Source: Ignavibacteria bacterium
GTDB lineage: Bacteria > Bacteroidota > Ignavibacteria > Kapaibacteriales > Kapaibacteriaceae
Direction of reading: 5' to 3'
Assembly: GCA_947458785.1 (NCBI GenBank)
Contig: CANGZU010000001.1
Coordinates: 4,269 to 68,268 of the forward strand
Length of the DNA: 64,000 nucleotides
In this document: positions 1-64,000 of the stretch, piece by piece
Position numbering within the stretch: position 1 is the stretch's first letter
Layout of the letters: each line of letters opens with the position of its first letter
The notes under the pieces: generated by a model
Told to the model about the DNA's origin: nothing
What the model saw: the letters and a program-made list of their open reading frames with translations, nothing else
Databases searched by the model: none
Program-made: the position numbers and the translations under genes

Positions 1-61
1 GACCGGCAGCTGCGCGTATTCCGGGAGACGGGCAGCATGACAGAAGTGGCGAAGTACATTC

Positions 62-1591
62 ATGAAGAATCAACACGTGGGCTCTAATCCTATGAAGCAT
101 CTGCTTACCATATCGCTGATTGTTCTCCAATGCCTAACACTGCACGCCGGTGAAGATGAAAAGCCGCAAAAGGCAGCTGTTCCCATCATTCATGAGCCCA
201 CGACCACGAATCACAGCATCACGATCGATGGAAATAAGATCGACTATCAAACGACCGTTGGTCACCTAAAACTCGTGCAGGAAGATGGGACACTTCGTGC
301 CAATGTATTCTTCATTGCCTACACAAAAAGTGGCGTCACTGACGCATCCGCTCGCCCCCTGACATTCTCGTTTAATGGCGGGCCAGGCTCCTCAAGCGTC
401 TGGTTGCATCTTGGCGTACTGGGCCCGCGCCGTGTACTGATGAACGACGACGGCACGACACTGCCGCCACCATACAAACTCGTCGACAACGACCAGTCAT
501 GGCTCGACCTGACGGACATGGTCTTCATCGATCCGGTGAGCACGGGCTTCTCACGTGCCGTCGATGACAAATCTGCCAAGCAATTCCACGGATACAATCA
601 GGATATCGAATCGGTTGGAGAGTTCATTCGCCGCTGGGTTTCGGATAACAAGCGCTGGTCTTCACCGAAGTATTTGATAGGCGAGTCATACGGCACAACG
701 CGCGCCAGCGCGCTCTCTGAACACGTGCAGTCAAAGTACGGCATGTACCTCAATGGTGTGATCCTCGTAAGTGCCGTGTTGAACTTCCAGACCATAGACT
801 TCAACGACGGCAACGACCTGCCATTTGCCACGTTCCTTCCAACCTATACCGCATCTGCCTGGTACCACAAACGCCTTCCGCCAGACCTGCTGGCAATGCC
901 CCTTGAGACTGTTGTTGAATCTGCACGTGTCTTTGCCAGCACGACCTACACACAGATGCTGATGAAGGGGTGGATGATGACGCCGGAGGAGCGCACATCT
1001 ACAATTGAGAAACTCGCCCGCTTTACAGGCCTTTCGCGGGAGTATCTCGATAAGGCCGACCTGCGCCCTATCATTTTTCGCTTCTGCCAAGAACTACTCC
1101 GCGACAGGGGGCAAGTAATCGGTCGCTTTGATAGCCGCTACACTGGAACGATCGCCGACCGACTGGGTGAATCCATGGAGCGCGATCCATCGCACCATCC
1201 AACAATTGCCGGGTGCTTTTCAACCTGTATCAACGACTATCTTACTCGTGAGCTTGGCGTCAAGACCACACTTCCCTACGAAGTGCTGACCGGACGCGTC
1301 TGGCCATGGGATTACTCCAATGTTCAGAATGAGTACCTCAACGTCGGACCTCGTCTTCGCAACGCCGTCCAGATGAATCCTTCGCTTCGTGTGTGGGTGC
1401 TCAACGGTTACTACGACCTGGCTACACCGTTCTACGGAACAGAGTACACATTCTCGCATCTGGGGCTGCCCGAGTCGCTCCGCAAGAACGTATCGATGTC
1501 CTACTACAAGGCCGGACACATGATGTATCTGCTCAAAACAGAGCTGGTGCAGATGAAGCAAGACGCCAAACAGTGGTATGGTGTTCGTTAA
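62..1591 (+). CDS. S10-family serine carboxypeptidase-like secreted peptidase
   Basis: NGGPGSSS motif matches the S10 GGPGCSS box; Ser-hydrolase GESYG motif; likely signal peptide from Met at 92 (MKHLLTISLIVLQCLTLHA). Confidence 0.7.
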   Translation: MKNQHVGSNPMKHLLTISLIVLQCLTLHAGEDEKPQKAAVPIIHEPTTTNHSITIDGNKIDYQTTVGHLKLVQEDGTLRANVFFIAYTKSGVTDASARPLTFSFNGGPGSSSVWLHLGVLGPRRVLMNDDGTTLPPPYKLVDNDQSWLDLTDMVFIDPVSTGFSRAVDDKSAKQFHGYNQDIESVGEFIRRWVSDNKRWSSPKYLIGESYGTTRASALSEHVQSKYGMYLNGVILVSAVLNFQTIDFNDGNDLPFATFLPTYTASAWYHKRLPPDLLAMPLETVVESARVFASTTYTQMLMKGWMMTPEERTSTIEKLARFTGLSREYLDKADLRPIIFRFCQELLRDRGQVIGRFDSRYTGTIADRLGESMERDPSHHPTIAGCFSTCINDYLTRELGVKTTLPYEVLTGRVWPWDYSNVQNEYLNVGPRLRNAVQMNPSLRVWVLNGYYDLATPFYGTEYTFSHLGLPESLRKNVSMSYYKAGHMMYLLKTELVQMKQDAKQWYGVR

Positions 1592-2631
1592 GAGGCGCGA
1601 AGAACTCCCCTCGGGCAAACGCTAACACATACTCCGCAGCCTACGCATGATGCGCGTTTGATTTCCTTGCCCTCTTGGGCGTAGGATCGGACATCGATGC
1701 CCATCTCACAATAGGTACTGCAGTTACCACAAGAAATGCACTGGCCTTGATTGGTCTCAATGCGGAATCGTGATGCATACTTCTGCAGAATGCCAAGCAG
1801 CGCAGCCATGGGGCATCCAAATCGGCACCATACACGTGAACCCAGAATCGGATAGAAACCCACTCCAACGACACCCGAGAATAGTCCACCGATGACAAAC
1901 CCATAGATGCGATTTGCTGTATCAGCGTATAGCTGCAACGCTGGATCTGGATGGGCATCAACATACCATAACAGTGCAGTGATTCCGATGATGATGACCA
2001 AGACTGGATAGATCGTCCACCGTTCAATTGTCCACGATAAGGGGCCTTTGCTGCTGAGATGACGGAACGAATCCCCGGCTGTCTCGGCCAATGCGCCGCA
2101 TCCGCAGACCCATGAGCAATACCAGCGCTTGCCATAGAAGTAAGTAAGCACGGGCGTCGCAACAACAAGCATGATCACACTCCACCATCCCATAAAGACA
2201 CGAAGCCTATCTGGACTGTCGATGAGTGGATGCAGCGTTGATGGGAAAAGATACTCGGGCTTCAAGGGCCAAAAGTAGCTGAAGTAGAACTCGCCGTGTC
2301 CACTGTGCTGAAGCATGTTCGGCAGTATGAATGCGAGAAGCAGTTGAACTGTAACAAGCGAGACCGTGCGTAGCATGTGATAGCGCTCGTTGCGATAGTC
2401 AATGATCTTCTTGACACCAAACATGCATACCACAAGTGTGTAGACTGCGCTGTACCAAAACCACACTGTCTGCGGTGCACCAAACGTTTCGGGTCGCCAG
2501 TAGACAATGGCATACAACGATGTTAGAACGATGCCCAGCCCATAGGCCATCCATCCCCTGTTGCGCAGCGATGATGACATTGGTGCAGAATTCACAGCTT
2601 CGGTGGGTATCGCAATCTGTATTGGTGTCAT
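1588..2631 (-). CDS. polytopic membrane protein with C-terminal 2x[4Fe-4S] ferredoxin domain (NapH/MauN-like)
   Basis: multiple hydrophobic helices; C-terminal CISCGNCSTYC...CVGCGVCVSVCP motifs; start refined to Met at 2631, giving an ATGA overlap with the upstream gene. Confidence 0.6.
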   Translation of the reverse strand: MTPIQIAIPTEAVNSAPMSSSLRNRGWMAYGLGIVLTSLYAIVYWRPETFGAPQTVWFWYSAVYTLVVCMFGVKKIIDYRNERYHMLRTVSLVTVQLLLAFILPNMLQHSGHGEFYFSYFWPLKPEYLFPSTLHPLIDSPDRLRVFMGWWSVIMLVVATPVLTYFYGKRWYCSWVCGCGALAETAGDSFRHLSSKGPLSWTIERWTIYPVLVIIIGITALLWYVDAHPDPALQLYADTANRIYGFVIGGLFSGVVGVGFYPILGSRVWCRFGCPMAALLGILQKYASRFRIETNQGQCISCGNCSTYCEMGIDVRSYAQEGKEIKRASCVGCGVCVSVCPRGVLRAS

Positions 2632-3797
2632 AGACACACCCTTGTTGAAAGCTGTGGATCGAACAACGCAGCACCAATGTTTCGTCGAACATAGTCCACA
2701 TCCCGACCCTGCATGATCCACTCGTTGCAGATGCTTTGGCGAAGACGTATGCCCAAGGCATGCACTCCAACGACCGAACCATCTGTGGTGTGCGCAATAC
2801 GCAGACAACGCGGCCGCTGCAAATCCATCCACAAGAACGTGTTGACATCATCTCGTGGAACTGTACCGTAGACCTGCCATTCCACATCAAAGAACTTGGC
2901 ACTGTTGTAGTAGAGTGATGGCAAATACTCCGACGATTGCCCGGTCAGCATTGCCGCAAGTGTTGCTCCATGCTCTCGTCCAACATACCATCCTTGACTA
3001 TTCCCCCAGGGTAGATGGGCACAATCTCCAATGGCAAAGATCCCCATTGCGCTTGTCTCGAACTTTTCGTTGACGACGATGCCAGAGGTGCATGTGATCC
3101 CTGCCTGCTCAGCTAACGACATGCTCGGTTCCATGCCAATGGCAACCACAACGAGATCGGCATCTCCTAGCACATCATCGGATGCTACGACCGTGTTGAT
3201 GCGCACGTCGATGCCGCGCCTTCGGACATGATCTGTGAGAAACTCTGACTCTTCTTCTGGAAGATGACTCCTGTAGACTCCGGATTCACGGATAAACCAC
3301 GTGGTTGGAATACCACGGGATGATAGTATCTCAGTAACCTCTGCGCCAATCAGACCACCTCCCACAACTGCCGCACGCTTGCAGCTGTGTATGGCTACGT
3401 TAAGTGCATCGATATCTGACAGCCGGGAGTACGTGAGCACCGTTCGATGCGAGGCAATCGATGCTTCAAGTAATCGTGGCTTTGCGCCCGTTGCAAGCAC
3501 AATGGCATCAGCCTGCATGGTTGTTCCGCTGCCCAAACTGCAGGTCTTGCTCTGCGCATCGATGTGCATACATGTATCATGCACAAGCCGTATGCCCATC
3601 CTATCCCACTCTTCATCACGATAGGGCTTGATGTGCTCACGCTCGAGTTGTCCGAGCGACACATACATCATCGCGGGACGCGAGAAATGGTAAGGGGCTT
3701 CACCTGATACGATCGTTACTTCGTAATCACTGAGCTCACGCAATTTGCGCGCGGCCGTGACTCCGGCAACACCATTACCGATGATGACAACATGCAT
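2628..3797 (-). CDS. NAD(P)/FAD-dependent oxidoreductase (pyridine nucleotide-disulfide oxidoreductase family)
   Basis: N-terminal VVIIGNGVAGV dinucleotide fold and a second VVGGGLIGAE Rossmann motif. Confidence 0.75.
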   Translation of the reverse strand: MHVVIIGNGVAGVTAARKLRELSDYEVTIVSGEAPYHFSRPAMMYVSLGQLEREHIKPYRDEEWDRMGIRLVHDTCMHIDAQSKTCSLGSGTTMQADAIVLATGAKPRLLEASIASHRTVLTYSRLSDIDALNVAIHSCKRAAVVGGGLIGAEVTEILSSRGIPTTWFIRESGVYRSHLPEEESEFLTDHVRRRGIDVRINTVVASDDVLGDADLVVVAIGMEPSMSLAEQAGITCTSGIVVNEKFETSAMGIFAIGDCAHLPWGNSQGWYVGREHGATLAAMLTGQSSEYLPSLYYNSAKFFDVEWQVYGTVPRDDVNTFLWMDLQRPRCLRIAHTTDGSVVGVHALGIRLRQSICNEWIMQGRDVDYVRRNIGAALFDPQLSTRVCL

Positions 3798-3814
3798 GGA
3801 GCGAATCTACTGCA

Positions 3815-4417
3815 TCACTGCGAGAGTAACTCTGGCATTACCGCAGTAAGGTCATCAACTGTGTCGATATCGCGCAGCACAGGCAGGTGGACAACAGAGA
3901 GTCCGGCTGATGTCGCACGCTCAAGTGTCTGCTCAAGCACGTGTTCGGTGCTCCAGGAGATGCCTTCAAACAGCCCCTCATGTAGTTGCTTCATGCCGAT
4001 GAGATAGTACCCTCCATCATGTGCCGGACCAATCACAACATCTGCAGTGTCGAGGCCTGTGATCGCCTGTTGCACGATCTGGGCTGTGATATTCGGCGTG
4101 TCGGAGCCGATAACAATCTGCACTGGATACGAAGAGCAGTCCTTCATGGCATTGATGATCCGCTCGCCGAGCGACGCACCGTGTTGTTTGATTGGACCAA
4201 CGGTTCCGGCCTGGACAAGGGTTATGTTGCCATCGACACATGCGCACACCTCATATCCAGAGCCTCTAGAGAGATTTGCAAACAGCGTTGCCATCATGAT
4301 CGAATACACATGATAGGCACGCTCCTCTCCAATGTCCTTGGCAAGGCGGGTCTTTACTCGCCCCCTCTCAGGAGCCCTGCAGACAACGATCACCACCGCA
4401 TCGTGCGGCTGACTCAT
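3815..4417 (-). CDS. TIGR04282/DUF2064-family transferase (arsenosugar-biosynthesis-associated, MobA-like fold)
   Basis: about 200 aa; N-terminal VVIVVCRAP...GRVKTRL and GSDTP...GPAHDGGYYLIG pattern typical of DUF2064; 4-nt overlap with the downstream hydroxylase gene. Confidence 0.55.
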   Translation of the reverse strand: MSQPHDAVVIVVCRAPERGRVKTRLAKDIGEERAYHVYSIMMATLFANLSRGSGYEVCACVDGNITLVQAGTVGPIKQHGASLGERIINAMKDCSSYPVQIVIGSDTPNITAQIVQQAITGLDTADVVIGPAHDGGYYLIGMKQLHEGLFEGISWSTEHVLEQTLERATSAGLSVVHLPVLRDIDTVDDLTAVMPELLSQ

Positions 4418-4851
4418 GATCTCTTGCCCCAGTACTTTGGCGGCACGAAGAAGAGTCCGTAGGCCTCTCCTGTATCATTGCCAACATGTTTATGATGCGC
4501 CATATGCATCTTATACACCGCCTGCAGGTATCTGTTCGTGGGAAGGGGCTGACGTAGAAACCGCTTATGGATCACCATGTCGTGCATCACGAAGTACGAC
4601 ATACCATACGCCGCGATACCAAGTCCAAAAAAGACAGAAGGTCCATCTGGCAAACCGATAGCGATTAGCACAAGAGCAATGCTTGTGAAGAAGAGCACAA
4701 ACACATCGTTTAGTTCAAGTGGATGCTTGGAAGGGGCATGATGCGTGTGATGAATGCGCCAGAGCGGACCATGCATTACATAGCGGTGAAACACCGTCGT
4801 AAATGCCTCCATACCAATGATTCCGGCGATGATGAAGAGAGCCTCAATCAC
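4414..4851 (-). CDS. fatty acid hydroxylase superfamily di-iron membrane enzyme (CrtZ-like)
   Basis: 145 aa with three His boxes (HHTHH, HDMVIHKR, HMAHHKH) and hydrophobic segments. Confidence 0.65.
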   Translation of the reverse strand: MIEALFIIAGIIGMEAFTTVFHRYVMHGPLWRIHHTHHAPSKHPLELNDVFVLFFTSIALVLIAIGLPDGPSVFFGLGIAAYGMSYFVMHDMVIHKRFLRQPLPTNRYLQAVYKMHMAHHKHVGNDTGEAYGLFFVPPKYWGKRS

Positions 4852-5420
4852 TGTTGCACCTCATGATAGCGGAAGCACGAAACTAGGTGATCATTGACCA
4901 TGCCAGTTGCCTGCATGTGGGCGTAGACAACAGTGCTGCCAACAAATGAGAATCCTCGCTGTTTGAGGTCCTTGCTGAGACGATCAGAGACATCCGTCTT
5001 GGAAGGCAAATCACTGAGTTCATGGAATGCGTTGATAGTTGGCCGACCATCCACAAAATCCCAAATGTATGCGTCGAATGAGCCGTGGCTCTCTTGAACA
5101 CGAAGAAACGCTTGCGCGTTGGCCACAGCAGCCCTAATCTTTTGTTGATTGCGGATGATGCCAGGATCTGCCATACAGCGGATGATGTCGGTCTCGGTAA
5201 ATCTCGCTACCACGTCTGGCCGAAAACCAGCGAACGCCTCGCGAAAGTTCTCACGCTTCTTCAGAACGGTATGCCAGCTCAATCCCGCCTGCATTGTTTC
5301 GAGAATGAGGAACTCGAACAAGAGCTGATCATCATGTAATGGCAAGCCCCATTCGTGATCGTGATAGTGCATGTAGAGGTCGTCCTTCATACACCAGCCA
5401 CATCGATGGATCGCACTCAT
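4848..5420 (-). CDS. tag: DNA-3-methyladenine glycosylase I
   Basis: RCGWC...HDHEWG...LILETMQAGLSW motifs as in E. coli Tag; start refined to the Met preceding RCGW. Confidence 0.8.
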   Translation of the reverse strand: MSAIHRCGWCMKDDLYMHYHDHEWGLPLHDDQLLFEFLILETMQAGLSWHTVLKKRENFREAFAGFRPDVVARFTETDIIRCMADPGIIRNQQKIRAAVANAQAFLRVQESHGSFDAYIWDFVDGRPTINAFHELSDLPSKTDVSDRLSKDLKQRGFSFVGSTVVYAHMQATGMVNDHLVSCFRYHEVQQ

Positions 5421-6472
5421 GCCAGCTGCCCTCCACACGAAGAGCCCGAGCCTGCTGTGCAGCCAAAACAATGGCGGTCTGTAGCGATCATACGCGACGT
5501 AATCTGCGCCTCGTCGAACTCAGCAATGTGCTTGACGCGTGATGCAACTGGCATCTCAAGCATCTGATTGAAGTCACAGTCGTAGAGACGTCCATCGTAT
5601 CCAACCGATATGGTGGTTCGACACATTACACCATGCGCGGCCGCAGGGTTAAACGCATCGACCAGTGTACGCATGTATCGCTCGTAGTTGCCTGAGTTGA
5701 CCAAGAATTCAAGGAATCTCGAGATCGGCATGTTCGTTATGCAGTGCAGACTATTAAAGACAACGTTGTGCTTATCGGAAAGATTGCGCTTGAACTCCTT
5801 CTCCAGTGATGCCTGGGGTCCGGGCAGCAATGCTCCAACAGGATTGTAGACTAGGTCTATAAGAAGCCCGGAGTTTTCAATCCCGTATCCCACATCATTG
5901 AGCATTTTGAGTGCTCTGATCGAGTCGTGGAACACGCCGCCCCCTCGCTGACGATCCGTATACGTCGCGTCGTAGAACGGCAGGCTTGAGACAACATGTA
6001 CACCATGCTCAGCGTAAAACTGCGGCAGATCATGATACTTCGGATTGGCAACAATGATCGTCAGATTGCAACGCACCATTACCATTACGCCACGTGCTGA
6101 AAGCTGCTCGACAAACCAGCGAAACTCTGGATTCATCTCTGGCGCACCACCGGTGAGATCTACTGTTGAGATGGTGCTCGCATCGAGCGCATCGAGACAC
6201 TGCTGCATGATCTCGCGAGACATGATCTCGGTTCGATCGGGTCCGGCATCAACGTGACAATGCTTGCAGGCCTGGTTGCACATCTTGCCAAGATTGATCT
6301 GCAAGATTGACGGCGAAAGCGGACGGAGCTCACCGATTCCAGAGTGCATGAGCTGTTCATCAAACTGCGGCAGGGAAAGCACTGCTGCATCCTGTTGCAG
6401 AAGTTGACGTTGGACACCAACGTTGGAGAGCTCAGATCCGCGTCGGATAAGGCTGGTAGTTGCAAGAGCCAT
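5417..6472 (-). CDS. arsS: radical SAM / Cys-rich domain protein, ArsS-like (arsenosugar biosynthesis family)
   Basis: CNQACKHC radical-SAM CX3CX2C box; C-terminal Cys-rich tail CFGCTAGSGSSCGG; about 350 aa as for the TIGR04167 family. Confidence 0.65.
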   Translation of the reverse strand: MALATTSLIRRGSELSNVGVQRQLLQQDAAVLSLPQFDEQLMHSGIGELRPLSPSILQINLGKMCNQACKHCHVDAGPDRTEIMSREIMQQCLDALDASTISTVDLTGGAPEMNPEFRWFVEQLSARGVMVMVRCNLTIIVANPKYHDLPQFYAEHGVHVVSSLPFYDATYTDRQRGGGVFHDSIRALKMLNDVGYGIENSGLLIDLVYNPVGALLPGPQASLEKEFKRNLSDKHNVVFNSLHCITNMPISRFLEFLVNSGNYERYMRTLVDAFNPAAAHGVMCRTTISVGYDGRLYDCDFNQMLEMPVASRVKHIAEFDEAQITSRMIATDRHCFGCTAGSGSSCGGQLA

Positions 6473-6482
6473 CGTGGTGTGG

Positions 6483-6815
6483 TTACATCGATACTTCGTT
6501 GACCTTGTTCATCATCTGCACGCCGTGCACAAGGGATGCACCGCCGCGAATCGCGGCCGACACATGTACGGCCTCCATCATCATCTGTTCGGTAGCGCCC
6601 TTCTGCATACTATCTGTGGTATAGGCATCTATGCAATATGGACACTGCACAGCATGTGCGACAGCAAGAGCAATCAGCGACTTTTCACGCTGCGTGAGAG
6701 CTCCTTCGGCGAATACCGCACCATACCAGTCGAAGAACTTTTCGGCCAACTCTGGCTGGAGCTGCGAGATAGTACCAAACTTTGGTAAATCAGCTGGATC
6801 GTAATAGGTCTTCAT
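6483..6815 (-). CDS. AhpD/carboxymuconolactone-decarboxylase family peroxidase-like protein
   Basis: 110 aa, CPYC redox motif in an AhpD-like core; lies directly upstream of the ArsS-like gene. Confidence 0.65.
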   Translation of the reverse strand: MKTYYDPADLPKFGTISQLQPELAEKFFDWYGAVFAEGALTQREKSLIALAVAHAVQCPYCIDAYTTDSMQKGATEQMMMEAVHVSAAIRGGASLVHGVQMMNKVNEVSM

Positions 6816-6848
6816 GGCTTTCCTTTCCGCGGAGAATTGGCAGTGACG

Positions 6849-7397
6849 TTACTGCTTCTCATGGAAGCTTACAACAACGACAACAAGAGCCGCGCAGACC
6901 AGTGATGTGATCTCTGGAGACCAGTGGAAGAAACCACTGTACATCATGAGACTCACCAGTGCTGCAGCCATAAGCTCGCGAAGTCCGCGCATGCGCCCAG
7001 AGCGAACACGCATGTAGTTCGATGCCATGAGGCCAGAGAATCCGAAAATTGAAACGGGATAAAGCATACTTAGGCCCATGTATCCAATGAGCTGGACAAC
7101 GGCAAGATCCTGAGCGATAGATCCGCCAAACAATCTGGCGCTCGAGATCAGGAGCAAGAGAAGAAAACATGCAAGAAAAACTCCCTGCAGCATCTTAGCG
7201 CCTTGCATGCCGAAAAATCTATCGGCAACGTAGCAGGAATACATGGCACCACCACCAATGGTCATGACCACGCGCCCCAGCTGTAGAAGCGGGTCTATCT
7301 CCATGATCACCGCCGCGATTGAAAGTACTGCGCCAGCGACGACGACGCTGACGAATCTCCACATCCAAGGATCGAGACGCTTTAGCATGTTCCACAT
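6849..7397 (-). CDS. hypothetical polytopic membrane protein
   Basis: ORF with about 6 hydrophobic segments; start may be the Met at 7364. Confidence 0.4.
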   Translation of the reverse strand: MWNMLKRLDPWMWRFVSVVVAGAVLSIAAVIMEIDPLLQLGRVVMTIGGGAMYSCYVADRFFGMQGAKMLQGVFLACFLLLLLISSARLFGGSIAQDLAVVQLIGYMGLSMLYPVSIFGFSGLMASNYMRVRSGRMRGLRELMAAALVSLMMYSGFFHWSPEITSLVCAALVVVVVSFHEKQ

Positions 7398-8326
7398 TCT
7401 CCATTTGCGTGCAAGTGCTCACTTTCTACCTGCACGGTAACGTGCGTCAACTGAAATCTGTTCCGCAGAACTTCACGCACTTCTCGCACAATCTCATCCG
7501 ATGACCTAGCGCTGACTACATGCACCGAGGCCGCATTTTCACGGATCGTGAGTTGCCAAACGTGCACGTCATGAACATCCTTGACACCAGGAATCGACAT
7601 TAACTCGCTTTTGACATCAAGGGGCGAGATGTTCAACGGAGCCGATTCCATCAGGATAACACCAGACTCACGAATCACGCGCACGGCACCGCGTGTAATG
7701 ATGATCGCAATAAAAATGGATATGATCGGATCGATCAGTTCCCATCCCGTGAGCTCGATCACGCCTGCTGCGATGATCACACCAAGACTCGACATTAGAT
7801 CCGTCATCACATGCAGATAGGCACTCCGCGTGGTGATATGCTCGGACTTGTGCAGATACATGGCGCTGATGGCATTGGCAAAAAAACCCACGATGGCAAC
7901 GTAGAGCATGATCTCTGAATCAACATGTGAGTGCTCATCACCTGCCATACGGCGGATTGCTTCGATCACAATGTAGATGCAGATGCCGATCAGCAGAAAT
8001 CCATTTGTAAGCGCTGCCAGAATCTCGATGCGCCGCAGACCGAAAGTGTATCGGATGTCATGTTGCTCGCGCGCCTTGGCAGCCAGTCGTAGACCAAAGA
8101 AGGCAATCAGCAGTGATGCCAGATCAACGAGCACGTGTCCAGCGTCGGAGAGCAATGAAAGACTGCCCGAGACGAGGCCACCAACAACCTGCACAGCAAA
8201 CACCGCGGCCGTTAGAACAACCGCTACACGAAGCGGCTTGATGTCGGTATGCTCGTGTATGTGCCCGTGATGGTGGTGATCATGGTGTTCATGGTCATGA
8301 TGACCATGATGGTGGTGATGTCCCAT
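7382..8326 (-). CDS. cation diffusion facilitator (CzcD/ZitB-like) metal efflux transporter
   Basis: His-rich N-terminus MGHHHHHGHHDHEHHDHHHHGH; 6 TM core and cytoplasmic C-domain typical of CDF. Confidence 0.85.
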   Translation of the reverse strand: MGHHHHHGHHDHEHHDHHHHGHIHEHTDIKPLRVAVVLTAAVFAVQVVGGLVSGSLSLLSDAGHVLVDLASLLIAFFGLRLAAKAREQHDIRYTFGLRRIEILAALTNGFLLIGICIYIVIEAIRRMAGDEHSHVDSEIMLYVAIVGFFANAISAMYLHKSEHITTRSAYLHVMTDLMSSLGVIIAAGVIELTGWELIDPIISIFIAIIITRGAVRVIRESGVILMESAPLNISPLDVKSELMSIPGVKDVHDVHVWQLTIRENAASVHVVSARSSDEIVREVREVLRNRFQLTHVTVQVESEHLHANGECGTC

Positions 8327-8329
8327 GAC

Positions 8330-9178
8330 TTAACGTCCAGTGAAGATGAGAACAAGGTAGATCGTCACTAACGGGGCTACAAAGAGCATTGAATCAAACC
8401 GGTCAAGGATTCCACCATGACCCGGAATGATGTGCGACGAATCCTTTACAACCGCATCTCTCTTGAGCCACGACTCTGCGAGATCGCCGATCGGGCCAAA
8501 GACGGCAATAATCGCACCGATGACAACGGCATGAATCATTGGAACGGTGGGCATGAGCCATGTGAACAAGCCGATCACAATCAGGACGGCAGCAATACCA
8601 CCCCCGATAGCCCCCTCCCAAGTCTTCTTGGGACTTACGCGAGGAAAGAGTTTATGCTTTCCGATGGCCAGTCCAGTAAAATAGGCGGCACTGTCGCACA
8701 TCCACACCCCGGCAAACAACGTAACTGTGAGTGAGGCTCCGTCGAATCCACCGATATTCACATTTGAACGAAGCATCATGAGCATCGACAGGCACACTGT
8801 TACGTAGACAACCCCAAAGACCGTGAGGGATGTATTGAGGAGAGCGTTTTCCTCGGCACGAAACATCTCTGCCGTGAGCGTGAGAAGCACGAATCCAATC
8901 GCGGCAACGGTCAGGTAGACCATGATCTGAGCACCTTGCGCCGTGGTGGACACAGTGTACAGGAGAAACAGGATCTGCAGTGCAATACTGCCAATAACTC
9001 CGACCACCTTGTTCGGTACAGCATGCTTCGACTCCGCAAGCTTGTAGAACTCGAGAAGCGCAAGGGTGGTCAAGGGGATGATGACAGCCGAGAATACTCT
9101 GGCGTCTGCATAGATCAGAGCTATCGTGGCTGGTATGCCTACTAGACCCACGAGGATGCGTTTTACCATGTTCGTCAT
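8330..9178 (-). CDS. cdsA: phosphatidate cytidylyltransferase
   Basis: multi-TM protein with C-terminal PGHGGILDRFDS CdsA signature. Confidence 0.8.
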   Translation of the reverse strand: MTNMVKRILVGLVGIPATIALIYADARVFSAVIIPLTTLALLEFYKLAESKHAVPNKVVGVIGSIALQILFLLYTVSTTAQGAQIMVYLTVAAIGFVLLTLTAEMFRAEENALLNTSLTVFGVVYVTVCLSMLMMLRSNVNIGGFDGASLTVTLFAGVWMCDSAAYFTGLAIGKHKLFPRVSPKKTWEGAIGGGIAAVLIVIGLFTWLMPTVPMIHAVVIGAIIAVFGPIGDLAESWLKRDAVVKDSSHIIPGHGGILDRFDSMLFVAPLVTIYLVLIFTGR

Positions 9179-9207
9179 GACGCGAAGCTACGTACTTTCG
9201 TAGCGCT

Positions 9208-10068
9208 ATGAACGTCTACAACCTCTCCGAACACGGCACATATAATGTTCTGCTCACGGGCGACTCTGATTTTGTGACAGAGTTCGCTGGGCTTCTACAG
9301 GCAGCAGAGATTCAGTTCAGTATCGTTGCGCCAATGGATGATATTGAAGATCTCGACGTTGATTTTGACGTCATGCAAGATATCGCGAGTGATGCCGGAG
9401 CTGATCCGTATGATCAGTTCACAGACAGACTTATCTCCGATATCCACTCGCTTACTGCGAACTACACGCATATTGTTGATCTGTCCATCACGTCGCACCT
9501 CGACCGAAAACTTGCTCTCGAACTCGCATCTGCTATGAATCCGCGCGCTGCCGTGATTGTATCGGTCCTTACCAACACAGCCACAGATATCGGCAGCATC
9601 TCCAATACAGGCGATCGTATCGTTGGCATCGGTCTAGCACCTGGCGCAATGAAGGGTCTTACAACGATTGACATTTGCAAGGGGCTCAACACCCCCGACA
9701 CCTATTTGGCAAGTGCGCGTGAACTAATGCGGGCGATTGGCTTTGCAACAGAGGTGGTGGAAGACCGCGTAGCATTGGTCCAGATGCGCGTACTGGCAAT
9801 GTTGATCAACGAGGCGGCATTCGCTGTCATGGAGGGCCTAGCAGCTCCGGAAGACATCGACAAGGCCATGATGCTCGGTGTGAATTACCCGAAGGGGCTT
9901 CTTGCTTGGGCAGATGAAATCGGCATCGGTGTTGTAACGCTGATCCTTGATGGTCTTTACAGGGAGTATCAACAAGAACGCTATCGTCCGTGTGTGCAGC
10001 TCAAGCAGATGATGCGCGCCGGGTGGACAGGTAAATCTGCTGGACGCGGCTTCTACATTTACAACTAG
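9208..10068 (+). CDS. 3-hydroxyacyl-CoA dehydrogenase family protein (degenerate NAD-binding loop)
   Basis: C-terminal 3HCDH dimerisation domain clearly conserved (DIDKAMMLGVNYPKGLLAWADEIG); N-terminal GxGxxG replaced by LLTGDSDF. Confidence 0.55.
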   Translation: MNVYNLSEHGTYNVLLTGDSDFVTEFAGLLQAAEIQFSIVAPMDDIEDLDVDFDVMQDIASDAGADPYDQFTDRLISDIHSLTANYTHIVDLSITSHLDRKLALELASAMNPRAAVIVSVLTNTATDIGSISNTGDRIVGIGLAPGAMKGLTTIDICKGLNTPDTYLASARELMRAIGFATEVVEDRVALVQMRVLAMLINEAAFAVMEGLAAPEDIDKAMMLGVNYPKGLLAWADEIGIGVVTLILDGLYREYQQERYRPCVQLKQMMRAGWTGKSAGRGFYIYN

Positions 10069-10071
10069 GCC

Positions 10072-10782
10072 ATGGCGATCCGGGTCTTTCTCGACTTTGA
10101 TGGTACGATAAGCCAACGTGATGTCGGAGATGAGGTTGTGCGTCACTTCGGCGAGTTCGAGCCCCTTCATTCCGAGCTACTTACAGGTTCAATGTCGGTT
10201 GCCCAGTACTACCAGCGGGCCGTACAGAGCTTCTCTGATTTGGTTACCCCCGATGCACTTTTAGCATTTGCGCTTGAGCAGGAACTTGACGCCGGTGCGG
10301 GCACACTGCTGCGCTGGCTTCGATCGGTCGAGATCCCAACCTACATCGTAAGCGATGGCTTCGACATCTACATCCGCCCCCTGCTTCAGACAATTGAAGG
10401 TGGTGCAGAACTGCCAGTAGCATGTAATGTTCTTCGATGGGACGGATCAGTGTTCATGCCTGAGTTTCCGGGGGCTTCGGAATCGTGCTCGTGTTTCTGC
10501 GCGTCGTGCAAGCGCAATGCCGTGATCTCGCGTATTGCGATGGATGATATCGTGATCTACATCGGTGACGGACGCTCAGACACCTGCGCCGTGCAGTTTG
10601 CAGACATCGTCTTTGCCAAAGGAACTCTAGCGGCGTTTTGCACAGAGCAAGGAATTCCGTTCCATCACTATCGTAGTCTGTATGACGTGCTGATCATTCT
10701 GCAGAACCGACATCAACACAAGGACTTCAGGCCAAGACGTCAGGCCTTTCTCGCCCGTAAGCGGGCCATAGAGGCCGAGTGA
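10072..10782 (+). CDS. HAD-superfamily phosphatase (MtnX/PSP-like)
   Basis: DFDGTIS motif I at the N-terminus; 3-nt gap from the upstream gene suggests an operon. Confidence 0.6.
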   Translation: MAIRVFLDFDGTISQRDVGDEVVRHFGEFEPLHSELLTGSMSVAQYYQRAVQSFSDLVTPDALLAFALEQELDAGAGTLLRWLRSVEIPTYIVSDGFDIYIRPLLQTIEGGAELPVACNVLRWDGSVFMPEFPGASESCSCFCASCKRNAVISRIAMDDIVIYIGDGRSDTCAVQFADIVFAKGTLAAFCTEQGIPFHHYRSLYDVLIILQNRHQHKDFRPRRQAFLARKRAIEAE

Positions 10783-10840
10783 TTAAACCTCTACGGGTGG
10801 CTGACCGTCTCATGGCCCACACACAATCGAGAGGTTCATC

Positions 10841-11743
10841 ATGAAACATGCATTAGTTATCTGCGCTGCTCTGATCAGTCTTCATGCGGCAGCTATCGCA
10901 CAAGACAAGTCCACAAAGCGTGCTGAACGTCGTGCCGCGATGACAGAGCTTCGCTCTGATTTGCGCACATGGTTCGAACGTGAAGTCTACGCTACGGTAA
11001 AGTCTTGGCATGAGCAATATGACGCATCACTTCCGGCAGAGGACCTGCGCACTCTGCAGGGGCTTCGTCAGGAAGCCAAACGTCTTAAGGAGTCTGTTGC
11101 GAACGATCTACAAAACATGCGCGGTACATTCGAGCGGGGCAACCGTAGCGAGCTGCGCGATAAGATGTCAGATCTCCGCGAGAAACATCGCGATGCAGTA
11201 AAGGATGTGCTTGAGCGCCTCAAGCCAATCGCAAAGCGTTCGCGCACGAAGCTGCGTCAGCTCTTCGATGACAACGAAGACAAGATTGAATCATGGCGCG
11301 GTCAAGCAAGAGATATCGTAGGTGACTGGCGCGATGAGCATGAGGACCTTGATTTCAATGGCATGTTCGGTCGTGGTGGACAGCAGTTGCCACTCATGGG
11401 CGGTGATGGACGCAAGGCAGCAATTCGCTTTATCCTTTGGGATGGCACAATGCCCCCTGCCCCCCAAGCGGGCATCTTTACACCGCAACGCATGCCAATG
11501 TCGGTGTCTCCTGCGCCAAGTGGCAACGCGGCTACAGTGGATGTTGCTAATGTTCCCGATGGACAACATGCGCTCCAGGTGTTCGACATGAATGGTACGC
11601 TGGTGCGCACGGTCAACGTCACAGCGCAATCAGGAAAGGTCAACCACCGGTTCGACCTCTCCGGTCTCCCTGCTGGCACATACATGGTAAGCATCAACAC
11701 ACCTGCCGGAAGAAGCACAACCAACGTGGTCGTTACAAAGTAG
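10841..11743 (+). CDS. secreted helical protein with T9SS C-terminal sorting domain
   Basis: signal peptide; charged helical middle; C-terminal about 80 aa beta domain (ALQVFDMNGTLV...GTYMVSINT) resembling a Por/T9SS CTD. Confidence 0.5.
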   Translation: MKHALVICAALISLHAAAIAQDKSTKRAERRAAMTELRSDLRTWFEREVYATVKSWHEQYDASLPAEDLRTLQGLRQEAKRLKESVANDLQNMRGTFERGNRSELRDKMSDLREKHRDAVKDVLERLKPIAKRSRTKLRQLFDDNEDKIESWRGQARDIVGDWRDEHEDLDFNGMFGRGGQQLPLMGGDGRKAAIRFILWDGTMPPAPQAGIFTPQRMPMSVSPAPSGNAATVDVANVPDGQHALQVFDMNGTLVRTVNVTAQSGKVNHRFDLSGLPAGTYMVSINTPAGRSTTNVVVTK

Positions 11744-11769
11744 ATTTATATTCATCAATCACACGGTCG

Positions 11770-11814
11770 GGCCCCGTTCATCACTCGTTGAGCGGGGCTT
11801 GTTCGTATATCTGC
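11770..11814 (+). terminator. candidate intrinsic terminator
   Basis: GCCCCG...CGGGGC hairpin followed by a TTGTTCG tail after the stop at 11743; the loop is long and the T-tract weak. Confidence 0.3.
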
Positions 11815-11860
11815 CGTGGTACAATGTATATTTGCGTGTTCAAACACATATGAGCGCACT

Positions 11861-12418
11861 ATGAAACTGCTTGGTATATCCGGCTCACTGCGTGAGAGTT
11901 CCTACAATACAGGACTGCTCACGACAGCAAGTACACTGCTCCCTGCCGATGTCACATTGACAATCGCCTCGCTACGTGAGATTCCGTTATACGATGGTGA
12001 TATCGACAATGAACCGCAACCATCTGCGGTAGTATTGCTGAAAGAGCAGATCGCTCAAGCAGACGGCGTAATCATCGCAACACCAGAATACAACTACTCG
12101 TACTCCGGTGTTTTGAAGAACGCAATCGACTGGGCCTCTCGTGGCGCTACACGCCCCTTCACAGACAAGCCCGTTGCCGTCATCGGTGCCAGCCCCGGAA
12201 ACTTTGGTGCTGTGCGCGCTCAGACAGATCTACGCAGATTGATGTCGGCCGTGAGCGGTGCTGTGCTTCCGCGCCCCGAACTCCTTGTGAGCAATGTTCA
12301 CAACAAAATCAACGAAGAAGGCATCATCACGGATGAAGCCACACTGAAGGTTTACAGAACGCTACTGACAAATTTCATTGAGTACATCAACCACAGCAAT
12401 CTAAAGCGGGGCTCATGA
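11861..12418 (+). CDS. NADPH-dependent FMN reductase
   Basis: MKLLGISGSLR start and IIATPEYNYSYSGVLKNAIDW motif. Confidence 0.8.
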   Translation: MKLLGISGSLRESSYNTGLLTTASTLLPADVTLTIASLREIPLYDGDIDNEPQPSAVVLLKEQIAQADGVIIATPEYNYSYSGVLKNAIDWASRGATRPFTDKPVAVIGASPGNFGAVRAQTDLRRLMSAVSGAVLPRPELLVSNVHNKINEEGIITDEATLKVYRTLLTNFIEYINHSNLKRGS

Positions 12419-13137
12419 TGAATGCCATTCACTACCCTGCGAACGATCGCGGACATGGCAACTTTGGGTGGCTTAACACGTATCACACGTTCAGCTTTGG
12501 GCAATACTACGATCCGTCGCGAATGAACTTTGGTGCACTTCGTGTCTTCAATGACGATACCGTTGCTGCCGGTGAAGGCTTTGGAACGCATCCTCACAAG
12601 AACATGGAGATCATCTCAATCCCGCTTGAAGGGGTGATCATGCACCAGGATTCGATGGGACACAAAGAAGGAATTGCAGCAGGCGATGTGCAGGTGATGA
12701 CTGCTGGTAGTGGAATCACCCATTCAGAATACAATGGTTCGCCGACCGACACATTGAAGTTCTTTCAGATCTGGATCATTCCAAACAAGGCCAATGTAGT
12801 ACCTCGATATGATCAGGTAACGGTAGGCCCAGTTGCCGCAAATACGATAACAACCGTCGTTGGTCCGGAGAACGCCGGAACACCCCTATGGATCCACCAA
12901 GAGGCGTGGCTTAGTATGGCACATGTTACGGGCGATACGGGCATAGAGTACACACGAAAAGGCACAGATACCGGCATCTTCACCTATGTCGTACATGGCA
13001 CGCTTGATGTTGCTGCAGATGATGCATCTATCACGCTTGGCAGTCGCGATGGTCTCGGCGTGATCGATGAGCAAAAGCTCACGTTCACCTCGAACTCGGC
13101 GTCTCAGTTTATCATCATCGAAGTTCCTCTGACATAA
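12415..13137 (+). CDS. pirin family protein (cupin)
   Basis: N-terminal GFGTHPHKNMEI pirin His motif; 4-nt overlap with the FMN reductase gene. Confidence 0.85.
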   Translation: MMNAIHYPANDRGHGNFGWLNTYHTFSFGQYYDPSRMNFGALRVFNDDTVAAGEGFGTHPHKNMEIISIPLEGVIMHQDSMGHKEGIAAGDVQVMTAGSGITHSEYNGSPTDTLKFFQIWIIPNKANVVPRYDQVTVGPVAANTITTVVGPENAGTPLWIHQEAWLSMAHVTGDTGIEYTRKGTDTGIFTYVVHGTLDVAADDASITLGSRDGLGVIDEQKLTFTSNSASQFIIIEVPLT

Positions 13138-15842
13138 CGCCAACGAAGGGACTTTTCAATTGCCACGGCAACATAGGCTATCACACCGCATGAGATGATG
13201 ATGGCCCACATAAGGGGCGGCAGGGCTTCTGTTCGAAACATGACATTCATGACGGGAACGTACGTAAACAGAACCTGTAGAGTTACCATCAACACCACGC
13301 CATAGACAATAGTCATGTTTGACGTTATCGGCGCTGCAGAGGGCGACACGAGTGTTCGGCAATTGAAGAGATAAAAAATCTCGATCATCACAAAGGTGTT
13401 CGACGCTGCGGTTCGTGCAACCTCGATCGTGTATCCGGCATGCTGGGCATAGAGGAATACACCATAACCCGCTGTCACGAGAAGTACTGTCACAAGCAAC
13501 GTTCGCATAAGCAAATCCCTTGTAAAAAGGGGCTCGCCAGTTCGCCGCGGCGGCTGACGCATGATATCGGCAGGGGCGGCCTCAAATGCCAACGGGAGTC
13601 CCAGGATAACGGCAGTGGTCATGTTGATCCAGAGAATCTGTACAGGTTCTATCGGTAACGCAGAGCCAGCAGCTACAGCTAAGACAATGATCAATCCTTC
13701 GGCGGCATTTGTTGGGATGGTCCACAGAATGAACTTCAGGAGATTCTCGTAGACAGTGCGTCCCTCTTCAACAGCCGAGACGATCGTTGAGAAATTGTCA
13801 TCCGTTAAGACCATAGGTGCTGCTTCCTTTGCAACATCCGTTCCCGAGCGCCCCATGGCCACGCCAATATCTGCAGCACGAAGCGCTGGCGCGTCGTTCA
13901 CCCCATCACCAGTCATCGCCACAACATGCCCCCTGCGCTGCAATGCAGTAACAAGGCGCAGCTTTTGTTCCGGCGAAACGCGGGCAAACACGCTAACGCG
14001 CCGGGCGTGTTCTTCCAAATCCTGGTCGTTCATGACAGCCAACTGTGCACCGGTGCGAACGTACAGTTCTGGATGCAGTGACTCAGTGATGATTCCCAGT
14101 TCGCGTGCTATAGCAACAGCTGTTGAAGCATGGTCACCGGTAATCATCTTGACGTCGATGCCAGCTTGACGACACTCGGCGATAGAGGCACGTACCTCGG
14201 CACGCGGAGGATCAACCATTCCAACAATTCCACAGAACGCAAGATCTGATGCGATCGTGCGCAGCTCCAGCGTTTCGGGTACGGTATCCTGATACCTGGT
14301 TGCACACGCCAAGACACGATGGCCACGCGCGCCCATCATCTCGGCCTCTGCATGAAACCGGGACGTATCAACTGCTCTGTGTGATCCATCCGGCTGAAGC
14401 TGCGAAGAACAACGAGGCAACAAAGCCTCTAAACTCCCCTTGACAAAGATGCGGGCACCGCCATGTTCAAGACGATGCAACGTTGCCATGAGGCGGTAGT
14501 CACTGGAGAACGGCAATACATCTACCAATGGCATGAGTTCATGTTCAACAGCCCGATGCACATCGGCTTTCATGCCGAGCACCACGAGGGCCGCTTCAGT
14601 TGGATCTCCGACGGACTGCCACCTGCCCCCTTCCTGATGAACGATGGCAGTTGAGCAGAGAACTCCTGTGCGGATTGTCTCGAGCAGGGCAATGTCCTGC
14701 CCAATGTGTATGGGGTACTCTGCACCCGATGAGTCATTGGCGCGTAGGATTCGGCCATCAGGTTCATAGCCCGTGCCTTCCACATCATACTCGTGCCCAG
14801 CTGTCGCGATCTTAACAACAGTCATTTGATTTTCGGTCAATGTTCCAGTTTTATCGGAACAGATCACCGTAGTCGACCCCAACGTCTCGACAGCCGGCAG
14901 CTTTCGAATAATGGCCCTACGCTTCGCCATACGGTTAACGCCGATGGCCAGGATGATTGTAACTGCTGCTGGCAGGCCCTCTGGAACAGCGCCAACGCTC
15001 AGCGCTACGGAAACGATGAGCATCTCTACGACCGAACTACCACGCAGAACGCCAACGATGAATGTAACAGCCGCAAGCCCTATAATGGCGTAGAGAAGCA
15101 TTGAACTAAACTTCTCGATCTGGCGCGTAAGTGGTGTCTGCAGCTGAGGAGCGGTGTCGAGTAGTGCCGAGATCGTCCCTACCTCTGTTGAAGTGCCAGT
15201 TGCCACGACGATCCCCGTTGCCGAACCGCGCACGACCACTGTTGAGGCGTATGCCATGTTTGATCGGTCCGCCACTTGCGTGGACTCATCCAATACCCCA
15301 GTGTGCTTCTCTGCAGGAAGCGATTCACCGGTAAGAACAGCTTCAGCAATGGCAACATCCTTGACCCAGAGAAGCCGTAGGTCCGCAGGTACTTTGTCCC
15401 CAGCCTCAAGGAGAACAATATCACCTGGAACAAGCTCGGGCATGGCGATCCGCATTCGCGTGCAGGAACGCACCACTGTGGTCTCGCCTTCGATGTTGGC
15501 CGCAAGGGATGCAAGAGCAGCAATTGCCTTGCCTTCTTGCAGAAATCCGATGATGGCATTTAGGAGGACAACACTGAATATGACAATTGCGTCTGCTATC
15601 CCGCTAACTACTACCGTGACGCAGCCGGCAAGGATCAAGATATAGACAAGTGGAGCATTGAGCTGACGTGCAAAGCGCCTCACGGGGTGCTCGATTGAAC
15701 CCTGCGGCAGGGAGTTCAGACCGTATGCTCGCCGTCGAATCGAGGCCTCCTGTTCAGTTAGCCCTTCTGTTGTTGATGATTCAAGTACTCGAAGAACATC
15801 ATCAATATGTTTAGCATGCCATATCGGATGCTCTATGATCAC
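13104..15842 (-). CDS. cation-transporting P-type ATPase (type II, Ca2+/Mg2+-like)
   Basis: CSDKTGTLT phosphorylation site, [17 protein letters not shown]; 912 aa; 34-nt convergent overlap with the pirin gene. Confidence 0.9.
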
Positions 15843-17374
15843 TCCATCATGCCTGCCGGAATTGCTTGAACGATAGCCCCTTGAACAACGAGTTTGTGCA
15901 CTGCATCCATGTCATGATAGAGAACACGATCGGCTTCGGCAAATGGAACTACCGTGCGGACAAGTCCTACGATACGCTCCAGTGTCGAACTGCTTACAAG
16001 CGGCCGTAACAAATCGATGCCCTGGCAAGCACAGAGTATCTCGATACTCAGTACACGTTCAACATTCGCTAAAACATTCCAAAGTTTACGTCCGGCAATA
16101 CTGCCCATCGAATTGTGGTCTTCCTGGTTCGCTGAAGTCGGAATGCTGTCAACACTTGCAGGGTGAGCAAGTACCTTGTTCTCGCTAACCAACGCAGCGG
16201 CCGTGTATTGCGCAATCATCATACCCGAGTGAAGTCCTCCGTTCGGAGTCAGAAATCGAGGCAATCCACCCAGTGCGTGATTCACCATGCGTTCAGTACG
16301 GCGCTCAGAAATGTTGGCCAGCTCCGACAGAGCGATTGCCAGATAGTCGAGAATCAAGGCAAGGGGCTGACCATGGAAATTACCCCCTTGTACGTGATCA
16401 TCATCTTCGGCAAAGATGAGTGGGTTGTCTGTTGCACTGTTCATCTCTCGCTCGACCACCTCTGTGGCAAACGTGATCGTATCGCGCGAAGCACCATGAA
16501 CTTGCGGCATGCAGCGCAGACTGTAGGCATCCTGGACCTTTCCGTCGCCATCACGATGCGATTCACGAATCTGACTGCCCGAGAGTAACGTCCGCAGATT
16601 CTTGGCAACTCTGAGCTGCCCAGGATGTGGACGCGTCATGTGCAGGCGCTCATCAAAGGCTGCATCGGTTCCACGAAGGGCATCAAGTGAAAGCGCTCCA
16701 GCGATATCAGACGTCTTCATGATGTTGCGCGCACGATGCAATGCCAGTGCCGCATACGAGCACATCATCTGCGTACCGTTGATGAGTGCCAAACCTTCCT
16801 TGGCGGCAAGGCGCACGAGCTCGATGCCGTGACGTCTCAAGACATCAGTACTTGGTACGCGCTGTCCGTTAACAATACACTCGCCCCTTCCAATCATACA
16901 TAGGGCAAGATGCGATAAGGGGGCAAGGTCACCGCTTGAACCAACAGACCCCTGAGATGGGATCGCAGGTATAATGTCTGCGTTGATCATGGCAACAAGT
17001 GTATCGACTGTTGACTCACGAATGCCGGAGAATCCCTTGACGAGTGCATTGACGCGCAGAATCATCATCGAGCGAACGATCTCATGCGGAAGCAGATCTC
17101 CAACGCCCGTGCTGTGAGAGATGATGAGGTTTTCTTGCAAAGCTTCGATGTCGCTCTGCGCGATATTCACGTTAGCAAACTCACCAAAGCCCGTTGTCAT
17201 TCCGTAGACTACACGACCTTCCGAGATCCAACGTTCTACCGCTTCACGTGATGCACGAACCCGCTCGCGCGCTGAAGGACTGATCTCAACGCGAGCGTTC
17301 GTATCGTAGACAACGTGAGCGAGTTCATCGATTGTGAGCGACTCGCCATCAAGAATCAGCGTTCGGTGCTGCAT
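15839..17374 (-). CDS. hutH: MIO-dependent ammonia-lyase, histidine ammonia-lyase family
   Basis: ALINGTQ and GSVGSSGDLAPL (MIO region, Ser-Ser-Gly variant); IISHSTGVG Ser-His selectivity pair typical of HAL. Confidence 0.8.
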   Translation of the reverse strand: MQHRTLILDGESLTIDELAHVVYDTNARVEISPSARERVRASREAVERWISEGRVVYGMTTGFGEFANVNIAQSDIEALQENLIISHSTGVGDLLPHEIVRSMMILRVNALVKGFSGIRESTVDTLVAMINADIIPAIPSQGSVGSSGDLAPLSHLALCMIGRGECIVNGQRVPSTDVLRRHGIELVRLAAKEGLALINGTQMMCSYAALALHRARNIMKTSDIAGALSLDALRGTDAAFDERLHMTRPHPGQLRVAKNLRTLLSGSQIRESHRDGDGKVQDAYSLRCMPQVHGASRDTITFATEVVEREMNSATDNPLIFAEDDDHVQGGNFHGQPLALILDYLAIALSELANISERRTERMVNHALGGLPRFLTPNGGLHSGMMIAQYTAAALVSENKVLAHPASVDSIPTSANQEDHNSMGSIAGRKLWNVLANVERVLSIEILCACQGIDLLRPLVSSSTLERIVGLVRTVVPFAEADRVLYHDMDAVHKLVVQGAIVQAIPAGMME

Positions 17375-18312
17375 TACTTTCCAGATCCCTTACCAATGAA
17401 CGAACTCCAAGCATACTCCGTAGGCACCTTGCGTCCTTCAAGGGCAAGATCGATGAGATATGTGGCTGTGGTTTTGAGTACCCATTCGAAGTTGTCTTCC
17501 TGCACCGATGTGCGCTCAGCATCAGGGGCAGGGTTCATGTAATCGATCGCATATGGGATGCCGTCACGAACTGCGAACTCGATCGTGTTAAAGTCGTAGC
17601 TCAACATTGTACAGATCTGAATGCACAACTCTTCGAGTCGCTCGAGCATCTCTGGCGACGGGGCAAACCCAGCCTGATAGCGAAGATGATGGGGGTTACG
17701 GGGCTCATACGGCATGATGCGCACATACTTCTTACCGATGCAGTAACACCGGTAGTACTCCGTAAACTCGATGCCTTCCTGCAGCGTCATGACGATATCT
17801 TCTGTTTCGGCATAGGCCTCAAAGAACTGATCAACGGTGTCGACCTTGTAGACGTGCTTCCAGCCCCCTCCATCAAATGGCTTGAGGTAGGCAGGGAACC
17901 CCACGTCATCAAACAGCTCCTGCCAGTTGAGCGGGTACTGAAGGTTCCGGAAGGAGTCGGCTGTTGTGTCGGGCGGATGGTTCTTGCTTGGAAGCAGCAC
18001 GGTCTTTGGTACCGGAATGCCAACACGATGAGCAAGAGCGTAGTTGAAGAACTTGTCGTCTGCTGACCACCAGAACGGATTATTCACAACACGCACTCCC
18101 TTGAGGGCGGCGAGCTTCAGCATAGCTCGGTAATACGGCACGTCCTGAGAGATACGATCAAGGATGACATCGTACTCGAACAATGTATCCAGACCCACCC
18201 CGCCAATCTTCATAAATTCTGCAGAGACACCGGCATCACGACTATTGATCTCCTGCACAAGAGCCGGGGGAAAGGACTGTTCCATCCCGAAGAGTAAACC
18301 GATCTTCTTCAT
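17374..18312 (-). CDS. ATP-grasp-like hypothetical protein
   Basis: 312 aa; fold assignment by overall resemblance only; 1-nt overlap with the hutH-like gene suggests translational coupling. Confidence 0.4.
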   Translation of the reverse strand: MKKIGLLFGMEQSFPPALVQEINSRDAGVSAEFMKIGGVGLDTLFEYDVILDRISQDVPYYRAMLKLAALKGVRVVNNPFWWSADDKFFNYALAHRVGIPVPKTVLLPSKNHPPDTTADSFRNLQYPLNWQELFDDVGFPAYLKPFDGGGWKHVYKVDTVDQFFEAYAETEDIVMTLQEGIEFTEYYRCYCIGKKYVRIMPYEPRNPHHLRYQAGFAPSPEMLERLEELCIQICTMLSYDFNTIEFAVRDGIPYAIDYMNPAPDAERTSVQEDNFEWVLKTTATYLIDLALEGRKVPTEYAWSSFIGKGSGK

Positions 18313-18339
18313 ACGAGTGCCTTTGTAATCATTGTTGTG

Positions 18340-19125
18340 TCAAATGTCTGTGGTTGCATGCATTTCGAACCCTCGCTCTGCGCTGAATGTGCCATAGGTA
18401 GCGGGCCGAGCGAGCCAGTGGCCGAGATTGATGTACCATCCATCCCGATGAGCAGTTGTCTCGGCCTTGTGGCGATGGCCCATGACCACGTAATCGAAGC
18501 CTTCATTGATCTTGCCGAGGGCAAAATCGCGAAGACCATCGCTCGTTCCATAGTCCTTGTGTCCAGTGTAGTCACGGCTTCCATGCGACGTGGCTGAAGC
18601 AAGTCCGATGCCCACATTCGGATGGAGCAGCCTATAGAACCACTGGGCTATTCGACTGCGCAGGACTGAACGCAGGATGAGATAGCCCGTATCGTTATGG
18701 GCCTTTCCGTCGCCATGAGCAATGTAGAATCGCTTACCATTGATTACTGCCTCGACATCTCCGCCGAGAACCTCAATGTCGAGCTCCTTATGGAAATACG
18801 TATCGTGACCGAAATCATGATTCCCCATCAGATACGTAACAGGTATCCCCTGATCTCTGAATCTGCCTAGGCAGGCAAGGGTTCGCACGTGATCGCGGGG
18901 AATGACCCGGGAGTAGTCAAACCAGAGGTCGAACAGATCGCCAACAATGAACAGGTGGCCACACGTCGGGAGAGCCCCCTCGAGAACTTTGAGCAGGTCG
19001 GACTCGCGCTGCCGGTCCTGATCGCGGGTGCCGTAGCCCAGATGTACGTCGGAAATGAACAGAGCATTTCGACCGGGCTGGAGGTCTACCGAGAGAGCAG
19101 TACGTGAAACAACTGGGTCGAACAT
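18340..19125 (-). CDS. calcineurin-like metallophosphoesterase (LpxH-like UDP-2,3-diacylglucosamine hydrolase family)
   Basis: FISDVHLG...DLFDLW...GNHDF motifs; start placed at Met 19125 (ORF extends to 19179). Confidence 0.6.
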   Translation of the reverse strand: MFDPVVSRTALSVDLQPGRNALFISDVHLGYGTRDQDRQRESDLLKVLEGALPTCGHLFIVGDLFDLWFDYSRVIPRDHVRTLACLGRFRDQGIPVTYLMGNHDFGHDTYFHKELDIEVLGGDVEAVINGKRFYIAHGDGKAHNDTGYLILRSVLRSRIAQWFYRLLHPNVGIGLASATSHGSRDYTGHKDYGTSDGLRDFALGKINEGFDYVVMGHRHKAETTAHRDGWYINLGHWLARPATYGTFSAERGFEMHATTDI

Positions 19126-19190
19126 AACGATAAGATAACGCCCAGAAGGCCTGCGACGGCTATCTTTGTGCCGAATCACGAAGTGTTATC

Positions 19191-20009
19191 ATGTCAGTTG
19201 TACCCAATACCCGCAAACGCGTAACAACCCGCAGGCTGATTGAAATGAAGTCTGCAGGGAAACCCATCGCATGCCTTACCGCATACGATGCTATCTCGGC
19301 CGCTATCCTTGATGCCTCTGGCGTCGAAGTGCTGCTGGTAGGTGACTCTGTAGGGAACGTGATTCAGGGACACGACACGACTATTCCCGTAACGCTCGAG
19401 CACATGATCTACCACACCCAAGCTGTGGTAAGAGCAGTCAGCCGTGCACTGGTGGTTACTGATATGCCCTTTATGAGTTATCAGGTATCGCCGCAGGAAG
19501 CCTTTCGGAATGCCGGGCGTCTGATGAAGGAAGCTGGCTCCGGGGCGGTCAAGCTCGAGGGTGGCCAGCGGGTCGTGGATTCGGTCAGGCTCATGACGGA
19601 AAACGGAATTCCTGTTATGGGGCACTTGGGGCTTACACCCCAGAGTATTCATCAGTTTGGGTCCTACAAGGAAAGGGGCTCTACCCCGGAAGAAGCAGAG
19701 ATCATGAAGCGTGACGCCCTGGCACTGCAAGAGGCAGGCGCATTTGCGATCGTTCTCGAGAAGATCCCAGCAACTCTGGCAGCGGAGATCACAAGCCTGC
19801 TTTCGATTCCTACAATAGGCATCGGAGCTGGGCCCGCATGTGACGGACAGATCCTTGTCTGGACAGATATGATGGGGATGTCCACGGAATTCAATCCTCG
19901 GTTCGTGCGGCGGTATGCTGATCTGCACACCGTTATGATCGAAGCAGCCTCACAGTACGTTCGCGACGTCAAAGAGCGTTCGTTCCCCTCAGACGAGGAA
20001 AGCTACTGA
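19191..20009 (+). CDS. panB: 3-methyl-2-oxobutanoate hydroxymethyltransferase
   Basis: [13 protein letters not shown]...[10 protein letters not shown]...GHLGLTPQS PanB motifs. Confidence 0.9.
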
Positions 20010-20401
20010 TGCGGAATCTTCTCATCATCGCAACGATCATGTGGGGGCTTGTGCTCGCATCATGCGATGGTTCAATGATTACCGAGCCACAAGATGTTGT
20101 GTTTCCAGACAGCAATGTGAGCTTTCGTGGACAGGTTTTGCCATTTCTGGCCGTTACCTGTGCGGTAAGTGGATGCCACGGAGACATAGGGGCAGCTGCT
20201 GGGATTCGGTTAACTTCGTACTCAACGTTACTTTTCGACAGACCCAACTTGGTTGTACCAGGCAAGCCCGACGAAAGCTTGATCATGCAAGTGCTCGACG
20301 GACGGCTTCTACATCCATGGGGGAACATCCAATCGGTCGTATCCAGCTCGCAGGTTCGTGGCATGGGTACATGGATCATCGAGGGCGCAATCAATAACTA
20401 G
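20009..20401 (+). CDS. small lipoprotein with PSCyt1-like (planctomycete cytochrome c-like) domain, atypical CX4CH
   Basis: lipobox LASC; VLPFLAVTCAVSGCHGD...IRLTSY...VVPGKPDESLIMQVL matches the PSCyt1 pattern, but the Cys are spaced CX4CH. Confidence 0.45.
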   Translation: MRNLLIIATIMWGLVLASCDGSMITEPQDVVFPDSNVSFRGQVLPFLAVTCAVSGCHGDIGAAAGIRLTSYSTLLFDRPNLVVPGKPDESLIMQVLDGRLLHPWGNIQSVVSSSQVRGMGTWIIEGAINN

Positions 20402-20432
20402 GTCACTGAACATTCTTTCGGAGTCAATTTTC

Positions 20433-21452
20433 ATGTCGACACTTCGTTCGCTTCTTATTGCCTTGGCTGGCATCGCGATCATTGCTGGATGTCAACCTAA
20501 GGCCAAACCCGTGCCAATCGAAGGCCTCGAGCTCAAGAAAGATGAGCTCCGCAAATTCGAGATCAAGGTTCCTGCGAACTGGGTTGTCCAGCACCGAAAA
20601 GGCGATATGATCGTGGCCTTTAGCACGAAGGCACATGCTGCGAGATTCACGCAGTTTGGCAAGGGGCGTGGTGGAGCAAAGGTCGAGATTCGCGCCATCG
20701 CTATGGACAGCACCACGAACATTGATTCTCTTGTCAAGCGCTCTAAGCTCGAGTTTGAAGATGGCCTTGACCGTTACCAGAAATCAGTCGCAACGTTAGG
20801 TGGTAAGTCTGGTCAGCGCTTGTTCGTTGATTTCGACCAGGAAGACGGCAAGTTCGTCACTGAATCGTATTTCGCTGAGAACGACTCAGTGGTAACGATG
20901 GTCACATTCGCAGCCTTCGGCAACACATTCGAAGACTATGAAGAAGAGTTCAAAGAGATTTTGGCATCGGTAAAGCTTGCCAAGAAAATGGCTCCACTTC
21001 CGGCTGGTGTTCCGCAGGGGCCGGGAGCACCTGTCCCCCCTAGCGATACTCTTAAGCCACACAGCGGTGGCGACTACGCGATCAGCTATCCAAAGAACTT
21101 CGAAACCAAGAAGGGTTCAGCATCAGCCATAAGCTCAACGATCTTTGTTGGAGCCCGCTTGGACTGTTCAATCCAGGTTGACGTGATCAACGCAAAGGAG
21201 CAAAACAACCTTGACCGAATCGTAGAACAGAACAAGGCGCGCTATCCAGGCGCAACGCAGAGCAATGCAACGCTCGGCGGACAGAAGTCCGTTGTGTTTG
21301 CCTACAATCCAACGGCAACCATTGCAGCGCGCGCATACTTTGCTGTCAAGGGCGATAAGATGTACCGCGTCACTGTCAACTGGAGCAAGGCAGATGAAAA
21401 GGTCTATTTACCGATCTTTGAGAAGTGTGTTCGCTCAATGAAGCTCAACTAA
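20433..21452 (+). CDS. lipoprotein with internally duplicated domain, unknown function
   Basis: lipobox IAGC; two about 150 aa halves with similar pattern; start refined to Met 20433. Confidence 0.4.
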   Translation: MSTLRSLLIALAGIAIIAGCQPKAKPVPIEGLELKKDELRKFEIKVPANWVVQHRKGDMIVAFSTKAHAARFTQFGKGRGGAKVEIRAIAMDSTTNIDSLVKRSKLEFEDGLDRYQKSVATLGGKSGQRLFVDFDQEDGKFVTESYFAENDSVVTMVTFAAFGNTFEDYEEEFKEILASVKLAKKMAPLPAGVPQGPGAPVPPSDTLKPHSGGDYAISYPKNFETKKGSASAISSTIFVGARLDCSIQVDVINAKEQNNLDRIVEQNKARYPGATQSNATLGGQKSVVFAYNPTATIAARAYFAVKGDKMYRVTVNWSKADEKVYLPIFEKCVRSMKLN

Positions 21453-21466
21453 ACGAGACCGTACAG

Positions 21467-22639
21467 ATGAAGGTAGCCGTCATCATCGCCGTCGTATTGT
21501 TCTCCAGTGCGACGGCGTTTTCTATTCCGCAGTTCTCTGCCATTTCCGGAAATCGCTGTATCAACTGTCACGTTGCCCCTTCAGGTGGCGGCGTGCGCAA
21601 CGATCTCGGTTGGTACAGCTGGTATGATGTAGGTCTTGTCCCAAGAACGAATGACCTGTTCAGCTGGTTCTACGACAAGGACTCGTCGAATCAGTTCTTT
21701 AACGGCAAGCTGATTCTTGGCATGGACACTCGCATCCAAAGTACACGGTCCTTCAACAGCGAAGCCTCGGTGCGCAGAACATTTCCAATGCAGACCTCAT
21801 TCTACTCGGCGTACACGCCAATTCCCGAGGTCACCATCGAAGGTTCAGTGAATCTGTCGACGATCGCCCTTGGGTCTGACAATCTTCCCTACCCCGGAAT
21901 GCGTCCGGCAGCAATCTCAGCAATCATTGCACCATCATTCTCTTGGCCATCACTGCGCGTCGGCATGTTCCGTCCGAACATCGGCATGCGATACGACGAC
22001 CACACCATGGCCCCCTACTCCTACACTCTTGCTACGCAGCGCAGGACAGTGATTGCCCCAGACTGGTCCGAGCTTGGTGCCGAGGTATCCTACGAGGGGC
22101 TCAAGTGGCTCTCGCTTCAGGCTGGCGTCTTCAGCAGTGAAGGTCTTTCTCAGGTTCGCATCTCCGATGGAATTGAAACATTTTCAGTTGTCAACGGCAA
22201 CCAGCCAACACTAACAGCTAGAGCAGTGCTCTGGCCGCGTGCATTCAACGACAAGCTGAACATGTGGTTCGGCGGTTCATATCTGCAGAACAACGACTTC
22301 AGCATTACGAGCGCCTTCAGCGGAATTGGACTCAGCGATGAGTTCTCACTCATGCTCGACTACACTCGCATGCATTACGATGATCGCTTTAGCTCTGAGT
22401 CTATGATGGCAGAGTTAATGTATTCGGCATCGACGTGGTTCTTCCCGTATGTTCGGGCAGAGCGTTACTATACGGATCAGTATCGAGCACGTGGCACCTA
22501 CCTGAGTAACTCTGCCACAATCGGAGCTCAGATCTTTTTGATGCCCTATATCGAGCTGCGTCCGGAATACCGCATCTGGGACACGTGGATGACTGGTTAT
22601 ACGTCTCGCTGGAACGTGCAACTGCACTTTTTCTATTGA
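21467..22639 (+). CDS. Cyc2-like fused monoheme cytochrome c-porin (outer membrane)
   Basis: signal peptide, then a single CINCH (CXXCH) about 10 aa into the mature protein, then about 350 aa of alternating amphipathic beta strands ending in aromatic FFY. Confidence 0.5.
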   Translation: MKVAVIIAVVLFSSATAFSIPQFSAISGNRCINCHVAPSGGGVRNDLGWYSWYDVGLVPRTNDLFSWFYDKDSSNQFFNGKLILGMDTRIQSTRSFNSEASVRRTFPMQTSFYSAYTPIPEVTIEGSVNLSTIALGSDNLPYPGMRPAAISAIIAPSFSWPSLRVGMFRPNIGMRYDDHTMAPYSYTLATQRRTVIAPDWSELGAEVSYEGLKWLSLQAGVFSSEGLSQVRISDGIETFSVVNGNQPTLTARAVLWPRAFNDKLNMWFGGSYLQNNDFSITSAFSGIGLSDEFSLMLDYTRMHYDDRFSSESMMAELMYSASTWFFPYVRAERYYTDQYRARGTYLSNSATIGAQIFLMPYIELRPEYRIWDTWMTGYTSRWNVQLHFFY

Positions 22640-22659
22640 TCGCAACAGGAGCCCCGTTC

Positions 22660-22959
22660 ATGAAACAGAACATCCTCATCATCATTGGAGTTGTAGGCAT
22701 CCTTGTAGGGGGCTGGCTCTGGGTTAAGGACGGCATGCATGTGTTCTCCAAGGATCGTGAAGAAGTGGTCCGCGAATTCAAGGACGAACTTTTCGGGACA
22801 ACCCGACGCGAAGTTGAGTACATCCCCGCATTTAAGTTTGGCCTACTTCCAGTCGATGTAACTGTAGCTGATTTCCCACGCTGCTACGCATTCGTAGGCA
22901 GTGTCTCAGTTGCACTCATTGGATTCGGCCTCTGGCGCAAACGCTCCTCTAGCAAGTAG
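22660..22959 (+). CDS. small two-helix membrane protein, unknown function
   Basis: 99 aa with N- and C-terminal hydrophobic helices; directly downstream of the Cyc2-like gene. Confidence 0.35.
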   Translation: MKQNILIIIGVVGILVGGWLWVKDGMHVFSKDREEVVREFKDELFGTTRREVEYIPAFKFGLLPVDVTVADFPRCYAFVGSVSVALIGFGLWRKRSSSK

Positions 22960-22967
22960 CACCTACC

Positions 22968-23060
22968 TCGTCATTCGTCATTGGTAATTCGTCATTCGTC
23001 ATTGGTAATTCGTCATTCGTCATTGGTAATTCGTCATTCGTCATTGGTAATTCGTCATTA
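22968..23060. repeat. perfect 21-bp tandem repeat x4.4 (TCGTCATTCGTCATTGGTAAT)
   Basis: read directly; each unit contains two TCGTCATT octamers; fills the intergenic space immediately 5' of the Rieske gene. Confidence 0.95.
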
Positions 23061-23068
23061 GCACGCCC

Positions 23069-23542
23069 ATGTCTACCTCATCTCGTCGTTCATTCCTGCA
23101 GCAGGCTGCTGCATCTGTTGGACTCGTTCTATCTGCTTCTACAGTGGCAACGCTTGTTGCCGGTTGTGAACAGGACGAAAGTCAGCCAACATCACCAGGC
23201 AAGACATATGATGTAAGTCTTGCAGCGTTTCCAGAGCTCAACACCGTTGGCAGTATCATCCAGACTACCATTGCTGGCGTGAATAACGGGGAGATGGTCT
23301 TCATCTCTCGTATCGATGCGCAGACGTTTGTGGTCTTCAGCACGGTCTGTACGCATTCAGGTTGCGGCGTGGGTCTGCCAATCGATGCTGCAAGCAATTG
23401 CGTTTGTCCGTGCCACAAGGCGGAGTTTGCACGCAGTAATGGTGCCGTACTAAGGCAGCCAACGTCTGGATCAGCTACGGACCTGCCCCGGTTTTCTTCG
23501 ACATACAATGCCTCTTCCAACGTGCTCACGATAACGGTCTAA
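23069..23542 (+). CDS. Tat-exported Rieske [2Fe-2S] protein
   Basis: SRRSFLQQAAA twin-arginine signal; CTHSGC and CPCH Rieske boxes. Confidence 0.8.
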   Translation: MSTSSRRSFLQQAAASVGLVLSASTVATLVAGCEQDESQPTSPGKTYDVSLAAFPELNTVGSIIQTTIAGVNNGEMVFISRIDAQTFVVFSTVCTHSGCGVGLPIDAASNCVCPCHKAEFARSNGAVLRQPTSGSATDLPRFSSTYNASSNVLTITV

Positions 23543-23544
23543 GC

Positions 23545-24615
23545 GTGCCAATTCCCTCAGAGTATCATGACGCCGTGCGCGACGCCGTCTACGACGTAAC
23601 CGCACAGCATAAGCACCTGTCGTCGAGTATAGAGCGCGTCTTTCGTGAGTTTAGACCCGATGCAGAAACTGCGCGCGCCGTGCGTGCAGCTATCTATCAG
23701 GCTGTGCGCTATGACGATGCCGATGCTGCCATTGACGGAGCACTGGACGGAGTTGTTGATCAGCGTCTTGCGCACTTCCCTGAGTGGTTGCGTGTTCGCA
23801 TTCGCGAGGTCTTTACCGACAATGCAGACAACGTGCTGACGTCGATGCTCAGCGATGCGTCAACGTTTATACGCGTCAACACACACCGCATCGATATCGC
23901 CACATGTGTGGCAGCGCTCGCCCCTTACGCGCCGTTGTATCTCGAGAATGAGATCATTCGTATCGACGAACCATTTGGTCTGTACACATCTGAAGCATTC
24001 CAGCGCGGCTGGTTCGAGCAGCAGGACATCAATTCGTACAAGGCTGCATGCGAGCTACCGTGTACGCCAGGTATGCGCATTGTAGACGCTTGCGCTGGTG
24101 CGGGCGGCAAGTCTCTCGTGTTCGCTAGCCACATGAAGAACAAGGGACGCATCATTGCCCTGGACACGCAAGCCTCCAAGCTTGATGCACTTCGCACGCG
24201 ATCAACGCGCGCTGGCGTAGACATTATCGAAACTCGCGAGATAACAACCACGAAAGTGGTAAAGCGACTTCACGAAACAGCGGACGGTGTTTTTATCGAT
24301 GTGCCGTGCACAGGCACGGGCGTGATCCGTCGCAATCCCGACATCCTCTATCGCCTCACCCCAGAATCTCTGCAGGAGTTGGTTAACATTCAGGCCGACA
24401 TCTTGCGGCGGTCCGCACCGATTGCTAAGGTTGGCGCAACAGTTGTTTACACAACGTGCAGCGTGCTTCCCGAAGAGGGACGCAACCAGATCAGTGCGTT
24501 TCTGGCAACTGAGTCTGGTGCTAAGTTTTCACTCCAGCATGAATGGTCCACACTGCCCAACGATGCAGGGGGCGACGGGTTCTACGTAGCACGGCTCAAG
24601 CGCGAGGCTGTGTGA
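23545..24615 (+). CDS. RsmB/Sun (NOL1/NOP2) family rRNA cytosine-C5 methyltransferase
   Basis: VDACAGAGGKS SAM-binding motif and IDVPCTGTG catalytic motif. Confidence 0.8.
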   Translation: MPIPSEYHDAVRDAVYDVTAQHKHLSSSIERVFREFRPDAETARAVRAAIYQAVRYDDADAAIDGALDGVVDQRLAHFPEWLRVRIREVFTDNADNVLTSMLSDASTFIRVNTHRIDIATCVAALAPYAPLYLENEIIRIDEPFGLYTSEAFQRGWFEQQDINSYKAACELPCTPGMRIVDACAGAGGKSLVFASHMKNKGRIIALDTQASKLDALRTRSTRAGVDIIETREITTTKVVKRLHETADGVFIDVPCTGTGVIRRNPDILYRLTPESLQELVNIQADILRRSAPIAKVGATVVYTTCSVLPEEGRNQISAFLATESGAKFSLQHEWSTLPNDAGGDGFYVARLKREAV

Positions 24616-24616
24616 G

Positions 24617-24994
24617 ATGAACGCCCCAGAACAGATCACCGTGATCTTCGATGGGATGTGCAACCTCTGCGATGCCACCGTAAACCATTTGCATCGGCAC
24701 GACATAAACCGTCAGCTACGCTACATACCGTTTCAGGGCGAAGAGGGCTCGGCACTGCTCCGCAGACACGGCGTTATGGGTCCGCCCGACTCGGTATATG
24801 TTATCACGCCATCGGGAGAATTCTACACAGAAGATCTGGCCATGATCTATCTCTTTACCCTCCTGGGTGGATGGCACAAGCCCCTTGCCTACCTGATCAA
24901 GGCCATTCCTCGCTTGATCAGGCGTCCGGTGTATCAGTGGATGTCACGAAACCGGTATGCGATGTTCGGCAAGCGAGAGACCTGTCGGTATTGA
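24617..24994 (+). CDS. DCC1-like thiol-disulfide oxidoreductase (DUF393)
   Basis: VIFDGMCNLCD motif near the N-terminus. Confidence 0.7.
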   Translation: MNAPEQITVIFDGMCNLCDATVNHLHRHDINRQLRYIPFQGEEGSALLRRHGVMGPPDSVYVITPSGEFYTEDLAMIYLFTLLGGWHKPLAYLIKAIPRLIRRPVYQWMSRNRYAMFGKRETCRY

Positions 24995-25069
24995 CCTCTT
25001 GGAAATCCCCTGTAGTTCGGTATCTTTGCCGTCCTTGTCAAAAGTGAACCCATTCGGGAGTCAAGAATT

Positions 25070-25393
25070 ATGAGTACCTACATCGTTAATCCTGTCAAGG
25101 TCCGCATGGACGAGTCTGCAAAGGGCTCGATCTATAAGTCTATCGTTGCCATGGGCTTACGCTCACGTCAGATCAACGACCAGATCAAGACACAGATCTC
25201 CGAGCGCCTTGCCGACGTTATCGTCGACACGGACGAGGCGGAAGGTCCAAATGCAGACCAGATCGCAATCAGCAAGGAGTTTGACCTTCTTCCGAAGCCT
25301 ACGTTCTTGGCGATGAAGGAAATGACAGACGGTCAGATCCATGTCCGCACGGAGCCGCTTCCAGTTGCAGCTCCTTTGGTAGCAGAGGAATAA
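25070..25393 (+). CDS. rpoZ: probable DNA-directed RNA polymerase subunit omega
   Basis: 107 aa; SIYKSIVAMGLRSRQIN resembles the omega core; conserved rpoZ-coaBC linkage. Confidence 0.5.
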   Translation: MSTYIVNPVKVRMDESAKGSIYKSIVAMGLRSRQINDQIKTQISERLADVIVDTDEAEGPNADQIAISKEFDLLPKPTFLAMKEMTDGQIHVRTEPLPVAAPLVAEE

Positions 25394-25453
25394 CCAATCC
25401 ATGAAGTTGAGGAAGAGCCATCCGGTCTGTGCCGAGATGGCTCTTGTTGTCTT

Positions 25454-26707
25454 ATGAACATCCTGCTTGGAATAACCGGAAGCGTTTCGGCCTACAAAAC
25501 GCCATGGCTTGTGCGAGATCTGCGCAAGGCCGGCCACGACGTGCGCGTGGTGATGACTCCATCTGCCCGCCAGTTCGTAGCGCCACTGGCCCTGGAGGCG
25601 GTATCACTGCATTCGGTGATCATCGACCCCTACGATCCAGCAATTCAGCAAGGGGGCTCATGGCACGTGCATCTTGCTCAGTGGGCCGATTTGATCTTGA
25701 TCGCCCCTTGCTCAGCAACGACGTTGGCACGCCTTGCCACAGGGTTATGCGACACAGCTCTCATGACTGTTGTCTGCTCACGGACAGCCGACACTGAGCT
25801 GATCGTGTTCCCGGCCATGGACACCGACATGTGGCTGCAACCATCGACCAAGCGCAATGTTGAACAACTGCGCGCTGACGGCATCACCGTTGTAGATCCA
25901 GACTCAGGCGAGCTTGCTTCCGGACTGATAGGTCAAGGCAGACTGCCAGAGATTGGGAAGATCGTTGGGATAGTAGCGAGTGCCGAGTACCGAGTGCCGA
26001 GCAGCGAAGTTGGTCGTCCTCGCGAAAGCGGGGACCCAGCACTCGGAACACGGCACTCGGCACTCGGCACTCGGAACTCGCTGCTTATAACCGCTGGTCC
26101 CACCCATGAACGCATTGATGCCGTACGCTCGATCGTAAATCATGCCACGGGTACAATGGGATTTGCACTTGCAGAAGCTGCACAGAAGCGTGGGTACCTG
26201 GTGACGCTTGTGACGGGTCCAACAAATCTTCCAGCACCATTTGGCGTGGAACGCATAGATGTTGTGAGCGCACAAGAGATGTACGAAGCAGTGATGAAGC
26301 ACAGAGATGTGGACGCATTCATCATGGCGGCAGCAGTGGCTGACTTTACCCCATTGAAGCCGTCACAGCAGAAGATCAAGAAGGAACAACTCGGCGATAC
26401 TCTTTCGATAGAGCTTACCCGCACCCACGACATTCTCGCAGAGATCGGCAAGGGTAAGACAGAACGTCAACGCGTTGTCGGGTTTGCTCTCGAATCCGAC
26501 GACGTCGTCGAGAACGCGAAGCGAAAGCTCGCAACGAAGAGTGCAGACATGATTATTGCCAATCAGGCAGGCGTGCCGAACAGCGGGTTTGGCGGCGGAC
26601 AGAATACCATAACGATCGTTACGAATGGTTCGGATCCAAAGACCTATCCGGCGATGTCGAAACGCGCATGTGCCGAGGTGATCCTCGATGCATTGGAGAA
26701 CCTGTGA
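25454..26707 (+). CDS. coaBC: bifunctional phosphopantothenoylcysteine decarboxylase / phosphopantothenate-cysteine ligase
   Basis: N-terminal flavoprotein domain; LLITAGPTHERIDAVRSIVNHATGTMGFALAEAA CoaB signature; linker lengthened by a repeat element. Confidence 0.9.
   Translation: MNILLGITGSVSAYKTPWLVRDLRKAGHDVRVVMTPSARQFVAPLALEAVSLHSVIIDPYDPAIQQGGSWHVHLAQWADLILIAPCSATTLARLATGLCDTALMTVVCSRTADTELIVFPAMDTDMWLQPSTKRNVEQLRADGITVVDPDSGELASGLIGQGRLPEIGKIVGIVASAEYRVPSSEVGRPRESGDPALGTRHSALGTRNSLLITAGPTHERIDAVRSIVNHATGTMGFALAEAAQKRGYLVTLVTGPTNLPAPFGVERIDVVSAQEMYEAVMKHRDVDAFIMAAAVADFTPLKPSQQKIKKEQLGDTLSIELTRTHDILAEIGKGKTERQRVVGFALESDDVVENAKRKLATKSADMIIANQAGVPNSGFGGGQNTITIVTNGSDPKTYPAMSKRACAEVILDALENL
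25975..26085. repeat. imperfect palindromic element: arms of GCCGAGT/ACTCGGC heptamer repeats around a CGCGAAAGCG tetraloop core
   Basis: read directly; in-frame within the coaBC interdomain linker (encodes ...AEYRVPSSEVGRPRESGDPALGTRHSALGTRNS...). Confidence 0.85.
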
Positions 26708-28638
26708 TAACACTATCGAACATTACTGTTGACTTTGGCACACGCGTGCTGTTCAAGGGCGTCAGCTTTCTGATCAAGTTTGGAGACCGTATTGGTCTTG
26801 TTGGACGCAATGGGGCTGGGAAGTCGACCATGCTCAGCATCATTGCCGGGGAGCGTCAAGCAACCTCAGGCGATGTATCACGTCAAAACGGTATTCGCGT
26901 TGGATTCCTCTCCCAGGACCTTACGCTCGACATCACCAAGACCCTGCGTGAGACGGCAATGCAGGCCTTCGAAGAGGTGCTTGCCCTGCACGACGAGATC
27001 GATCGCATTCAGCATCAGCTCGAGACACGCAGAGATTATGAGACCGACGACTACATGAAGCTCGTGCAGCGTCTTACAGATGCTAACGATCTCTATGCTC
27101 GGCGTGGAGGCCTTACGATGCAGGCAGACATTGAGCAGATCCTTACCGGTCTTGGTTTCGAACGCGAACAGCTAGACAATCCACTGACCATGTTCTCAGG
27201 GGGCTGGCAGATGCGAGCAGAACTCGGGCGATTGCTGCTGCAACGTCCAGACTGTCTCTTGCTCGACGAGCCAACAAACCACCTTGATATCGACTCCGTT
27301 CGATGGCTCGAGGATTTTCTCTCGAACTACGAAGGCGCCGTTGTCCTGATCTCGCACGATCGTACGTTCCTGGACAACATCACGAATCGCACGATCGAGA
27401 TCACGAAGAACAAGGTCTACGACATCCCTGCATCGTACTCCGAGTATGAAGAGATACGCGCTGAACGCATGGAACAACAAAAGGCTATTGCGGCTAGACA
27501 GGGCCGCGAACGTGAGCGGATGCAGAAATGGATCGACCGCTTCAAGTACAAGGCCTCCATGGCCTCACGCGCGCAGTCCCGCATCAAAGCGCTTCAGCGC
27601 ATGGATGTCGTAGAGGTCGATGATCAAGACACATCGTCAATTCACTTCTCGTTTCCAGCTGCACCACGCTCCGGTCGTGTAGTCGTTGAATGCACAAACA
27701 TCCAAAAGAACTACGGCGACAAGCGTGTTCTCAGAGGTGTAGACTTCGTGCTCGAGCGCGGTGAGAAGATCGCGTTTATCGGAAAGAACGGCGAGGGCAA
27801 AACAACGCTAGCCAAGATCATCGCCGGCGTAGAGCCCCTTTCCGGAGGCGACATCCAAGTAGGTCATGCCACCTCGATTGGATACTATGCACAGCACCAA
27901 GCAGATCTAATGGACGGACATCAGACAGTCTATGAGATTATGGAGCAGGCCTCGCCGCCAGAAATGCGCTCGCGCCTGCGCACGCTGCTTGGAGCCTTTT
28001 TGTTCAAGGGCGACGACATAAACAAACGTGTTGGGGTGCTGAGTGGAGGCGAGAAGTCACGTCTTGCTCTGGCGCGATTGCTGCTGCAGCCATACAACCT
28101 ACTGATTCTTGATGAGCCCACGAACCACCTAGACATGCTCTCCAAGGAGGTTCTCAAGGAAGCCCTTCTTGCCTACGACGGGGCCATGATCGTGGTCTCA
28201 CACGACCGTGACTTTCTTGACGGACTTACGGAGAAGATCATCGCCTTCCGTATGGGTACGCTCAAAGAGTACGAGGGAGATGTTGATGCATATCTCAAGC
28301 TTCTGGGCGACCCCCGTGTGCAGGATGCCCCGCCCCCTGCTGAGATCCCTCTCAAGCATGCCCCAGCTGCCGAGGACAAACCAGCCGTGCTAAGCCGCGA
28401 GGAACAAAAGGCTGTTGAACGGGAAAAGCGCAAGGCGGAGCGCAGAATCGCCGAGATCGAAAAGCAGGTTGGGATTCAGGAAAAGATGATTGCAGATCTC
28501 GAAGCAACACTTGCAGACCCAGAGCTCTACAAAGACCCGGTGAAGCAGCACAAGAGTGTGACATCCTACGACACTGCAAAGCGCGTGGTAGCGTCTCTGA
28601 TGGAAGAGTGGTCATCACTCATGGAAGTCCTTCAGTAA
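26704..28638 (+). CDS. ABC-F family ATPase (tandem ABC domains, no TMD)
   Basis: two Walker A (GRNGAGKST, GKNGEGKTT), two LSGG signatures and a helical linker; GTG start overlapping the coaBC stop. Confidence 0.85.
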   Translation: MITLSNITVDFGTRVLFKGVSFLIKFGDRIGLVGRNGAGKSTMLSIIAGERQATSGDVSRQNGIRVGFLSQDLTLDITKTLRETAMQAFEEVLALHDEIDRIQHQLETRRDYETDDYMKLVQRLTDANDLYARRGGLTMQADIEQILTGLGFEREQLDNPLTMFSGGWQMRAELGRLLLQRPDCLLLDEPTNHLDIDSVRWLEDFLSNYEGAVVLISHDRTFLDNITNRTIEITKNKVYDIPASYSEYEEIRAERMEQQKAIAARQGRERERMQKWIDRFKYKASMASRAQSRIKALQRMDVVEVDDQDTSSIHFSFPAAPRSGRVVVECTNIQKNYGDKRVLRGVDFVLERGEKIAFIGKNGEGKTTLAKIIAGVEPLSGGDIQVGHATSIGYYAQHQADLMDGHQTVYEIMEQASPPEMRSRLRTLLGAFLFKGDDINKRVGVLSGGEKSRLALARLLLQPYNLLILDEPTNHLDMLSKEVLKEALLAYDGAMIVVSHDRDFLDGLTEKIIAFRMGTLKEYEGDVDAYLKLLGDPRVQDAPPPAEIPLKHAPAAEDKPAVLSREEQKAVEREKRKAERRIAEIEKQVGIQEKMIADLEATLADPELYKDPVKQHKSVTSYDTAKRVVASLMEEWSSLMEVLQ

Positions 28639-28659
28639 CAACCGATACGGGAGCACCCT

Positions 28660-29364
28660 ATGTTTCGCATTCTGGCTGTATCTATCATAACGTTGATTAT
28701 TATCCTGCCAGCTCACGCTCAGGATCAAAAGACTCAGCGTCAGATCTCTATGGATGGCGAAGCGTCGATGATGGTAGCTCCTGATATGGCTAGCATATCT
28801 ATTGGTGTTGAAACGGAAGGCACAGGCATTGCTGATATCAAACGCGACAACGATCAGCGTGTATCATCGATCTATGAAGCTGTGAAGGGGCTTGGCATTC
28901 CAGACAAGGATATCCAAACCAGCGAGCTCTCAATTCAGCCTATCTATGACTACTCCAGCAAGCGTCGCAAATTCCTGCGGTACGAAATGCGCAATGTTGT
29001 TGCCATCACGGTGCGCAAGCTCGACATCATTGAAAAGGTCATCAACGCGTCGGTTCGTGAAGGCAGCAACGTGCTCGAGGGAGTGCACTTCATCGTGTCG
29101 AATCGTGATGCATTAGTTGATTCCCTGCAAGTAGAGGCTGCCAAGAATGCAAGCAAGCGCGCCTCAGACATTGCAAGCGCAGTTGGCGCAAAGCTTGGTA
29201 AGGCACTAACAATCGCTGCGTCGAGAGGAGAAGTCCCTGAGCCGATACATGGTCGAAGAGCCTTTGCCATGATGGCTGATGGAGGGGGCGAAGCTTCAAC
29301 ACCGGTGTCAGGTGGCGAGATGAAGCTTCGTTCGTCGGTAAGTATTACTTTTGAGCTCGAATGA
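28660..29364 (+). CDS. SIMPL/DUF541 periplasmic protein
   Basis: signal peptide and overall pattern of 26 kDa periplasmic immunogenic protein family. Confidence 0.6.
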   Translation: MFRILAVSIITLIIILPAHAQDQKTQRQISMDGEASMMVAPDMASISIGVETEGTGIADIKRDNDQRVSSIYEAVKGLGIPDKDIQTSELSIQPIYDYSSKRRKFLRYEMRNVVAITVRKLDIIEKVINASVREGSNVLEGVHFIVSNRDALVDSLQVEAAKNASKRASDIASAVGAKLGKALTIAASRGEVPEPIHGRRAFAMMADGGGEASTPVSGGEMKLRSSVSITFELE

Positions 29365-30104
29365 TCAACGGTAAACGCATAGTAGTTGTCATGCCGGCAT
29401 ACAATGCCGAGAAGACTCTGGAACAAACGTATCGGGAGATTCCTCTTGATATCGTGGACGAGGTTATTCTTGTCGATGATCACTCGCGCGACAACACAAC
29501 CGAGTTAGCGCACAGCCTAGGCATCCATCATGTGATTCGTCACGACTTCAATCGTGGCTATGGTGGCAACCAAAAGACATGCTACACGAAGGCTCTCGAG
29601 ATCGGCGCAGACATCGTGATCATGGTCCACCCGGACTACCAATACACCCCCACGCTTATCCCTTCGATGGCATGGATGATCGCGAATGACGTCTACCCTG
29701 TTGTCCTTGCCTCGCGCATTCTCGGCAACGGCGCACTCAAAGGCGGCATGCCTCTCTATAAGTACATTGCCAACCGCGGGCTAACGTTCATCCAGAATCT
29801 GTTCGTCTCACAGAAGCTAAGTGAATATCACACGGGCTATCGCGCATTCTCGCGCCAGGTACTTGAGACCATCAATCTTGAAGGCAACAGCGATGACTTT
29901 GTCTTCGACAATCAGATGCTGTCGCAGATCATCATGGCAAACTTCCCTATTGGCGAAGTGACATGTCCGACGAAGTACTTCGACGATGCATCATCGATAA
30001 ACTTTCGTCGTAGTTCCATCTACGGCATAGGCGTGCTGGCCACCAGCCTGCAGCACAGGCTGCACCGGTGGGGCCTTATCAAGAACGCTCGCTACAGCAA
30101 GTAG
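29361..30104 (+). CDS. family 2 glycosyltransferase (polyprenyl-phosphate sugar transferase-like)
   Basis: VVMPAYNAE...VDDHSRDNT...DxD-type GT-A fold motifs; 4-nt overlap with the SIMPL gene. Confidence 0.8.
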   Translation: MINGKRIVVVMPAYNAEKTLEQTYREIPLDIVDEVILVDDHSRDNTTELAHSLGIHHVIRHDFNRGYGGNQKTCYTKALEIGADIVIMVHPDYQYTPTLIPSMAWMIANDVYPVVLASRILGNGALKGGMPLYKYIANRGLTFIQNLFVSQKLSEYHTGYRAFSRQVLETINLEGNSDDFVFDNQMLSQIIMANFPIGEVTCPTKYFDDASSINFRRSSIYGIGVLATSLQHRLHRWGLIKNARYSK

Positions 30105-30111
30105 GGTCGGC

Positions 30112-31797
30112 TTAGGCCTGCTTACGCACACCCACAACGTTATAGCGATTCGTCACGAACTGCCAATCGGCAAACGTAGCATTACCTGCAGGGTTACATC
30201 CCGTTCCATGGAAGTCGCTAAACGCAGCTGACTGATTGACCCACACAAAGCTGTTGAAGTTGAATGCCACCGGAGCACCAGCCATCACAATAGCATCTTC
30301 GGCCTGCTGCATCTTTGCTTCATCCGTTGTGTAGACGAGAGCAGAGAGAGCTCCATGCTCGCGAATACTCTGCTCGACGGTCTTGAGTGACTCATCGAAT
30401 GAGCCGGTTGTGATCACAAAGGAGATCGGACCGAACCATTCACGTGTATACACGTCCGAACGTGATACATCTGTGCGGAGCACAAGGGGCGAATGTGAAC
30501 GTGCCGCATCAAACCCCGGCTGTGCGATCGCTGCTGTTGCGCGGATCTCAGCAAGTCCAAGTGTGAGCGCTTCGCCGAGGCGACCTGCTGTGGTTGGATT
30601 CTGAATCGCACCAAGCGTTCCCGGGCCTGCCTTTTCGTTGTTTACGAGCGCATCGACCTTCTCACGCAGCTTCAAGGCAACATCTTCAACAGAAACCGTC
30701 GTATCACCAACCTTCATACCTGATTCAGCGATGAAGATGTTTTGTGGGGCTGTACACATCTGGCCGGAGTACAGCGACAGCGAGAATGCCAGGTTGTCCA
30801 TGGCCTTGTCCAGATCGTCTGTGCTGTCAAGGATCACGCAATTCACGCCGGCCTTTTCCGTAAAGACAACTTTGCCGTTCTTGATCGACTCTTGTTCAAC
30901 ACGTGTGCCGAATGCTGAGCCCCCTGTGTAATCAATCACCCTCACTGCTGGATGCTGAACATACTCCAGTGTAAGGGGCTTTGCGGCCGTATCTGCAGCA
31001 AGTTGGATTACATTGGGGTCGAGTCCTAGGTCCACCAGAACGTTGCGCAGCTCGGCAATCACGATCGCAATCGGATAGACCGCACCCGGATGTGGCTTCA
31101 CGATAACGCTGTTACCAGTTACTAGGCCGGCAAACATGCCAGGGGTGGTATTCCACACTGGAAATGTAGAACAACCGATAACCAGATTTATACCCTTTGG
31201 TACGATGCGATACGACTTGTCGATGTTCACGGAAAACTTGCCCATGGGCTTTGACCACTGCACAGACTGTGTAAACGAGGTCTGAGCTGCAAGCCCCATA
31301 GCAACGGCTTCGAGGGCACGGTCAAATGCGTGTGGACCCGAGGCCTGGAATGCCATCACAAAGCCCTGTCCAGTCGTGTGCTGCGTCGCGTATCCGATCT
31401 CAAAGAAATGCTTTGAACCGCGCTCAAGGGCCTCAACGAGAATAGACGCACGCTCTGCTGGCGTTAGACTCTGCCAAGCAGTCTGCGCTGCTGAAGCGCA
31501 TTCGACAACCGTGGCAACTGGAGAGCTTGGGTACGTGATGCCTAGTGGGAACCCGTAGGGAGAAGACTCATCCCCAACCCATTCTTCTCCGCCAGACAGA
31601 CGGTCGAACTTGGCATTGAGCTGCCCCTTAAACCGCGTCAAACCATCGTCGTTGGCGGTTTCGCCATAGATCTTACCACTTGGCGCTTCAGGCCAGTGTG
31701 CGTGGAATGTACGCTCTTGGTTTGCCTTGATGGCATCGGCTAGAGTTTGGGCATGCGTTGAGCAAAGTTCTGATAGCGTCATGACGTGAATCCTCAA
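30112..31797 (-). CDS. aldehyde dehydrogenase superfamily protein, PaaN-like
   Basis: 561 aa; catalytic Cys in the GQMCTAP context and an ALDH NAD-binding region. Confidence 0.55.
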   Translation of the reverse strand: MRIHVMTLSELCSTHAQTLADAIKANQERTFHAHWPEAPSGKIYGETANDDGLTRFKGQLNAKFDRLSGGEEWVGDESSPYGFPLGITYPSSPVATVVECASAAQTAWQSLTPAERASILVEALERGSKHFFEIGYATQHTTGQGFVMAFQASGPHAFDRALEAVAMGLAAQTSFTQSVQWSKPMGKFSVNIDKSYRIVPKGINLVIGCSTFPVWNTTPGMFAGLVTGNSVIVKPHPGAVYPIAIVIAELRNVLVDLGLDPNVIQLAADTAAKPLTLEYVQHPAVRVIDYTGGSAFGTRVEQESIKNGKVVFTEKAGVNCVILDSTDDLDKAMDNLAFSLSLYSGQMCTAPQNIFIAESGMKVGDTTVSVEDVALKLREKVDALVNNEKAGPGTLGAIQNPTTAGRLGEALTLGLAEIRATAAIAQPGFDAARSHSPLVLRTDVSRSDVYTREWFGPISFVITTGSFDESLKTVEQSIREHGALSALVYTTDEAKMQQAEDAIVMAGAPVAFNFNSFVWVNQSAAFSDFHGTGCNPAGNATFADWQFVTNRYNVVGVRKQA

Positions 31798-31845
31798 AGA
31801 ATGGATACAAAGTTACGCAGGCAGTACCCTTCGTAACGGGTATCT

Positions 31846-33657
31846 TTGCGCATGCAACGTTTCGTATTCGCTGCCCTACTTGTTCTTGGGGCCATTGAAC
31901 TTTTTGCACAGCCATCCAGCAAGGGCCGTGCCCATGCCGGTGTGGTCAACGGCGACACAATCTGGCTCGATGAGTATTCAAAAGAAGTTGGGCGCCGCAC
32001 TGAGTATGCCCAGCAGCGCAGCAAGGTCGATCCGTCGGAGATCATGCAACAGGCGTGGAATGAGCTCACGCAGCGCAAACTACTCCTGCGCGAATCTGTT
32101 CGTCTTCGCGTGCGGGTTACGAATGCCGATGTTGATAGCATATTTCTATCGGCTACGCCTGACTTTATAAAGCGTGGGGTTGTTGACACGAAGGGCAAGT
32201 TTGATCTTGAGCTCCTAAGGGCCATACTCTATCGTCCGGATTCACTGATCCGAGCCAACACCCAGGGTATGCCTGAGAAGGAGCGTGCCGATGAGCTGCT
32301 GCAGCTTCGTGCCTCCGTTGCACAGTGGAGGGAGATCATCGGCTTGTCTGAAACGGAGACACGCGTACGCCGCGCAATCACCGATACCGTAACGCTCGAT
32401 ACAACCGTGTTGCGTCCGCGATTCCGCGAAGCGGCTACATCGGCAACTGCAGACATCATCTATATGCCCTGCCTGAGTAATCTGCCAGCCCCCTCGATTG
32501 CAGAGACCGAGTTGTATTTCAAGGCACATCCGCAGGAGTTTACTACCACAGAACCGATGCGTAGACTTGCCTATCTGGCATGGCCAATGTCTGCAGCACC
32601 AATCGACTCGGCGCTTGTGCTTAGCAATGTGCGACGCTTCGTTGGACTCCTGAACGGGGCTCGCAACGGGCGCACCCGCGACTCATTATGGCAAAGTGTT
32701 GCCGGGACGACATCTTCCGGCACCGCGCGTCTATCGCCGGACAGTATGGCACATGCTTCGTTTTATGGACTCATCAAAGGCAAGAAGCGCTACACAGCGG
32801 TAGGCCCCATTGGCCATGCAACAGGCGTGCATGTCTTGATGGTGGATTCTGTAATCACAGTAAAGGGAAGAAAGCTCCCTGACGTTAAGGTTCGGGTTAT
32901 CGTTACCGAGATCGAGCCCTCTCGTCAAACTGTCGATAGCATCCTGCGCATCGTTGATGATGCGGCCGGGCTCTATGACCAGGGAATGGAGCTTGGTGTG
33001 ATCGCCGGAAGGTTTGGACGCACAATCGAACTCTCACCATGGTTCACTGATGACGAGAAGATTTTCGGATCGTATAGGCTTGGCGACATTGCATTCAAGA
33101 CCCAGGTGGCAGCTGCCTGCGACCCAATAGACACTCCAGAAAAAGGTGTGGTTCTGGGTGTAGTTGTCGACAGCATCGATGCAGGACCCATGCCCTTTGA
33201 CGCCGCAGCATCTCGCGTTGCTATGTTGCTCAACCGTCAACGCGGTTGTGAGGCACGTAAAGACGCCATGAAGACGATCATGGGAGTTACAACCCGCCTT
33301 GATGACGGTGTGATGTTTATTGCTGAGAATCCCAAGGGGGCTCAGATCATGCGCAACATTTCGATCCAGGGCAATGGCTTCATTGGTGAAGAACTCTTCG
33401 ATCCAGCCGCTGCCAAGGAGATCCTTGCCAAGCCTACTACCGAACTGCACGGACCATTCCTGGGCGATCTTGGCTGGTACATCGTCAACCTCACAGGCAT
33501 CGTCAAAGCCAATGATGCCGAGTTCCCGATGTGGCTCGAACTGCGCACAGAGGATCTGCTGCAAGAGCGCAAGCAGTCTGTATGGGCTGCATATCTGCAG
33601 AGCCTGCGCTCTGAAGCCAACATCGAAGACAACCGCTGGTACTACTTCCGCTACTAG
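31846..33657 (+). CDS. periplasmic SurA/PpiD-like chaperone domain protein
   Basis: signal peptide; N-terminal SurA-like helical domain; weak similarity only. Confidence 0.3.
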   Translation: MRMQRFVFAALLVLGAIELFAQPSSKGRAHAGVVNGDTIWLDEYSKEVGRRTEYAQQRSKVDPSEIMQQAWNELTQRKLLLRESVRLRVRVTNADVDSIFLSATPDFIKRGVVDTKGKFDLELLRAILYRPDSLIRANTQGMPEKERADELLQLRASVAQWREIIGLSETETRVRRAITDTVTLDTTVLRPRFREAATSATADIIYMPCLSNLPAPSIAETELYFKAHPQEFTTTEPMRRLAYLAWPMSAAPIDSALVLSNVRRFVGLLNGARNGRTRDSLWQSVAGTTSSGTARLSPDSMAHASFYGLIKGKKRYTAVGPIGHATGVHVLMVDSVITVKGRKLPDVKVRVIVTEIEPSRQTVDSILRIVDDAAGLYDQGMELGVIAGRFGRTIELSPWFTDDEKIFGSYRLGDIAFKTQVAAACDPIDTPEKGVVLGVVVDSIDAGPMPFDAAASRVAMLLNRQRGCEARKDAMKTIMGVTTRLDDGVMFIAENPKGAQIMRNISIQGNGFIGEELFDPAAAKEILAKPTTELHGPFLGDLGWYIVNLTGIVKANDAEFPMWLELRTEDLLQERKQSVWAAYLQSLRSEANIEDNRWYYFRY

Positions 33658-33669
33658 CAAACAGGATTT

Positions 33670-34242
33670 ATGTCTCTTCTTATTCTTGACCTTGGTGGGG
33701 TGCTCTTCGATATTGAGTTCGAACGTACCCGTCAAGCACTGCTTGCCCTGCCCGGCTATAATGGTACGCCCATCAACTTCGGTGTGGAGCAACAGTCGGA
33801 CATTTTTGTTTCCTACGACCGGGGTGACATCTCTACGGCTCAGTTCCGTGAGGGATTGCGATCACTCTATGGCTTCACGTGCGACGATTCCGACCTAGAT
33901 CGTGCTTGGTGTGCAATTCTCGACAAGGGTCTCTTTGTGGATGCTGTACAGCGCGTGCAGCGGTTCAAGGATACATATGGTGCAGAGCGAACTGTGATTC
34001 TGTCAAATATCTCTGAGCTCCATCATCTTGATTCTGCGCAGAGGTGCATACCTGTGTTCGATGCGGTAGATCAGGTCTACCTTTCCTACGTCATACGTCT
34101 GCGTAAACCAGATCCGCAGGCATTTCTTCATGTATGTCGAGCCGAAGGGTACGCGACGGCCAGCACTATACTCGTTGATGATTCGTGGGGTAATTGTGCG
34201 GCCGCCAGCCAGCTGGGTGTTTCCACGATACATTGGTCCTGA
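33670..34242 (+). CDS. HAD-like hydrolase (non-canonical motif I DLGGV)
   Basis: LILDLGGVLFD N-terminal motif and C-terminal VDDS motif. Confidence 0.5.
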   Translation: MSLLILDLGGVLFDIEFERTRQALLALPGYNGTPINFGVEQQSDIFVSYDRGDISTAQFREGLRSLYGFTCDDSDLDRAWCAILDKGLFVDAVQRVQRFKDTYGAERTVILSNISELHHLDSAQRCIPVFDAVDQVYLSYVIRLRKPDPQAFLHVCRAEGYATASTILVDDSWGNCAAASQLGVSTIHWS

Positions 34243-34394
34243 ACTGGCCTTTGTATCTTGTGCTATCTGCGAGTGTACCCTAGTGTAGCTGCATTTCTTT
34301 GTTCATTGCTACTCCTGCTGAATAAGCATGCAGCGCCCAGCAGCGCCTGTCTGCTAGACCTATAGTTCTACTCACATACCACAGAGCGTATCCT

Positions 34395-35054
34395 TTGCAT
34401 CCCCAATATCCGATACGCGTTGCCATTGTTGATGATCACCATGTATTCGCCGAAGAACTGGCGAAGGCCTTGCCGACCGATCAACGGCTAGCAATTCACG
34501 GCTTGTTTTCAAATGCACAAGAATGCATAGATGCACTCACCGCAGGAGCTAAGGTTGATCTGCTGTTGTCCGGATTTTCCATCCCGCCGATGAACGGCAT
34601 CGAACTGCTCGCACAGGTAAAACAACTGAGGTCGGAGATTGTATGTGTGTTGTTGACCCGGCATGACGTAGCCGATCTACACAGTCGGTGTAGAAGAGCC
34701 GGTATTGACGGCTATCTGCATAGAACTTCCAGTATGCACGAAATCCGTGAGCAACTTTTAAGAATTGCAAGTCTCGACAAAGTCAACAATCAAGACGACA
34801 TGTCAAACGATTTCAATGTTCTGTATCAGACAGCCTTATCGCCGAGTGAGATTGAAATTGTGCGCTGCGTTGTATGCCTTGAGCTCTCCTCTCGAGCAAC
34901 AGCTGAATTCTTGAACCGGAGTCATCACACAGTGGAACAGCATCGCAAGCACATCTATGCGAAACTTGGCATTGATTCAATTGCTGCGTTAACGAAATAT
35001 GCCATCTCCATGGGTATCTGTTCAGGTATAGATCCAACCAATCAAGTAGACTAG
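34395..35054 (+). CDS. response regulator, NarL/FixJ (LuxR HTH) family, orphan
   Basis: receiver domain (IRVAIVDDH...D) plus C-terminal LuxR-type HTH; no adjacent kinase; lower GC than its flanks. Confidence 0.8.
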   Translation: MHPQYPIRVAIVDDHHVFAEELAKALPTDQRLAIHGLFSNAQECIDALTAGAKVDLLLSGFSIPPMNGIELLAQVKQLRSEIVCVLLTRHDVADLHSRCRRAGIDGYLHRTSSMHEIREQLLRIASLDKVNNQDDMSNDFNVLYQTALSPSEIEIVRCVVCLELSSRATAEFLNRSHHTVEQHRKHIYAKLGIDSIAALTKYAISMGICSGIDPTNQVD

Positions 35055-36265
35055 TGCGGCAGATCCTGTCCACGTGTCTCACGAGCCCCTAACAGTGTAA
35101 GCAATCCGACAATGTATGATCCGGCAAACAATGTGATAGCATTCTGATAGCCGCCGAGATGTTCTACAAGGACGCCGAGAAAGAAGACGCCAATTGCCGT
35201 TAGAATACGACCCATATTCATACTTAAACCCGTTGCTGCTCCACGAACAATCGTGGGGAACAACTCGGGGAGATACCCACTTAGAATACCTTGATTGAGT
35301 CCAATGAAGACGCAGATGCTGAAGGTGCCCGCGAAAAATAGGAAGGATGGTTCAAGTCCTGTTTGTAGCGTCAGTACAGTCGTTGTTAGGCATCCTATGT
35401 ATCCGATAGCGGCTGCCTTCCGACGTCCAAGTCGGTTGGAGAGCAAGCCGCTGAAAAGTCCGCCGGCAACGTTGCCAATTCCGAACATGATGTTTGCAAG
35501 CGAACGGTTCGCCTGAGAATGCTCCGGTAAACTGATCTTCGCAATGTATGTGGGCATCCAGCCCAGTACAGCCCAAATGCCCAGAAGCATAGAGCCAAAC
35601 AGGACGATGGCGACACGCAGATCAGAACGTAGCGACGGATGCCACACAGTAAGCGCTGTCGTACTCTCAGCCGCTGATACACTCGATCTCCACATGTCGC
35701 TCTCGCGCACAACAAATAGCACCGCAATGGCTAAGAACATTGCGGTGCTTGCCAAGCGATAACCTGCCTGCCAATCATCGGTAGACTGCGTGATAAGTCC
35801 AGCACCGACAAAGCCCATAGGGAAGGCATTGATGAGAATGCCAACAACAATGGAACGACTCGTGGTTGGGAATGCTTCGGAAATCATCACGACAGATTGT
35901 GCCAAGACGCTACCAACACCCACTCCCATAAGAGCTCGGGCCATGATCAGCATGGCCATTGAGTCAGCATAACTTATGAGCAGCATACACGAAGTGGCCA
36001 GAAGAACACTCATGAAGTAGGCATACCGGCGTCCGATCTTATCAGAAACCCAACCCAGAGCAAATGCACCAACCGCCCAGCCGAACAGGAAGGCAGAGCC
36101 GCCGTAAGAGCCTACCTGACGGATCGCATCACTGGGCTCGAGCCCGGGCAAGAGACTTGCAGCAATTCGCGGGACATATCCGCTAAAGAGTTGAGCTGCC
36201 ATGCCAGATGCCGCTGTACATGTCATGGCGAGAATGTAAAGCATGTGACGGTGTTGCATACGCAA
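35051..36265 (-). CDS. MFS transporter
   Basis: 12 predicted TM segments and a GxLaDrxGrR-like motif between TM2 and TM3. Confidence 0.8.
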   Translation of the reverse strand: MRMQHRHMLYILAMTCTAASGMAAQLFSGYVPRIAASLLPGLEPSDAIRQVGSYGGSAFLFGWAVGAFALGWVSDKIGRRYAYFMSVLLATSCMLLISYADSMAMLIMARALMGVGVGSVLAQSVVMISEAFPTTSRSIVVGILINAFPMGFVGAGLITQSTDDWQAGYRLASTAMFLAIAVLFVVRESDMWRSSVSAAESTTALTVWHPSLRSDLRVAIVLFGSMLLGIWAVLGWMPTYIAKISLPEHSQANRSLANIMFGIGNVAGGLFSGLLSNRLGRRKAAAIGYIGCLTTTVLTLQTGLEPSFLFFAGTFSICVFIGLNQGILSGYLPELFPTIVRGAATGLSMNMGRILTAIGVFFLGVLVEHLGGYQNAITLFAGSYIVGLLTLLGARETRGQDLPH

Positions 36266-36552
36266 AGATAGTCGCGTGATATATTTGCACGCCGATGTAG
36301 TTGCTGTCGCTAATCACGGCAGCACATTGAGGGAAGCACGCGAGAATCGTGCACGGTTGCGCCGCCGTAACGGCAGACGATCCTACCTAGTCCTGAGAGG
36401 ACAGTCACTGCGTGTGTGTTGATGACACAATGCGGGAAGACGGTTGGAGAGGATGAAGCCGAAGTCGGAATACCTGCTACATCGATTTCTACAACTGGAG
36501 ACGCTGTCTCCTCTGTCGCGCATCACGACAGACAATACTCAAGGGGCTTGCC

Positions 36553-37821
36553 ATGCGCAGCTTCATACTTGCATGTGCTCTTGCACTAACATGCACATCG
36601 AGCTTTGCCCAAAACAAAGCTGCTACTCCACCTCTTCCTTCAGCTGTGTTTTTCGACGACGGGTTCGCCCATGTGTTGTGCGCGCGCCTCGACGCTGATT
36701 ACGACGGCGAGATAGATACTGGCGATGCTTCCGCATCGTGGCTTGTGATAGACCCGGCAACGTTGAGCGTTGTGCGCAGCCAGCAGTTTGAATGGAAGGA
36801 CGTTAAAGTCACACGATCTGGGTCGTCGCTGGAAAAGGATGTTCTCGACCTTGTGATTGGCAAAGAGGTGGTACGCTATCAGACAACGACGTTAACGCCC
36901 CTTGGCAGTCTCTTTGAAGGTAAGATCTTTGGTCTTGATGCCAGCCAGGACCTGAAGACACTCTGGATGAGCGAGCGCCCGTCGTTTACAGAGCCGGGAA
37001 ATGTAATCGAGTTTAACGTCGATACCAAGCAGACCACGATCATCCCAGTTGGCGTGAACCCTCAACAGGTTTCGTATCATCAAACTGCTAGCGGGCTTGA
37101 GCAGGTACTTTTGATCTGTGAAGAGCTATTCGGTAAGGCAAATGGTACGTTCAGCATTGTTGATCTGAAGACTACACCACGTGCACAGAAGGTTATCGAA
37201 GTTGGTGATACCCCGAACTACTTTGTTACCGACGGCGATACGGCCTACGTCGTCGTTAACGGTTCTCATACCATTGTGATGGTCGATCTTGTAAAGCACG
37301 AGAAGGTCGGCACAATCGATGCGGGTACATCCGGCTTTGATGGTCCGCGAGAAGCAGCCGTATGGTTCGATCCAACATTGAAGTCCAAGGTGCTTCTGGT
37401 CTCGACATTTGATGAAGAGATTCGCATCTTTAACCTTCAGACCCGTGAACACATCAAGTCGATCAAACTGGCTGCCAAGCCAGAGGGCATCGCACTTCGT
37501 GGAAACGATCTATGGGTAACACAGACCTTCCGTAAGGACACCTACGAACCAGCCTCTGATGTGGCGATCTATGACCTGCTCAGCGCCGTCTCCGTCAATG
37601 ATCTTGAGACACCTTCGCTGCCCAAGGGCATCCTAGCTACCTCTGGCTCAGTCAGACTGCCATTCGAGCCGGGCAGCTCCGTTATAATCACCGATATCAC
37701 AGGTCGTTTGACTGCACTTTCTGCCGTAGTTTCGGGTTCGCAAACCATTGACTGTAGCATGCTGCCGCATGGCACATATCTGCTTTCCAATGGCAAGGAA
37801 TCTGTCAAACTCATGCGGTAA
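36553..37821 (+). CDS. secreted beta-propeller-like protein with T9SS C-terminal sorting domain
   Basis: signal peptide MRSFILACALALTCTSSFAQ; C-terminal ...VIITDITGRL...GTYLLSNGKESVKLMR CTD-like tail. Confidence 0.5.
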   Translation: MRSFILACALALTCTSSFAQNKAATPPLPSAVFFDDGFAHVLCARLDADYDGEIDTGDASASWLVIDPATLSVVRSQQFEWKDVKVTRSGSSLEKDVLDLVIGKEVVRYQTTTLTPLGSLFEGKIFGLDASQDLKTLWMSERPSFTEPGNVIEFNVDTKQTTIIPVGVNPQQVSYHQTASGLEQVLLICEELFGKANGTFSIVDLKTTPRAQKVIEVGDTPNYFVTDGDTAYVVVNGSHTIVMVDLVKHEKVGTIDAGTSGFDGPREAAVWFDPTLKSKVLLVSTFDEEIRIFNLQTREHIKSIKLAAKPEGIALRGNDLWVTQTFRKDTYEPASDVAIYDLLSAVSVNDLETPSLPKGILATSGSVRLPFEPGSSVIITDITGRLTALSAVVSGSQTIDCSMLPHGTYLLSNGKESVKLMR

Positions 37822-37828
37822 AAGCCTA

Positions 37829-40800
37829 ATGAGACTTGTTCTCGCCCTCCTCGTTCTTCCTGCTGTGCTCATCGCACAGCTTCTTCCCACGCCAAGTACA
37901 GAACAACTCGATATCGCATTTCGAGCGATGAAGTTTCGATGCATCGGCCCCTACCGAGCGGGTCGATCCCTGGCCGTTGCAGGGCACCCAGACCTGAAGT
38001 CGACTTACTACTTCGGAGCGACGGGAGGGGGCGTTTGGAAGTCGGAAGATGGTGGTGAGAACTGGCGATCAGTCTCTGACGCAACATTCGGATCTTCAAG
38101 TGTGGGGGCGATCACCATCGCCCCCTCCGATCCTAACGTTGTTTATGTAGGAATGGGCGAGACTGACATCCGGGGCAACATCTCGCCCGGCGATGGTATG
38201 TACAAGACCACTGATGGTGGCCATACGTGGAGGCACATCGGTCTGCGCGAAGCAACGATGGTAGCAGATATCGTTGTGGACCCCGAGGATGAGAACGTTG
38301 TGCTTGTCTCTGCGATGGGCAATGTCTTTTCAGCCAATGAAGAACGGGGCATCTACAAATCAACCAATGGCGGCGAAACATGGCGCAAGGTGCTCTATCG
38401 CAATGATAGCACCGGCGGCATGACGCTGAAGATGGACCCAAACAATCCACGCATCGTGTACGCTTCGCTTTGGCAGGCATACCGCAATGCATACAGCATG
38501 AGTAGTGGCGGCAAGGGCTCCGGTCTCTTCAAGAGTACGGATGGTGGAGAGACGTGGAGGGAAATCACGACGAATCCAGGAATGCCCAAGGGCATCCTCG
38601 GTAAGATCAATGTTGATGTTTCTCGCGCACAACGCAATCTTGTCTGGGCAATGATCGAAAGCGAGCACGGTGGTCTGTTCAAAAGTGTTGATGGAGGGTA
38701 TTCGTGGTCACGCGTGAGCACGTATGCCGAGATCCGTCAGCGTCCGTGGTACTTTAACCATGTCTATGCCGACCCGCTCGATGCCAACACTGTTTATGTA
38801 CTCAATGTTGGATGGCACAAGAGTACAGATGGCGGACGCACCTTTACTGGACTCGGTTCGAACCATGGCGACCATCACGACCTATGGATCGACCCAACTG
38901 ATCCTAAGCGCATGATCATCGGTGACGACGGAGGCGCTGTGGTTACAGAAGATGGCTGGAAGCACTGGACAGAGGACGACGTTGCAACTGCACAGTTCTA
39001 CCATGTGAGCGTTGACAACCATTTCCCCTACAGACTTTACGGCGCACAACAAGACAACACCACATGCTCTATTCCCCATCGTCTGATCGGGGGCTGGTCA
39101 ATCGGCAAGAACGACTGGTATCCAGTTGCAGGCTTCGAGAGCGGTTATGTTATTCCCCACCCAACGGACCCTGATATCACATTTGGCGGTAATTACTCAG
39201 GATACATCGGACGTAAATCCCTGAAGCTCAATCAGGAGCAAGACATTTCTGTCTACCCAGAGAACCCCATCGGCGAGGGATCTATCGATCGCAATGAGAG
39301 ATTCCAGTGGACCTTCCCGCTTATGTTTTCACCGCACGATAACAAGGTACTCTACACCACATCTCAGCACGTTTGGAAGAGCACAAACGAGGGTATGAGT
39401 TGGACGAAGATCAGTACTGATCTTACGAGAAACGATCCGTCGAAGCAGCAGCCCTCAGGAGGCCCGATCACAAAGGACAATACCGGCGTCGAGGTCTACA
39501 ACACCATCTTCACCTTCGCTGAGTCCCCCGTCAAGCAAGGCGTTCTCTGGACAGGAAGCGACTGCGGCTTGATACATGTGAGTACCGACAATGGCAACAC
39601 TTGGAAGAACGTTACTCCAAAGGGTCTGCCTGAATCACTGGTGAGTATGATCTCACCGTCGCCATTTGATGCAGGAACCGCTTATGCCGCAGTAAACCGC
39701 TATAAGCATGGCGACATGGCTCCATACATCTACAAGACAACAGACTACGGCGCCTCTTGGACGCTGATCACACAAGGCATCCCTGCAGGTGCATTTGCAC
39801 GCGTTGTTCGCGAAGACCCCTTCCGCAAAGGGCTGCTGTATGCGGGCACAGAACAAGGGATCTTCATTTCGTTCAATGCTGGAGCTACATGGAGCAGGTT
39901 CCGGCTGAACTTCCCAGTTACACCAGTTCACGACCTCGTCATACATCCAACGGAAAAGGATCTCGTGATCTGCACACACGGACGCTCTTTCTGGATCCTT
40001 GACGACCTGACACCACTGCACCAATACTCAGTCCCTTCCAAGAAGCTTCTTACGGCACATGCGCCACGTCACACCTATCGGGTGGCAGGGGGCTCATGGA
40101 GCGAACCAACAATGAACGTTGGGGAGAATGCACCATCTGGTGTGCAACTGTTCTACACCCTAACGGACACCACATCGAAGGAGCTGCGCATTACGATCCG
40201 AACCGAGCAGGGCGACAGTATCATAGCATACTCAAGCACAACAACTCCTAAGGGTGAACCGATTAAGATTGATCGCAATTTCCACGTCGACCCTCTCCAT
40301 CGTGCATCAGCGGAGGCACCAACGATGTACAGTGGTCTGAACAAGTTTAGATGGAACATGCGCTGGCCTGATGCCGAGGAGCTCGAGGGTGCACTCCTCT
40401 GGGGTGGCGGCACAGAGGGCCCGCTTGCTGCGCCCGGATGGTACAAGGCAACTTTCACACTTGGCGATCAATCAGAAACTGTTCCCTTTGAGATCCGCAT
40501 GGATCCGAGGCTCGATACGCCACGCGAAGATCTCGTTGCCCAGTTCGAACTTCACCAGCAGATCAACACGAAGCTCTCTGAGATCAACAAAGCAATCAAA
40601 CGTATTCGTGAAGTTCGCTCGATTGTTGCAAGTGTAAAGTCTAGCTGGTCAGACCTCGATTCTACCCAGACGAAGACTGTCGATACGCTTGCAAAGCATA
40701 TCAGCGATACGCTGACGTCGGTCGAGGATGCGCTGATCCAGACTAAGGCAAAGGCATTCCAGGATCTGCTGAACTATCCTGTAAAGCTCAACAACAAGAT

Positions 40801-41005
40801 CGCTTCACTTGCGAGCGTTGCTACAAGCGCAGACAGACGTCCGACCAAGCAGACGTACGATCTCTTCGATCAGCTCGCACGCGAGGCCGACACATACCTG
40901 CGGAAGTTGTATGATGTTGATGAGAAGCTTCTCATAGAACTCAACGCAAAGATCAAACAACTAGATCTTCCGATCATTCCGAAAAAGAAGCCTAGCAAGA
41001 AGTGA
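37829..41005 (+). CDS. BNR/Asp-box repeat (sortilin/VPS10-like) secreted glycosidase-like protein
   Basis: signal peptide; many S/TxDGGxTW Asp-box repeats; start refined to Met 37829. Confidence 0.7.
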   Translation: MRLVLALLVLPAVLIAQLLPTPSTEQLDIAFRAMKFRCIGPYRAGRSLAVAGHPDLKSTYYFGATGGGVWKSEDGGENWRSVSDATFGSSSVGAITIAPSDPNVVYVGMGETDIRGNISPGDGMYKTTDGGHTWRHIGLREATMVADIVVDPEDENVVLVSAMGNVFSANEERGIYKSTNGGETWRKVLYRNDSTGGMTLKMDPNNPRIVYASLWQAYRNAYSMSSGGKGSGLFKSTDGGETWREITTNPGMPKGILGKINVDVSRAQRNLVWAMIESEHGGLFKSVDGGYSWSRVSTYAEIRQRPWYFNHVYADPLDANTVYVLNVGWHKSTDGGRTFTGLGSNHGDHHDLWIDPTDPKRMIIGDDGGAVVTEDGWKHWTEDDVATAQFYHVSVDNHFPYRLYGAQQDNTTCSIPHRLIGGWSIGKNDWYPVAGFESGYVIPHPTDPDITFGGNYSGYIGRKSLKLNQEQDISVYPENPIGEGSIDRNERFQWTFPLMFSPHDNKVLYTTSQHVWKSTNEGMSWTKISTDLTRNDPSKQQPSGGPITKDNTGVEVYNTIFTFAESPVKQGVLWTGSDCGLIHVSTDNGNTWKNVTPKGLPESLVSMISPSPFDAGTAYAAVNRYKHGDMAPYIYKTTDYGASWTLITQGIPAGAFARVVREDPFRKGLLYAGTEQGIFISFNAGATWSRFRLNFPVTPVHDLVIHPTEKDLVICTHGRSFWILDDLTPLHQYSVPSKKLLTAHAPRHTYRVAGGSWSEPTMNVGENAPSGVQLFYTLTDTTSKELRITIRTEQGDSIIAYSSTTTPKGEPIKIDRNFHVDPLHRASAEAPTMYSGLNKFRWNMRWPDAEELEGALLWGGGTEGPLAAPGWYKATFTLGDQSETVPFEIRMDPRLDTPREDLVAQFELHQQINTKLSEINKAIKRIREVRSIVASVKSSWSDLDSTQTKTVDTLAKHISDTLTSVEDALIQTKAKAFQDLLNYPVKLNNKIASLASVATSADRRPTKQTYDLFDQLAREADTYLRKLYDVDEKLLIELNAKIKQLDLPIIPKKKPSKK

Positions 41006-41589
41006 AGCAACGTTCAGCACAGATCATCATCATCTGGCTTGCGGCCATCGTTGCCTCGATGTTGTGGCTCGACAAGCCCCTTGCCCTCTGGATTGAAAGC
41101 ACGCAGACGGATTTCAGTCGCATGCTTGGTCACTGGTTAGAGGAAGCCGGTAAAGCACACTGGATCTTAGGTTACTGCATCGTGATCACAGGTATAGCTT
41201 GGCGATCACGACGTGACGAGGCATACAATCACCTTCGTCTTTTTGGTGCTGTTGCAGCGTCGGGCATCATTGCGAACATCATCAAGGTCATCGCCTGTCG
41301 TCCACGTCCGCCACTGTTCATCGAACAGTCAATAACCGATTGGAATGTGCTTGGGTTCCAGATGGACTATATGTGGAATTCATTTCCGAGCGGACATGCT
41401 ACAACGGGGCTTGCCATAGCCGTTGCGGGTGCTGCTGCATATCCTCGTGCAAAGCATGCATTCTGGATTGTCGGCATAGCCATCGCGCTTGGACGCATCA
41501 TGCTCAACGTACACTACCTAAGTGATGTACTTACGGGAAGTCTCATAGGGGTGGTTGTGGCTGAGATACTAATAACTCTGAAACGCTGA
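41002..41589 (+). CDS. PAP2 family membrane phosphatase
   Basis: KxxxxxxRP...PSGH...SRxxxxxHxxxD PAP2 motifs (RPRPP, FPSGHAT, HYLSDV). Confidence 0.75.
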   Translation: MKQRSAQIIIIWLAAIVASMLWLDKPLALWIESTQTDFSRMLGHWLEEAGKAHWILGYCIVITGIAWRSRRDEAYNHLRLFGAVAASGIIANIIKVIACRPRPPLFIEQSITDWNVLGFQMDYMWNSFPSGHATTGLAIAVAGAAAYPRAKHAFWIVGIAIALGRIMLNVHYLSDVLTGSLIGVVVAEILITLKR

Positions 41590-41593
41590 AGTG

Positions 41594-42499
41594 TCAGCTT
41601 TTGTGTAGCCAATTATGATTGAGCGGGAACCCCATTCGCAGTGAGTCAATCATGTAGGTATCAATCAGATTCACTACAGTAGTTTTCCATGTGTTATTAG
41701 GTTCGATAACAGATAATAAATGATCAAGAAGAATAAGTGTATTGCTGATGCCTCGAATGCTCGAACTCATCTCGTTGACAAGATGCCGAGGTTTGGTACG
41801 TGGGATCTTCGCAGTAACCGTTAGCTCCCGGTTCCACAATCGACCATGATGTGCACAGATGTTTCGAACATATGTTAAGTGTTGCATCCAAGATGCTAGC
41901 ACATCATGATCTATTCCGAATGGCTTACTGATGAGGGATCGCGTTCGGTTGTCACGAAGATTCGCAAAGCATTTTGACAATAGTCCTAACGACAGCACTT
42001 CACAGACTGCCCATACGGGAGGTGTGGGATCAACGTACTTATCTCTGAAGTGCCTTACAAACAATTCATGAGAGCGGCTCAACTCTCGTTGCATCTCTGT
42101 GAGGTTTCTATCTCCATGCTGAAGATCCTTGAAAAGATGCGGTTTGAGATGAGCAAAAGGTCCATGCTCCATTCCCATGTGATGGGCCCACATAGAGCGC
42201 ATCGACACCTCGACCCGTTCTATCGCGGAAAGCACAAGCAATCGAAGTTCGCGATCAAACAGATAGTGATCAACGACTCGTTGAAAGTTCGTACCTGGCT
42301 TGAATCGATGTGTTTCATGATCCGCCTCGAAGGGCAGCCAGTAAGCACCAAGACGATAATAGTTTAGATGTCTTAGATAGTGCTCCGCTATAGACACGTC
42401 ATCGAAACACATCCCTCTGCGTTGAAGAATCTCAACCTGGTCAGTAATCGGCTTGGGGTCTTTTGAAAATGGAACTTTCACGGCGCAACTCTCTTCCAA
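41594..42499 (-). CDS. Abi_2 (AbiD/AbiF-like) abortive infection protein
   Basis: N-terminal KPITDQVEILQRRGM...YLRHLNYYRLGAYWLPFE pattern typical of the Abi_2 family; about 45% GC against about 56% flanks. Confidence 0.65.
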   Translation of the reverse strand: MEESCAVKVPFSKDPKPITDQVEILQRRGMCFDDVSIAEHYLRHLNYYRLGAYWLPFEADHETHRFKPGTNFQRVVDHYLFDRELRLLVLSAIERVEVSMRSMWAHHMGMEHGPFAHLKPHLFKDLQHGDRNLTEMQRELSRSHELFVRHFRDKYVDPTPPVWAVCEVLSLGLLSKCFANLRDNRTRSLISKPFGIDHDVLASWMQHLTYVRNICAHHGRLWNRELTVTAKIPRTKPRHLVNEMSSSIRGISNTLILLDHLLSVIEPNNTWKTTVVNLIDTYMIDSLRMGFPLNHNWLHKS

Positions 42500-42507
42500 A
42501 AAGAAGT

Positions 42508-42560
42508 AACCCGCCGATTTGAGGGTACACTAACGTGCATAGCCTTGGCGGGTTTTGTTG
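42508..42560. terminator. hairpin with T/A tracts on both sides (candidate bidirectional terminator after argH)
   Basis: AACCCGCC...GGCGGGTT stem followed by TTGTTG on plus and preceded by AAAAAGAAG (U-tract on minus). Confidence 0.4.
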
Positions 42561-42616
42561 TCACAAAACTACATTAGCCGCTACTGATATGCAACGAGCC
42601 CTCAATTCGGCACATC

Positions 42617-43909
42617 TTAGCTATGAACACCAAGCCTTCTGCGTAGCTCATCGAGCCCAGGATTTCCCACGCTGCCAAGCGCAGCCGTTGCATCTGCACC
42701 ACCATCATGACTGCTACGCATAGGTTTGCCCTCGGCTACTTGTTGCGCTACCTCCTTGTAGGCCTCGCGGAACGGCATGCCTTGACGTACCAGATCGTCC
42801 ACCCGATCAACACTGAACAACGCATCATACATTTCATTATCAAGTATGTCGATGCGCGGCATGATCATCGGCGTCACATGTTGCGCTACGCGCAGACACA
42901 GCCCGATCTCATCAATTGTGTGCACGATGCGATCTTTCGTGAACTGCATGTCACGGTGATAGCCAGATGGCAGGTTTGTGCAAATGAGCGTTATTTCTTG
43001 TGCAACAGACTGGAGTCTGTTGCAGCGCGCGCGCAGAACCTCGAATACATCGGGGTTCTTCTTGTGCGGCATGATGCTCGAGCCCGTCGTCAGTGAATCT
43101 GGCAGAGAAACAAAGGCAAAGTTCTGACTTACATAGTGCACGACATCAGATGCAAACCGCGCAAGTGTCGAGGCCACCTGTCCGATGGCAAGCGCTGCAA
43201 GTTTCTCCGTACGCCCGCGCGACATTTGTGCAAAGGTGCTTGTCACATGCACGCGATCAAAGTTCAGCGCCTCTGTTGTGCGAATTCTGTCAAGGGGCAA
43301 GCGAGTACCGTATCCAGCAGCACTACCGAGGGGGTTGGCATTGGCCGCATCAATCGCCATATCAAGCACACGCATATCCTCGATGAGGGCCTCCGCATAG
43401 CCCCCTAACCAAAGGGCAACACTTGATGGCATCGCAACTTGATAGTGCGTATATCCGGGTAAGAGAACTGTTGCATGACGTTCAGCATGGTCGATGAGCA
43501 GGCTGGCGAGTTCTCTCACCGCACCCTTAATCGCACGGAGTTCGTGACGCAGAAAAAGCTTAAGATCAACGAGAACCTGATCGTTTCTGCTACGACCAGT
43601 GTGAACCTTCTTTCCGACATCGCCGAGTTTCTCGGTAAGGATCATTTCAACCTGCGAATGAATGTCTTCGACTCCATCTTCAATGACAATGCCTTCTGTG
43701 TCAATTGTTGCAAGAAGCTCACTCAGCGCAGTAACAAGCTGCTGTGATTCTTCGTGTGGAATCAACCCTACGGCACCAAGCATTTCAGCATGAGCGATTG
43801 ATCCGACAACGTCCCACCGGGCAAGGCGCACATCAACCGTACGGTCATCGCCTACTGTAAACGACTCCATGATCGCATCGATTGGAGTTCCTTTATCCCA
43901 AAGCTTCAC
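42617..43909 (-). CDS. argH: argininosuccinate lyase
   Basis: fumarate-lyase signature GSSIMPHKKNPD. Confidence 0.9.
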   Translation of the reverse strand: MKLWDKGTPIDAIMESFTVGDDRTVDVRLARWDVVGSIAHAEMLGAVGLIPHEESQQLVTALSELLATIDTEGIVIEDGVEDIHSQVEMILTEKLGDVGKKVHTGRSRNDQVLVDLKLFLRHELRAIKGAVRELASLLIDHAERHATVLLPGYTHYQVAMPSSVALWLGGYAEALIEDMRVLDMAIDAANANPLGSAAGYGTRLPLDRIRTTEALNFDRVHVTSTFAQMSRGRTEKLAALAIGQVASTLARFASDVVHYVSQNFAFVSLPDSLTTGSSIMPHKKNPDVFEVLRARCNRLQSVAQEITLICTNLPSGYHRDMQFTKDRIVHTIDEIGLCLRVAQHVTPMIMPRIDILDNEMYDALFSVDRVDDLVRQGMPFREAYKEVAQQVAEGKPMRSSHDGGADATAALGSVGNPGLDELRRRLGVHS

Positions 43910-44973
43910 GATAGCCTCCGCATCATGGTGTCGAGTAGGTTAATCAATGTCGGAACAGAAGTTTCGAGTTCTTCAATGCCAATCCATTCATCAGGAGTAT
44001 GAGATCTCGATGAATGGCCAGGGCCGATCTTCAACGAAGGAACACCATATGGCAAGAGCGCTTGGTCTGACAACGTCGGACTGCCATACGTCCTAATGCC
44101 GAGTTCGAGTCCCGCCTTTACAAGTGGATGCTCTACCGGAATTGAGGACGACTGCAATCGCATGGATCGGGGCACAACATCACATTGCACGTGTTCACGA
44201 ATCACCTCAACGACCTCTTGATTTGTATAGGCATCGGTCACGCGCACATCCACAACAAAGTCGCAGCGATCGGGCACAACGTTATGCTGAGAGCCAGCAT
44301 TGATTTGCGTAACTGTCATCTTAACCTTACCGAGCTGCTCAGACACTCGATCAAACGCATACGTTTTGAACCATTCGATGTCCCGAAGTGCGTTTGTGAT
44401 GGCATTAATGCCCTCCTCCCGAGCAGCATGTCCTGTGCGTCCATGCGCAGTGCAATCCAGCACAACAAGCCCCTTCTCCGAAATCGCAAGCTCCATGGCT
44501 GTTGGCTCGCCAACAAGCGCGAGATCTATCGGATAGGAGTTCCAGAGCTGTCGCGTTAATGCGTCCATGCCGCCAGTGCCCGATACTTCTTCTTCGGCTG
44601 TTGCCGCAAAGACAAACTCAACCGGCAAATCAGTGTGTGATTGATAATGCAGAAAGGCGGCAAGCATCATCATCAGCGCCCCACCTGCATCGTTGCTGCC
44701 AAGGCCGTAGAGTCGGTCGTTTTCGATGGCAGCGCCAAACGGATCCTTCGTCCAGCCTTGGCCTGGACGGACAGTATCGTGATGTGAATTTAGCAGGACG
44801 CGCATCGCGCCTTGCTTGAACGAGCCAGCAAAACTCTTAGCAACAACGTTGTTGCCAATGCGCTGAACATGAAGATCGCGTTCATGTAGGTATTGCTCAA
44901 TGATATCGGCCGTAGCATGTTCTTCCCGAGAGAAGGACTGCGTTGCAATCAACTGACGTAGCAGGTCGATCAT
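43906..44973 (-). CDS. argE: M20 family N-acyl-ornithine deacylase (ArgE-like)
   Basis: M20 peptidase metal-binding pattern (HHDTV, GSNDAGG, EEE); position within the arg operon. Confidence 0.75.
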   Translation of the reverse strand: MIDLLRQLIATQSFSREEHATADIIEQYLHERDLHVQRIGNNVVAKSFAGSFKQGAMRVLLNSHHDTVRPGQGWTKDPFGAAIENDRLYGLGSNDAGGALMMMLAAFLHYQSHTDLPVEFVFAATAEEEVSGTGGMDALTRQLWNSYPIDLALVGEPTAMELAISEKGLVVLDCTAHGRTGHAAREEGINAITNALRDIEWFKTYAFDRVSEQLGKVKMTVTQINAGSQHNVVPDRCDFVVDVRVTDAYTNQEVVEVIREHVQCDVVPRSMRLQSSSIPVEHPLVKAGLELGIRTYGSPTLSDQALLPYGVPSLKIGPGHSSRSHTPDEWIGIEELETSVPTLINLLDTMMRRLS

Positions 44974-45734
44974 TGAATCACCGTCCCCTTTTGTGTGCCG
45001 AGATCTTCAGCATGCTGAATTCGGACCTTAATGCCAGCGCGTGCAGCATCCACAGCCATGGTAATCTTAGGGAGCATTCCTGCATGCAAGATTCCTTCGG
45101 CCACCAGCTCATCCACCTGATCGGCCTTGATTTCGGGAATCACTGATGATATGTCATCAACATCACGAAGAACACCATGCAAATCGAAAAGGTAGGCAAG
45201 CTCTACTGGTTCGGCTCCAGATGCAGCAAGAGCTTTTGCGATCTCAGCTGCAACCGTATCAGCATTTGTATTGAGTAGCTGCCCTTTGCCATCGTGGGTA
45301 ATGGGCGCAACGACCAGCGATACCCCCTGATGGAGAATCTCTTGCAGTCGTTGAGCATTCACGCTCACGACGTCACCAACAAATCCAAAGTCGACCTCTG
45401 GGTGCTCTCGGCGCTTGGCAGTGATCAGATTCATATCGGCGCCGCACACACCCAACGCGTCTAATGACAGGGCCTGCAGCCTTGCTATGATATCCTTGTT
45501 TATCAAGCCAGCATAAGTCATCGTCACAATGCGCAGCGTGTCAGCGTCGGTGATGCGCCGTCCACCCACCATCGCTTGAGGTATGTTCAATGCATGAGCT
45601 ATCTCCGTGGCTACTCTTCCGCCACCGTGAACAAGAATGAAGGGGGCCTGCAGTACTGCGCATGCACGAAGGACACGCTGCAGCATCTCTGCATCATCAA
45701 TGACGCCTCCTCCGATCTTGATCACGTGTATCAT
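44970..45734 (-). CDS. argB: acetylglutamate kinase
   Basis: VIKIGGG...LVHGGG amino-acid kinase motifs. Confidence 0.9.
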   Translation of the reverse strand: MIHVIKIGGGVIDDAEMLQRVLRACAVLQAPFILVHGGGRVATEIAHALNIPQAMVGGRRITDADTLRIVTMTYAGLINKDIIARLQALSLDALGVCGADMNLITAKRREHPEVDFGFVGDVVSVNAQRLQEILHQGVSLVVAPITHDGKGQLLNTNADTVAAEIAKALAASGAEPVELAYLFDLHGVLRDVDDISSVIPEIKADQVDELVAEGILHAGMLPKITMAVDAARAGIKVRIQHAEDLGTQKGTVIQ

Positions 45735-46690
45735 GCGAGCCCCTTGAGCATGTATGCGAGCACGGTCTGTGCCGATACGACACGATTGGCTGCTTGAGGG
45801 ATCACGATCGAGTTTGTACTGTCGATTACTTCGTCTGTGACGATCATATTTCTCCGCACAGGCAGACAGTGCATGAACTTTGCATTGTCCGTGAGAGCCA
45901 TCTTCTTAGTTGAAACAGTCCACGACGTATCCTGCGAGAGGATCTGTCCGTATGGCTCAACAGCCGACCAGTTCTTCGCATAAACGAAATGTGCACCTTT
46001 GAGCGCTGCATCCTGATCGTTTGTTACATGTACACCCTCAACAAAGGATGGATCAAGGTCGTAGCCCTCAGGGTGCGTTACAACAAGCTCAACATCTGCA
46101 TGCTTCATCCACTCCGTGAACGAGTTTGCAACAGCCTGTGGCAGAGCTTTGGGATGCGGTGCCCATGATAGAACCACTTTGGGACGCTGCGTTGTCTTGT
46201 GCTGTTCAATGGTGACGAGATCAGCGAAGCTTTGCAATGGGTGGCGCGTTGCACTCTCGAGGCTGATCACTGGAACGCCGCTGTGCTGAATGAACTTTTC
46301 AAGCACCGTTTCTTGATAGTCATACGTGCGGTCCGTTAGTCCGGCAAAGGTGCGCAGACCAAGGATGTCGCAGTAGGCTCCCATCACAGCCGCAGCCTCT
46401 TTGATGTGCTCGGTGGTGCTGCCGTTCATGATCACGCCGTCACGTGTTTCAAGTGTCCATGAATCACTGCCGGCGTTAAGAACAATCGTCTCGGCACCCA
46501 ACAGACTCGCCGCCTTTTGCGTGCTCATGCGCGTTCGCAGTGATGGGTTCATGAACAACAGGCCAACAGTCTTACGCTTTCCGAGGCACTCGTCTTTCCA
46601 AGGAGATTCGGCATAGGCCAGCGCATCGGTGATGGCCTGCGAAAGTCCGTAGCCATTGAGAAGATCGTGAACAGATGTAAACCGTTTCAT
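45731..46690 (-). CDS. N-acyl-L-ornithine carbamoyltransferase (ArgF', AOTCase/SOTCase family)
   Basis: NPSLRTR carbamoyl-phosphate motif and HCLP motif; Bacteroidetes-style operon context. Confidence 0.75.
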   Translation of the reverse strand: MKRFTSVHDLLNGYGLSQAITDALAYAESPWKDECLGKRKTVGLLFMNPSLRTRMSTQKAASLLGAETIVLNAGSDSWTLETRDGVIMNGSTTEHIKEAAAVMGAYCDILGLRTFAGLTDRTYDYQETVLEKFIQHSGVPVISLESATRHPLQSFADLVTIEQHKTTQRPKVVLSWAPHPKALPQAVANSFTEWMKHADVELVVTHPEGYDLDPSFVEGVHVTNDQDAALKGAHFVYAKNWSAVEPYGQILSQDTSWTVSTKKMALTDNAKFMHCLPVRRNMIVTDEVIDSTNSIVIPQAANRVVSAQTVLAYMLKGLA

Positions 46691-46698
46691 ATGCCTTG

Positions 46699-47658
46699 TT
46701 AGAATGCAGATGCTTTGGTGAGGAGTCCAGCCGTTTCATCAATGCCGAACATGATGTTCATATTCTGCACGGCCTGACCTGAAGCCCCCTTCATGAGGTT
46801 GTCGATCACAGAAACGATGAGCAGCGCTGACTCCGATGCAACGATACCTATGTGACACATATTGGTGTTGACCACGGACTTGACGTCTGGTTCTGCGTCA
46901 CGAACGACCACAAAGGGATGGCTCGCATAGTACACACGGTAGAGCTGCTCGAGCTGTTGCGCATCATATTCGCCAGGTATCACGCACGTCGTATAGATTC
47001 CGCGGCTAAATGGACCTCGCAAGGGGATGAAATTCAGACTCGCAACGCCAAGCGTCTGTTTGATCTCTGCTTCATGTTGATGCTGAAACACTCTGTAGGC
47101 ATTCACATTGCTGTATCGCCACGAAAAATGTGTCGTATCGATTGGCTGCTGCCCGGCTCCGGTAGAGCCAGTCATCGACTGCGCAATAATGTCTCCATGC
47201 AAAGCAGCAGACTCAGCTAGCGGCAAAAGGGCGAGCTCAACAGAGGTAGCAAGACATCCAGGATTAGCAACTCTAGTTGACGTCGACAACTGCTTACGAT
47301 ACTTCTCTGGCAATCCGTAAACAAATGGACTATCGGCACTCATTGCGCGGAAGTCCATGCTTAAGTCGATGACCTTCACTTGATCGGGCACGTCATGTAT
47401 GCTCATCCAGACACGACTCTTCCCATGCCCCATGCAGAGAAAAACCACATCCACGTTCTCGAATGAGGTCAACTCGCCAACAAAGGTCAAGTCTGTGTAT
47501 CCCCAAAGATCACTGTGTGCACTAGCAAGGGGCTTACCTGCATGCGAACTGCTCACGGCCGTGATTGTTGCAGCATTAACGAGCGGATGTTGCAGCAGCA
47601 GGCGTAGTGTTTCGCCTCCTGTATAGCCTGCTGCACCGATAACGGCGGCCTTGATCAT
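46699..47658 (-). CDS. argC: N-acetyl-gamma-glutamyl-phosphate reductase
   Basis: VIGAAGYTGGE N-terminus and catalytic Cys in PGCLATS. Confidence 0.9.
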   Translation of the reverse strand: MIKAAVIGAAGYTGGETLRLLLQHPLVNAATITAVSSSHAGKPLASAHSDLWGYTDLTFVGELTSFENVDVVFLCMGHGKSRVWMSIHDVPDQVKVIDLSMDFRAMSADSPFVYGLPEKYRKQLSTSTRVANPGCLATSVELALLPLAESAALHGDIIAQSMTGSTGAGQQPIDTTHFSWRYSNVNAYRVFQHQHEAEIKQTLGVASLNFIPLRGPFSRGIYTTCVIPGEYDAQQLEQLYRVYYASHPFVVVRDAEPDVKSVVNTNMCHIGIVASESALLIVSVIDNLMKGASGQAVQNMNIMFGIDETAGLLTKASAF

Positions 47659-48857
47659 TGGCCCTCTCCATGGACGCTGCGCCAGAGCGTTGTCGAGATC
47701 GCATTGATCGTAGCAAATCCTCGTGCATCAGCTCCGTCCCAGGCCTTGTTTTCCTCACCATAGGTTGCGAAGCTAGATTTCATGAGGTCGTTCAATGACT
47801 CAACGCCAAGAATGCTGAAACTATTCGCAGAACATTGCAGGGTTACTGTACCTGAAACCGCTTCCTGCGTTGTGCGGAAGAATGCTTCGATATCGCGCAA
47901 GGCTGGCTCGAGGAACTGACCTTCATGCAGGAGCTGGCCATACCACAGTGAAAGTTGATCCTTGAGCATCAGCTGCCATTTCGTGAGTGTGTGCTTTTCA
48001 AGTGCATGATGCGCCTTGATTGTCATCAATGCAGCCGGCGCTTCAAACGCCACTCGCCCCTTGATGCCAAGGATCGTGTCGCCGATGTGCATGTCGCGTC
48101 CAATATGCCAACGTGAACCGATTTCGTTGAGACGTCGAATCACATCGAGTGGCTCCATCAATGCTCCATTGAGCGCCGTGGGTAGCCCCTTCTCGAACGT
48201 GATTGCAACGCGCTCAGTTGTCTTGTCAGGATCTAGTTCGCATGCAGACGATGGCCATGCATCGTTTGGAAGGGGCTCGTGCGACGTGAGTGTTTCTCGT
48301 CCGCCTACCGTTGTCCCCCAAATGCCTTGATTGATCGAATAGGCAGACTTCGTCCAGTCGCCCTCAACGCCATGCTGTGCAAGGTATGCGATCTCCTCAT
48401 CACGCGAGAGTTTCTTGTCGCGGACAGGCGTAATCACCGGGAGCTCTGGACACAGGATCCGAAAGATCACATCAAAGCGAATCTGATCGTTACCCGCACC
48501 TGTGCTGCCATGTGCGATATGTGTTGCCTCTATGGCACGTGCATGTTGTGCGATAGCGATGGCCTGCACGACGCGTTCAGCGCTAACACTGAGGGGATAG
48601 GTGCCATTCTTGAGGACATTCCCGGCGATGCAGTACCGCAGGACTGAGTCGAACAGCTCTTGCGTTCTGTCCAGCGTAACATGGGAGGCAACGCCGCAGG
48701 AGCTTGCCCGCGACGCAATGTTCTCGATGTCTTGAGCAGAGAATCCGCCGGTATCGACGAGAACCGTATGGACCTCCATACCCATGTCTACGCTGAGATA
48801 CCGCGCACAGTATGATGTGTCGAGTCCACCACTAAACGCAAGTAGGACCTTGTTCAT
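47655..48857 (-). CDS. argG: argininosuccinate synthase
   Basis: AFSGGLDTS PP-loop. Confidence 0.9.
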   Translation of the reverse strand: MNKVLLAFSGGLDTSYCARYLSVDMGMEVHTVLVDTGGFSAQDIENIASRASSCGVASHVTLDRTQELFDSVLRYCIAGNVLKNGTYPLSVSAERVVQAIAIAQHARAIEATHIAHGSTGAGNDQIRFDVIFRILCPELPVITPVRDKKLSRDEEIAYLAQHGVEGDWTKSAYSINQGIWGTTVGGRETLTSHEPLPNDAWPSSACELDPDKTTERVAITFEKGLPTALNGALMEPLDVIRRLNEIGSRWHIGRDMHIGDTILGIKGRVAFEAPAALMTIKAHHALEKHTLTKWQLMLKDQLSLWYGQLLHEGQFLEPALRDIEAFFRTTQEAVSGTVTLQCSANSFSILGVESLNDLMKSSFATYGEENKAWDGADARGFATINAISTTLWRSVHGEGQ

Positions 48858-49426
48858 TCTTCAGACTCCTTCGGATCATAGAGCATGCCGGTGCACAGAC
48901 ACATAGAACGCTTTGTGCGCTCAAGAATGTCAAAGTTGGGGCAAGACTGGCATCCCTTCCAGAATGACTCATCTGTCGTTAGTTCCGAGAAATGCACGGG
49001 GCGATATCCCAGCTCAAAATTGATTTTCATCACGGCAGCACTTGTTGTGATACCGAACATCTTGGCGTCTGGAAACCGCTCACGAGAAAGCTCAAAGGCA
49101 GCCCGTTTGATCCTGCGGGCCAGGTTGTTCTTTCGGTACTCAGGCTTTACGATCAGGCCAGAGTTTGCAACGTAGCGACCGTGCTCCCAGGTCTCGATGT
49201 AGCAGAAACCGGCAAAGCTGCCGGATGGCGTTAGGGCGATAATGGCCTTGCCTTCTGTCATCTTCTGCTCGATGTACTCAGGTGTCCTTCGAGCAATACC
49301 AGTGCCGCGTTGTTGTGCAGCTACGAAGATCGTTTCAACGATCTCCTCTGCATAGGAGATATGTGATCGGTCGGCGCGTAGAATACACACGTCGACCTCT
49401 TCCATGAGGTTATTCATAGGCTTCAA
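48854..49426 (-). CDS. GNAT N-acetyltransferase (probable N-acyl-glutamate synthase, first gene of arg operon)
   Basis: GNAT fold motifs; 4-nt overlap with argG. Confidence 0.65.
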   Translation of the reverse strand: MKPMNNLMEEVDVCILRADRSHISYAEEIVETIFVAAQQRGTGIARRTPEYIEQKMTEGKAIIALTPSGSFAGFCYIETWEHGRYVANSGLIVKPEYRKNNLARRIKRAAFELSRERFPDAKMFGITTSAAVMKINFELGYRPVHFSELTTDESFWKGCQSCPNFDILERTKRSMCLCTGMLYDPKESEE

Positions 49427-49668
49427 ATGAGGGGTGCTTGATCCGAACGGCGAGCGGAATTGCTCGAGCGGTTCGTTGTGGGCGAGGCGCTGAAGGCTTC
49501 GCTGCGGGATGGGTCAGGAACGGCGCGTTACGACAGACGCATTTCCAGCCGGGTTTCCCGCAGCGGAAGTCGTCGTCGATCCTCTTGATGGTAACGCGTT
49601 TTCATCATTCGTGGGTCGCAAACATCGGAAGAATGCAACTCCTGCGCAAGCGACACACTGATACGTTA

Positions 49669-50154
49669 TCAGATATTATTGTTCTTGGCCCGTGAGTCAG
49701 ATGCGAGTTGTTCCTTGTAAGCAATCAAGCGTGGCAGCAGATCCGGCATACCGATAGAGAGCATTTCTACGGCGAGCAGGCCTGCGTTACGTCCGCCCCC
49801 TATCGCCACGGTGGCAACTGGGACACCACTTGGCATTTGTACGATGCTCAGAAGTGAGTCAAGACCACGGAGCTGTTTTGTAGCGATCGGTACGCCGATC
49901 ACCGGAAGGGGGGTATACGAGGCCGTCATGCCTGGCAGGTGGGCAGCTCCACCAGCACCAGCAATGATAACCTTAATGCCACGTGTGTGGGCAGTAGCTC
50001 CGTACTCGGCCATATCGTGCGGAGTGCGATGAGCACTTACGATGCGCATTTCGTATGCAACACCAAACTCTTCGCATACGGCAGCGGCCTCCTTCATCGT
50101 CGGAAGGTCAGAATCACTGCCCATGATGATGCCTACAACTGCTTGCGTGCTCAT
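49669..50154 (-). CDS. purE: 5-(carboxyamino)imidazole ribonucleotide mutase
   Basis: [12 protein letters not shown] and [10 protein letters not shown] PurE motifs. Confidence 0.9.
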
Positions 50155-50768
50155 GGTGTTTCCTTTGGTGTTTGATTAACAATTCGCTTCATCAGGCCTA
50201 AGAGCTGGTGTCTGCCCAGACCTGTTTCACTCGATGAAGGAATCACGTCCACAAGGCTCGCGCATTGTGCGAGGAGCTCCTTTACCTGCTCAACGCGTTC
50301 TTGGAGAGCTGCCGGCTTGAGTTTGTCGCATTTCGTAAGGATGACCGCATAGCTACGTTGAGCGAATTCAAGCTCTTCGATCATTGCTAGGTCAAGGGGC
50401 TGTGGGTCGTGCCGTGAATCTACCAAGACACAGGTAACAGCGAGCTGCTCACGCTTGAGTACGTACGTCTTGATAAGTGTCGAGAATTGCTCTCGTTGAG
50501 TCTTACTTACGCGGGCATAACCGTATCCAGGCAAGTCAACGAGCATGAAGCCGAGATCTGTTACAAAGAAATTGATTTCCTGTGTTTTGCCCGGGGTATT
50601 GGACACGCGCGCCACTCTCGACGACCGCACGAGTGTATTGATTAGGGATGACTTCCCAACGTTGGACCGACCAATGAAGGCGATCTCCTGCAGGCTGGAT
50701 ACAGGGAAGTGCTCAGGTGATGTTGCACCTTTGACAAATTCCGCTCGCAGATGAATTTCTTGCGCCAT
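50151..50768 (-). CDS. engB: ribosome biogenesis GTPase YihA/EngB
   Basis: [13 protein letters not shown]1 and DLPGYGY G3 motifs. Confidence 0.85.
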
Positions 50769-50770
50769 AG

Positions 50771-50812
50771 GAGATAAAAAATGAAAACGCCGGATGCTGT
50801 CGCAACCGGCGT
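50771..50812 (-). terminator. intrinsic terminator after rplQ
   Basis: on the minus strand an ACGCCGG/CCGGCGT 7-bp stem followed by TTTTCATTTTTTATC. Confidence 0.5.
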
Positions 50813-50834
50813 CTGTCGTACAGATTATAGCAAA

Positions 50835-51563
50835 TTACTCCGCAGAGCTACCGTCGGCTGCTGGAGCGTCGGCTGCTGGAGCGTCGGCTGCTGGAGCGTC
50901 GGCTGCTGGAGCGTCGGCTGCTGGAGCGTCGGCTGCTGGAGCGTCGGCTGTATCAGCAGGTGCTTCTGCTGCAGGAGCTTCTGCTGCAGGTGCTTCGACC
51001 ACTGGCGTCTCTTCTACAATGGCCTCCTCAACGACCGGGTCTTCTACAACGACCGGTGCAGGAGCTACTGCCACTGGAGCTGGCTTTGGCTTGGCTGCTG
51101 GCTTCGGCTTGGCTGGTGTCTTCGCTGCGGCACGGCGCTTCGTAGAAGATGATCGGCCATCAACCGGATTTGACCAGTCGACAAGCTCAATCATCGCCGT
51201 CGCTGCGGCATCACCACGACGAAGCCCAAGCTTCGTAATGCGTGTATAGCCACCATCGCGCTCTGCCACAAGTGGAGCGATCGTATCGAACAGCTCCTGC
51301 AGCACACCCTTGTTCTTGATGAAGCGTCCTACCATACGGCGGTTGTGAACGTCAACGCCGGTGATGGCGCCTGACTTCTCCGACCGATGCGCATTGCGTG
51401 CACGTGTGATAAGCTGTTCAGCAAATGGACGGAGTTCCTTGGCCTTCGCAACTGTTGTTACCAGACGCTTGTGCTCGAACAACGATGTTGCCAAGTTCGC
51501 AAGCAACGCGCGCTTGTGGCTCGCTGTGCGCTTGAGTTTCCGACCTGCATACCCATGTCGCAT
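50835..51563 (-). CDS. rplQ: 50S ribosomal protein L17 with long Ala/Pro/Lys-rich C-terminal extension
   Basis: N-terminal about 120 aa canonical L17 (MRHGYAGRKLKRTASHKRALL...); C-terminal about 120 aa low-complexity tail ending in 6x APAAD. Confidence 0.9.
   Translation of the reverse strand: MRHGYAGRKLKRTASHKRALLANLATSLFEHKRLVTTVAKAKELRPFAEQLITRARNAHRSEKSGAITGVDVHNRRMVGRFIKNKGVLQELFDTIAPLVAERDGGYTRITKLGLRRGDAAATAMIELVDWSNPVDGRSSSTKRRAAAKTPAKPKPAAKPKPAPVAVAPAPVVVEDPVVEEAIVEETPVVEAPAAEAPAAEAPADTADAPAADAPAADAPAADAPAADAPAADAPAADGSSAE
50854..50950. repeat. six perfect 15-bp tandem repeats (TCGGCTGCTGGAGCG) inside the rplQ 3' end
   Basis: read directly; encodes (APAAD)6 on the minus strand; a second degenerate 15-bp repeat family follows (GCAGGTGCTTCTGCT). 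Confidence 0.95.
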
Positions 51564-51584
51564 GATTACTTCTCCTTGCCTTCC

Positions 51585-52604
51585 TTAGTCTTGTTTCTTT
51601 TCGTCGCTGCTGAGGTAGTCATCCAGATTCATACCGAATGTCAATCCATTTGCAGAGACAACTTCTGCCAACTCCGAGAGAGACTTACGACCGAAGTTGC
51701 GAAACTTCAGCAGATCAGATTCTTGGAGGCTGACCAAATCTGCAAGCGTTTTGATGCTAGCAGCCTTGAGGCAGTTGTGAGCACGAACGCTCAATTCTAA
51801 TTCATCTACTGGTTGGAGCAGGATGCGACGAACACGTGAGCGTTCGCGATCTGCTTCACTGTCGCCTGCTGATGTTTCGTGTACCTCGGCTGCACCTGCT
51901 GCAGATGGATTTACACCCAAGAACAGCGCAACGTGCGAACGAAAAATGCTAGCTGAATGCTCAACAGCTTCCTTCGCGGTGATTGAACCATCAGTGCTGA
52001 TATCAAGCACCAAGCGCTCATAGTCTGTCTTTTGGCCAACGCGGAACGGCTCCACGTTGTAGATAACGTTCTTGATCGGAGTGTAGATAGCATCAATCGG
52101 GAGCATCCCGAGTGGGAAATCAGCTGCGTTTTGCTCTTCCGATGGCACATATCCCTTGCCACGTCCAATGCGGAGTTCAACATCGAAGTCGACATCGTCT
52201 GACAGTGTAGCAATCTTCTTCGACGGATCAAGTACTTCGATCGCGCCAGCCGTTGCGTCTTGGATCATTTCAGCAGTCCACGTTTTCTGCCCCTTTACAC
52301 GGAACGAGATACGCTGCGACGCCTTTGGATCATTGATACGGAAACGAACTTCTTTCAGATTGAGGATGATCTCACACATGTCTTCCACAACACCCGGGAT
52401 CGTCTGGAATTCATGCTGAACATCGGAGATCTTAACTCCAACGATCGCTGAACCCTGGATCGATGAAAGGAGCACGCGACGAAACGCGTTACCTATTGTA
52501 GTACCGTAACCCTCTTCAAGAGGATTGAGGATAAACCGAGCATGGTATGGACTGCCGAGTTCTTCGACGACGACGCCTTCGGGCATCTGCATCTGCATAT
52601 TCAT
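51585..52604 (-). CDS. rpoA: DNA-directed RNA polymerase subunit alpha
   Basis: canonical alpha NTD/CTD sequence; position between rpsK and rplQ. Confidence 0.95.
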   Translation of the reverse strand: MNMQMQMPEGVVVEELGSPYHARFILNPLEEGYGTTIGNAFRRVLLSSIQGSAIVGVKISDVQHEFQTIPGVVEDMCEIILNLKEVRFRINDPKASQRISFRVKGQKTWTAEMIQDATAGAIEVLDPSKKIATLSDDVDFDVELRIGRGKGYVPSEEQNAADFPLGMLPIDAIYTPIKNVIYNVEPFRVGQKTDYERLVLDISTDGSITAKEAVEHSASIFRSHVALFLGVNPSAAGAAEVHETSAGDSEADRERSRVRRILLQPVDELELSVRAHNCLKAASIKTLADLVSLQESDLLKFRNFGRKSLSELAEVVSANGLTFGMNLDDYLSSDEKKQD

Positions 52605-52656
52605 GGCCTTCCTTTGGTCAAATTCAGACGGAAAAAAACAACATCAACAGTACGGG

Positions 52657-53043
52657 TTAGACGCGGCGCTTTTTCGGCGGACGGCAACCGTTGTGTGGCA
52701 ACGGTGTTTCGTCGAGGATCGAAAGAACCTCAAAGCCTGCCTGTGTCAGCGCACGGATAGCGGCTTCGCGTCCGGATCCTGGCCCCTTCACAACAACGTC
52801 AACCTTGCGAAGACCCATTTCGAATGCTTCACGAGCGGCCTTGTCTGCAGACACCTGTGAGGCATACGGTGTGTTCTTCTTTGAACCACGGAATCCGTTC
52901 TTGCCCGCAGATGACCACGACAACGTGTTGCCGTACGTATCTGTTACTGTGACGATTACGTTATTGAATGTGGCACGGACAAACACCTTGCCATGCACAT
53001 CCGCAACGATTTTGCGCTTTACGCGCTTCTTAGCAGCTGCCAT
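52657..53043 (-). CDS. rpsK: 30S ribosomal protein S11
   Basis: conserved S11 sequence. Confidence 0.95.
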
Positions 53044-53060
53044 TGATCATCATCCCTTAA

Positions 53061-53438
53061 TTACTTCTTCACTGCCTTCTTCTTACCAGCAACCGTCTTA
53101 CGCTTACCCTTGCGAGTACGCGCATTGGTACGCGTGCGTTGTCCACGTGCTGGCAAACCGCGGCGGTGGCGTAGGCCACGGTAACATCCGACGTCCATAA
53201 GACGCTTGATGTTGAGTTGAATCTCCGAGCGGAGCTGACCTTCTACTTTGTAGTCGGCGAGCACCTGACGGATGCGTGCAACTTCATCGTCGGTCCATGT
53301 CGATACACGCTTGCTGTGATCAATACCCGCTTTGTCGAGTACTTCACCACTGATCGTGCGGCCGATGCCGAAGATGTATGTGAGCGCGACGATTCCGCGC
53401 TTGTTTTTTGGTAGGTCGATACCTGCGATACGAGCCAC
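53061..53438 (-). CDS. rpsM: 30S ribosomal protein S13
   Basis: [10 protein letters not shown] start. Confidence 0.95.
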
Positions 53439-53453
53439 GTTGTGTCTCCCTTT

Positions 53454-53570
53454 TAGCCTTGACGTTGCTTGAAGCGTGGGTTTTTCTTGTTGATAATGTA
53501 AACCCGTCCCTTACGACGTACAATTTTGTCGTCTGGGCTGCGCTTCTTGACTGATGCTGTTACCTTCATG
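53454..53570 (-). CDS. rpmJ: 50S ribosomal protein L36
   Basis: manually translated 38 aa [38 protein letters not shown]; not in the ORF track because it is short. Confidence 0.85.
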
Positions 53571-53597
53571 ACTTCACCTGAAGTTTAAATCTCGACA

Positions 53598-53816
53598 TTA
53601 CTTGTAGCGATACACGATTCGACCCTTCGACAGATCATACGGAGACATTTCAACTGTCACCTTATCACCGCGAAAGATTTTGATGAAGTGCATACGCATC
53701 TTGCCAGACACATGTGCGAGGATCTTATGCCCGTTATCCAGTTTTACGATGAACTGTGTATTCGGGAGTGCTTCCTCGATCGTGCCATCAACACGTATGA
53801 CGTCTTCGCGACCCAT
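53598..53816 (-). CDS. infA: translation initiation factor IF-1
   Basis: 72 aa S1-like IF-1 sequence. Confidence 0.95.
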
Positions 53817-53837
53817 GTAATCCTAGTTGTGTTTCTG

Positions 53838-54635
53838 TTAATTCCACTCTGTAAGAATTCTTGGTGTTGGCCCGTCGATGAGAATGGTATGTTCGAAATG
53901 CGCCGAGGGCTTCCCATCCGCCGCATATACCGTCCAACCATCGCTTGCTGTTTGCACATGGAACATTCCCATGTTTACCATCGGTTCAATCGCCAATGCC
54001 ATCCCTGTTTTCAGGGGAACATTTGGAAATCGTGACCGATGCAGCAATCCCGGGACAAAGTTTGGTACAGGGGGCTCTTCGTGCAGGTGCTGGCCTATGC
54101 CGTGTCCTACGAGCTCACGTACCACCGAGAATCCTTGTTTTTCAACGCACGTTTGAACAGCTTTCGCAATATCATATACGCGATTACCATCCTTCGCCTG
54201 CTCGATACCTAACCTCAGGGATTCCTGAGTGACGTCGAGTAGACGCTGTTTCTCGGCTGAAATCTCACCGACACCAAATGTGAAGGCGCTATCTCCATAG
54301 TAGCCATCCTTACGAACGCCTACGTCAACCGAAATGATTTGGCCTGCTGACAGCTCACGCTGTCCTGGCATGCCGTGCACAACCTCTTCATCTATGCTGA
54401 TGCAAAGTGTATAAGGATACGTCTTGCGATCAACCTTATACCCTTTGAATGCCGGCTCGGCATCTCGCGTTCGGATGAAATCCTCTGCGATTGCGTCGAG
54501 CTCTAGTGTTGTAACCCCGGGTTTAATGTATCCTTGTAGATGCTGTAGAACGTCCGCAACGATTCTGCATGCAGCCTCGATTTTACGCACGGCGTCCCCA
54601 TTATGGGTCGGTATGCGAAGATCGTGGGGAGACAT
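53838..54635 (-). CDS. map: type I methionine aminopeptidase
   Basis: MetAP metal-ligand pattern. Confidence 0.9.
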   Translation of the reverse strand: MSPHDLRIPTHNGDAVRKIEAACRIVADVLQHLQGYIKPGVTTLELDAIAEDFIRTRDAEPAFKGYKVDRKTYPYTLCISIDEEVVHGMPGQRELSAGQIISVDVGVRKDGYYGDSAFTFGVGEISAEKQRLLDVTQESLRLGIEQAKDGNRVYDIAKAVQTCVEKQGFSVVRELVGHGIGQHLHEEPPVPNFVPGLLHRSRFPNVPLKTGMALAIEPMVNMGMFHVQTASDGWTVYAADGKPSAHFEHTILIDGPTPRILTEWN

Positions 54636-54641
54636 CTTACC

Positions 54642-55991
54642 TTAGGATGCAACTCCTGCACGCCCACGGATCTTTCCTGTCTTCATGAAACCGTCATAGT
54701 GACGCATCAAGAGATAAGATTCGATCTGTTGAAGTGTGTCAAGAGCTACACCAACAACGATGAGAAGACTTGTACCGCCAAAGAACGACGCGAGTGCTGG
54801 CTGGACTGTCAAGACGCTCATTGCAAACGTTGGTAGGATTGCAATAATCGCCAAGAATATAGACCCTGGCAGCGTGATTCGCGTTAGAATGTTTTCGATA
54901 TAATCTGATGTCGGACTACCAGGACGAACGCCTGGAATAAAGCCACCGTTCTTCTTCATGTTATCGGCTACTTCCTTTGGATTAAAGGCAATGGCCGTAT
55001 AAAAATACGTGAAGAACACGATCATCAACCCGTACAACACGGAATACAATACGGCGTCAGGACGCAACGCAGCTTCAATCGTACGGAAGAATGCAACATC
55101 AGGGAAAAAGCCAGCGATTGTTCCTGGAATGAACAGTATCGACTGCGCAAAAATGATCGGCATAACACCTGCAGTGTTTACACGCAGAGGAATATACTGG
55201 GTTGAACCACCGTAAACCTTCCGTCCAACAACACGCTTTGCATACTGCACTGGGATGCGACGTGCACCTTGTGTGATCAGGATAACAACGGCAATGATAC
55301 CTAGAAGCAGAGTCAGGAAGATGGCTCCAATAACGAGCTGCTGGCCAAACGTGCTGTCTTCTGGTGTGGTCGCAAACTGTTGGTACAAACCAATCGGGAG
55401 ACGGGAGATGATGCCGATAAAGATGATCAGAGATATCCCGTTTCCAAGTCCGCGGTCCGTGATCTGTTCCCCAATCCACATCAAACCCATAGTTCCTGCT
55501 GTTAGCAGGATAACAGATGAGACTGTCCAGAAGAAACCTGGGTCAACAACGGCACCTGGGTAATCGTAACCAATCTTCGCCGTAACACCCCAAGCTTGCA
55601 GCGCTGCAATCGGAATTGTTAGTAGTCGTGTAAACTGATTGATTTTACGACGTCCGTCTTCACCTTCACGCTGGAGCTTTTGCAACTGTGGCAAAACAAC
55701 GCCTGCAATCTGCAGGATGATGCTTGCTGAGATGTATGGCATGATACCAAGCGCAAAAATGGCGGCGTTTTCAAACGCGCCCCCTACAAAGAGGTTATAG
55801 ATCTGGAAGATGCCACCATCTCCGGCAGCACCTGCTTCGATCTGACGTTGCAGTTCAGTTGTATTGATACCGGGGATCGCGATCAGCGATCCGAGGCGCA
55901 CAGCGAGCAATGCGACGAGCGTAAAGATGATACGCTGTCGTAGCTCTTCAATTCGGAACATGTTCCGAAATGTGGTAACAATATTAGACAT
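54642..55991 (-). CDS. secY: preprotein translocase subunit SecY
   Basis: 10 TM SecY sequence; position after rplO. Confidence 0.95.
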   Translation of the reverse strand: MSNIVTTFRNMFRIEELRQRIIFTLVALLAVRLGSLIAIPGINTTELQRQIEAGAAGDGGIFQIYNLFVGGAFENAAIFALGIMPYISASIILQIAGVVLPQLQKLQREGEDGRRKINQFTRLLTIPIAALQAWGVTAKIGYDYPGAVVDPGFFWTVSSVILLTAGTMGLMWIGEQITDRGLGNGISLIIFIGIISRLPIGLYQQFATTPEDSTFGQQLVIGAIFLTLLLGIIAVVILITQGARRIPVQYAKRVVGRKVYGGSTQYIPLRVNTAGVMPIIFAQSILFIPGTIAGFFPDVAFFRTIEAALRPDAVLYSVLYGLMIVFFTYFYTAIAFNPKEVADNMKKNGGFIPGVRPGSPTSDYIENILTRITLPGSIFLAIIAILPTFAMSVLTVQPALASFFGGTSLLIVVGVALDTLQQIESYLLMRHYDGFMKTGKIRGRAGVAS

Positions 55992-56445
55992 GAACGGTTA
56001 CCGCTCCTCCGGCAGATTCGATCTTGTTCTTTGCAGATTCGGAGATCTTATCGCACGAGACAGAGAGCTTTGCTGAAAGACCGCCGTTACCCAAAATCTT
56101 TACTGGAGCAGACCTCTTGCGGATGACGCCCAGAGACAAAAGTGTCTCTTTATCTACAACACCGTTTGTGATCTGCTGTTCATCTACCAAACGCTGCAGA
56201 GTTGCAACGTTTACTTCTTGATATTCAATGCGGTTGATGTTCGTGAAGCCGAATTTCGGAACACGACGAGTAAGCGTCATCTGTCCGCCTTCGAATCCAC
56301 GGCTCTGGCTGAAACCACTGCGCGACTGATGGCCCTTGTGACCACGCGTTGCAGTACCGCCATGGCCTGAACCGGCACCACGACCTACGCGCTTCTTCTT
56401 GTGACGTGAACCCGCTGCGGGTGATAGATTTCCTATGTGTTTCAT
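55984..56445 (-). CDS. rplO: 50S ribosomal protein L15
   Basis: Gly/Arg-rich N-terminus typical of L15. Confidence 0.9.
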   Translation of the reverse strand: MKHIGNLSPAAGSRHKKKRVGRGAGSGHGGTATRGHKGHQSRSGFSQSRGFEGGQMTLTRRVPKFGFTNINRIEYQEVNVATLQRLVDEQQITNGVVDKETLLSLGVIRKRSAPVKILGNGGLSAKLSVSCDKISESAKNKIESAGGAVTVHV

Positions 56446-56453
56446 GTTGGGCC

Positions 56454-56645
56454 TCAGTCTGCAATCTCTTCAACCGTCACGAGGTGACGTACTGTGTTAA
56501 TCATGCCAAGAATTTGAACGTTCTTTGGCTTGATCGATACGTAGTTAGGGCGGCCAAGGCCAAGAGCCTTGATCGTTGCTTTGTGCGCCTTCAGTGCTCC
56601 GATCGACGAACGCACTTGTGTGATTTTCAGCTTCATACTCTTCAC
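56454..56645 (-). CDS. rpmD: 50S ribosomal protein L30
   Basis: KLKITQVRSSIG motif. Confidence 0.9.
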   Translation of the reverse strand: MKSMKLKITQVRSSIGALKAHKATIKALGLGRPNYVSIKPKNVQILGMINTVRHLVTVEEIAD

Positions 56646-56659
56646 TTCCCTTGTTTCGC

Positions 56660-57163
56660 TTAGCCTTGAAGAACTTTTTCGACACTAACACCACGGCGAG
56701 CAGCCACAGCGGCAGCATCTTCGAGCTGCATCAATGCATCCATTGTTGCCTTGACGGTGTTGTGAGGATTAGACGAACCTTGTGACTTCGTCAGGACGTC
56801 CTTCACGCCAGCCAATTCGAGGATCGCTCGTACACCACCAGCAGCAATAACACCAGTACCAGGAGTTGCCGGACGGATGAGAACCTTCGCTGCGCCGAAA
56901 CGTCCAAGGACTTCGTGCGGAATTGTTCCGTTCTCTACGCGAACCTTGACAACCGACTTCTTAGCTGCTTCTGTAGCCTTTGTTACGGCATTGGAAACTT
57001 CACCAGCTTTGCCAAGACCGTACCCAACATGTCCCTGCTCATCGCCTACGACGACCATCGCAGAGAAGTTGAAGCGACGTCCGCCCTTAACAACCTTCGC
57101 TGTCCGGCCAACGTAAACGATCTTATCCTTGAGGTTCAGATCTGATAATTTTTGCTTTGCCAC
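56660..57163 (-). CDS. rpsE: 30S ribosomal protein S5
   Basis: conserved S5 domains; GTG start at 57163 with a GGAG 9 nt upstream preferred over the ORF-track ATG at 57226, which would overlap rplR. Confidence 0.85.
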
Positions 57164-57188
57164 GTGTACTGCTCCGTTTCGTTCTCTA

Positions 57189-57560
57189 TTAGAAATCGAG
57201 ACCACTCTCGCGGGCTGCTTCTGCAAGCGCCTTTACGCGACCGTGATACAAAAACCCGTTGCGGTCGAACGCCACTGTTTTAACATTGGCTGCCTGTGCG
57301 CGTTGGGCAAGGACTGTGCCGACAAGACGGCTCTCTTCGACCTTCGTCATTTCCTTCGTGATCTTCGCGCGTACTTCGCTATCAACTGTAGATGCTGATG
57401 CCACTGTTGTAGCTGCAACATCGTCGATGATCTGAGCATAAATATGCTGGAGTGTGCGATGTACCGTAAGGCGCAAACGCTCTGGTGTACCTGTGATGTT
57501 CTTACGAACTCGGCGATTTCGGCGTGCTTGACGGTGATTTTTTAGCTTGATGCGATTCAT
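57189..57560 (-). CDS. rplR: 50S ribosomal protein L18
   Basis: conserved L18 sequence. Confidence 0.9.
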
Positions 57561-57575
57561 AGTCGTTTATTCTCC

Positions 57576-58115
57576 TTACTTACCAGCAGACTTACCAGCC
57601 TTGCGACGAACGTATTCACCTTCATAGCGAATACCCTTGCCCTTGTAAGGCTCTGGTGGACGAAGCTTGCGAACCTTGGATGCTACTTCTCCCACGAGGT
57701 GCTTGTTTATGCCCTTGACCGAAAACGCCGTAGGCGTGGCAACAGCAAACTCAACACCGTCTGGCGGCATAAATAGAATTGGGTGAGAATAACCAAGGGA
57801 AAGGAGTAGATTCTTGCCACGCAATTCGACCTTGTATCCAACACCTTCAATTTGAAGGTTCTTTGTAAATCCGTTGGCAACACCCTCTACCATCCAAGCA
57901 ATGTGAGCACGTGTCAGTCCGTGCAAAGCACGAACCTTCTTGTCTTCACTGTTGCGAGAAAACGTAATCGTGTTACCTTCCGTTGTTGGCGCGATGGCAT
58001 CGCTCATGTTGAAGTGAAGTTCGCCCTTAGGCCCCTTTACTGAACATGTACCCGCGTCGAACTTGACGCTAACACCACTCGGTACAACTATTGGCTTTTT
58101 TCCTACTCGAGACAT
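57576..58115 (-). CDS. rplF: 50S ribosomal protein L6
   Basis: MSRVGKKPI start. Confidence 0.95.
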   Translation of the reverse strand: MSRVGKKPIVVPSGVSVKFDAGTCSVKGPKGELHFNMSDAIAPTTEGNTITFSRNSEDKKVRALHGLTRAHIAWMVEGVANGFTKNLQIEGVGYKVELRGKNLLLSLGYSHPILFMPPDGVEFAVATPTAFSVKGINKHLVGEVASKVRKLRPPEPYKGKGIRYEGEYVRRKAGKSAGK

Positions 58116-58140
58116 TGTCGTAAGCTCCTAACTTCTCTTC

Positions 58141-58536
58141 TTACCAGATTGTGCACAACACTTCGCCACCAACATTTTCACGGCGCGCTTGTTTGTCTGT
58201 CATTACGCCCCGAGGCGTAGAAACAATTGCAATGCCGAGACCGTTGCGTACGCGCGGCAGCTTGTCTACTGCAGCGTAAATGCGGCGCCCAGGCTTACTC
58301 ACACGATGAATCTCTCGGATCACCGGCTGTCCGTAATAGTAGCGCAGCTTCACCGTCAGAACACCCTGCTTGCTATCGTCCGCATGAGTAAAGTCTTGGA
58401 TGTAACCTTGATCCTTAAGGATCTCAGCAATGGCTGTCTTAAGCTTCGATGCAGGGATTTCCACGGTCTTGTGCTTTGCAGCGGACGCATTGCGAATGCG
58501 TGTGAGGAAATCTGCTATGGTATCTGTGACTGGCAT
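58141..58536 (-). CDS. rpsH: 30S ribosomal protein S8
   Basis: DTIADFLTRIRNA motif. Confidence 0.95.
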   Translation of the reverse strand: MPVTDTIADFLTRIRNASAAKHKTVEIPASKLKTAIAEILKDQGYIQDFTHADDSKQGVLTVKLRYYYGQPVIREIHRVSKPGRRIYAAVDKLPRVRNGLGIAIVSTPRGVMTDKQARRENVGGEVLCTIW

Positions 58537-58578
58537 ATTCGTCGTCGTTGGTCGTGTTCGAAAAAGTGGCCGGATTGA

Positions 58579-58848
58579 TTACCAACTGGCCTTGCGCATA
58601 CCTGGAATCTTGCCTTCAAGTGCAAGAAGACGGAACATATTTCGGCAGAGACCGAACTTACGGTAGACCCCTTTGCCACGCCCTGTGATGAGGCAACGGT
58701 TGCGTACCCGCGTAGGTGAACTGTTGCGTGGGAGCTTTTGCAAACCTTCCATGTCTCCAGCCGCCTTGAGCGCAGCACGACGTTCTGCGTACTTAGCAAC
58801 CAGTCGGATGCGCTTGTTGTTGCGAGCGATAATCGATGTTTTCGCCAT
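58579..58848 (-). CDS. rpsN: 30S ribosomal protein S14 (long, non-zinc type)
   Basis: 89 aa S14. Confidence 0.9.
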
Positions 58849-58869
58849 GACTCTTCTCGTTATTCTCTA

Positions 58870-59493
58870 TTAGTCGCGTTTACGGAATGGGAAGCCAAAC
58901 TCTTGAAGCAATGCGTATGCTTCCTCATCAGTCTTGGCGGACGTCACAAATGTGATATCCATGCCTTGGATCTTTGATACCTTATCGACGTCGATCTCAG
59001 GAAAAATGATCTGTTCCTTGATACCGATCGTGTAGTTACCGCGCCCGTCAAAACTCTTATCAGAGAATCCACGGAAGTCACGAATACGCGGAGCGGCAAT
59101 GTTGATGAACCGGTCAAGGAACTCATACATGTGCGCACGACGCAACGTTACACGTGTGCCGATGGGCATGCCCTCGCGAAGCTTGAAGTTCGCGATCGAC
59201 TTGGTCGCACGCGATACGGCTGGGCGCTGACCAACGATGAGCTCAAGTTCGTTTACTGCAGACTGCAGCATTTTAGTGTCCTGCGTTGCAGCTCCCACAC
59301 CGATGTTAATCGCGATTTTCTCAATACACGGCACCTGCATGATGCTCGAGTAATTGAATCGCTTCATCAGTGCTGGCACTACACTCTCCTTGTAGAAGGC
59401 ATGCAACCGTGCTGGTACCCGAACGTCTTCGATGTCCTCGATACGTGGGCCTTCCGGCTTGAATTGATCCCTTTTTGACGTTGTCTTAGCCAT
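58870..59493 (-). CDS. rplE: 50S ribosomal protein L5
   Basis: conserved L5 sequence. Confidence 0.95.
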
Positions 59494-59524
59494 GATACGT
59501 GCGTTCCTTCGTCATTCGTCTGGT

Positions 59525-59854
59525 TTATTCTTCGTTCCCTGATTCTACAGCTTTCGCCTTCTTCGTGGCCTTCTTTGCCGCTGGCTTTGAGGCCTTTACA
59601 GAAGCACGATTCGGCTTGGAATCATACTTGTCCGCAAGTTGAACATTCGAGTAGTGGATCGGACCTTCCATCTCTATAATACCACCGTTCGGGTACTTTG
59701 GAGATGGACGTACAGCCTTCTTACGAATGTTGACACCCTCGACGAGGATCCGCATCGATGTTGGTTGTACCATTAGGACGCGGCCACGCGTTCCCTTGTT
59801 CTTTCCTGCGATGACGACAACTTCGTCGCCTTTTTTAATCTTCAGCTTCATCAT
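59525..59854 (-). CDS. rplX: 50S ribosomal protein L24
   Basis: KGDEVVVIAGKNKG KOW motif. Confidence 0.95.
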   Translation of the reverse strand: MMKLKIKKGDEVVVIAGKNKGTRGRVLMVQPTSMRILVEGVNIRKKAVRPSPKYPNGGIIEMEGPIHYSNVQLADKYDSKPNRASVKASKPAAKKATKKAKAVESGNEE

Positions 59855-59859
59855 ATACC

Positions 59860-60228
59860 TCAGAGCACCTCAGGTGCGAGAGAAATAATCTTCATGAATG
59901 CGCGCTCACGCAATTCGCGAGCTACCGGTCCAAAGATGCGCGTTCCACGAGGATCGTTGTTATTGTTGATGATTACGGCAGCGTTTTCATCGAAGCGGAT
60001 ATACGATCCATCTCGACGGCGGATCTCCTTCTTCGTACGAACGATCACGGCCTTTACGACTTCACCCTTCTTGACAGCACCTGTTGGCAGAGCTGCTTTG
60101 ACTGAACAGACAACGATGTCGCCCACGCCAGCATAACGCTTGCCATGGCCTCCAAGAACACGGATACAACGTATGCGCCGTGCTCCTGAATTATCTGCGA
60201 CAACGAGGTTGGTTTCCTCTTGAATCAT
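59860..60228 (-). CDS. rplN: 50S ribosomal protein L14
   Basis: [16 protein letters not shown] start. Confidence 0.95.
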
Positions 60229-60241
60229 GATTCATTCTCCC

Positions 60242-60523
60242 TTACTGCGCTCGTTCGATGATCTCCACGAGGGCCCAACGCTTACGGGCGCTCAGTGGAC
60301 GATGTTCGATGACCTTGACAACGTCGCCAATGTTGCACTCATTCTTTTCGTCGTGCGCCATGACCTTCGTTGTCTGTTTGAAGTACTTGCGATAAAGCGG
60401 GTGGGCTACTTGGCGCTCAATGCTAACCACAATAGTCTTATCTGCCTTATTGCTGACAACCTTACCAACGCGGACCTTGCGGCGCGATGCTGTTGCCTCT
60501 GTTGATGTCGTTTCTTCTGCCAT
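60242..60523 (-). CDS. rpsQ: 30S ribosomal protein S17
   Basis: [14 protein letters not shown] motif. Confidence 0.9.
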
Positions 60524-60538
60524 GATATATTATCCGAT

Positions 60539-60745
60539 TCAGTTTGCGTTGCGAGTGCGCTGGTGAAGGATCGTCTTCATACGGGCGATGTCCTTACGGA
60601 GCGTCTTGATGTTTGACGAATCCTGCAATTGACCCAGTGCGAGCTGAAAACGCAGACGCGTAATGTTGTCTTCGCTTTCCTTGAGAAACGACTGGAGCTC
60701 AGTATCGGTAAGACCTACAAGGTCTTTTGCCTTACGTGCCTTCAT
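60539..60745 (-). CDS. rpmC: 50S ribosomal protein L29
   Basis: start refined to MKARKAKDL so that it abuts the rplP stop; ORF-track start 60784 would overlap rplP. Confidence 0.85.
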   Translation of the reverse strand: MKARKAKDLVGLTDTELQSFLKESEDNITRLRFQLALGQLQDSSNIKTLRKDIARMKTILHQRTRNAN

Positions 60746-60747
60746 GA

Positions 60748-61167
60748 TTAATCCTCCAAGTCTACGCGTTGGACAAACTTGCACTTGATAGGGAGCTTGT
60801 TGATCGCAAGACGCACAGCTTCTTGTGCACGTTCCTTCGACACTCCGTCAATCTCGAAGATGATACGACCAGGCCTTACTACCGCTACCCAGAATTCGGG
60901 ATTTCCTTTACCCGAACCCATTCGCGTTTCCGCTGGCTTCTTCGTTACCGGCTTGTCCGGGAAGATGCGAATCCACACCTTACCATCACGGCGTAGGTAG
61001 CGATTAATCGCAATACGCGCCGATTCGATTTGACGATTCGTGATCCAAGCCGCTTCTAGCGCCTTAAGACCGAAAGATCCAAATGCTACCGTCGATCCAC
61101 GATAGGCCTTGCCTCTACGGCGGCCACGTTGGGTTTTGCGGTGCTTAACTCGTTTTGGGATGAGCAT
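60748..61167 (-). CDS. rplP: 50S ribosomal protein L16
   Basis: [11 protein letters not shown] start. Confidence 0.95.
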
Positions 61168-61186
61168 GTCGTTGCCTTAGCCTGAC

Positions 61187-61834
61187 TTACTGTTCCTTGT
61201 TCTGTTGCTTACCGATCACATCGCCACGGCATATCCATACCTTGACGCCGATCGAACCATATACTGTCTCTGCACGGCTCTGCGCGTAATCAATGTCTGC
61301 ACGCAGTGTGTGAAGAGGCACGCGGCCTTCCTTGTACTGTTCCTGACGGGTCATGTCGGCGCCACCAAGACGTCCCGAACACATAACACGTACACCTTCT
61401 GCACCAACACGCATTGTGCTGCTGACGGCATTCTTCATCGCTCGACGGAATGAAATGCGACCTTCCAACTGTGCCGCGATGTTATCAGCTACCAACTGCG
61501 CATCCAGTTCCGGACGCTTGATCTCGCTGATGAGCACCTTGACTTCCTTCTTGGTAAGCTTGCGCAACTCTTCCTCAAGTTGTGCAATATCCTTACCCGA
61601 GCGACCAATAATCACACCAGGACGTGATGTGTTGATCGTTACACGAAGTTGCTTCGCTGTCCGCTCTACGATGATACGTGCTACACCGGCCTTTTTGAGA
61701 CGGCTCTTGATGTAGTTGCGCACCATGATGTCTTCTTGGAGCTTTTCTGCGATGTTCTTCTCATCAAACCAGTTGGCTTCCCACTGGCGGATGATTCCAA
61801 GGCGTAGTCCTATCGGATTTGTCTTCTGACCCAC
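61187..61834 (-). CDS. rpsC: 30S ribosomal protein S3
   Basis: MGQKTNPIGLRLG start and KH domain. Confidence 0.95.
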   Translation of the reverse strand: MGQKTNPIGLRLGIIRQWEANWFDEKNIAEKLQEDIMVRNYIKSRLKKAGVARIIVERTAKQLRVTINTSRPGVIIGRSGKDIAQLEEELRKLTKKEVKVLISEIKRPELDAQLVADNIAAQLEGRISFRRAMKNAVSSTMRVGAEGVRVMCSGRLGGADMTRQEQYKEGRVPLHTLRADIDYAQSRAETVYGSIGVKVWICRGDVIGKQQNKEQ

Positions 61835-61849
61835 GTGTCTTGACTCCGC

Positions 61850-62191
61850 TTACTGTTTCGTCGAAACGATGATGGTTAAATGATGTGAACGCTTACGAAT
61901 ACGATACGCGCGCCCCATCGGAGCTGGCGAAATACGCTTCATCGTTGGACCTGGGTCCACAAAGCATTCCTTCACGATGATGGACTCTGGATCAATCCCT
62001 TGATCCTTAGCCGTCAAATTGCTTATCGCCGACTTCAACGTCAACTGAGCAACTTCTCCAGCAGCCTTATCAGAAAACTGCAGAATATTCAGTGCTTCTT
62101 GAGCCGACTTGCCACGGATGAGATCAACGACCAGACGCATCTTGCGTGGTGAAGACCTATTGTAGCGTTTGATTGCGCGTGCTTCCATCAT
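61850..62191 (-). CDS. rplV: 50S ribosomal protein L22
   Basis: conserved L22 sequence. Confidence 0.9.
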   Translation of the reverse strand: MMEARAIKRYNRSSPRKMRLVVDLIRGKSAQEALNILQFSDKAAGEVAQLTLKSAISNLTAKDQGIDPESIIVKECFVDPGPTMKRISPAPMGRAYRIRKRSHHLTIIVSTKQ

Positions 62192-62197
62192 TCGTCC

Positions 62198-62485
62198 TTA
62201 CTTCTTGCCCGTTTTGAGATCTTTCCGGTTTCCAGCGTGCCCACGGTACGTACGAGTTGGCGAAAACTCACCAAGCTTGTGACCTACCATATTTTCAGTT
62301 ACGTAGACCGGAATGAACTTGTTACCATTGTGAACTGCGAAGGTGTGCCCAACGAAGTCCGGAGAAATCGTCGATGCGCGTGACCATGTCTTGATCACGG
62401 TCTTCTTGCTAGCTTCATTCATCGCATCAACTTTCTTGACGAGCTTGTAGCTAACAAAAGGCTCTTTTTTCAGTGAACGTGGCAT
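62198..62485 (-). CDS. rpsS: 30S ribosomal protein S19
   Basis: [11 protein letters not shown] start. Confidence 0.95.
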
Positions 62486-62510
62486 GTTCTCTTAACTCCG
62501 TGATCCTGTT

Positions 62511-63347
62511 TTACGAATTGCGTCTGCGAATGATCATATCATCCGAAGCATTCTTCTTCTTGCGTGTCTTCAGCCCCTTAGCAAGCTGACCCCATGGTGA
62601 GCGAAGGTGCTTACGACCACCGCCCGATTTCGAACGACCTTCACCACCACCGTTCGGGTGATCGATCGGATTCATCGCCATACCACGTGTTTGTGGGCGG
62701 ACGCCCAACCAACGCATACGGCCTGCCTTGCCATAGCTAATGTTCTCGTGCGAACCATTGCTAACTACCCCGATGGTTGCCATACAGACTGATGGCACCA
62801 TACGAATCTCACCTGAAGGAAGCTTGAGTTGCGCTTTGTTCCCATCGATACCGACAAACTGCGCAGATGTGCCAGCTGAACGAGCCATCTGTCCGCCCTT
62901 GCCTGGACGCATTTCGATGTTGTGCACGACGTAACCCACAGGGATCTTCGTGAACGGCAAAGCATTTCCGTCCTTAGGCTCAGCCATCTCCCCGCTCATG
63001 AGCGTCTGGCCAACCTTGATCTTGTCCGGTGCGATGATGTAACGCTTTTCCCCGTCTGCATACTCCAGAAGAGCAATACGGCAGGTGCGGTTCGGATCGT
63101 ACTCGATTGTCTTGACCGTAGCGGCGATACCAAGCTTGTTTCGCTTGAAATCAATGATACGATACATACGCTTGTGACCACCACCACGGTGACGCGATGT
63201 TACGCGGCCAGTGTTGTTACGACCACCCGATTTTTTGATCGGCTCAAGAAGGCTCTTCTCAGGCTTCGACGTTGTGATTTCGTCGAAGGTACTGATGCTG
63301 TAGTAGCGCGTTCCCGGCGTGATTGGTTTGAGATTTCTCGTTGCCAT
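62511..63347 (-). CDS. rplB: 50S ribosomal protein L2
   Basis: conserved L2 sequence. Confidence 0.95.
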
Positions 63348-63373
63348 GATAATGCTTCGTTAGTCTTCTTCGA

Positions 63374-63676
63374 TTATTCTTCGTTTCCTTCGCCAGAAAC
63401 GATGTCGATCGTCTGACCTTCCTTCAATGTCACGTAGGCCTTCTTCTTGAGGTTTGTCCTACCTACCTGTAACCCCTGACGCGTATTACGTGTCTTTACT
63501 TTGCCCTTTGTTCGGACGGTGCGAACACTAACGGCATCCACATCAAACATCTGCTTGATTGCAGCACGGATCTGGAGCTTGTTGGCATCAGGTGCTACTT
63601 CAAAGACATACTGGTTTTGATGTCCAACCTTCGTAGCCTTTTCTGTGATAAGGGGCTTGCGCAATACCGTAATCAT
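63374..63676 (-). CDS. rplW: 50S ribosomal protein L23
   Basis: conserved L23; 4-nt overlap with rplD. Confidence 0.9.
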   Translation of the reverse strand: MITVLRKPLITEKATKVGHQNQYVFEVAPDANKLQIRAAIKQMFDVDAVSVRTVRTKGKVKTRNTRQGLQVGRTNLKKKAYVTLKEGQTIDIVSGEGNEE

Positions 63677-64000
63677 TGTGCTCCTCCTTCATCGCCGAAT
63701 GACTTCGCAATTGTGTCGATAGCGCTTTTGAAGATCAGAATCTTCGTGTGATTCAGCACGTCGTAGGCAGAGATCTTGTCCGCAGGGAATGTCGTTACCC
63801 CAGCAATGTTGCGCGCAGAACGAACAAATGTCTCGTTAGCTGCCGGCAACAACACAAGTACCTTCGAACCACCGCACTGGACGGCGTTGAGCATAGATGC
63901 CACTTCGCGTGTCTTAGGTGCCGATAGCGTGAAATCTTCAACGACAACAAGGTTGTTTTCGCGAGCACGCAGCGTTAACGCTGACTTACGTGCAAGACGC
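63673..64000 (-). CDS. rplD: 50S ribosomal protein L4 (C-terminal part; gene runs off the window end)
   Basis: the reading frame stays open upstream of the ORF-track start to position 64000 and encodes the L4-like ...LVVVEDFTLSAPKTREV... Confidence 0.85.
   Translation of the reverse strand, partial: RLARKSALTLRARENNLVVVEDFTLSAPKTREVASMLNAVQCGGSKVLVLLPAANETFVRSARNIAGVTTFPADKISAYDVLNHTKILIFKSAIDTIAKSFGDEGGAQ

Follow-up and report, generated by a model that had tools for sequence, protein, structure and literature searches.

The genes at positions 1588–6815 of the 64,000-nt stretch of DNA analyzed here (hereafter, the window) are best explained, with moderate confidence, as a lineage-specific form of the ArsS neighborhood conserved in Bacteroidota (arsenosugar-type, organoarsenical), cut back and in part re-equipped. 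The cluster is thus a variant of the ArsS gene cluster widespread among Bacteroidota, equipped with its own carotenoid-type hydroxylase, and not a new type of system. Its lineage-specific element is a narrow CrtZ clade found only in ArsS clusters of a Kapabacteria-like lineage, where this CrtZ-type hydroxylase occupies the place of the distantly related FA-hydroxylase of other clusters.

Operon structure and the ArsS core

Seven co-directional genes on the minus strand (1588–6815) form one real operon, which is translationally coupled and belongs to a Kapabacteria/Ignavibacteria-like member of Bacteroidota. The original prediction had described a set of six, mostly overlapping genes; its genes and coordinates hold, as does their shared direction (the minus strand), whereas the count is seven:

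6483–6815, minus strand: AhpD-like protein of the CMD family with a CPYC motif (TIGR04169, PF02627)
5417–6472, minus strand: ArsS-family radical SAM enzyme (TIGR04167, PF12345/DUF3641)
4848–5420, minus strand: Tag, DNA-3-methyladenine glycosylase I, 190 aa (TIGR00624, PF03352)
4414–4851, minus strand: CrtZ-type di-iron membrane hydroxylase, 145 aa, GTG start (PF04116 in homologs, His boxes)
3815–4417, minus strand: TIGR04282/DUF2064 protein with a CofC/MobA-like fold, nucleotidyl- or glycosyltransferase (TIGR04282, PF09837)
2628–3797, minus strand: FAD/NAD(P)H oxidoreductase (FADox) of the ferredoxin/rubredoxin-reductase type (PF07992, PDB relatives)
1588–2631, minus strand: NapH-like polytopic 2x[4Fe-4S] membrane protein, 347 aa (Fer4 domains, Cys motifs)

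Four-nucleotide ATGA/GTGA overlaps occur at the ArsS/tag, tag/CrtZ-like, CrtZ-like/DUF2064, and FADox/NapH-like junctions, and the remaining intergenic gaps measure 10, 17, and 33 nt. Immediately upstream of the operon, on the same strand, lie cdsA and a CDF metal transporter gene. Nine distinct related loci keep this architecture (L001, L002, L003, L008, L009, L010, L011, L168, and L170; L004 duplicates L003).

The operon was compared with 80 ArsS-centered loci from Bacteroidota genomes, 76 of which lie outside this lineage; the sample is biased because it holds only the best-scoring loci, all from Bacteroidota. ArsS scored 439.5 bits against TIGR04167 (equivalog cutoff 300) and 185.7 bits against PF12345/DUF3641, and it carries the CX3CX2C motif and a Cys-rich C-terminal tail (last residues ...GCTAGSGSSCGG). 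Its identity to ArsS of the 80 Bacteroidota genomes is 54–75%, with 65–75% across the related loci L002–L011 and 54–61% for ArsS encoded beside an arsenosugar-type ArsM. Of 161 positions conserved in ArsM-linked ArsS, the lineage retains 157, the four changes all being conservative, and judged by its residues the enzyme would appear unaltered in function. The AhpD-like protein (TIGR04169: 188.1 bits, cutoff 120; PF02627: 65.8 bits) has its gene immediately before ArsS in 68 of the 76 other loci. The DUF2064 protein, found in 45 of the 76, scored 175.7 bits against TIGR04282 (cutoff 134), 94.3 bits against PF09837, and 36 bits against CofC, and matched PDB entry 3CGX, a ‘putative nucleotide-diphospho-sugar transferase’ (E 6e-27). 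The predicted AhpD-like/ArsS/TIGR04282 trio is therefore borne out: all three proteins exceed their NCBIfam cutoffs and constitute the commonest core among the 76 other ArsS loci, and the profile search does assign the radical SAM and DUF2064 proteins to the arsenosugar families TIGR04167 and TIGR04282. ArsS converts DMAs(III) to DDMAA by adenosylation (PMC13598754), and arsS represents the first committed step, using the ArsM product (bioRxiv 10.1101/2022.09.23.509062).

Flavobacteriia, Cytophagia, and Chitinophagia repeatedly carry orthologs of the AhpD-like, ArsS, TIGR04282, and FADox/NapH-like genes in their ArsS neighborhoods. Full clusters also hold arsenosugar-type ArsM, PNP, rhodanese, DUF547, TIGR04283, and an OlsE-like membrane hydroxylase, with representatives named by NCBIfam/Pfam (ArsM: NF038099, 574 bits; PNP: NF006054, 329 bits; TIGR04283: 215 bits; rhodanese: NF045521, 205 bits; OlsE-like: PF04116, 96.5 bits; DUF547). 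A MIP channel is encoded next to ArsS in some loci that have no adjacent ArsM.

The hydroxylase and the redox pair

The CrtZ-like protein of the window matched no Pfam model, PF04116 included, even when the cutoff was relaxed to E ≤ 10; its homologs match PF04116 and carry the JGI label ‘beta-carotene 3-hydroxylase’. All four of its His boxes (HX4H, HX2HH, HX4H, and HX2HH) are invariant, and hhalign aligned them to those of OlsE-like proteins (E 1.4e-4, probability 52%). Only 3 of 1.84 billion representatives match the protein at E ≤ 1e-30. In every known context of its clade (at least 57% identity), the gene is flanked by ArsS (or tag) and DUF2064; there are eight such independent contexts, usually with overlapping codons, and none elsewhere. 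The nearest outgroup (49–50% identity) sits within a genuine carotenoid (crt) cluster, and because of this similarity to a cluster-encoded CrtZ, the protein may still hydroxylate carotenoids; no crt genes were recognized by eye in the window or its flanks.

The best PDB relatives of FADox (PF07992: 169 bits) are TodA, BphA4, putidaredoxin reductase, and rubredoxin reductase, which places it in the ferredoxin/rubredoxin-reductase type. Its NapH-like partner scored 61.7 bits against the NapH model TIGR02163, under the cutoff of 213, and contains Fer4_5, Fer4_9, and Fer4_21 matches with a 2x[4Fe-4S] ferredoxin domain at the C-terminus; its loop Cys motifs, CSWVCGC and CRFGCP, are invariant among 10 orthologs. 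Of 80 metagenome loci, 61 have FADox and NapH-like genes as a pair. Outside the lineage, the OlsE-like membrane FA-hydroxylase (PF04116) is present in 11 of the 76 ArsS loci and the FADox/NapH-like pair in eight, each time with DUF2064. Because both already recur in this way, the known neighborhood, in its extended form, includes redox and hydroxylase genes.

A competing explanation in line with the original prediction, which we regard as unlikely, has the cluster encode a new hybrid pathway: reductase, polyferredoxin, and CrtZ-like protein would make up one obligate three-component monooxygenase that turns an unmethylated or lipid-linked substrate derived from ArsS into a new arsenolipid-like metabolite. 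The genes for all three stand side by side, facing the same way, not only in the window but also in L002, L003, L008, L011, and L170; the reductase belongs to the class that feeds the ferredoxins of oxygenases, the di-iron His boxes of the hydroxylase are intact, and ArsM and TIGR04283 are missing; the recurrence of membrane hydroxylases in ArsS clusters also fits a lipophilic substrate. However, these parts separate freely. L168 keeps ArsS, CrtZ-like, and DUF2064 without the pair, L010 (within the lineage) has the pair without the hydroxylase, and among the eight pair-bearing ArsS loci outside the lineage a hydroxylase occurs only in L039 and L084, and in none of the other six (including L083, L017, and L071). 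In 80 NapH-centered loci, the pair has a CrtZ-like neighbor in none and an OlsE-like neighbor in one; its usual neighbors are DUF547 and GT2/GT87 glycosyltransferases, and it lies mostly away from ArsS, with about 12 of the 80 holding any ArsS-cluster family besides DUF547. ArsS, moreover, has no substitutions that point to a new substrate. These counts, together with the recurrent OlsE-like hydroxylase, do not support the original view of the cluster as one fused in some special way to a ‘complete reductase-ferredoxin-hydroxylase module’, and the pair was rejected as a hydroxylase module given that a hydroxylase is almost never adjacent to it in the NapH-centered loci. That it adjoins ArsS here may stem from some other process common to both.

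It is decidedly unlikely, in our view, that CrtZ-like (as an ordinary carotenoid hydroxylase) and tag (as a DNA-repair gene) are passengers on a shared transcript, which would leave AhpD-like/ArsS/DUF2064, with or without the redox pair, as the unit. The similarity to the crt-cluster CrtZ, with every catalytic His kept, is compatible with such passengers, as are the housekeeping cdsA and the CDF transporter gene just upstream. So are the ordinary features of Tag, which is encoded between ArsS and the hydroxylase (TIGR00624: 233.9 bits, cutoff 232.5; PF03352: 273 bits) and aligns over its full length with E. coli Tag 1LMZ (199 bits), including the Zn ligands and the equivalents of Y16/E38/W46. 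Among the related loci, tag is present only in L001, L002, L008, and L009 and missing from five, and it would most likely be an ordinary DNA-repair gene that the operon gained in a sub-lineage. The constant ArsS (or tag)/DUF2064 flanks of the CrtZ-like clade in all eight contexts, the lack of crt genes seen by eye in the window and flanks, and the independent presence of another FA-hydroxylase in unrelated Bacteroidota ArsS clusters nevertheless argue against a passenger role for the hydroxylase.

Partner genes missing from the locus

Tblastn searches used 30 ArsM, 26 PNP, and 22 TIGR04283 queries as well as rhodanese, DUF547, and OlsE-like sequences. None of these families had a match in the 64-kb window (E ≤ 1e-3) or, at E ≤ 1e-5, in eight related loci, whose flanks were covered for 2–10 kb on each side. 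ArsM, TIGR04283, and PNP were also not found in the 6 kb past the left end of the window; no ArsM or TIGR04283 is directly adjacent on this side because the flank on the source contig (L001) carries Peptidase_S10, GCS2, two unknown genes, and Peptidase_S8. The predicted lack of ArsM and TIGR04283 in the cluster thus extends to the window, its left 6 kb, and the related loci. A missing ArsM is common, since 30 of 52 long ArsS loci have no adjacent ArsM; of the eight pair-bearing loci, L017, L071, L083, and L084 resemble the window in having neither ArsM nor TIGR04283 nearby.

A cluster that does not act on arsenic here, with the ArsS-family enzyme adenosylating another nucleophile (e.g., a selenium, antimony, or sulfur species, or a lipid), would explain the missing ArsM at the locus and in the window and would be in keeping with neighbors that comprise a CDF metal transporter and cdsA but no arsenic transporter or resistance gene, and with characterized ArsS in the literature searched being cyanobacterial only, but it is very improbable given a TIGR04167 score far over the equivalog cutoff, the identity to ArsM-adjacent ArsS and the conserved positions described above, and the fact that most ArsS loci, cultured Bacteroidota included, have no adjacent ArsM (some with a MIP channel instead).

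Proposed pathway and closest known systems

Under the favored reading, a variant of the Bacteroidota ArsS cluster, ArsS would adenosylate a trivalent methylated arsenical to 5'-deoxy-5'-arsinoyl-adenosine, the substrate being assumed either to be made by an ArsM from another part of the genome or to be taken up from the community. The AhpD-like CxxC protein may give thiol-redox support, and the ribosyl moiety would be processed or activated first by a housekeeping PNP or MTA phosphorylase and then by the CofC-like TIGR04282 enzyme. The di-iron hydroxylase may modify a lipophilic acceptor or product within the membrane; that the product is linked to a lipid is plausible. The NAD(P)H-FAD reductase and NapH-like polyferredoxin could provide an accessory electron supply for ArsS, the hydroxylase, or both, one that would be dispensable in some relatives. 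The roles of TIGR04282, AhpD-like, hydroxylase, and redox pair are putative, as they derive from association and fold similarity.

In the arsenosugar pathway of Synechocystis sp. PCC 6803 (arsM-arsS), ArsM yields DMAs(III) and ArsS yields 5'-deoxy-5'-dimethylarsinoyl-adenosine. The window ArsS is likewise a CX3CX2C radical SAM enzyme with DUF3641 and a Cys-rich tail, whereas arsM is neither co-transcribed nor present within 64 kb, and AhpD-like, TIGR04282, hydroxylase, and redox genes are added. The full cluster of L039 comprises AhpD-like, ArsS, rhodanese NF045521, TIGR04282, PNP, ArsM NF038099, OlsE-like hydroxylase, DUF547, TIGR04283, GH113, FADox, and NapH-like genes. The window shares its AhpD-like, ArsS, TIGR04282, FADox, and NapH-like orthologs in identical order and strand, and also has a membrane FA-hydroxylase-superfamily gene inside the cluster. 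In contrast to L039, it has no ArsM, PNP, rhodanese, DUF547, or TIGR04283, and Tag is inserted; its hydroxylase is CrtZ-type (145 aa) instead of OlsE-like (~293 aa), and its NapH-like protein has 347 aa compared to ~527 aa in the full Bacteroidota neighborhood.

Confluentibacter flavum 3B (L084) and Salegentibacter sp. BDJ18 (L083) share the AhpD-like, ArsS, DUF2064 ... FADox, NapH-like arrangement and resemble the window in that ArsM and TIGR04283 are both missing within 10 kb. Both keep PNP in the position of Tag; L084 has an OlsE-like membrane hydroxylase where the window has CrtZ-like, and L083 runs on into GT2-GT2-GT87 genes that the window does not have. The redox proteins resemble NapH/MauN-type proteins (Cys-rich loop motifs and a C-terminal 2x[4Fe-4S] domain) and the fold family of TodA, BphA4, and putidaredoxin reductase. 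Unlike in those systems, the NapH score is below cutoff, no nap, nos, or mau genes are nearby, the ferredoxin is membrane-bound and not soluble, and there is no Rieske or P450 oxygenase. The flavobacterial-type CrtZ (P0021 in L005) is encoded in a cluster with Caroten_synth, MerR-B12, ECF sigma, CrtI, and CrtB. Although the window protein belongs to a separate clade and an ArsS cluster, not among crt genes, it equals this CrtZ in length and shares the same four His boxes.

Organization of the operon and its flanks

Based on ORF listing and HMM scans (NCBIfam and Pfam), the operon comprises the following genes.

Genes of the operon, with bit scores and family cutoffs
6483-6815, minus strand: AhpD-like protein (TIGR04169, 188.1 bits; cutoff 120)
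5417-6472, minus strand: radical SAM protein ArsS (TIGR04167, 439.5 bits; cutoff 300; DUF3641, PF12345, 185.7 bits)
4848-5420, minus strand: Tag (TIGR00624, 233.9 bits; cutoff 232.5)
4414-4851, minus strand: CrtZ-type protein, 145 aa (homologues and His boxes)
3815-4417, minus strand: TIGR04282/DUF2064 protein (175.7 bits; cutoff 134)
2628-3797, minus strand: FAD/NAD(P) oxidoreductase, hereafter FADox (PF07992, 169 bits)
1588-2631, minus strand: NapH-like polytopic 2x[4Fe-4S] protein (TIGR02163, 61.7 bits; below the cutoff of 213)

The co-direction and the listed genes agree with the original prediction, which had counted six genes at 1588-6815 where there are seven. Four junctions (ArsS/tag, tag/CrtZ-like, CrtZ-like/DUF2064, and FADox/NapH-like) are 4-nt ATGA or GTGA overlaps and the remaining ones are gaps of 10, 17, and 33 nt, a pattern expected for one translationally coupled operon. 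The gene boundaries match the gene calls of the source contig (L001, a 102-kb metagenome contig, ENA ERZ27263785 k141_906825). Because the last protein scores below the cutoff of the NapH/MauN family and no nap or mau genes lie nearby, it is named only 'NapH-like'.

Past the left edge of the window, L001 encodes Peptidase_S10, GCS2, two genes of no known family, and Peptidase_S8, and a Por_Secre_tail gene is present near the operon. At 1588-1591, the NapH-like gene (minus strand) and the convergent Peptidase_S10 gene (plus strand) overlap by their stop codons, leaving zero intergenic room for a terminator. A scan of positions 1-9600 for sigma-70 promoters and terminators returned counts at shuffle level, with Bacteroidota-type promoters lying outside the tool's coverage. 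Upstream of the operon on the same strand (6849-9178) are a 179-aa membrane protein without a family match, a His-rich CDF metal transporter, and cdsA (CDP-diglyceride synthase). These three genes keep their upstream place in five related loci (L002, L003, L008, L011, and L168) and are more loosely placed in L010, with extra sequence between them and the cluster; the 179-aa gene stays beside the CDF gene despite inserted genes in L003 and L010. We rejected all three as members of the system, because their synteny is confined to the lineage and none occurs in other ArsS loci.

Elsewhere in the window, a cobalamin riboswitch (RF00174, 72.3 bits; gathering score 31.5) at 36281-36495 on the plus strand closely precedes ORFs of 422 aa (36553-37821) and 1085 aa (37748-41005), the latter BNR/sortilin-like as judged by eye. 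An arginine-biosynthesis run (argH, argB, argC, argG-like, and others; about 42600-49400) is followed by an rpoA/secY/ribosomal-protein region (about 50800-64000), both on the minus strand and judged by eye.

The arsenosugar-type core in the lineage and across Bacteroidota

The cluster had been read as carrying the hallmark trio of arsenosugar neighborhoods (ArsS, TIGR04282, and the AhpD-like protein) without ArsM and TIGR04283, and this observation is confirmed. All three proteins pass their cutoffs in the gene order found elsewhere, so that both the radical SAM and the DUF2064 protein fall within the arsenosugar families TIGR04167 and TIGR04282. The ArsS match spans model positions 7-303 of 303 and lies above the equivalog cutoff, the radical SAM motif C65-X3-C69-X2-C72 is invariant in the alignment, and the Cys-rich tail reads HCFGCTAGSGSSCGG. 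Of 161 positions with at least 93% conservation among ArsM-linked ArsS proteins, ArsS of the lineage retains 157, and the four differences (V/A, K/T, I/M, and F/L) are all conservative; a changed ArsS function was therefore rejected, and nothing in the protein sequence suggests a new substrate. The nearest named ArsS relatives come from MAGs with the label Bacteroidota (75% identity) or with the labels Kapabacteria, Ignavibacteria, and Chlorobiota (65–70%). Together with the Por_Secre_tail gene, these relatives point to a Kapabacteria/Ignavibacteria-like member of the Bacteroidota as the host of the operon.

To search for the missing genes, tblastn queries were taken from other ArsS loci (30 ArsM, 26 PNP, and 22 TIGR04283 proteins, together with rhodanese, DUF547, and OlsE-like proteins, the last being the PF04116 hydroxylase of full ArsS clusters). 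This set matched nothing in the window (64 kb) at E≤1e-3 and nothing in eight related loci at E≤1e-5, and neither ArsM nor TIGR04283 is among the genes called in the 6 kb visible to the left of the window. ArsS adenosylates DMAs(III) to 5'-deoxy-5'-dimethylarsinoyl-adenosine (PMC13598754), a reaction also attributed to Cheng et al. 2021 in a passage of PMC12159101. arsS is the first committed step and acts on what ArsM makes, and in Synechocystis it shares a transcript with arsM (bioRxiv 10.1101/2022.09.23.509062); neither adjacency nor co-transcription of this kind is found at the present locus.

Nine distinct related loci (L001, L002, L003, L008, L009, L010, L011, L168, and L170) have a common architecture, with ArsS proteins 65–75% identical to that of the window across L002-L011; L004 is a duplicate of L003 and adds no tenth locus. 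The AhpD-like and ArsS genes are present in all of them, where the contig extends so far, followed by DUF2064; in most, the CrtZ-like gene lies between ArsS and DUF2064, and FADox and the NapH-like gene follow DUF2064. This shared architecture is inherited, not accidental. Variation among the loci includes the absence of the CrtZ-like gene from L010 and of the FADox and NapH-like genes from L168, which keeps ArsS, the CrtZ-like gene, and DUF2064; the tag gene is confined to L001, L002, L008, and L009. An N6_N4 DNA methyltransferase gene is inserted after DUF2064 in L002 (9136-10429; here a 172-aa ORF comes after the methyltransferase gene) and L009 (3887-4702), and may represent a small restriction-modification cassette. 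A signal-peptide protein of about 280 aa, absent from the window and predicted to be an outer-membrane beta-barrel, follows DUF2064 in L010 (about 11650-12513), L168 (5582-6514), and L170 (1219-2061), with 43–61% identity among the three. The nearly syntenic L008 and L010 carry implausible organism names in the database ('Patescibacteria group bacterium' and 'Candidatus Didemnitutus sp.') and are probably products of mis-binning or mislabelling.

To place the lineage in a wider context, an ArsS alignment was used to collect 80 genome loci, all from Bacteroidota, in which neighboring ORFs were clustered and their representatives named by NCBIfam and Pfam. A full cluster, found in Flavobacteriia, Cytophagia, and Chitinophagia, contains in order the AhpD-like gene, ArsS, rhodanese (NF045521), TIGR04282, PNP (NF006054), and an arsenosugar-type ArsM (representative: NF038099, 574 bits), followed by the OlsE-like FA-hydroxylase (PF04116), DUF547, TIGR04283, GH113, FADox, and the NapH-like gene.

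Neighbors of ArsS in the 76 loci outside the lineage of the window
AhpD-like: 68 of 76
DUF2064: 45 of 76
ArsM: 30 of 76
PNP: 26 of 76
TIGR04283: 22 of 76
Rhodanese: 20 of 76
DUF547: 20 of 76
OlsE-like hydroxylase: 11 of 76
FADox with NapH-like: 8 of 76 (always together and always with DUF2064)

ArsS without a neighboring ArsM is the commoner state (30 of the 52 loci with 8 kb or more of sequence downstream of ArsS), showing that adjacency is no strict requirement of the ArsS family. Four loci combine the FADox/NapH-like pair with the absence of both ArsM and TIGR04283: L017 (Cesiribacter), L071, L083 (Salegentibacter), and L084 (Confluentibacter flavum). The last is the closest counterpart to the window, with the order AhpD-like, ArsS, DUF2064, PNP, OlsE-like and, further along, FADox and NapH-like.

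The CrtZ-like hydroxylase and the FADox/NapH-like pair

The window's CrtZ-like protein has no Pfam match even at E≤10, and its placement in the CrtZ family rests on homologues and profile comparison. Homologues at 37–64% identity have a PF04116 match and are labelled beta-carotene 3-hydroxylase by JGI, and the alignment contains four invariant di-iron His boxes (H22/H27, H34/H37/H38, H90/H95, and H116/H119/H120). In place of crtB, crtI, and crtY, the neighbors expected of a carotenoid CrtZ, all eight loci with visible context that encode relatives of at least 57% identity have the ArsS/DUF2064 cluster. A relative at 49–50% identity belongs to a typical carotenoid gene cluster (Caroten_synth, MerR-B12, ECF sigma, CrtI, and CrtB), and one at 37% is located elsewhere. 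Compared to 1.84 billion representatives, the protein has 3 matches at E≤1e-30, 254 at E≤1e-10, and 779 at E≤1e-3; the small number of close representatives marks its clade as a narrow branch within the CrtZ family. When its profile was compared with that of the OlsE-like hydroxylases of full clusters, the His boxes aligned (E 1.4e-4, probability 52%); the two groups share a superfamily without being orthologues. We infer that one membrane hydroxylase type was swapped for another within the same pathway. The CrtZ-derived clade dedicated to ArsS clusters is the only specific feature of this cluster variant.

The original interpretation as a whole is partly supported. It had also described the cluster as fused to an electron-transfer chain forming a complete reductase-ferredoxin-hydroxylase module. 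The pair occurs in 8, and the OlsE-like hydroxylase in 11, of the 76 other ArsS loci; their recurrence indicates that there is no special fusion and that both are part of an extended, annotated neighborhood. To follow the pair itself, an alignment of the NapH-like protein was used to collect 80 metagenome loci. FADox is directly upstream of the NapH-like gene in 61 of these loci, the remainder being mostly truncated contigs, and ArsS is nearby in 3 and DUF2064 in 8. None of the 80 has a CrtZ-like gene and a single one has an OlsE-like gene. Genes that usually accompany the pair are DUF547 on the upstream side (13 loci) and, on the downstream side, a GT2 gene of about 240 aa (15), a GT2 gene of about 490 aa (15), and a GT87-like gene (9). 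Conversely, the pair is missing from L168, which encodes the hydroxylase, and a hydroxylase gene is missing from L010, L083, L017, and L071, all of which encode the pair. The parts are thus not inherited together, and the module was rejected as an obligate unit, given that the NapH-centered pair accompanies DUF547 and GT2/GT87 genes. The neighbor counts identify the pair as an independent redox unit of two genes, recruited to some ArsS clusters and belonging to no hydroxylase system.

FADox resembles the ferredoxin/rubredoxin reductases TodA, BphA4, and putidaredoxin reductase, and differs from CoA-disulfide reductases in having PYHFSRPAMMY, as read by eye, at the place of their active Cys. 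It is a reasonable inference that electrons pass from NAD(P)H via FAD to the [4Fe-4S] clusters of the NapH-like protein. The arrangement of DUF547 (not always present), FAD reductase, NapH-like polyferredoxin, two GT2 genes (about 240 and 490 aa), and a GT87-like gene is itself a conserved module widespread in Bacteroidota, mostly away from ArsS (L083 12518-19170, L017 2503-9535, L132, and other loci in L088-L167).

Proposed route and the place of Tag

In the literature located on arsenosugar and arsenolipid biosynthesis, ArsM and ArsS alone are given as characterized steps and later steps are undescribed; our search returned no paper on the genes downstream of ArsS or on these neighborhoods (DUF2064 and DUF547 included). 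For the lineage, the substrate would be a trivalent methylarsenical, supplied by an ArsM encoded elsewhere or by the surrounding community, which ArsS would adenosylate, the step known from the literature. The CxxC AhpD-like protein may handle thiol or As redox. An enzyme of the PNP or MTA-phosphorylase type, cluster-encoded in other taxa and presumably a housekeeping enzyme here, could then remove adenine, and the ribosyl unit could be activated or transferred by the CofC/MobA-like TIGR04282 enzyme, a relative of PDB 3CGX. A lipophilic partner would be the target of the membrane hydroxylase, with electrons supplied by FADox and the NapH-like protein. Given the absence of TIGR04283, the end product is probably unlike that of full clusters.

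Tag offers another candidate for adenine release, since its gene, coupled in translation to ArsS on one side and the hydroxylase gene on the other, stands at the place occupied by PNP in other ArsS clusters. The protein matches E. coli Tag (1LMZ) over its full length (199 bits), and the residues equivalent to C4, H17, H175, C179, Y16, E38, and W46 of 1LMZ (Zn ligands and 3mA pocket) are identical. These ordinary features, together with its absence from L003, L010, L011, L168, and L170, make a PNP substitute unlikely, as does the expectation that hydrolysis would yield no sugar-1-phosphate, which a CofC-like enzyme would need. Tag is most simply viewed as a normal DNA-repair gene that joined the operon. 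Improbable, in our estimate, is a broader scheme for an undescribed membrane-associated organoarsenical made without an own ArsM or TIGR04283, in which ArsS would act on an exogenous or unmethylated trivalent arsenical, Tag would free adenine from 5'-arsinoyl-adenosine, and the CrtZ-clade hydroxylase, fed by the FADox/NapH-like chain, would yield an arsenolipid-like product by oxidizing a lipid or isoprenoid partner.

Taken at the level of gene content, two features recur in ArsS clusters of Bacteroidota, a di-iron membrane hydroxylase and the pair of NAD(P)H-FAD enzyme and polyferredoxin, and in one lineage the usual hydroxylase seems to have been replaced by a dedicated offshoot of carotenoid CrtZ, with ArsM, PNP, and the TIGR04283 glycosyltransferase dropped. 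The advance is incremental, in that NCBIfam names already reflect both the gene families and their association, and new chemistry is not shown. The compact operon (five core genes plus the CrtZ-like and Tag genes) could be expressed to probe the fate of ArsS products where methylation and glycosyl transfer are not co-encoded, and to see if a lipid-linked end product results.

The full clusters (L039 9658-20985; also L044, L056, L059, and L072) suggest an ordered downstream route that we did not find in the literature and that is testable: PNP-type phosphorolysis of arsinoyl-adenosine would be followed by nucleotidyl activation by the CofC-like TIGR04282 enzyme and transfer by the TIGR04283 GT2 enzyme. 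Rhodanese, DUF547, and the OlsE-like hydroxylase are further members of these clusters. In L012, L013, L043, and L053 (Hymenobacter and some others), a MIP/aquaporin-family channel gene adjoins ArsS, mostly without an adjacent ArsM, and this position of the channel fits a link to arsenite.

Follow-up and report, generated by a model that had tools for sequence, protein, structure and literature searches.

PccH of Geobacter sulfurreducens, a periplasmic protein of 129 aa with a single haem, is a low-potential carrier (−35 mV) required for electron uptake, and it holds its haem at a CxxCH motif with His/Met ligation. CX4CH sites that bind haem are found in the tetrahaem cytochromes c3. To our knowledge, no function has been assigned to PSCyt1 domains, even in planctomycetes (Pfam entry); these domains carry a canonical CxxCH motif and a Met-Pro loop near the domain end, and in Planctomycetes they form the N-terminal module of DUF1549/DUF1553 proteins of >1000 aa. 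In a solved protein, hydrazine dehydrogenase (HDH), haem 3 is covalently attached at a CX4CH motif (PMC6469936), and CX4CH haem sites such as this one are also listed in PMC11492766. FoxE of Rhodobacter ferrooxidans SW2, a dihaem Fe(II) oxidoreductase, works in periplasmic electron transfer associated with iron oxidation and has His/Met ligation in which the Met is given crosswise between the domains (PMC10654088).

The Cyc2/Cyc1 iron-oxidation pathway is described from Acidithiobacillus, Zetaproteobacteria, Gallionellaceae and Chlorobium. The criteria for Cyc2 include a length of >365 aa, with OprO/OprP named as structural homologues (PMC8406198). The Cyc2 literature that we searched does not mention Ignavibacteria, Kapabacteria or Bacteroidota/Bacteroidetes; in the only paper that a search for Cyc2 in Kapabacteria yielded, non-phototrophic close relatives of photoferrotrophic Chlorobi are said to lack Cyc2.

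The window, i.e., the whole stretch of 64,000 nucleotides analysed here, contains a gene for a small lipoprotein next to panB (Table 1). It has 57 homologues (best E 1.7e-71), which marks it as a conserved, real gene, and orthologues are present in 80+ species-level genomes; the family profile gives 14,129 matches at E<=1e-3. We conclude that the gene is real and encodes a small, probably haem-binding protein tethered to the membrane, and that the PSCyt1-like CX4CH family to which it belongs is large and unstudied. The source names of ten relatives are all absent or "hypothetical". The 130-aa reading frame of the initial annotation was confirmed, and the peptide strings quoted there, including CAVSGCH at residues 51–57, were found. 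An antisense ORF (19969–20394, minus strand) was discarded as a by-product of the conserved plus-strand gene. Elsewhere in the window, a CxxCH/CX4CH string in the long ORF 5420–6472 (minus strand) belongs to a radical-SAM/DUF3641 protein, which is no cytochrome, and the remaining strings of this kind lie in short, unsupported ORFs.

Table 1. Features of the cytochrome locus, with positions in the window.
Feature	Position	Strand	Basis
panB (3-methyl-2-oxobutanoate hydroxymethyltransferase)	19191..20009	+	Pfam Pantoate_transf in orthologous loci
130-aa lipoprotein gene, predicted monohaem c-type cytochrome of the PSCyt1 superfamily	20009..20401	+	ORF and Pfam PSCyt1
Predicted signal peptide with lipobox L-A-S-C	20009..20065	+	18 residues, then Cys19; read from the sequence
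CX4CH motif, C51-A-V-S-G-C56-H57	20159..20179	+	Sequence; conserved in relatives
His102-Pro103, putative distal axial ligand	20312..20317	+	Alignment; replaces Met-Pro of PSCyt1 and FoxE
C-terminal helix, WIxEGAxNN signature	20345..20398	+	Alignments; AF2
339-aa lipoprotein, lipobox IAGC, true downstream neighbour of the cytochrome	20433..21452	+	ORF
390-aa Cyc2-like fused cytochrome-porin: signal peptide, CINCH, predicted beta-barrel ending FFY	21467..22639	+	ORF, AF2, Foldseek
99-aa small membrane protein, constant partner of the porin-cytochrome	22660..22959	+	ORF; kept in L088, L089, L091
157-aa Rieske [2Fe-2S] protein, twin-arginine signal and lipobox LVAGC	23069..23542	+	Pfam Rieske, 32 bits

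The signal peptide and lipobox pattern, with the Cys19 codon at 20063–20065, provides the predicted export signal of a c-type cytochrome. Cys19 is invariant in both orthologue alignments (A1 and A2), and small residues occupy positions −1/−2 of the lipobox in the 32 sequences of A1, in agreement with the assignment as a lipoprotein made initially. In the AF2 model, an N-terminal helix precedes the haem motif and a C-terminal helix is present, as in class I cytochromes; the latter, predicted at residues 113–124, belongs to a region with invariant G118, W122, E125-G126-A127 and N130. A Foldseek search of the PDB with the apo model returned nothing significant (the best match was hydrazine synthase alpha, E 1.5). 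NCBIfam gave only spurious Shiga-toxin B matches and a sub-threshold match to the LIC11213 family lipoprotein (NF047812; 16.9 bits against a cutoff of 100).

The relationship to PSCyt1 proposed in the initial annotation holds: the protein matches PF07635 ("Planctomycete cytochrome C") with 24.8 bits against a gathering threshold of 22 (E 3.5e-5). Residues 55–95 align with profile positions 3–45 of 59; because the alignment begins at position 3, the first Cys lies outside it, and the Met-Pro end of the model (positions 46–59) is likewise left over. PSCyt1 is matched by 54 of 98 relatives (E<=0.01). Moreover, the family profile retrieves PSCyt1-PSCyt2(DUF1549)-PSD1(DUF1553) proteins, with E down to ~1e-31 among those checked; P0309 (E 2.4e-26) and P0237 (E 4.1e-31), for example, carry PSCyt1 at 110–178 bits together with PSCyt2 and PSD1. 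Since these classic proteins are found by the profile, the homology is sound. The window protein shares with the PSCyt1 domain the N-terminal helix, C..CH-G, L-x-L, PG-x-P-x-x-S-x-L and the C-terminal W-I-x-x-G-A, and differs in having C51-x4-C56-H57 instead of CxxCH, His102-Pro103 in place of the Met-Pro loop, a stand-alone lipoprotein architecture, and a distribution in Kapabacteria/Ignavibacteria rather than Planctomycetes. The stand-alone architecture was noted correctly at the outset, although it is not unusual: the 150 top-scoring profile matches (of 14,129) include 148 cluster representatives that are new, and 88 of these are single-domain proteins of <200 aa; forms of ~130 aa are common.

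Solved cytochromes give weak matches (E 4e-4 to 0.16). The best solved relative is FoxE (PDB 5MAB, E 4.1e-4), both haem domains of which are hit; PG-x-P-x-x-S, the Met-Pro-Pro loop and W-I-x-x-G-A align, the last also in hydrazine synthase alpha, whereas FoxE has two domains, CxxCH and no lipoprotein anchor, and the similarity is remote. PccH (PDB 4RLR, E 0.016) is matched over the N-terminal ~25 residues only, where V-x-Y-x-x-x-I-x-P-I-x-x-x-x-C-..-C-H-G aligns; the PccH family (PF22297) does not match the window protein at E<=1 and matches 1 of 98 relatives. From these comparisons, the window cytochrome is assigned to a PSCyt1/FoxE/PccH-related branch of class-I-like cytochromes c.

The Cys-Xn-Cys-His attachment motif expected of a c-type cytochrome is conserved: C51, C56 and H57 are kept in 146/146 single-domain relatives without exception. 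The spacing is CX4CH in 130/145 of the single-domain relatives; the four-residue spacing reported in the initial annotation is real and, rather than being rare in this family, prevails among the closest relatives retrieved. In the neighbour-joining tree, CX4CH is ancestral in the orthologue group and the CX2CH members form one nested clade, which points to a reversion; the switch is a clean 2-residue indel in which both Cys and the His stay fixed. In multi-repeat cytochromes of the same superfamily, CX4CH occurs in 70/214 repeat domains alongside CX2CH, and related repeat proteins also show CX3CH and CX5CH. Because the three residues are invariant, CX4CH is ancestral and the spacing toggles around fixed residues, covalent haem attachment is favoured over haem-free decay, the haem-bearing option of the two first put forward, with H57 as the putative proximal axial ligand. 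In HDH haem 3 and cytochromes c3, the same Cys-x4-Cys-His with proven covalent haem sits in multihaem proteins of unrelated folds, whereas here it is the sole predicted haem site in a monohaem domain of class-I-like type, and the norm of the family.

The distal side is less certain. His is present at position 102 in 115/146 relatives, and in all panB-linked orthologues whose loop was read; most non-His relatives carry P-x-M-P in the same loop, with Met two residues downstream of the His102 position, as the paralogues do. The H57–H102 spacing is 45 residues, the same as that of His16 and Met61 in Pseudomonas c551. The ligand-bearing Met-Pro-Pro of FoxE aligns to the His102-Pro103 loop. His102 may thus be the distal ligand of a His/His, probably lower-potential haem, a weaker assignment than that of H57 because His102 and the paralogue Met lie two residues apart and 21% of the relatives have no such His. 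In FoxE, the Met equivalent to this loop ligates the haem of the other domain (PMC10654088), so the His102 loop could also act in trans, in a dimer. A low-potential His/His haem would donate electrons poorly to terminal oxidases, a point against the explanation preferred below.

On the upstream side, the TGA stop of panB overlaps the cytochrome ATG by 1 nt (TGATG). The panB gene lies directly upstream of the cytochrome in 69/80 species, with the cytochrome start overlapping or <=30 nt from the panB stop in 59/65 (the two codons usually overlap), and it is the only near-universal neighbour. The cytochrome is presumably transcribed with panB as an ancient bicistron, probably with translational coupling; operon structure is read here from spacing only, because a promoter/terminator scan of 18900–25200 gave nothing above shuffled expectation. 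The panB coupling has no obvious functional logic, and this too counts against the preferred explanation.

The downstream genes are variable among orthologues. In the window and in ~35 species, the cytochrome, the 339-aa lipoprotein, the porin-cytochrome, the small membrane protein and the Rieske protein are tightly packed on the same strand, and the same arrangement recurs in two distant loci (L078 and L080), with three extra cytochrome genes in the cluster of L078. The cytochrome had been placed immediately upstream of the Cyc2-like gene, which is incorrect, as the 339-aa lipoprotein gene intervenes. This lipoprotein shows only weak DcrB and faint PsbP_2 similarity, with no PDB sequence match and nothing useful in Pfam or NCBIfam. 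At 43 of the first 87 loci it is a neighbour of the cytochrome, and in some, such as L075–L077, L081 and L083, the pair stands with no porin-cytochrome; the downstream block is present in some form at 43 of the first 87 cytochrome loci. The 157-aa Rieske protein has PDB matches to b6f Rieske and AioB, indicating the bc1/b6f/arsenite-oxidase type; all its NCBIfam matches are below cutoff, including the TAT-signal model (15.1 against 16.7 bits).

Even with profile searches, the porin-cytochrome block was not found within 7 kb in ~38/80 species with an orthologue. Conversely, three distant porin-cytochrome modules (L088, L089, L091) have no PSCyt1-like cytochrome within 7 kb, yet their small membrane protein and Rieske protein are retained, together with YceI; the Rieske protein is a constant partner of the porin-cytochrome, distant modules included. 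In MAG GCA_030430495.1, the cytochrome (L079) and the porin-cytochrome (L091) are on different contigs. The conserved module consists of porin-cytochrome, small membrane protein and Rieske protein, and it is separable from the cytochrome. Close relatives share the entire gene order from histidine ammonia-lyase to rsmB, so the neighbourhood may simply reflect vertical descent and does not discriminate between partners.

The Cyc2-like nature ascribed to the 390-aa neighbour from the outset is supported by its architecture and by modelling. The protein (MKVAVIIAVVLFSSATAFS..., CINCH) has a signal peptide, a single N-terminal CxxCH and a length within the range of >=365 aa applied here; C31, C34 and H35 do not vary across 50 homologues. 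Its AF2 model (pTM 0.81) has beta-strands across residues 82–389, and Foldseek aligns it with the porins OprO (4rjw, TMq 0.58) and OprP (2o4v, TMq 0.55) at E~1e-8 to 1e-9, which is consistent with an OprO/OprP-like barrel of ~16 strands, the strand number being approximate. Pfam and NCBIfam searches gave no match, and the homologues are unnamed or "hypothetical" in all 120 matches listed of 222. The protein is thus predicted to be Cyc2-like by architecture, which is not a sequence-level assignment. In signal peptide, single CxxCH, barrel and length it resembles its counterpart in the Cyc2/Cyc1 pathway, and a small cytochrome encoded nearby and acting in the periplasm would be the parallel of Cyc1. 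Unlike that pathway, the window cluster encodes a Rieske lipoprotein but neither an oxidase nor rusticyanin, and the small cytochrome does not always accompany the module.

We consider it reasonably probable that the protein is a tethered periplasmic c-type cytochrome with a general rather than dedicated role. It would be a lipid-anchored, periplasm-facing monohaem protein of ~11 kDa in mature form, with haem presumably attached covalently via Cys51 and Cys56, His57 as the proximal ligand suggested by the comparative data and, more tentatively, His102 replacing the Met of the canonical loop. Such a protein would act as a one-electron carrier and, encoded in this lineage two genes upstream of the porin-cytochrome/small membrane protein/Rieske module, may exchange electrons with it. 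Service to the Cyc2-like module is possible, though not demonstrable; a general carrier is more likely than a dedicated one because module and cytochrome are separable units.

It is conceivable but rather unlikely that the protein is a dedicated shuttle in the periplasm for a Cyc2-like pathway of iron oxidation or extracellular electron transfer, in which it would exchange electrons with the outer-membrane porin-cytochrome and the Rieske protein or the respiratory chain would be the next step. Such a role would fit the tight same-strand cluster and its distant recurrence, the Cyc2 architecture of the neighbour, and the fact that FoxE and PccH, the closest solved relatives, both act in inward electron transfer; it fits poorly with the orthologues that have no block nearby, the modules that have no such cytochrome, the separate contigs, and a conserved surrounding synteny that includes housekeeping genes, by which adjacency may be descent. 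Of the shuttle suggested in the initial annotation, the possible electron carrier stands, while the link to the Cyc2-like gene depends on a lineage-specific neighbourhood in which the two genes are not adjacent.

It is doubtful, but worth stating, that the locus represents an undescribed subclass of class-I-like cytochrome c, made up of His-type CX4CH lipoproteins with bis-His ligation (possibly in trans, as in FoxE) and a widened loop for haem attachment, together with a so far unrecognised electron conduit from outer membrane to periplasm in Kapabacteria/Ignavibacteria. CX4CH cytochrome, PsbP-like lipoprotein, Cyc2-like porin-cytochrome, small membrane protein and TAT-exported Rieske lipoprotein would then serve iron oxidation, or electron exchange with the cell exterior, in Chlorobi relatives that are not phototrophic.

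A haem-binding role other than shuttling (a redox or gas sensor, haem/iron handling, or a structural subunit of a periplasmic complex shared with the 339-aa lipoprotein) appears improbable. Constant panB coupling with variable downstream genes fits no known respiratory operon, the cytochrome–lipoprotein pair persists without the porin, and PSCyt1 domains offer no known function as a guide; against this, small single-domain six-coordinate cytochromes are usually carriers, the protein has no output or enzymatic domain, and FoxE and PccH are electron-transfer proteins. A degenerate haem-free derivative, with the widened Cys pair as a disulfide or another metal site, would fit the departure from the canonical motif and a Pfam alignment that covers neither the first Cys nor the Met-Pro end of the model, but is very improbable given the invariant C, C and H in 146 relatives, a candidate sixth ligand that toggles between His and Met, the two classic haem ligands, the clade reverting to CX2CH, the mixture of both spacings in multi-repeat cytochromes of the superfamily, and CX4CH as a proven haem site elsewhere (PMC6469936).

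Taken together, the analysis corrects a tempting guilt-by-association link between the cytochrome and the Cyc2-like gene. The Cyc2-like porin-cytochrome of Ignavibacteria/Kapabacteria has constant partners of its own, a membrane protein of ~100 aa and a Rieske lipoprotein of the bc type, a set that is not known to have been described for Cyc2 systems. The cytochrome family, with CX4CH ancestral and dominant, reversion to CX2CH at least once and His-to-Met exchange at the presumed sixth-ligand loop, is a natural experiment on the variability of the haem-attachment motif in a simple monohaem cytochrome. Counting cytochromes by CxxCH alone would miss hundreds of such proteins, and it becomes directly testable whether CX4CH is processed as a matter of course by non-proteobacterial maturation systems.

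The 130-aa lipoprotein belongs to the PSCyt1 superfamily. In the PF07635 search called for by the initial annotation, PSCyt1 was its sole Pfam match, with a score of 24.8 bits (E = 3.5e-5) that exceeds the gathering threshold of 22. The match is real though partial (residues 55–95 on profile positions 3–45 of 59); the alignment leaves out the first Cys, shifted by the insertion, and the model's Met-Pro end. Nothing in NCBIfam scored above cutoff (the Leptospira LIC11213 lipoprotein family reached 16.9 against 100 bits), and, judged by their models, the protein belongs to neither the PccH nor the LIC11213 family.

A word-indexed search returned 57 homologues, 127–138 aa long except for one of 194 aa, with E values down to 1.7e-71; the named ones derive from MAGs of Kapabacteria, Ignavibacteria, Bacteroidota or Chlorobiota and are annotated as "hypothetical" or "c-type cytochrome domain-containing protein". 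A profile of 32 homologues, run against 1.84 billion cluster representatives, matched 14,129 at E ≤ 1e-3, of which 1,870 reached E ≤ 1e-10. Among the best 150 matches, 148 were new representatives. The stand-alone form of ~130 aa, which had been considered unusual, is common and no exception, since 88 of these 148 are single-domain proteins of less than 200 aa; many of the remaining ones carry 3–8 tandem copies of a unit of ~95 residues. All six large matches scanned with Pfam are strong PSCyt1 proteins (73–178 bits), two of them with the classic PSCyt1–PSCyt2(DUF1549)–PSD1(DUF1553) architecture, and 54 of 98 single-domain relatives match PSCyt1 individually. The assignment, made by score and transitive homology, therefore rests on far more than the borderline score of one sequence. 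The source names of ten relatives that we looked up were all unnamed or "hypothetical".

It should be noted that the repeat proteins (P0178–P0325 among the profile-matched relatives) mix CX2CH and CX4CH, occasionally CX3CH or CX5CH, within one polypeptide, and that fusions to fn3, Ig-like or LRR domains, or else to PSCyt2/PSD1, occur in some of them.

Coordinates of the features discussed, in the window
Feature	Positions	Strand	Remarks
Cytochrome ORF, ATG start	20009–20401	+	130 aa
C-A-V-S-G-C-H, residues 51–57	20159–20179	+	four residues between the Cys pair
339-aa lipoprotein gene	20433–21452	+	between cytochrome and Cyc2-like gene
Cyc2-like (porin-cytochrome) gene	21467–22639	+	390 aa
Stem followed by T-run	21487–21517	+	13-bp stem (8 G-C pairs), inside the porin-cytochrome signal-peptide coding region
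DCC1-like thiol-disulfide oxidoreductase gene	24617–24994	+	downstream of rsmB
coaBC	25454–26707	+	downstream of rsmB
Radical-SAM protein gene	5420–6472	−	351 aa, DUF3641 at the C-terminus, contains CKHCH

The spacing of four residues between C51 and C56, ahead of H57, had been read correctly. In the 32-sequence alignment, C51, C56 and H57 are invariant, as is C19, the Cys of a lipobox (L-A-S-C) in the predicted N-terminal lipoprotein signal peptide. Members with C-x-x-G-G-C-H and with C-G-Q-C-H coexist in the family, separated by a clean two-column gap. The 359 domains of the retrieved set comprise 200 with CX4CH, 154 with CX2CH, two each with CX3CH and CX5CH, and one with no motif spacing. 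The query profile was itself mostly CX4CH, which skews the top matches towards this spacing; CX4CH is found in 130 of 145 single-domain proteins, so that it is the majority form there and not the oddity first supposed.

The conservation of CX4CH is broken among the orthologues by a single group. In a neighbour-joining tree of 80 species-level orthologues, rooted on Met-type paralogues (a distance tree without support values), the five CX2CH sequences (L029–L032 and L039, loci from other genomes) form one clade deep inside CX4CH lineages. CX4CH is therefore ancestral in the orthologue group, and CX2CH is a secondary deletion of two residues. All 146 aligned single-domain proteins have the two Cys and the His, and such strict retention, whichever way the spacing changes, is what would be expected of a working haem-attachment site, unlike a decayed one. 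The choice initially offered, rare haem attachment or haem-free decay, thus falls in favour of attachment. Haem binding by CX4CH is proven, though uncommon, in other proteins, for example at haem 3 of hydrazine dehydrogenase (PMC6469936), and the motif is also listed in PMC11492766. The CKHCH string of the radical-SAM protein was rejected as a cytochrome motif in view of its radical-SAM/DUF3641 context.

The AF2 model (pLDDT 80, pTM 0.69) has helices at residues 39–50, before the motif, and 113–124, at the C-terminus, a predicted arrangement as in class I cytochromes. H57 and H102 are 45 residues apart, like His16 and Met61 of Pseudomonas c551. Of 146 single-domain relatives, 115 have His in the column of H102 (L-L-H-P-W-G); most others have P-x-M-P, with Met two residues further downstream, which is the canonical Met-Pro loop of PSCyt1. 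Wherever the loop of a panB-linked orthologue was read, it is of the His type, and the Met-type L071, L082, L084, L085 and L087, which lack panB linkage, are paralogues. On comparative grounds we infer His/His ligation of the haem; a ligand supplied in trans by a dimer partner is possible.

Searching with a profile built from 98 single-domain members gave matches to FoxE (5MAB), a dihaem Fe(II) oxidoreductase of solved structure, in both haem domains (E = 4.1e-4), to PccH (4RLR; E = 0.016) and to hydrazine synthase alpha (5C2V) in its C-terminal haem domain (E = 0.16). In FoxE, the R-M-P-P-G loop aligns with the family's His-Pro loop, and W-I-K-Q-G-A with the invariant W122-I-x-E-G-A. The FoxE haems are His/Met, each Met coming from the other domain (PMC10654088), and PccH serves electron uptake at −35 mV (PMC13591261). 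FoxE functions in Fe(II) oxidation; both proteins are periplasmic carriers in inward electron transfer, and this remote kinship, through weak similarity, is suggestive of such a role for the cytochrome.

The most constant neighbour of the cytochrome gene is panB, directly upstream in 69 of 80 species-level loci, also in distant lineages that share nothing else of the neighbourhood. The panB TGA stop and the start codon share one base (TGATG) in the window; the predicted start overlaps the panB stop or lies within 30 nt of it in 59 of 65 cases, with a median of 60 nt from the stop to the lipobox Cys codon. This probable translational coupling spans the whole class-level clade. The overlap is typically the 1-nt TGATG or 4 nt (19191–20011 in the window; L008–L083), and the two genes form an ancient, tightly coupled pair that persists where every other neighbour differs. 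The DCC1-like gene and coaBC both recur in several syntenic loci with gene calls examined; given the position of coaBC, the redox block is bracketed by panB and coaBC, both genes of the pantothenate/CoA pathway. Seven MAG records (L009, L016, L020, L024, L030, L031, L039) show Kapabacteria-type synteny despite the titles Patescibacteria, Didemnitutus, Chitinophaga pinensis, Hyphomicrobiales or Bradyrhizobiaceae, and are probably mislabelled bins or records.

From panB to rsmB the genes lie on one strand with short gaps, in the order panB, cytochrome, 339-aa lipoprotein, 390-aa CxxCH protein, 99-aa membrane protein, TAT-Rieske lipoprotein and rsmB, so that, contrary to what had been stated, the cytochrome gene does not immediately precede the Cyc2-like gene. 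The same order occurs in six metagenome loci, with CX4CH and CX2CH members alike. Cyc2 is defined by a signal peptide, a single CxxCH, a 16-strand barrel and a length of at least 365 aa, and OprO and OprP are its reported structural homologues (PMC8406198). The 390-aa protein has a signal peptide, an invariant C31-x-x-C34-H35 and a confident AF2 beta-barrel model (pTM 0.81) that matches porins in Foldseek (E ~1e-9), with the best TM-scores for OprO (4rjw, 0.58) and OprP (2o4v, 0.55); the name Cyc2-like is justified at the level of predicted architecture. Terminator-like sites in the region are overall no more numerous than in shuffles.

We scanned one genome per species (80 orthologue loci), scoring neighbours by single-sequence and then profile searches. 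Apart from L078 and L080, the block of lipoprotein, porin-cytochrome, membrane protein and Rieske is confined to the closest clade; the 339-aa-type lipoprotein alone persists in L075–L077, L081 and L083, and in about 38 of 80 loci no part of the block lies within 7 kb, varied unrelated genes being found downstream. Close relatives share synteny as a whole from the histidine ammonia-lyase gene through rsmB, and the adjacency of cytochrome and module there therefore carries little functional weight. Porin-cytochrome, small membrane protein and Rieske make up the functional module, and the cytochrome is a panB-coupled gene that happens to adjoin it in this lineage.

To our knowledge, this module is undescribed for Cyc2 systems. 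The ~100-aa membrane protein and a Rieske protein of bc1/b6f/arsenite-oxidase type, with twin-arginine signal and lipobox, are constant companions of the porin-cytochrome (21467–23542 in the window; L088, L089, L091), joined by YceI in distant Ignavibacteria. A distant Kapabacteria MAG (L078, 7379–13477) has an enlarged cluster, with an additional 359-aa lipoprotein (CGTCH) ahead of the porin-cytochrome; behind the Rieske gene come a 128-aa cytochrome (CNACH) and a multihaem protein of 496 aa.

A periplasmic shuttle dedicated to the Cyc2-like module would agree with the inward electron transfer of FoxE and PccH, yet it seems unlikely. Three distant porin-cytochrome homologues (37–40% identity) lie in modules with the ~100-aa membrane protein, YceI and Rieske, and within 7 kb of them the PSCyt1-like cytochrome, the 339-aa lipoprotein and panB are all absent. 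One MAG (GCA_030430495.1) carries such a module (L091) and, as a separate locus, the panB–cytochrome pair only (L079). Of the shuttle initially proposed, we retain, as the favoured role, a tethered one-electron carrier of the periplasm, general in function and expressed together with panB; it may exchange electrons with the Cyc2-like/Rieske module where the module is present, and any naming of partners is tentative.

Taken together, our results describe a conserved exported lipoprotein of the PSCyt1 superfamily with an invariant CXnCH site. They argue well for a haem that would be held covalently via C51 and C56 with H57 as proximal ligand, and moderately for H102 as distal ligand, which would give a low-spin, probably lower-potential haem. 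The protein departs from both PSCyt1 signatures, CxxCH and the Met-Pro loop; we found no characterised member of its His-type CX4CH lipoprotein subfamily. Its interest is moderate with regard to cytochrome biogenesis and to annotation by motif; as an entry to iron metabolism it promises less than first supposed.

Follow-up and report, generated by a model that had tools for sequence, protein, structure and literature searches.

The locus analyzed here raises the question of whether a gene for a barrel protein with a single c-type heme motif encodes an outer-membrane iron oxidase of the Cyc2 type, a relative of Cyc2 with partners of its own, or a solute porin. Microbial iron oxidation is inferred from genomes and metagenomes mainly with Cyc2 as the genetic marker, and the periplasmic acceptor step is poorly defined even for canonical Cyc2. 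Its members include Acidithiobacillus ferrooxidans Cyc2, Mariprofundus ferrooxydans Cyc2PV-1 and Leptospirillum Cyt572, and fall into clusters 1-3 (McAllister 2020; Keffer 2021). We analyzed the gene in a 64-kb stretch of DNA (hereafter the window), together with its homologs and their loci in metagenomes.

The cytochrome-porin and its neighbors in the window

The listed open reading frame runs from 21425 to 22639 on the forward strand, and the ATG at 21467, which aligns with the start methionine of the homologs, gives a 390-aa product (Table 1). Its N-terminus, MKVAVIIAVVLFSSATAFS, reads as a signal peptide of about residues 1-19 upstream of a conserved IPQF, and the leaders of the homologs are hydrophobic and variable and end at the same point. 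The heme-binding segment, SIPQFSAISGNRCINCHVAPSGGGVRNDLGWY (residues 19-50), contains CINCH, the sole CXXCH of the protein, roughly 12 residues from the start of the mature chain; its two cysteines are the only ones among the 390 residues. The C-terminus reads WNVQLHFFY, in which the terminal FFY is the beta-signal. The length, signal peptide, single CINCH and aromatic FFY end given in the initial annotation were thus all read in the ORF.

Table 1 Features of the cytochrome-porin locus in window coordinates
Feature	Position	Strand	Remarks
Lipoprotein, 130 aa, lipobox LASC, PSCyt1-type cytochrome c domain	20009..20401	+	PSCyt1 24.8 bits, above cut-off
Lipoprotein, 339 aa, weak DcrB-like match at best	20433..21452	+	Between PSCyt1-like cytochrome and cytochrome-porin
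Putative fused monoheme cytochrome-porin, divergent Cyc2-superfamily clade	21467..22639	+	390 aa
CINCH codons, c-type heme attachment motif, aa 31-35	21557..21571	+	C31, C34, H35 invariant
Long loop (aa 171-201) linking strands 5 and 6, porin loop L3 position	21977..22069	+	Strand positions from AF2 model
Protein, 99 aa, hydrophobic N- and C-terminal helices	22660..22959	+	Directly downstream of cytochrome-porin
Rieske [2Fe-2S] lipoprotein, 157 aa	23069..23542	+	Pfam Rieske 1e-7, TAT signal

The β-barrel proposed in the initial annotation was predicted with confidence by AlphaFold2 (mean pLDDT 84, pTM 0.81), with 16 long β strands over residues 82-389; the heme segment was modeled at low confidence (pLDDT < 50, residues 14-42). 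The best solved-structure match was the phosphate porin OprP. This likeness is one of fold only, as the Pfam Porin_O_P model did not match the protein at E <= 1, and a sequence-profile search of the PDB with the family returned nothing at E <= 10. The long loop at the L3 position bears an invariant MRYDDHT (D177, D178, H179 and T180), which, judged from the sequence and the model, may serve as a metal site within the pore or as a distal heme ligand.

Conservation of the heme motif in orthologs had been set as a test of the cytochrome assignment, and all 112 full-length homologs proved to have CXXCH at the corresponding position; eight homologs lacking it are N-terminally truncated gene calls and were left out of this count. 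The three heme-motif residues are invariant in a 51-sequence alignment reaching down to 37% identity, and conservation within the protein peaks in the segment with AxPxF and CxxCH. This invariance, together with the specific alignment of the segment with the Cyc2 cytochrome motif, rules out a chance CXXCH in an ordinary porin. Invariant residues particular to the family lie in FPMQ (M108), MRYDDHT (H179) and QLHxFY (H387), and the family alignment also contains numerous invariant arginines, with many charged positions of the lumen conserved as well.

No Pfam or NCBIfam model matched the protein, with Pfam tested to E <= 1 and its porin families included. Every named homolog is called "hypothetical" and comes from a MAG of Ignavibacteria, Kapabacteria or Bacteroidota, and cluster look-ups of distant members returned solely the name "hypothetical protein". 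These results bear out the earlier remark that nothing beyond the heme box is annotated, and they are at odds with ordinary outer-membrane proteins as the closest homologs, the outcome that had been named as speaking against the assignment. An exhaustive profile search gave 143 clusters (at 50% identity) at E <= 1e-30 and about 980 at E <= 1e-3, and carriers of the family are widespread environmental Ignavibacteria and Kapabacteria. The closest homologs come from Ignavibacteria and Kapabacteria MAGs (82-83% identity), which fits the FCB-group genome proposed earlier. An FCB-group origin also agrees with a T9SS sorting domain encoded at another place in the window.

The flanking heme and Fe-S genes mentioned in the initial annotation are present as the PSCyt1-like lipoprotein and the Rieske lipoprotein of Table 1. 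The former has an unusual CX4CH heme motif (CAVSGCH), whose C51, C56 and H57 are invariant in orthologs, and is related to a version with CASCH in locus L127. The latter has a twin-arginine signal (SRRSFL), a lipobox (LVAGC) and the cluster boxes CTHSGC and CPCH, in which the disulfide cysteine pair characteristic of high-potential Rieske centers is also found. Among solved structures, the b6f Rieske protein and the arsenite oxidase AioB come closest to this lipoprotein. Of the remaining neighbors, the 339-aa lipoprotein keeps its position in close relatives only, and the 99-aa two-helix membrane protein, for which Pfam and NCBIfam gave no significant family, has DxLFGT and GLLP motifs conserved across loci. 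The cytochrome-porin gene is surrounded by housekeeping genes in a syntenic region and not by oxidase genes, and it has no linked terminal oxidase or quinol oxidoreductase. Searches of the 64-kb window found no YceI gene, no second, canonical Cyc2 and no multiheme gene, the only other ORF with a CXXCH being that of a radical-SAM protein. A promoter and terminator scan of positions 18900-25500 gave sites no more numerous than in shuffled sequences.

Relation of the family to canonical Cyc2

The architecture of the protein is that of Cyc2, in which a signal peptide is followed by a lone CXXCH in the first 15 or so residues of the mature chain, a post-heme proline/leucine/glycine segment that is also present in the family, and a 16-strand OprP-like barrel with an aromatic C-terminus, about 400 aa in total. 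OprP/OprO is also the template reported for Cyc2 (PMC8406198), and the 390 aa of the protein exceed the 365-aa minimum length used for Cyc2. However, the published defining motif consists of PXFAR[Q/K][T/Y] and PXL, and AXPXFAR[Q/K][T/Y] upstream of CXXCH serves as the inclusion filter (PMC8406198); the family departs from both parts. First, the protein reads S-I-P-Q-F-S-A-I-S at this position and the family consensus is A[IL]PQFSLLTGN[RK]C, so that AxPxF and the AxPxF-x7-CxxCH spacing are identical to those of canonical Cyc2, while AR[QK][TY] is replaced with S[LA][LI][ST] followed by GN[RK]. P.FAR[QK][TY] was absent from all 266 family sequences examined. Second, the PXL four residues past CXXCH becomes PxGGGL in the family: the protein continues CH-V-A-P-S-G-G-G-V-R after the heme box, with the proline one residue earlier and GGG inserted before the aliphatic residue, and hhalign placed a 3-residue gap at this proline segment. 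Published Cyc2 pipelines require PXFAR[Q/K][T/Y], and surveys filtered by this motif would miss the family.

Searches of sequences with HMMs likewise barely link the two groups, as the canonical-Cyc2 HMM scored the protein at 3.2 bits and the family HMM scored canonical Cyc2 at no more than 19 bits. Profile-profile comparison does join them over both the heme segment and the barrel. With canonical reference sequences gathered by a degenerate DNA pattern, the family aligned to 33 canonical Cyc2 at 98.4% probability (E 7.6e-15, 345 columns) and to 85 canonical Cyc2 at 96.7% (hhalign, E 4e-10, 328 columns), against E values of 0.02-0.9 for reversed, column-shuffled and block-shuffled controls. 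The N-terminal segment alone reached 95-96% against Cyc2 and the barrel alone 93.7% against one Cyc2 subgroup, and an RVGxFxP barrel motif is common to both groups. Furthermore, a distant branch of the family bridges them, aligning to the family at 100% and to canonical Cyc2 at 98.9-99.4% (E 2e-17 to 5e-21). The E values of the family against canonical subgroups (1e-6 to 1e-13) are nevertheless weaker than those of most canonical-canonical pairs (1e-13 to 1e-66).

Full-motif canonical Cyc2 occurs separately in Kapabacteria, Ignavibacteriaceae and Melioribacteraceae (loci L018, L064, L038 and L044), and the family and canonical Cyc2 are therefore distinct paralogous lines in the same phyla. We consider it very likely that the protein belongs to the Cyc2 superfamily of cytochrome-porins, within which the family is, by sequence comparison, a large, divergent and so far unnamed new clade. 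The earlier label of Cyc2-like thus holds for the architecture and for homology at the profile level, and does not extend to the defining motif or to recognition by the Cyc2 HMM.

Linkage to a Rieske protein and the proposed electron conduit

The gene neighborhood of the family is distinctive. In metagenomes, 39 of 41 family loci have a Rieske gene within 3.5 kb on the same strand, against just 3 of 40 canonical Cyc2 loci, and this linkage persists through differing gene orders and unrelated flanks; the minimal unit, in locus L167, consists of the cytochrome-porin and Rieske genes only. The two-helix small protein is found in 27 of the 41 loci (0 of about 120 canonical Cyc2 loci), and YceI and a PSCyt1-like cytochrome lipoprotein in 18 each, while one subfamily adjoins a hexaheme lipoprotein and two monoheme cytochromes. 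The near-obligate Rieske neighbor lends strong support to the electron conduit with flanking redox genes that had been proposed from the sequence of the window, and our literature search turned up no published pairing of a Rieske protein with a protein of the Cyc2 type.

Taken as a whole, our preferred explanation, to which we assign a probability of roughly 60%, is a heme-porin of the Cyc2 superfamily that passes electrons via the adjacent Rieske lipoprotein. That the two proteins work together in electron transfer is likely, and together they probably form a conduit from the outer membrane to the periplasm. In the arrangement that we infer, which extends to heme attachment and position, the direction of electron flow, the substrate and the contact with the Rieske protein, one c-type heme would be covalently bound to a very short stretch at the N-terminus. 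This stretch would be fused to the 16-strand OprP-like outer-membrane barrel and would sit at or in its periplasmic mouth, as in the Cyc2 model. A small dissolved redox-active solute from outside would enter the pore and exchange an electron with the heme, from which the electron would pass to the periplasmic, lipid-anchored, high-potential-type Rieske [2Fe-2S] protein encoded alongside. The Rieske protein would thereby fill the role of rusticyanin or of the HiPIP-type carriers of known iron oxidizers. From there, electrons may move on to the PSCyt1-like lipoprotein, the small c-type cytochrome whose gene lies upstream in this window, or to a YceI-type isoprenoid/quinone-binding protein in other genomes; both routes would head towards the respiratory chain. 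Counting against the conduit are the departure from the strict Cyc2 motif, the faint link to canonical Cyc2 in HMM-to-sequence searches, the low model confidence of the heme segment, the housekeeping setting of the gene and the lack of a linked terminal oxidase or quinol oxidoreductase.

By analogy, Fe(II) would be the likeliest solute, and we propose it only tentatively, at somewhat below even odds, as the physiological substrate. To our knowledge, the host lineages Ignavibacteria and Kapabacteria are not known iron oxidizers, and the invariant arginines and OprP-like fold could, as far as the sequence indicates, make the pore anion-selective and unfavorable for free Fe2+.

In an unlikely alternative, electrons would flow outward, from the quinone pool through YceI-bound quinol and the Rieske protein to the heme-porin and on to soluble extracellular acceptors, or would be taken up from non-iron donors. 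Candidate acceptors under this alternative are chelated Fe(III), humic quinones and oxygen-derived species. YceI binds polyisoprenoids and quinones, and its linkage in 18 of the 41 loci would suit such a route, as would the fact that Rieske centers naturally take electrons from quinols. The many invariant arginines could suit anionic chelates, the hexaheme lipoprotein beside one subfamily is of the metal-reduction type, and the heterotrophic host lineages have Fe(III)-reducing relatives. Cyc2 homologs have been reported in taxa of this kind (PMC6344600). On the other hand, a high-potential-type Rieske protein with disulfide cysteines would be a poor donor to low-potential acceptors, YceI is absent from this window, and we know of no experimental precedent for electron export by a monoheme porin.

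A plain canonical Cyc2 iron oxidase of clusters 1-3, acting as in Zetaproteobacteria, Gallionellaceae and Acidithiobacillus, is improbable. The shared architecture, length, fold and AxPxF...CxxCH spacing are what such an enzyme would have, and even the Cyc2 clusters mutually share only 17-23% identity; but the missing PxFAR[QK][TY], the altered PXL, the HMM score and hhalign values given above, the separate full-motif Cyc2 in the same phyla and the sharply unlike neighborhood all set the family apart. A conventional porin for solutes, for instance an anion channel of the OprP type, is equally improbable; its CXXCH would be a heme, disulfide or metal site with a structural, sensing or protective and non-respiratory function. 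In that case, the linkage to the Rieske gene would reflect a different process in common, perhaps iron acquisition or redox-stress defense. OprP as the best solved match, the charged lumen and the housekeeping setting of the gene are consistent with such a porin, yet the Pfam porin families gave no match, the most conserved segment is the one that aligns with the Cyc2 cytochrome motif, and the recurrent neighbors (Rieske protein, c-type cytochromes and YceI) are all periplasm-exported redox proteins. An MtoB/PioB-type porin was rejected on size, strand number, the fused heme and the lack of a decaheme neighbor.

Returning to the conduit of heme-porin and Rieske lipoprotein, the near-obligate neighbor offers a concrete candidate for the protein that accepts electrons from a Cyc2-type heme in the periplasm, and the linkage points to a pathway, so far undescribed, by which electrons would cross the cell envelope. 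If the protein is redox-active, its carrier organisms are counted too low in surveys of iron cycling and extracellular electron transfer. A broader proposal, which we regard as doubtful, is that the family and its Rieske partner constitute an unrecognized minimal two-protein conduit across the outer membrane that is widespread in Ignavibacteriota, Kapabacteria and Bacteroidota. In many of these genomes, a YceI-bound quinone would connect the module with the quinone pool of the membrane, with no soluble cytochromes in between. Nominally heterotrophic FCB bacteria of lakes, soils and sludge would then be able to oxidize Fe(II) or to make other redox exchanges with the outside, a capacity that marker surveys with the FeGenie Cyc2 HMMs and the motif filter would overlook.

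Comparison with other porins and electron-transfer systems

The solved porins OprP and OprO (PDB 2o4v and 4rjw) share the barrel fold with the cytochrome-porin at a sequence identity of just 15%, and OprP, unlike the cytochrome-porin, has neither a heme motif nor redox partners. In the MtrAB, MtoAB and PioAB systems, electrons cross the outer membrane through a heme-enclosing barrel, the same role as proposed here. Those systems have two components, a decaheme cytochrome and a separate heme-free barrel with some 26 strands in 700-800 aa, and can reach solid minerals. The cytochrome-porin would have one heme fused to a small 16-strand barrel within 390 aa, so that, by the argument made in PMC8406198, only pore-entering solutes could react with the heme.

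On the periplasmic side, the Rieske lipoprotein is a near-obligate neighbor in the family, where the carriers of other iron oxidizers are cytochrome c4/Cyc1, rusticyanin or HiPIP-type proteins. The linked Rieske protein could fill the periplasmic carrier role of rusticyanin and of the HiPIPs Iro and PioC, and it resembles the stand-alone high-potential Rieske proteins AioB and sulredoxin in being small, TAT-exported and equipped with disulfide cysteines. It differs from the soluble carriers in being a lipoprotein, and it is encoded with neither a cytochrome b nor a molybdopterin partner but beside the cytochrome-porin.

The cytochrome-porin, its family and its predicted fold

The ORF table places the cytochrome-porin gene at 21425..22639 (+) with a GTG start, and the ATG at 21467 gives a product whose first Met also begins the homologs, bearing out the 390-aa protein described in the initial annotation. 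Its hydrophobic leader, MKVAVIIAVVLFSSATAFS, is followed by IPQFSAISGNRCINCHVAPSGGG, and the protein ends in ...WNVQLHFFY. The haem motif CINCH occupies residues 31-35 and contains the only two cysteines of the protein. Pfam and NCBIfam gave zero matches, with hits at E <= 1 included. Within the signal-peptide codons, 20 nt past the start codon, lies a strong hairpin (13-bp stem with 8 G-C pairs) followed by TTTTCTATT. Such a position would suit attenuation at the level of translation or transcription. Around the gene, terminator-like sites total no more than in shuffles, so the hairpin may be due to chance.

A word-indexed search of 5.8 billion proteins revealed 222 homologs, and all the named ones are "hypothetical protein" entries from Ignavibacteria, Kapabacteria, Bacteroidetes or unclassified-bacterium MAGs. 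Among the matches listed, the closest named homologs (82-83% identity) come from Ignavibacteria bacterium MAGs. Exactly one CXXCH is found at the same position in 112 of the 120 homologs listed (of the 222 found); the 8 that lack it are gene calls truncated at the N-terminus. An exhaustive profile search against 1.84 billion cluster representatives gave 980 matches at E <= 1e-3, of which 346 reached E <= 1e-10 and 143 reached E <= 1e-30, indicating a large family. In an alignment of 51 sequences with identities down to 37% (A1), the invariant residues are C31, C34 and H35, P21 and G28, M108 (in FPMQ), D177, D178, H179 and T180 (in MRYDDHT), R365, P366 and E367, and Q385 and H387 (in QLHxFY). 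Unusually many arginines are invariant or nearly so (R44, R89, R94, R103, R164, R175, R330, R365, R369 and R381), as are the acidic residues D87, D177, D178, D291, E332 and E367, and these conserved charges recall the charged ladders of OprP; they may face the pore lumen or contact haem propionates.

A search for a solved Cyc2 structure found none. The AlphaFold2 model built on A1 (mean pLDDT 84, pTM 0.81) contains 16 long strands spanning residues 82-389. Only residues 14-42, which cover the last part of the leader and the haem segment, are modelled with low confidence, as would be expected where a segment depends on its cofactor. The invariant MRYDDHT sits in the loop that joins strands 5 and 6, corresponding in position to the constriction loop L3 of general porins. 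H387 is three residues short of the C-terminus, a part of the chain found at the periplasmic rim in porins. The MRYDDHT loop and H387 are both candidates for a haem ligand or metal site.

Relation to canonical Cyc2

Cyc2 has been defined by a signal peptide, one CXXCH, a 16-strand porin and a minimum length of 365 aa, with AXPXFAR[Q/K][T/Y] just upstream and PXL just downstream of the CXXCH; sequences lacking PXFAR[Q/K][T/Y] were left out of the published tree (Keffer et al., PMC8406198). To collect canonical references, we ran the back-translated pattern PxFAR[QK][TY]xxxCxxCH against a single genome of each species, which yielded 120 loci and 85 full-length proteins from sources including Mariprofundus and other Zetaproteobacteria, Acidithiobacillus, Nitrospira and Chlorobiaceae. 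The scan also recovered canonical Cyc2 from Kapabacteria (locus L018), Ignavibacteriaceae (L064) and Melioribacteraceae (L038, L044), each about 390-400 aa with the full PAFARKY...CxxCH...PxLK and a GFVSAF end. These proteins form a separate line within the same phyla as our family, and thus the FCB group has two distinct cytochrome-porin lines. Earlier work reported homologs of Cyc2 from MAGs of Ignavibacteriaceae (PMC6344600), using canonical queries in its searches.

The AxPxF-x7-CxxCH spacing is identical in the two lines, whereas the family has S[LA][LI][ST]GN[RK] in place of AR[QK][TY]xxx and PxGGGL in place of xPxL. None of 266 family members examined carries the canonical motif. The HMM of the 85 canonical references scored the query, the window protein, at 3.2 bits, and the family HMM scored the references at no more than 19 bits. 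By hhalign, the family matched the 85 references at 96.7% (E 4e-10, 328 columns), a set of 33 references at 98.4% (E 7.6e-15, 345 columns) and one canonical subgroup at 98% (E 2e-13); reversed, column-shuffled and block-shuffled controls of the family alignment gave E >= 0.02. The haem segment alone reached 95-96% against canonical Cyc2, and the barrel alone 93.7% against one canonical subgroup and 15.6% against a mixed canonical set. A distant family branch with the motif ALPRFAL[QR]xGxxCxxCHxNPTGG matched both the family (100%, E 2e-55) and canonical Cyc2 (98.9-99.4%, E 2e-17 to 5e-21), and canonical subgroups matched one another at E 1e-13 to 1e-66. Judged from these profile comparisons, the family would lie on the outskirts of the Cyc2 superfamily, as a clade at the limit of its known diversity or outside it. 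The initial observation is confirmed and its Cyc2-like interpretation supported. As a first refinement, the cytochrome-porin is not a canonical Cyc2; it probably represents a new, divergent clade of the superfamily, one that has a motif of its own.

Gene neighbourhood and the Rieske partner

The genes around the cytochrome-porin run head to tail on the + strand (see table).

Coordinates of features in the window and at fetched loci (L-handles, local coordinates)
Feature	Coordinates	Strand
panB	19191-20009	+
130-aa lipoprotein, PSCyt1 cytochrome c domain, conserved CX4CH	20009-20401	+
339-aa lipoprotein of unknown function	20433-21452	+
Cytochrome-porin	21467-22639	+
Hairpin	21487-21517	+
99-aa protein, two hydrophobic helices	22660-22959	+
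Rieske protein, twin-arginine signal, lipobox, CTHSGC...CPCH	23069-23542	+
rsmB-like methyltransferase	from 23545	+
Radical-SAM protein	5417-6472	-
Subfamily with motif ARPQYSILQxFGxKC and six-CXXCH lipoprotein	L127:856-1929	+
Relative of the PSCyt1-type lipoprotein	L127:3467-3868	
Rieske gene near canonical Cyc2	L096:3632-4045	
Rieske gene near canonical Cyc2	L084:4140-4673	
Rieske ortholog	L006:9530-10021	

In the PSCyt1-type lipoprotein, a conserved partner, CAVSGCH replaces CXXCH, and C51, C56 and H57 are invariant in orthologs; for a putative haem-attachment site, this spacing is unusual. Its relative beside another family member, at L127, has a normal CASCH. The only other CXXCH ORF of the window was rejected as a cytochrome, being a radical-SAM protein with a C-terminal DUF3641 domain (E 5e-55) and unrelated to the cytochrome-porin.

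The whole arrangement is preserved in relatives at 47-54% identity. At identities of about 39% and below, members have unrelated flanks and keep subsets of the partners, whose order varies: cytochrome-porin, 100-aa protein, YceI, with or without a following Rieske; Rieske, cytochrome-porin, PSCyt1-type cytochrome, YceI; Rieske, cytochrome-porin, YceI, 100-aa protein; or hexahaem lipoprotein, cytochrome-porin, PSCyt1-like CASCH cytochrome, monohaem cytochrome. At L127, a contig of only 4.5 kb, the family member has the subfamily motif ARPQYSILQxFGxKC, a six-CXXCH lipoprotein upstream, two monohaem cytochromes downstream and no Rieske.

To count partners, six-frame ORFs of 80 fetched metagenome loci were searched with partner-protein HMMs. 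Of these loci, 41 have 3 kb or more on both sides; there, a Rieske lay within 3.5 kb in 39, the 100-aa protein in 27, and YceI and the PSCyt1-like cytochrome in 18 each, always on the same strand. In some loci the Rieske is the sole companion, with unrelated opposite-strand genes around the pair (L167). The near-obligate Rieske partner is a second refinement of the initial interpretation. Among 40 canonical Cyc2 loci flanked by 2 kb or more, 3 had a nearby Rieske and none had the 100-aa protein, YceI or PSCyt1-like cytochrome; all 120 canonical loci gave one weak YceI match. A Rieske gene lies close downstream of a few canonical Cyc2 genes (L096, L084, L028 and L016), and so this partner may not be exclusive to the new clade. 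Our literature search found no paper combining Cyc2, Rieske and YceI, and no Kapabacteria paper linking Cyc2 with a Rieske protein.

The nearest solved relatives of the Rieske partner are the b6f Rieske and arsenite oxidase AioB, and it retains the pair of disulfide cysteines found in high-potential Rieske centres. The ortholog at L006 (boxes CTHSGN...CPFH) has lost both while keeping the cluster ligands, which suggests that the partner's potential may differ between lineages.

Putative function

On the best reading, a Cyc2-type outer-membrane haem-porin would exchange electrons first with a solute that enters its pore and next with the Rieske lipoprotein in the periplasm; from there the path would continue through either a small c-type cytochrome lipoprotein or an isoprenoid quinone bound to YceI. 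A role as a simple iron oxidase is made less likely by hosts from heterotrophic lineages, a gene location among housekeeping genes, the lack of any oxidase linked to the gene, and the many invariant arginines, which in an OprP-like barrel might favour anions. For the haem-porin reading, the analogy with Cyc2 would make the solute dissolved Fe(II), and, as a third refinement, an iron-oxidation function is plausible but unproven; Cyc2PV-1 itself has a redox potential of about +208 mV (PMC8406198).
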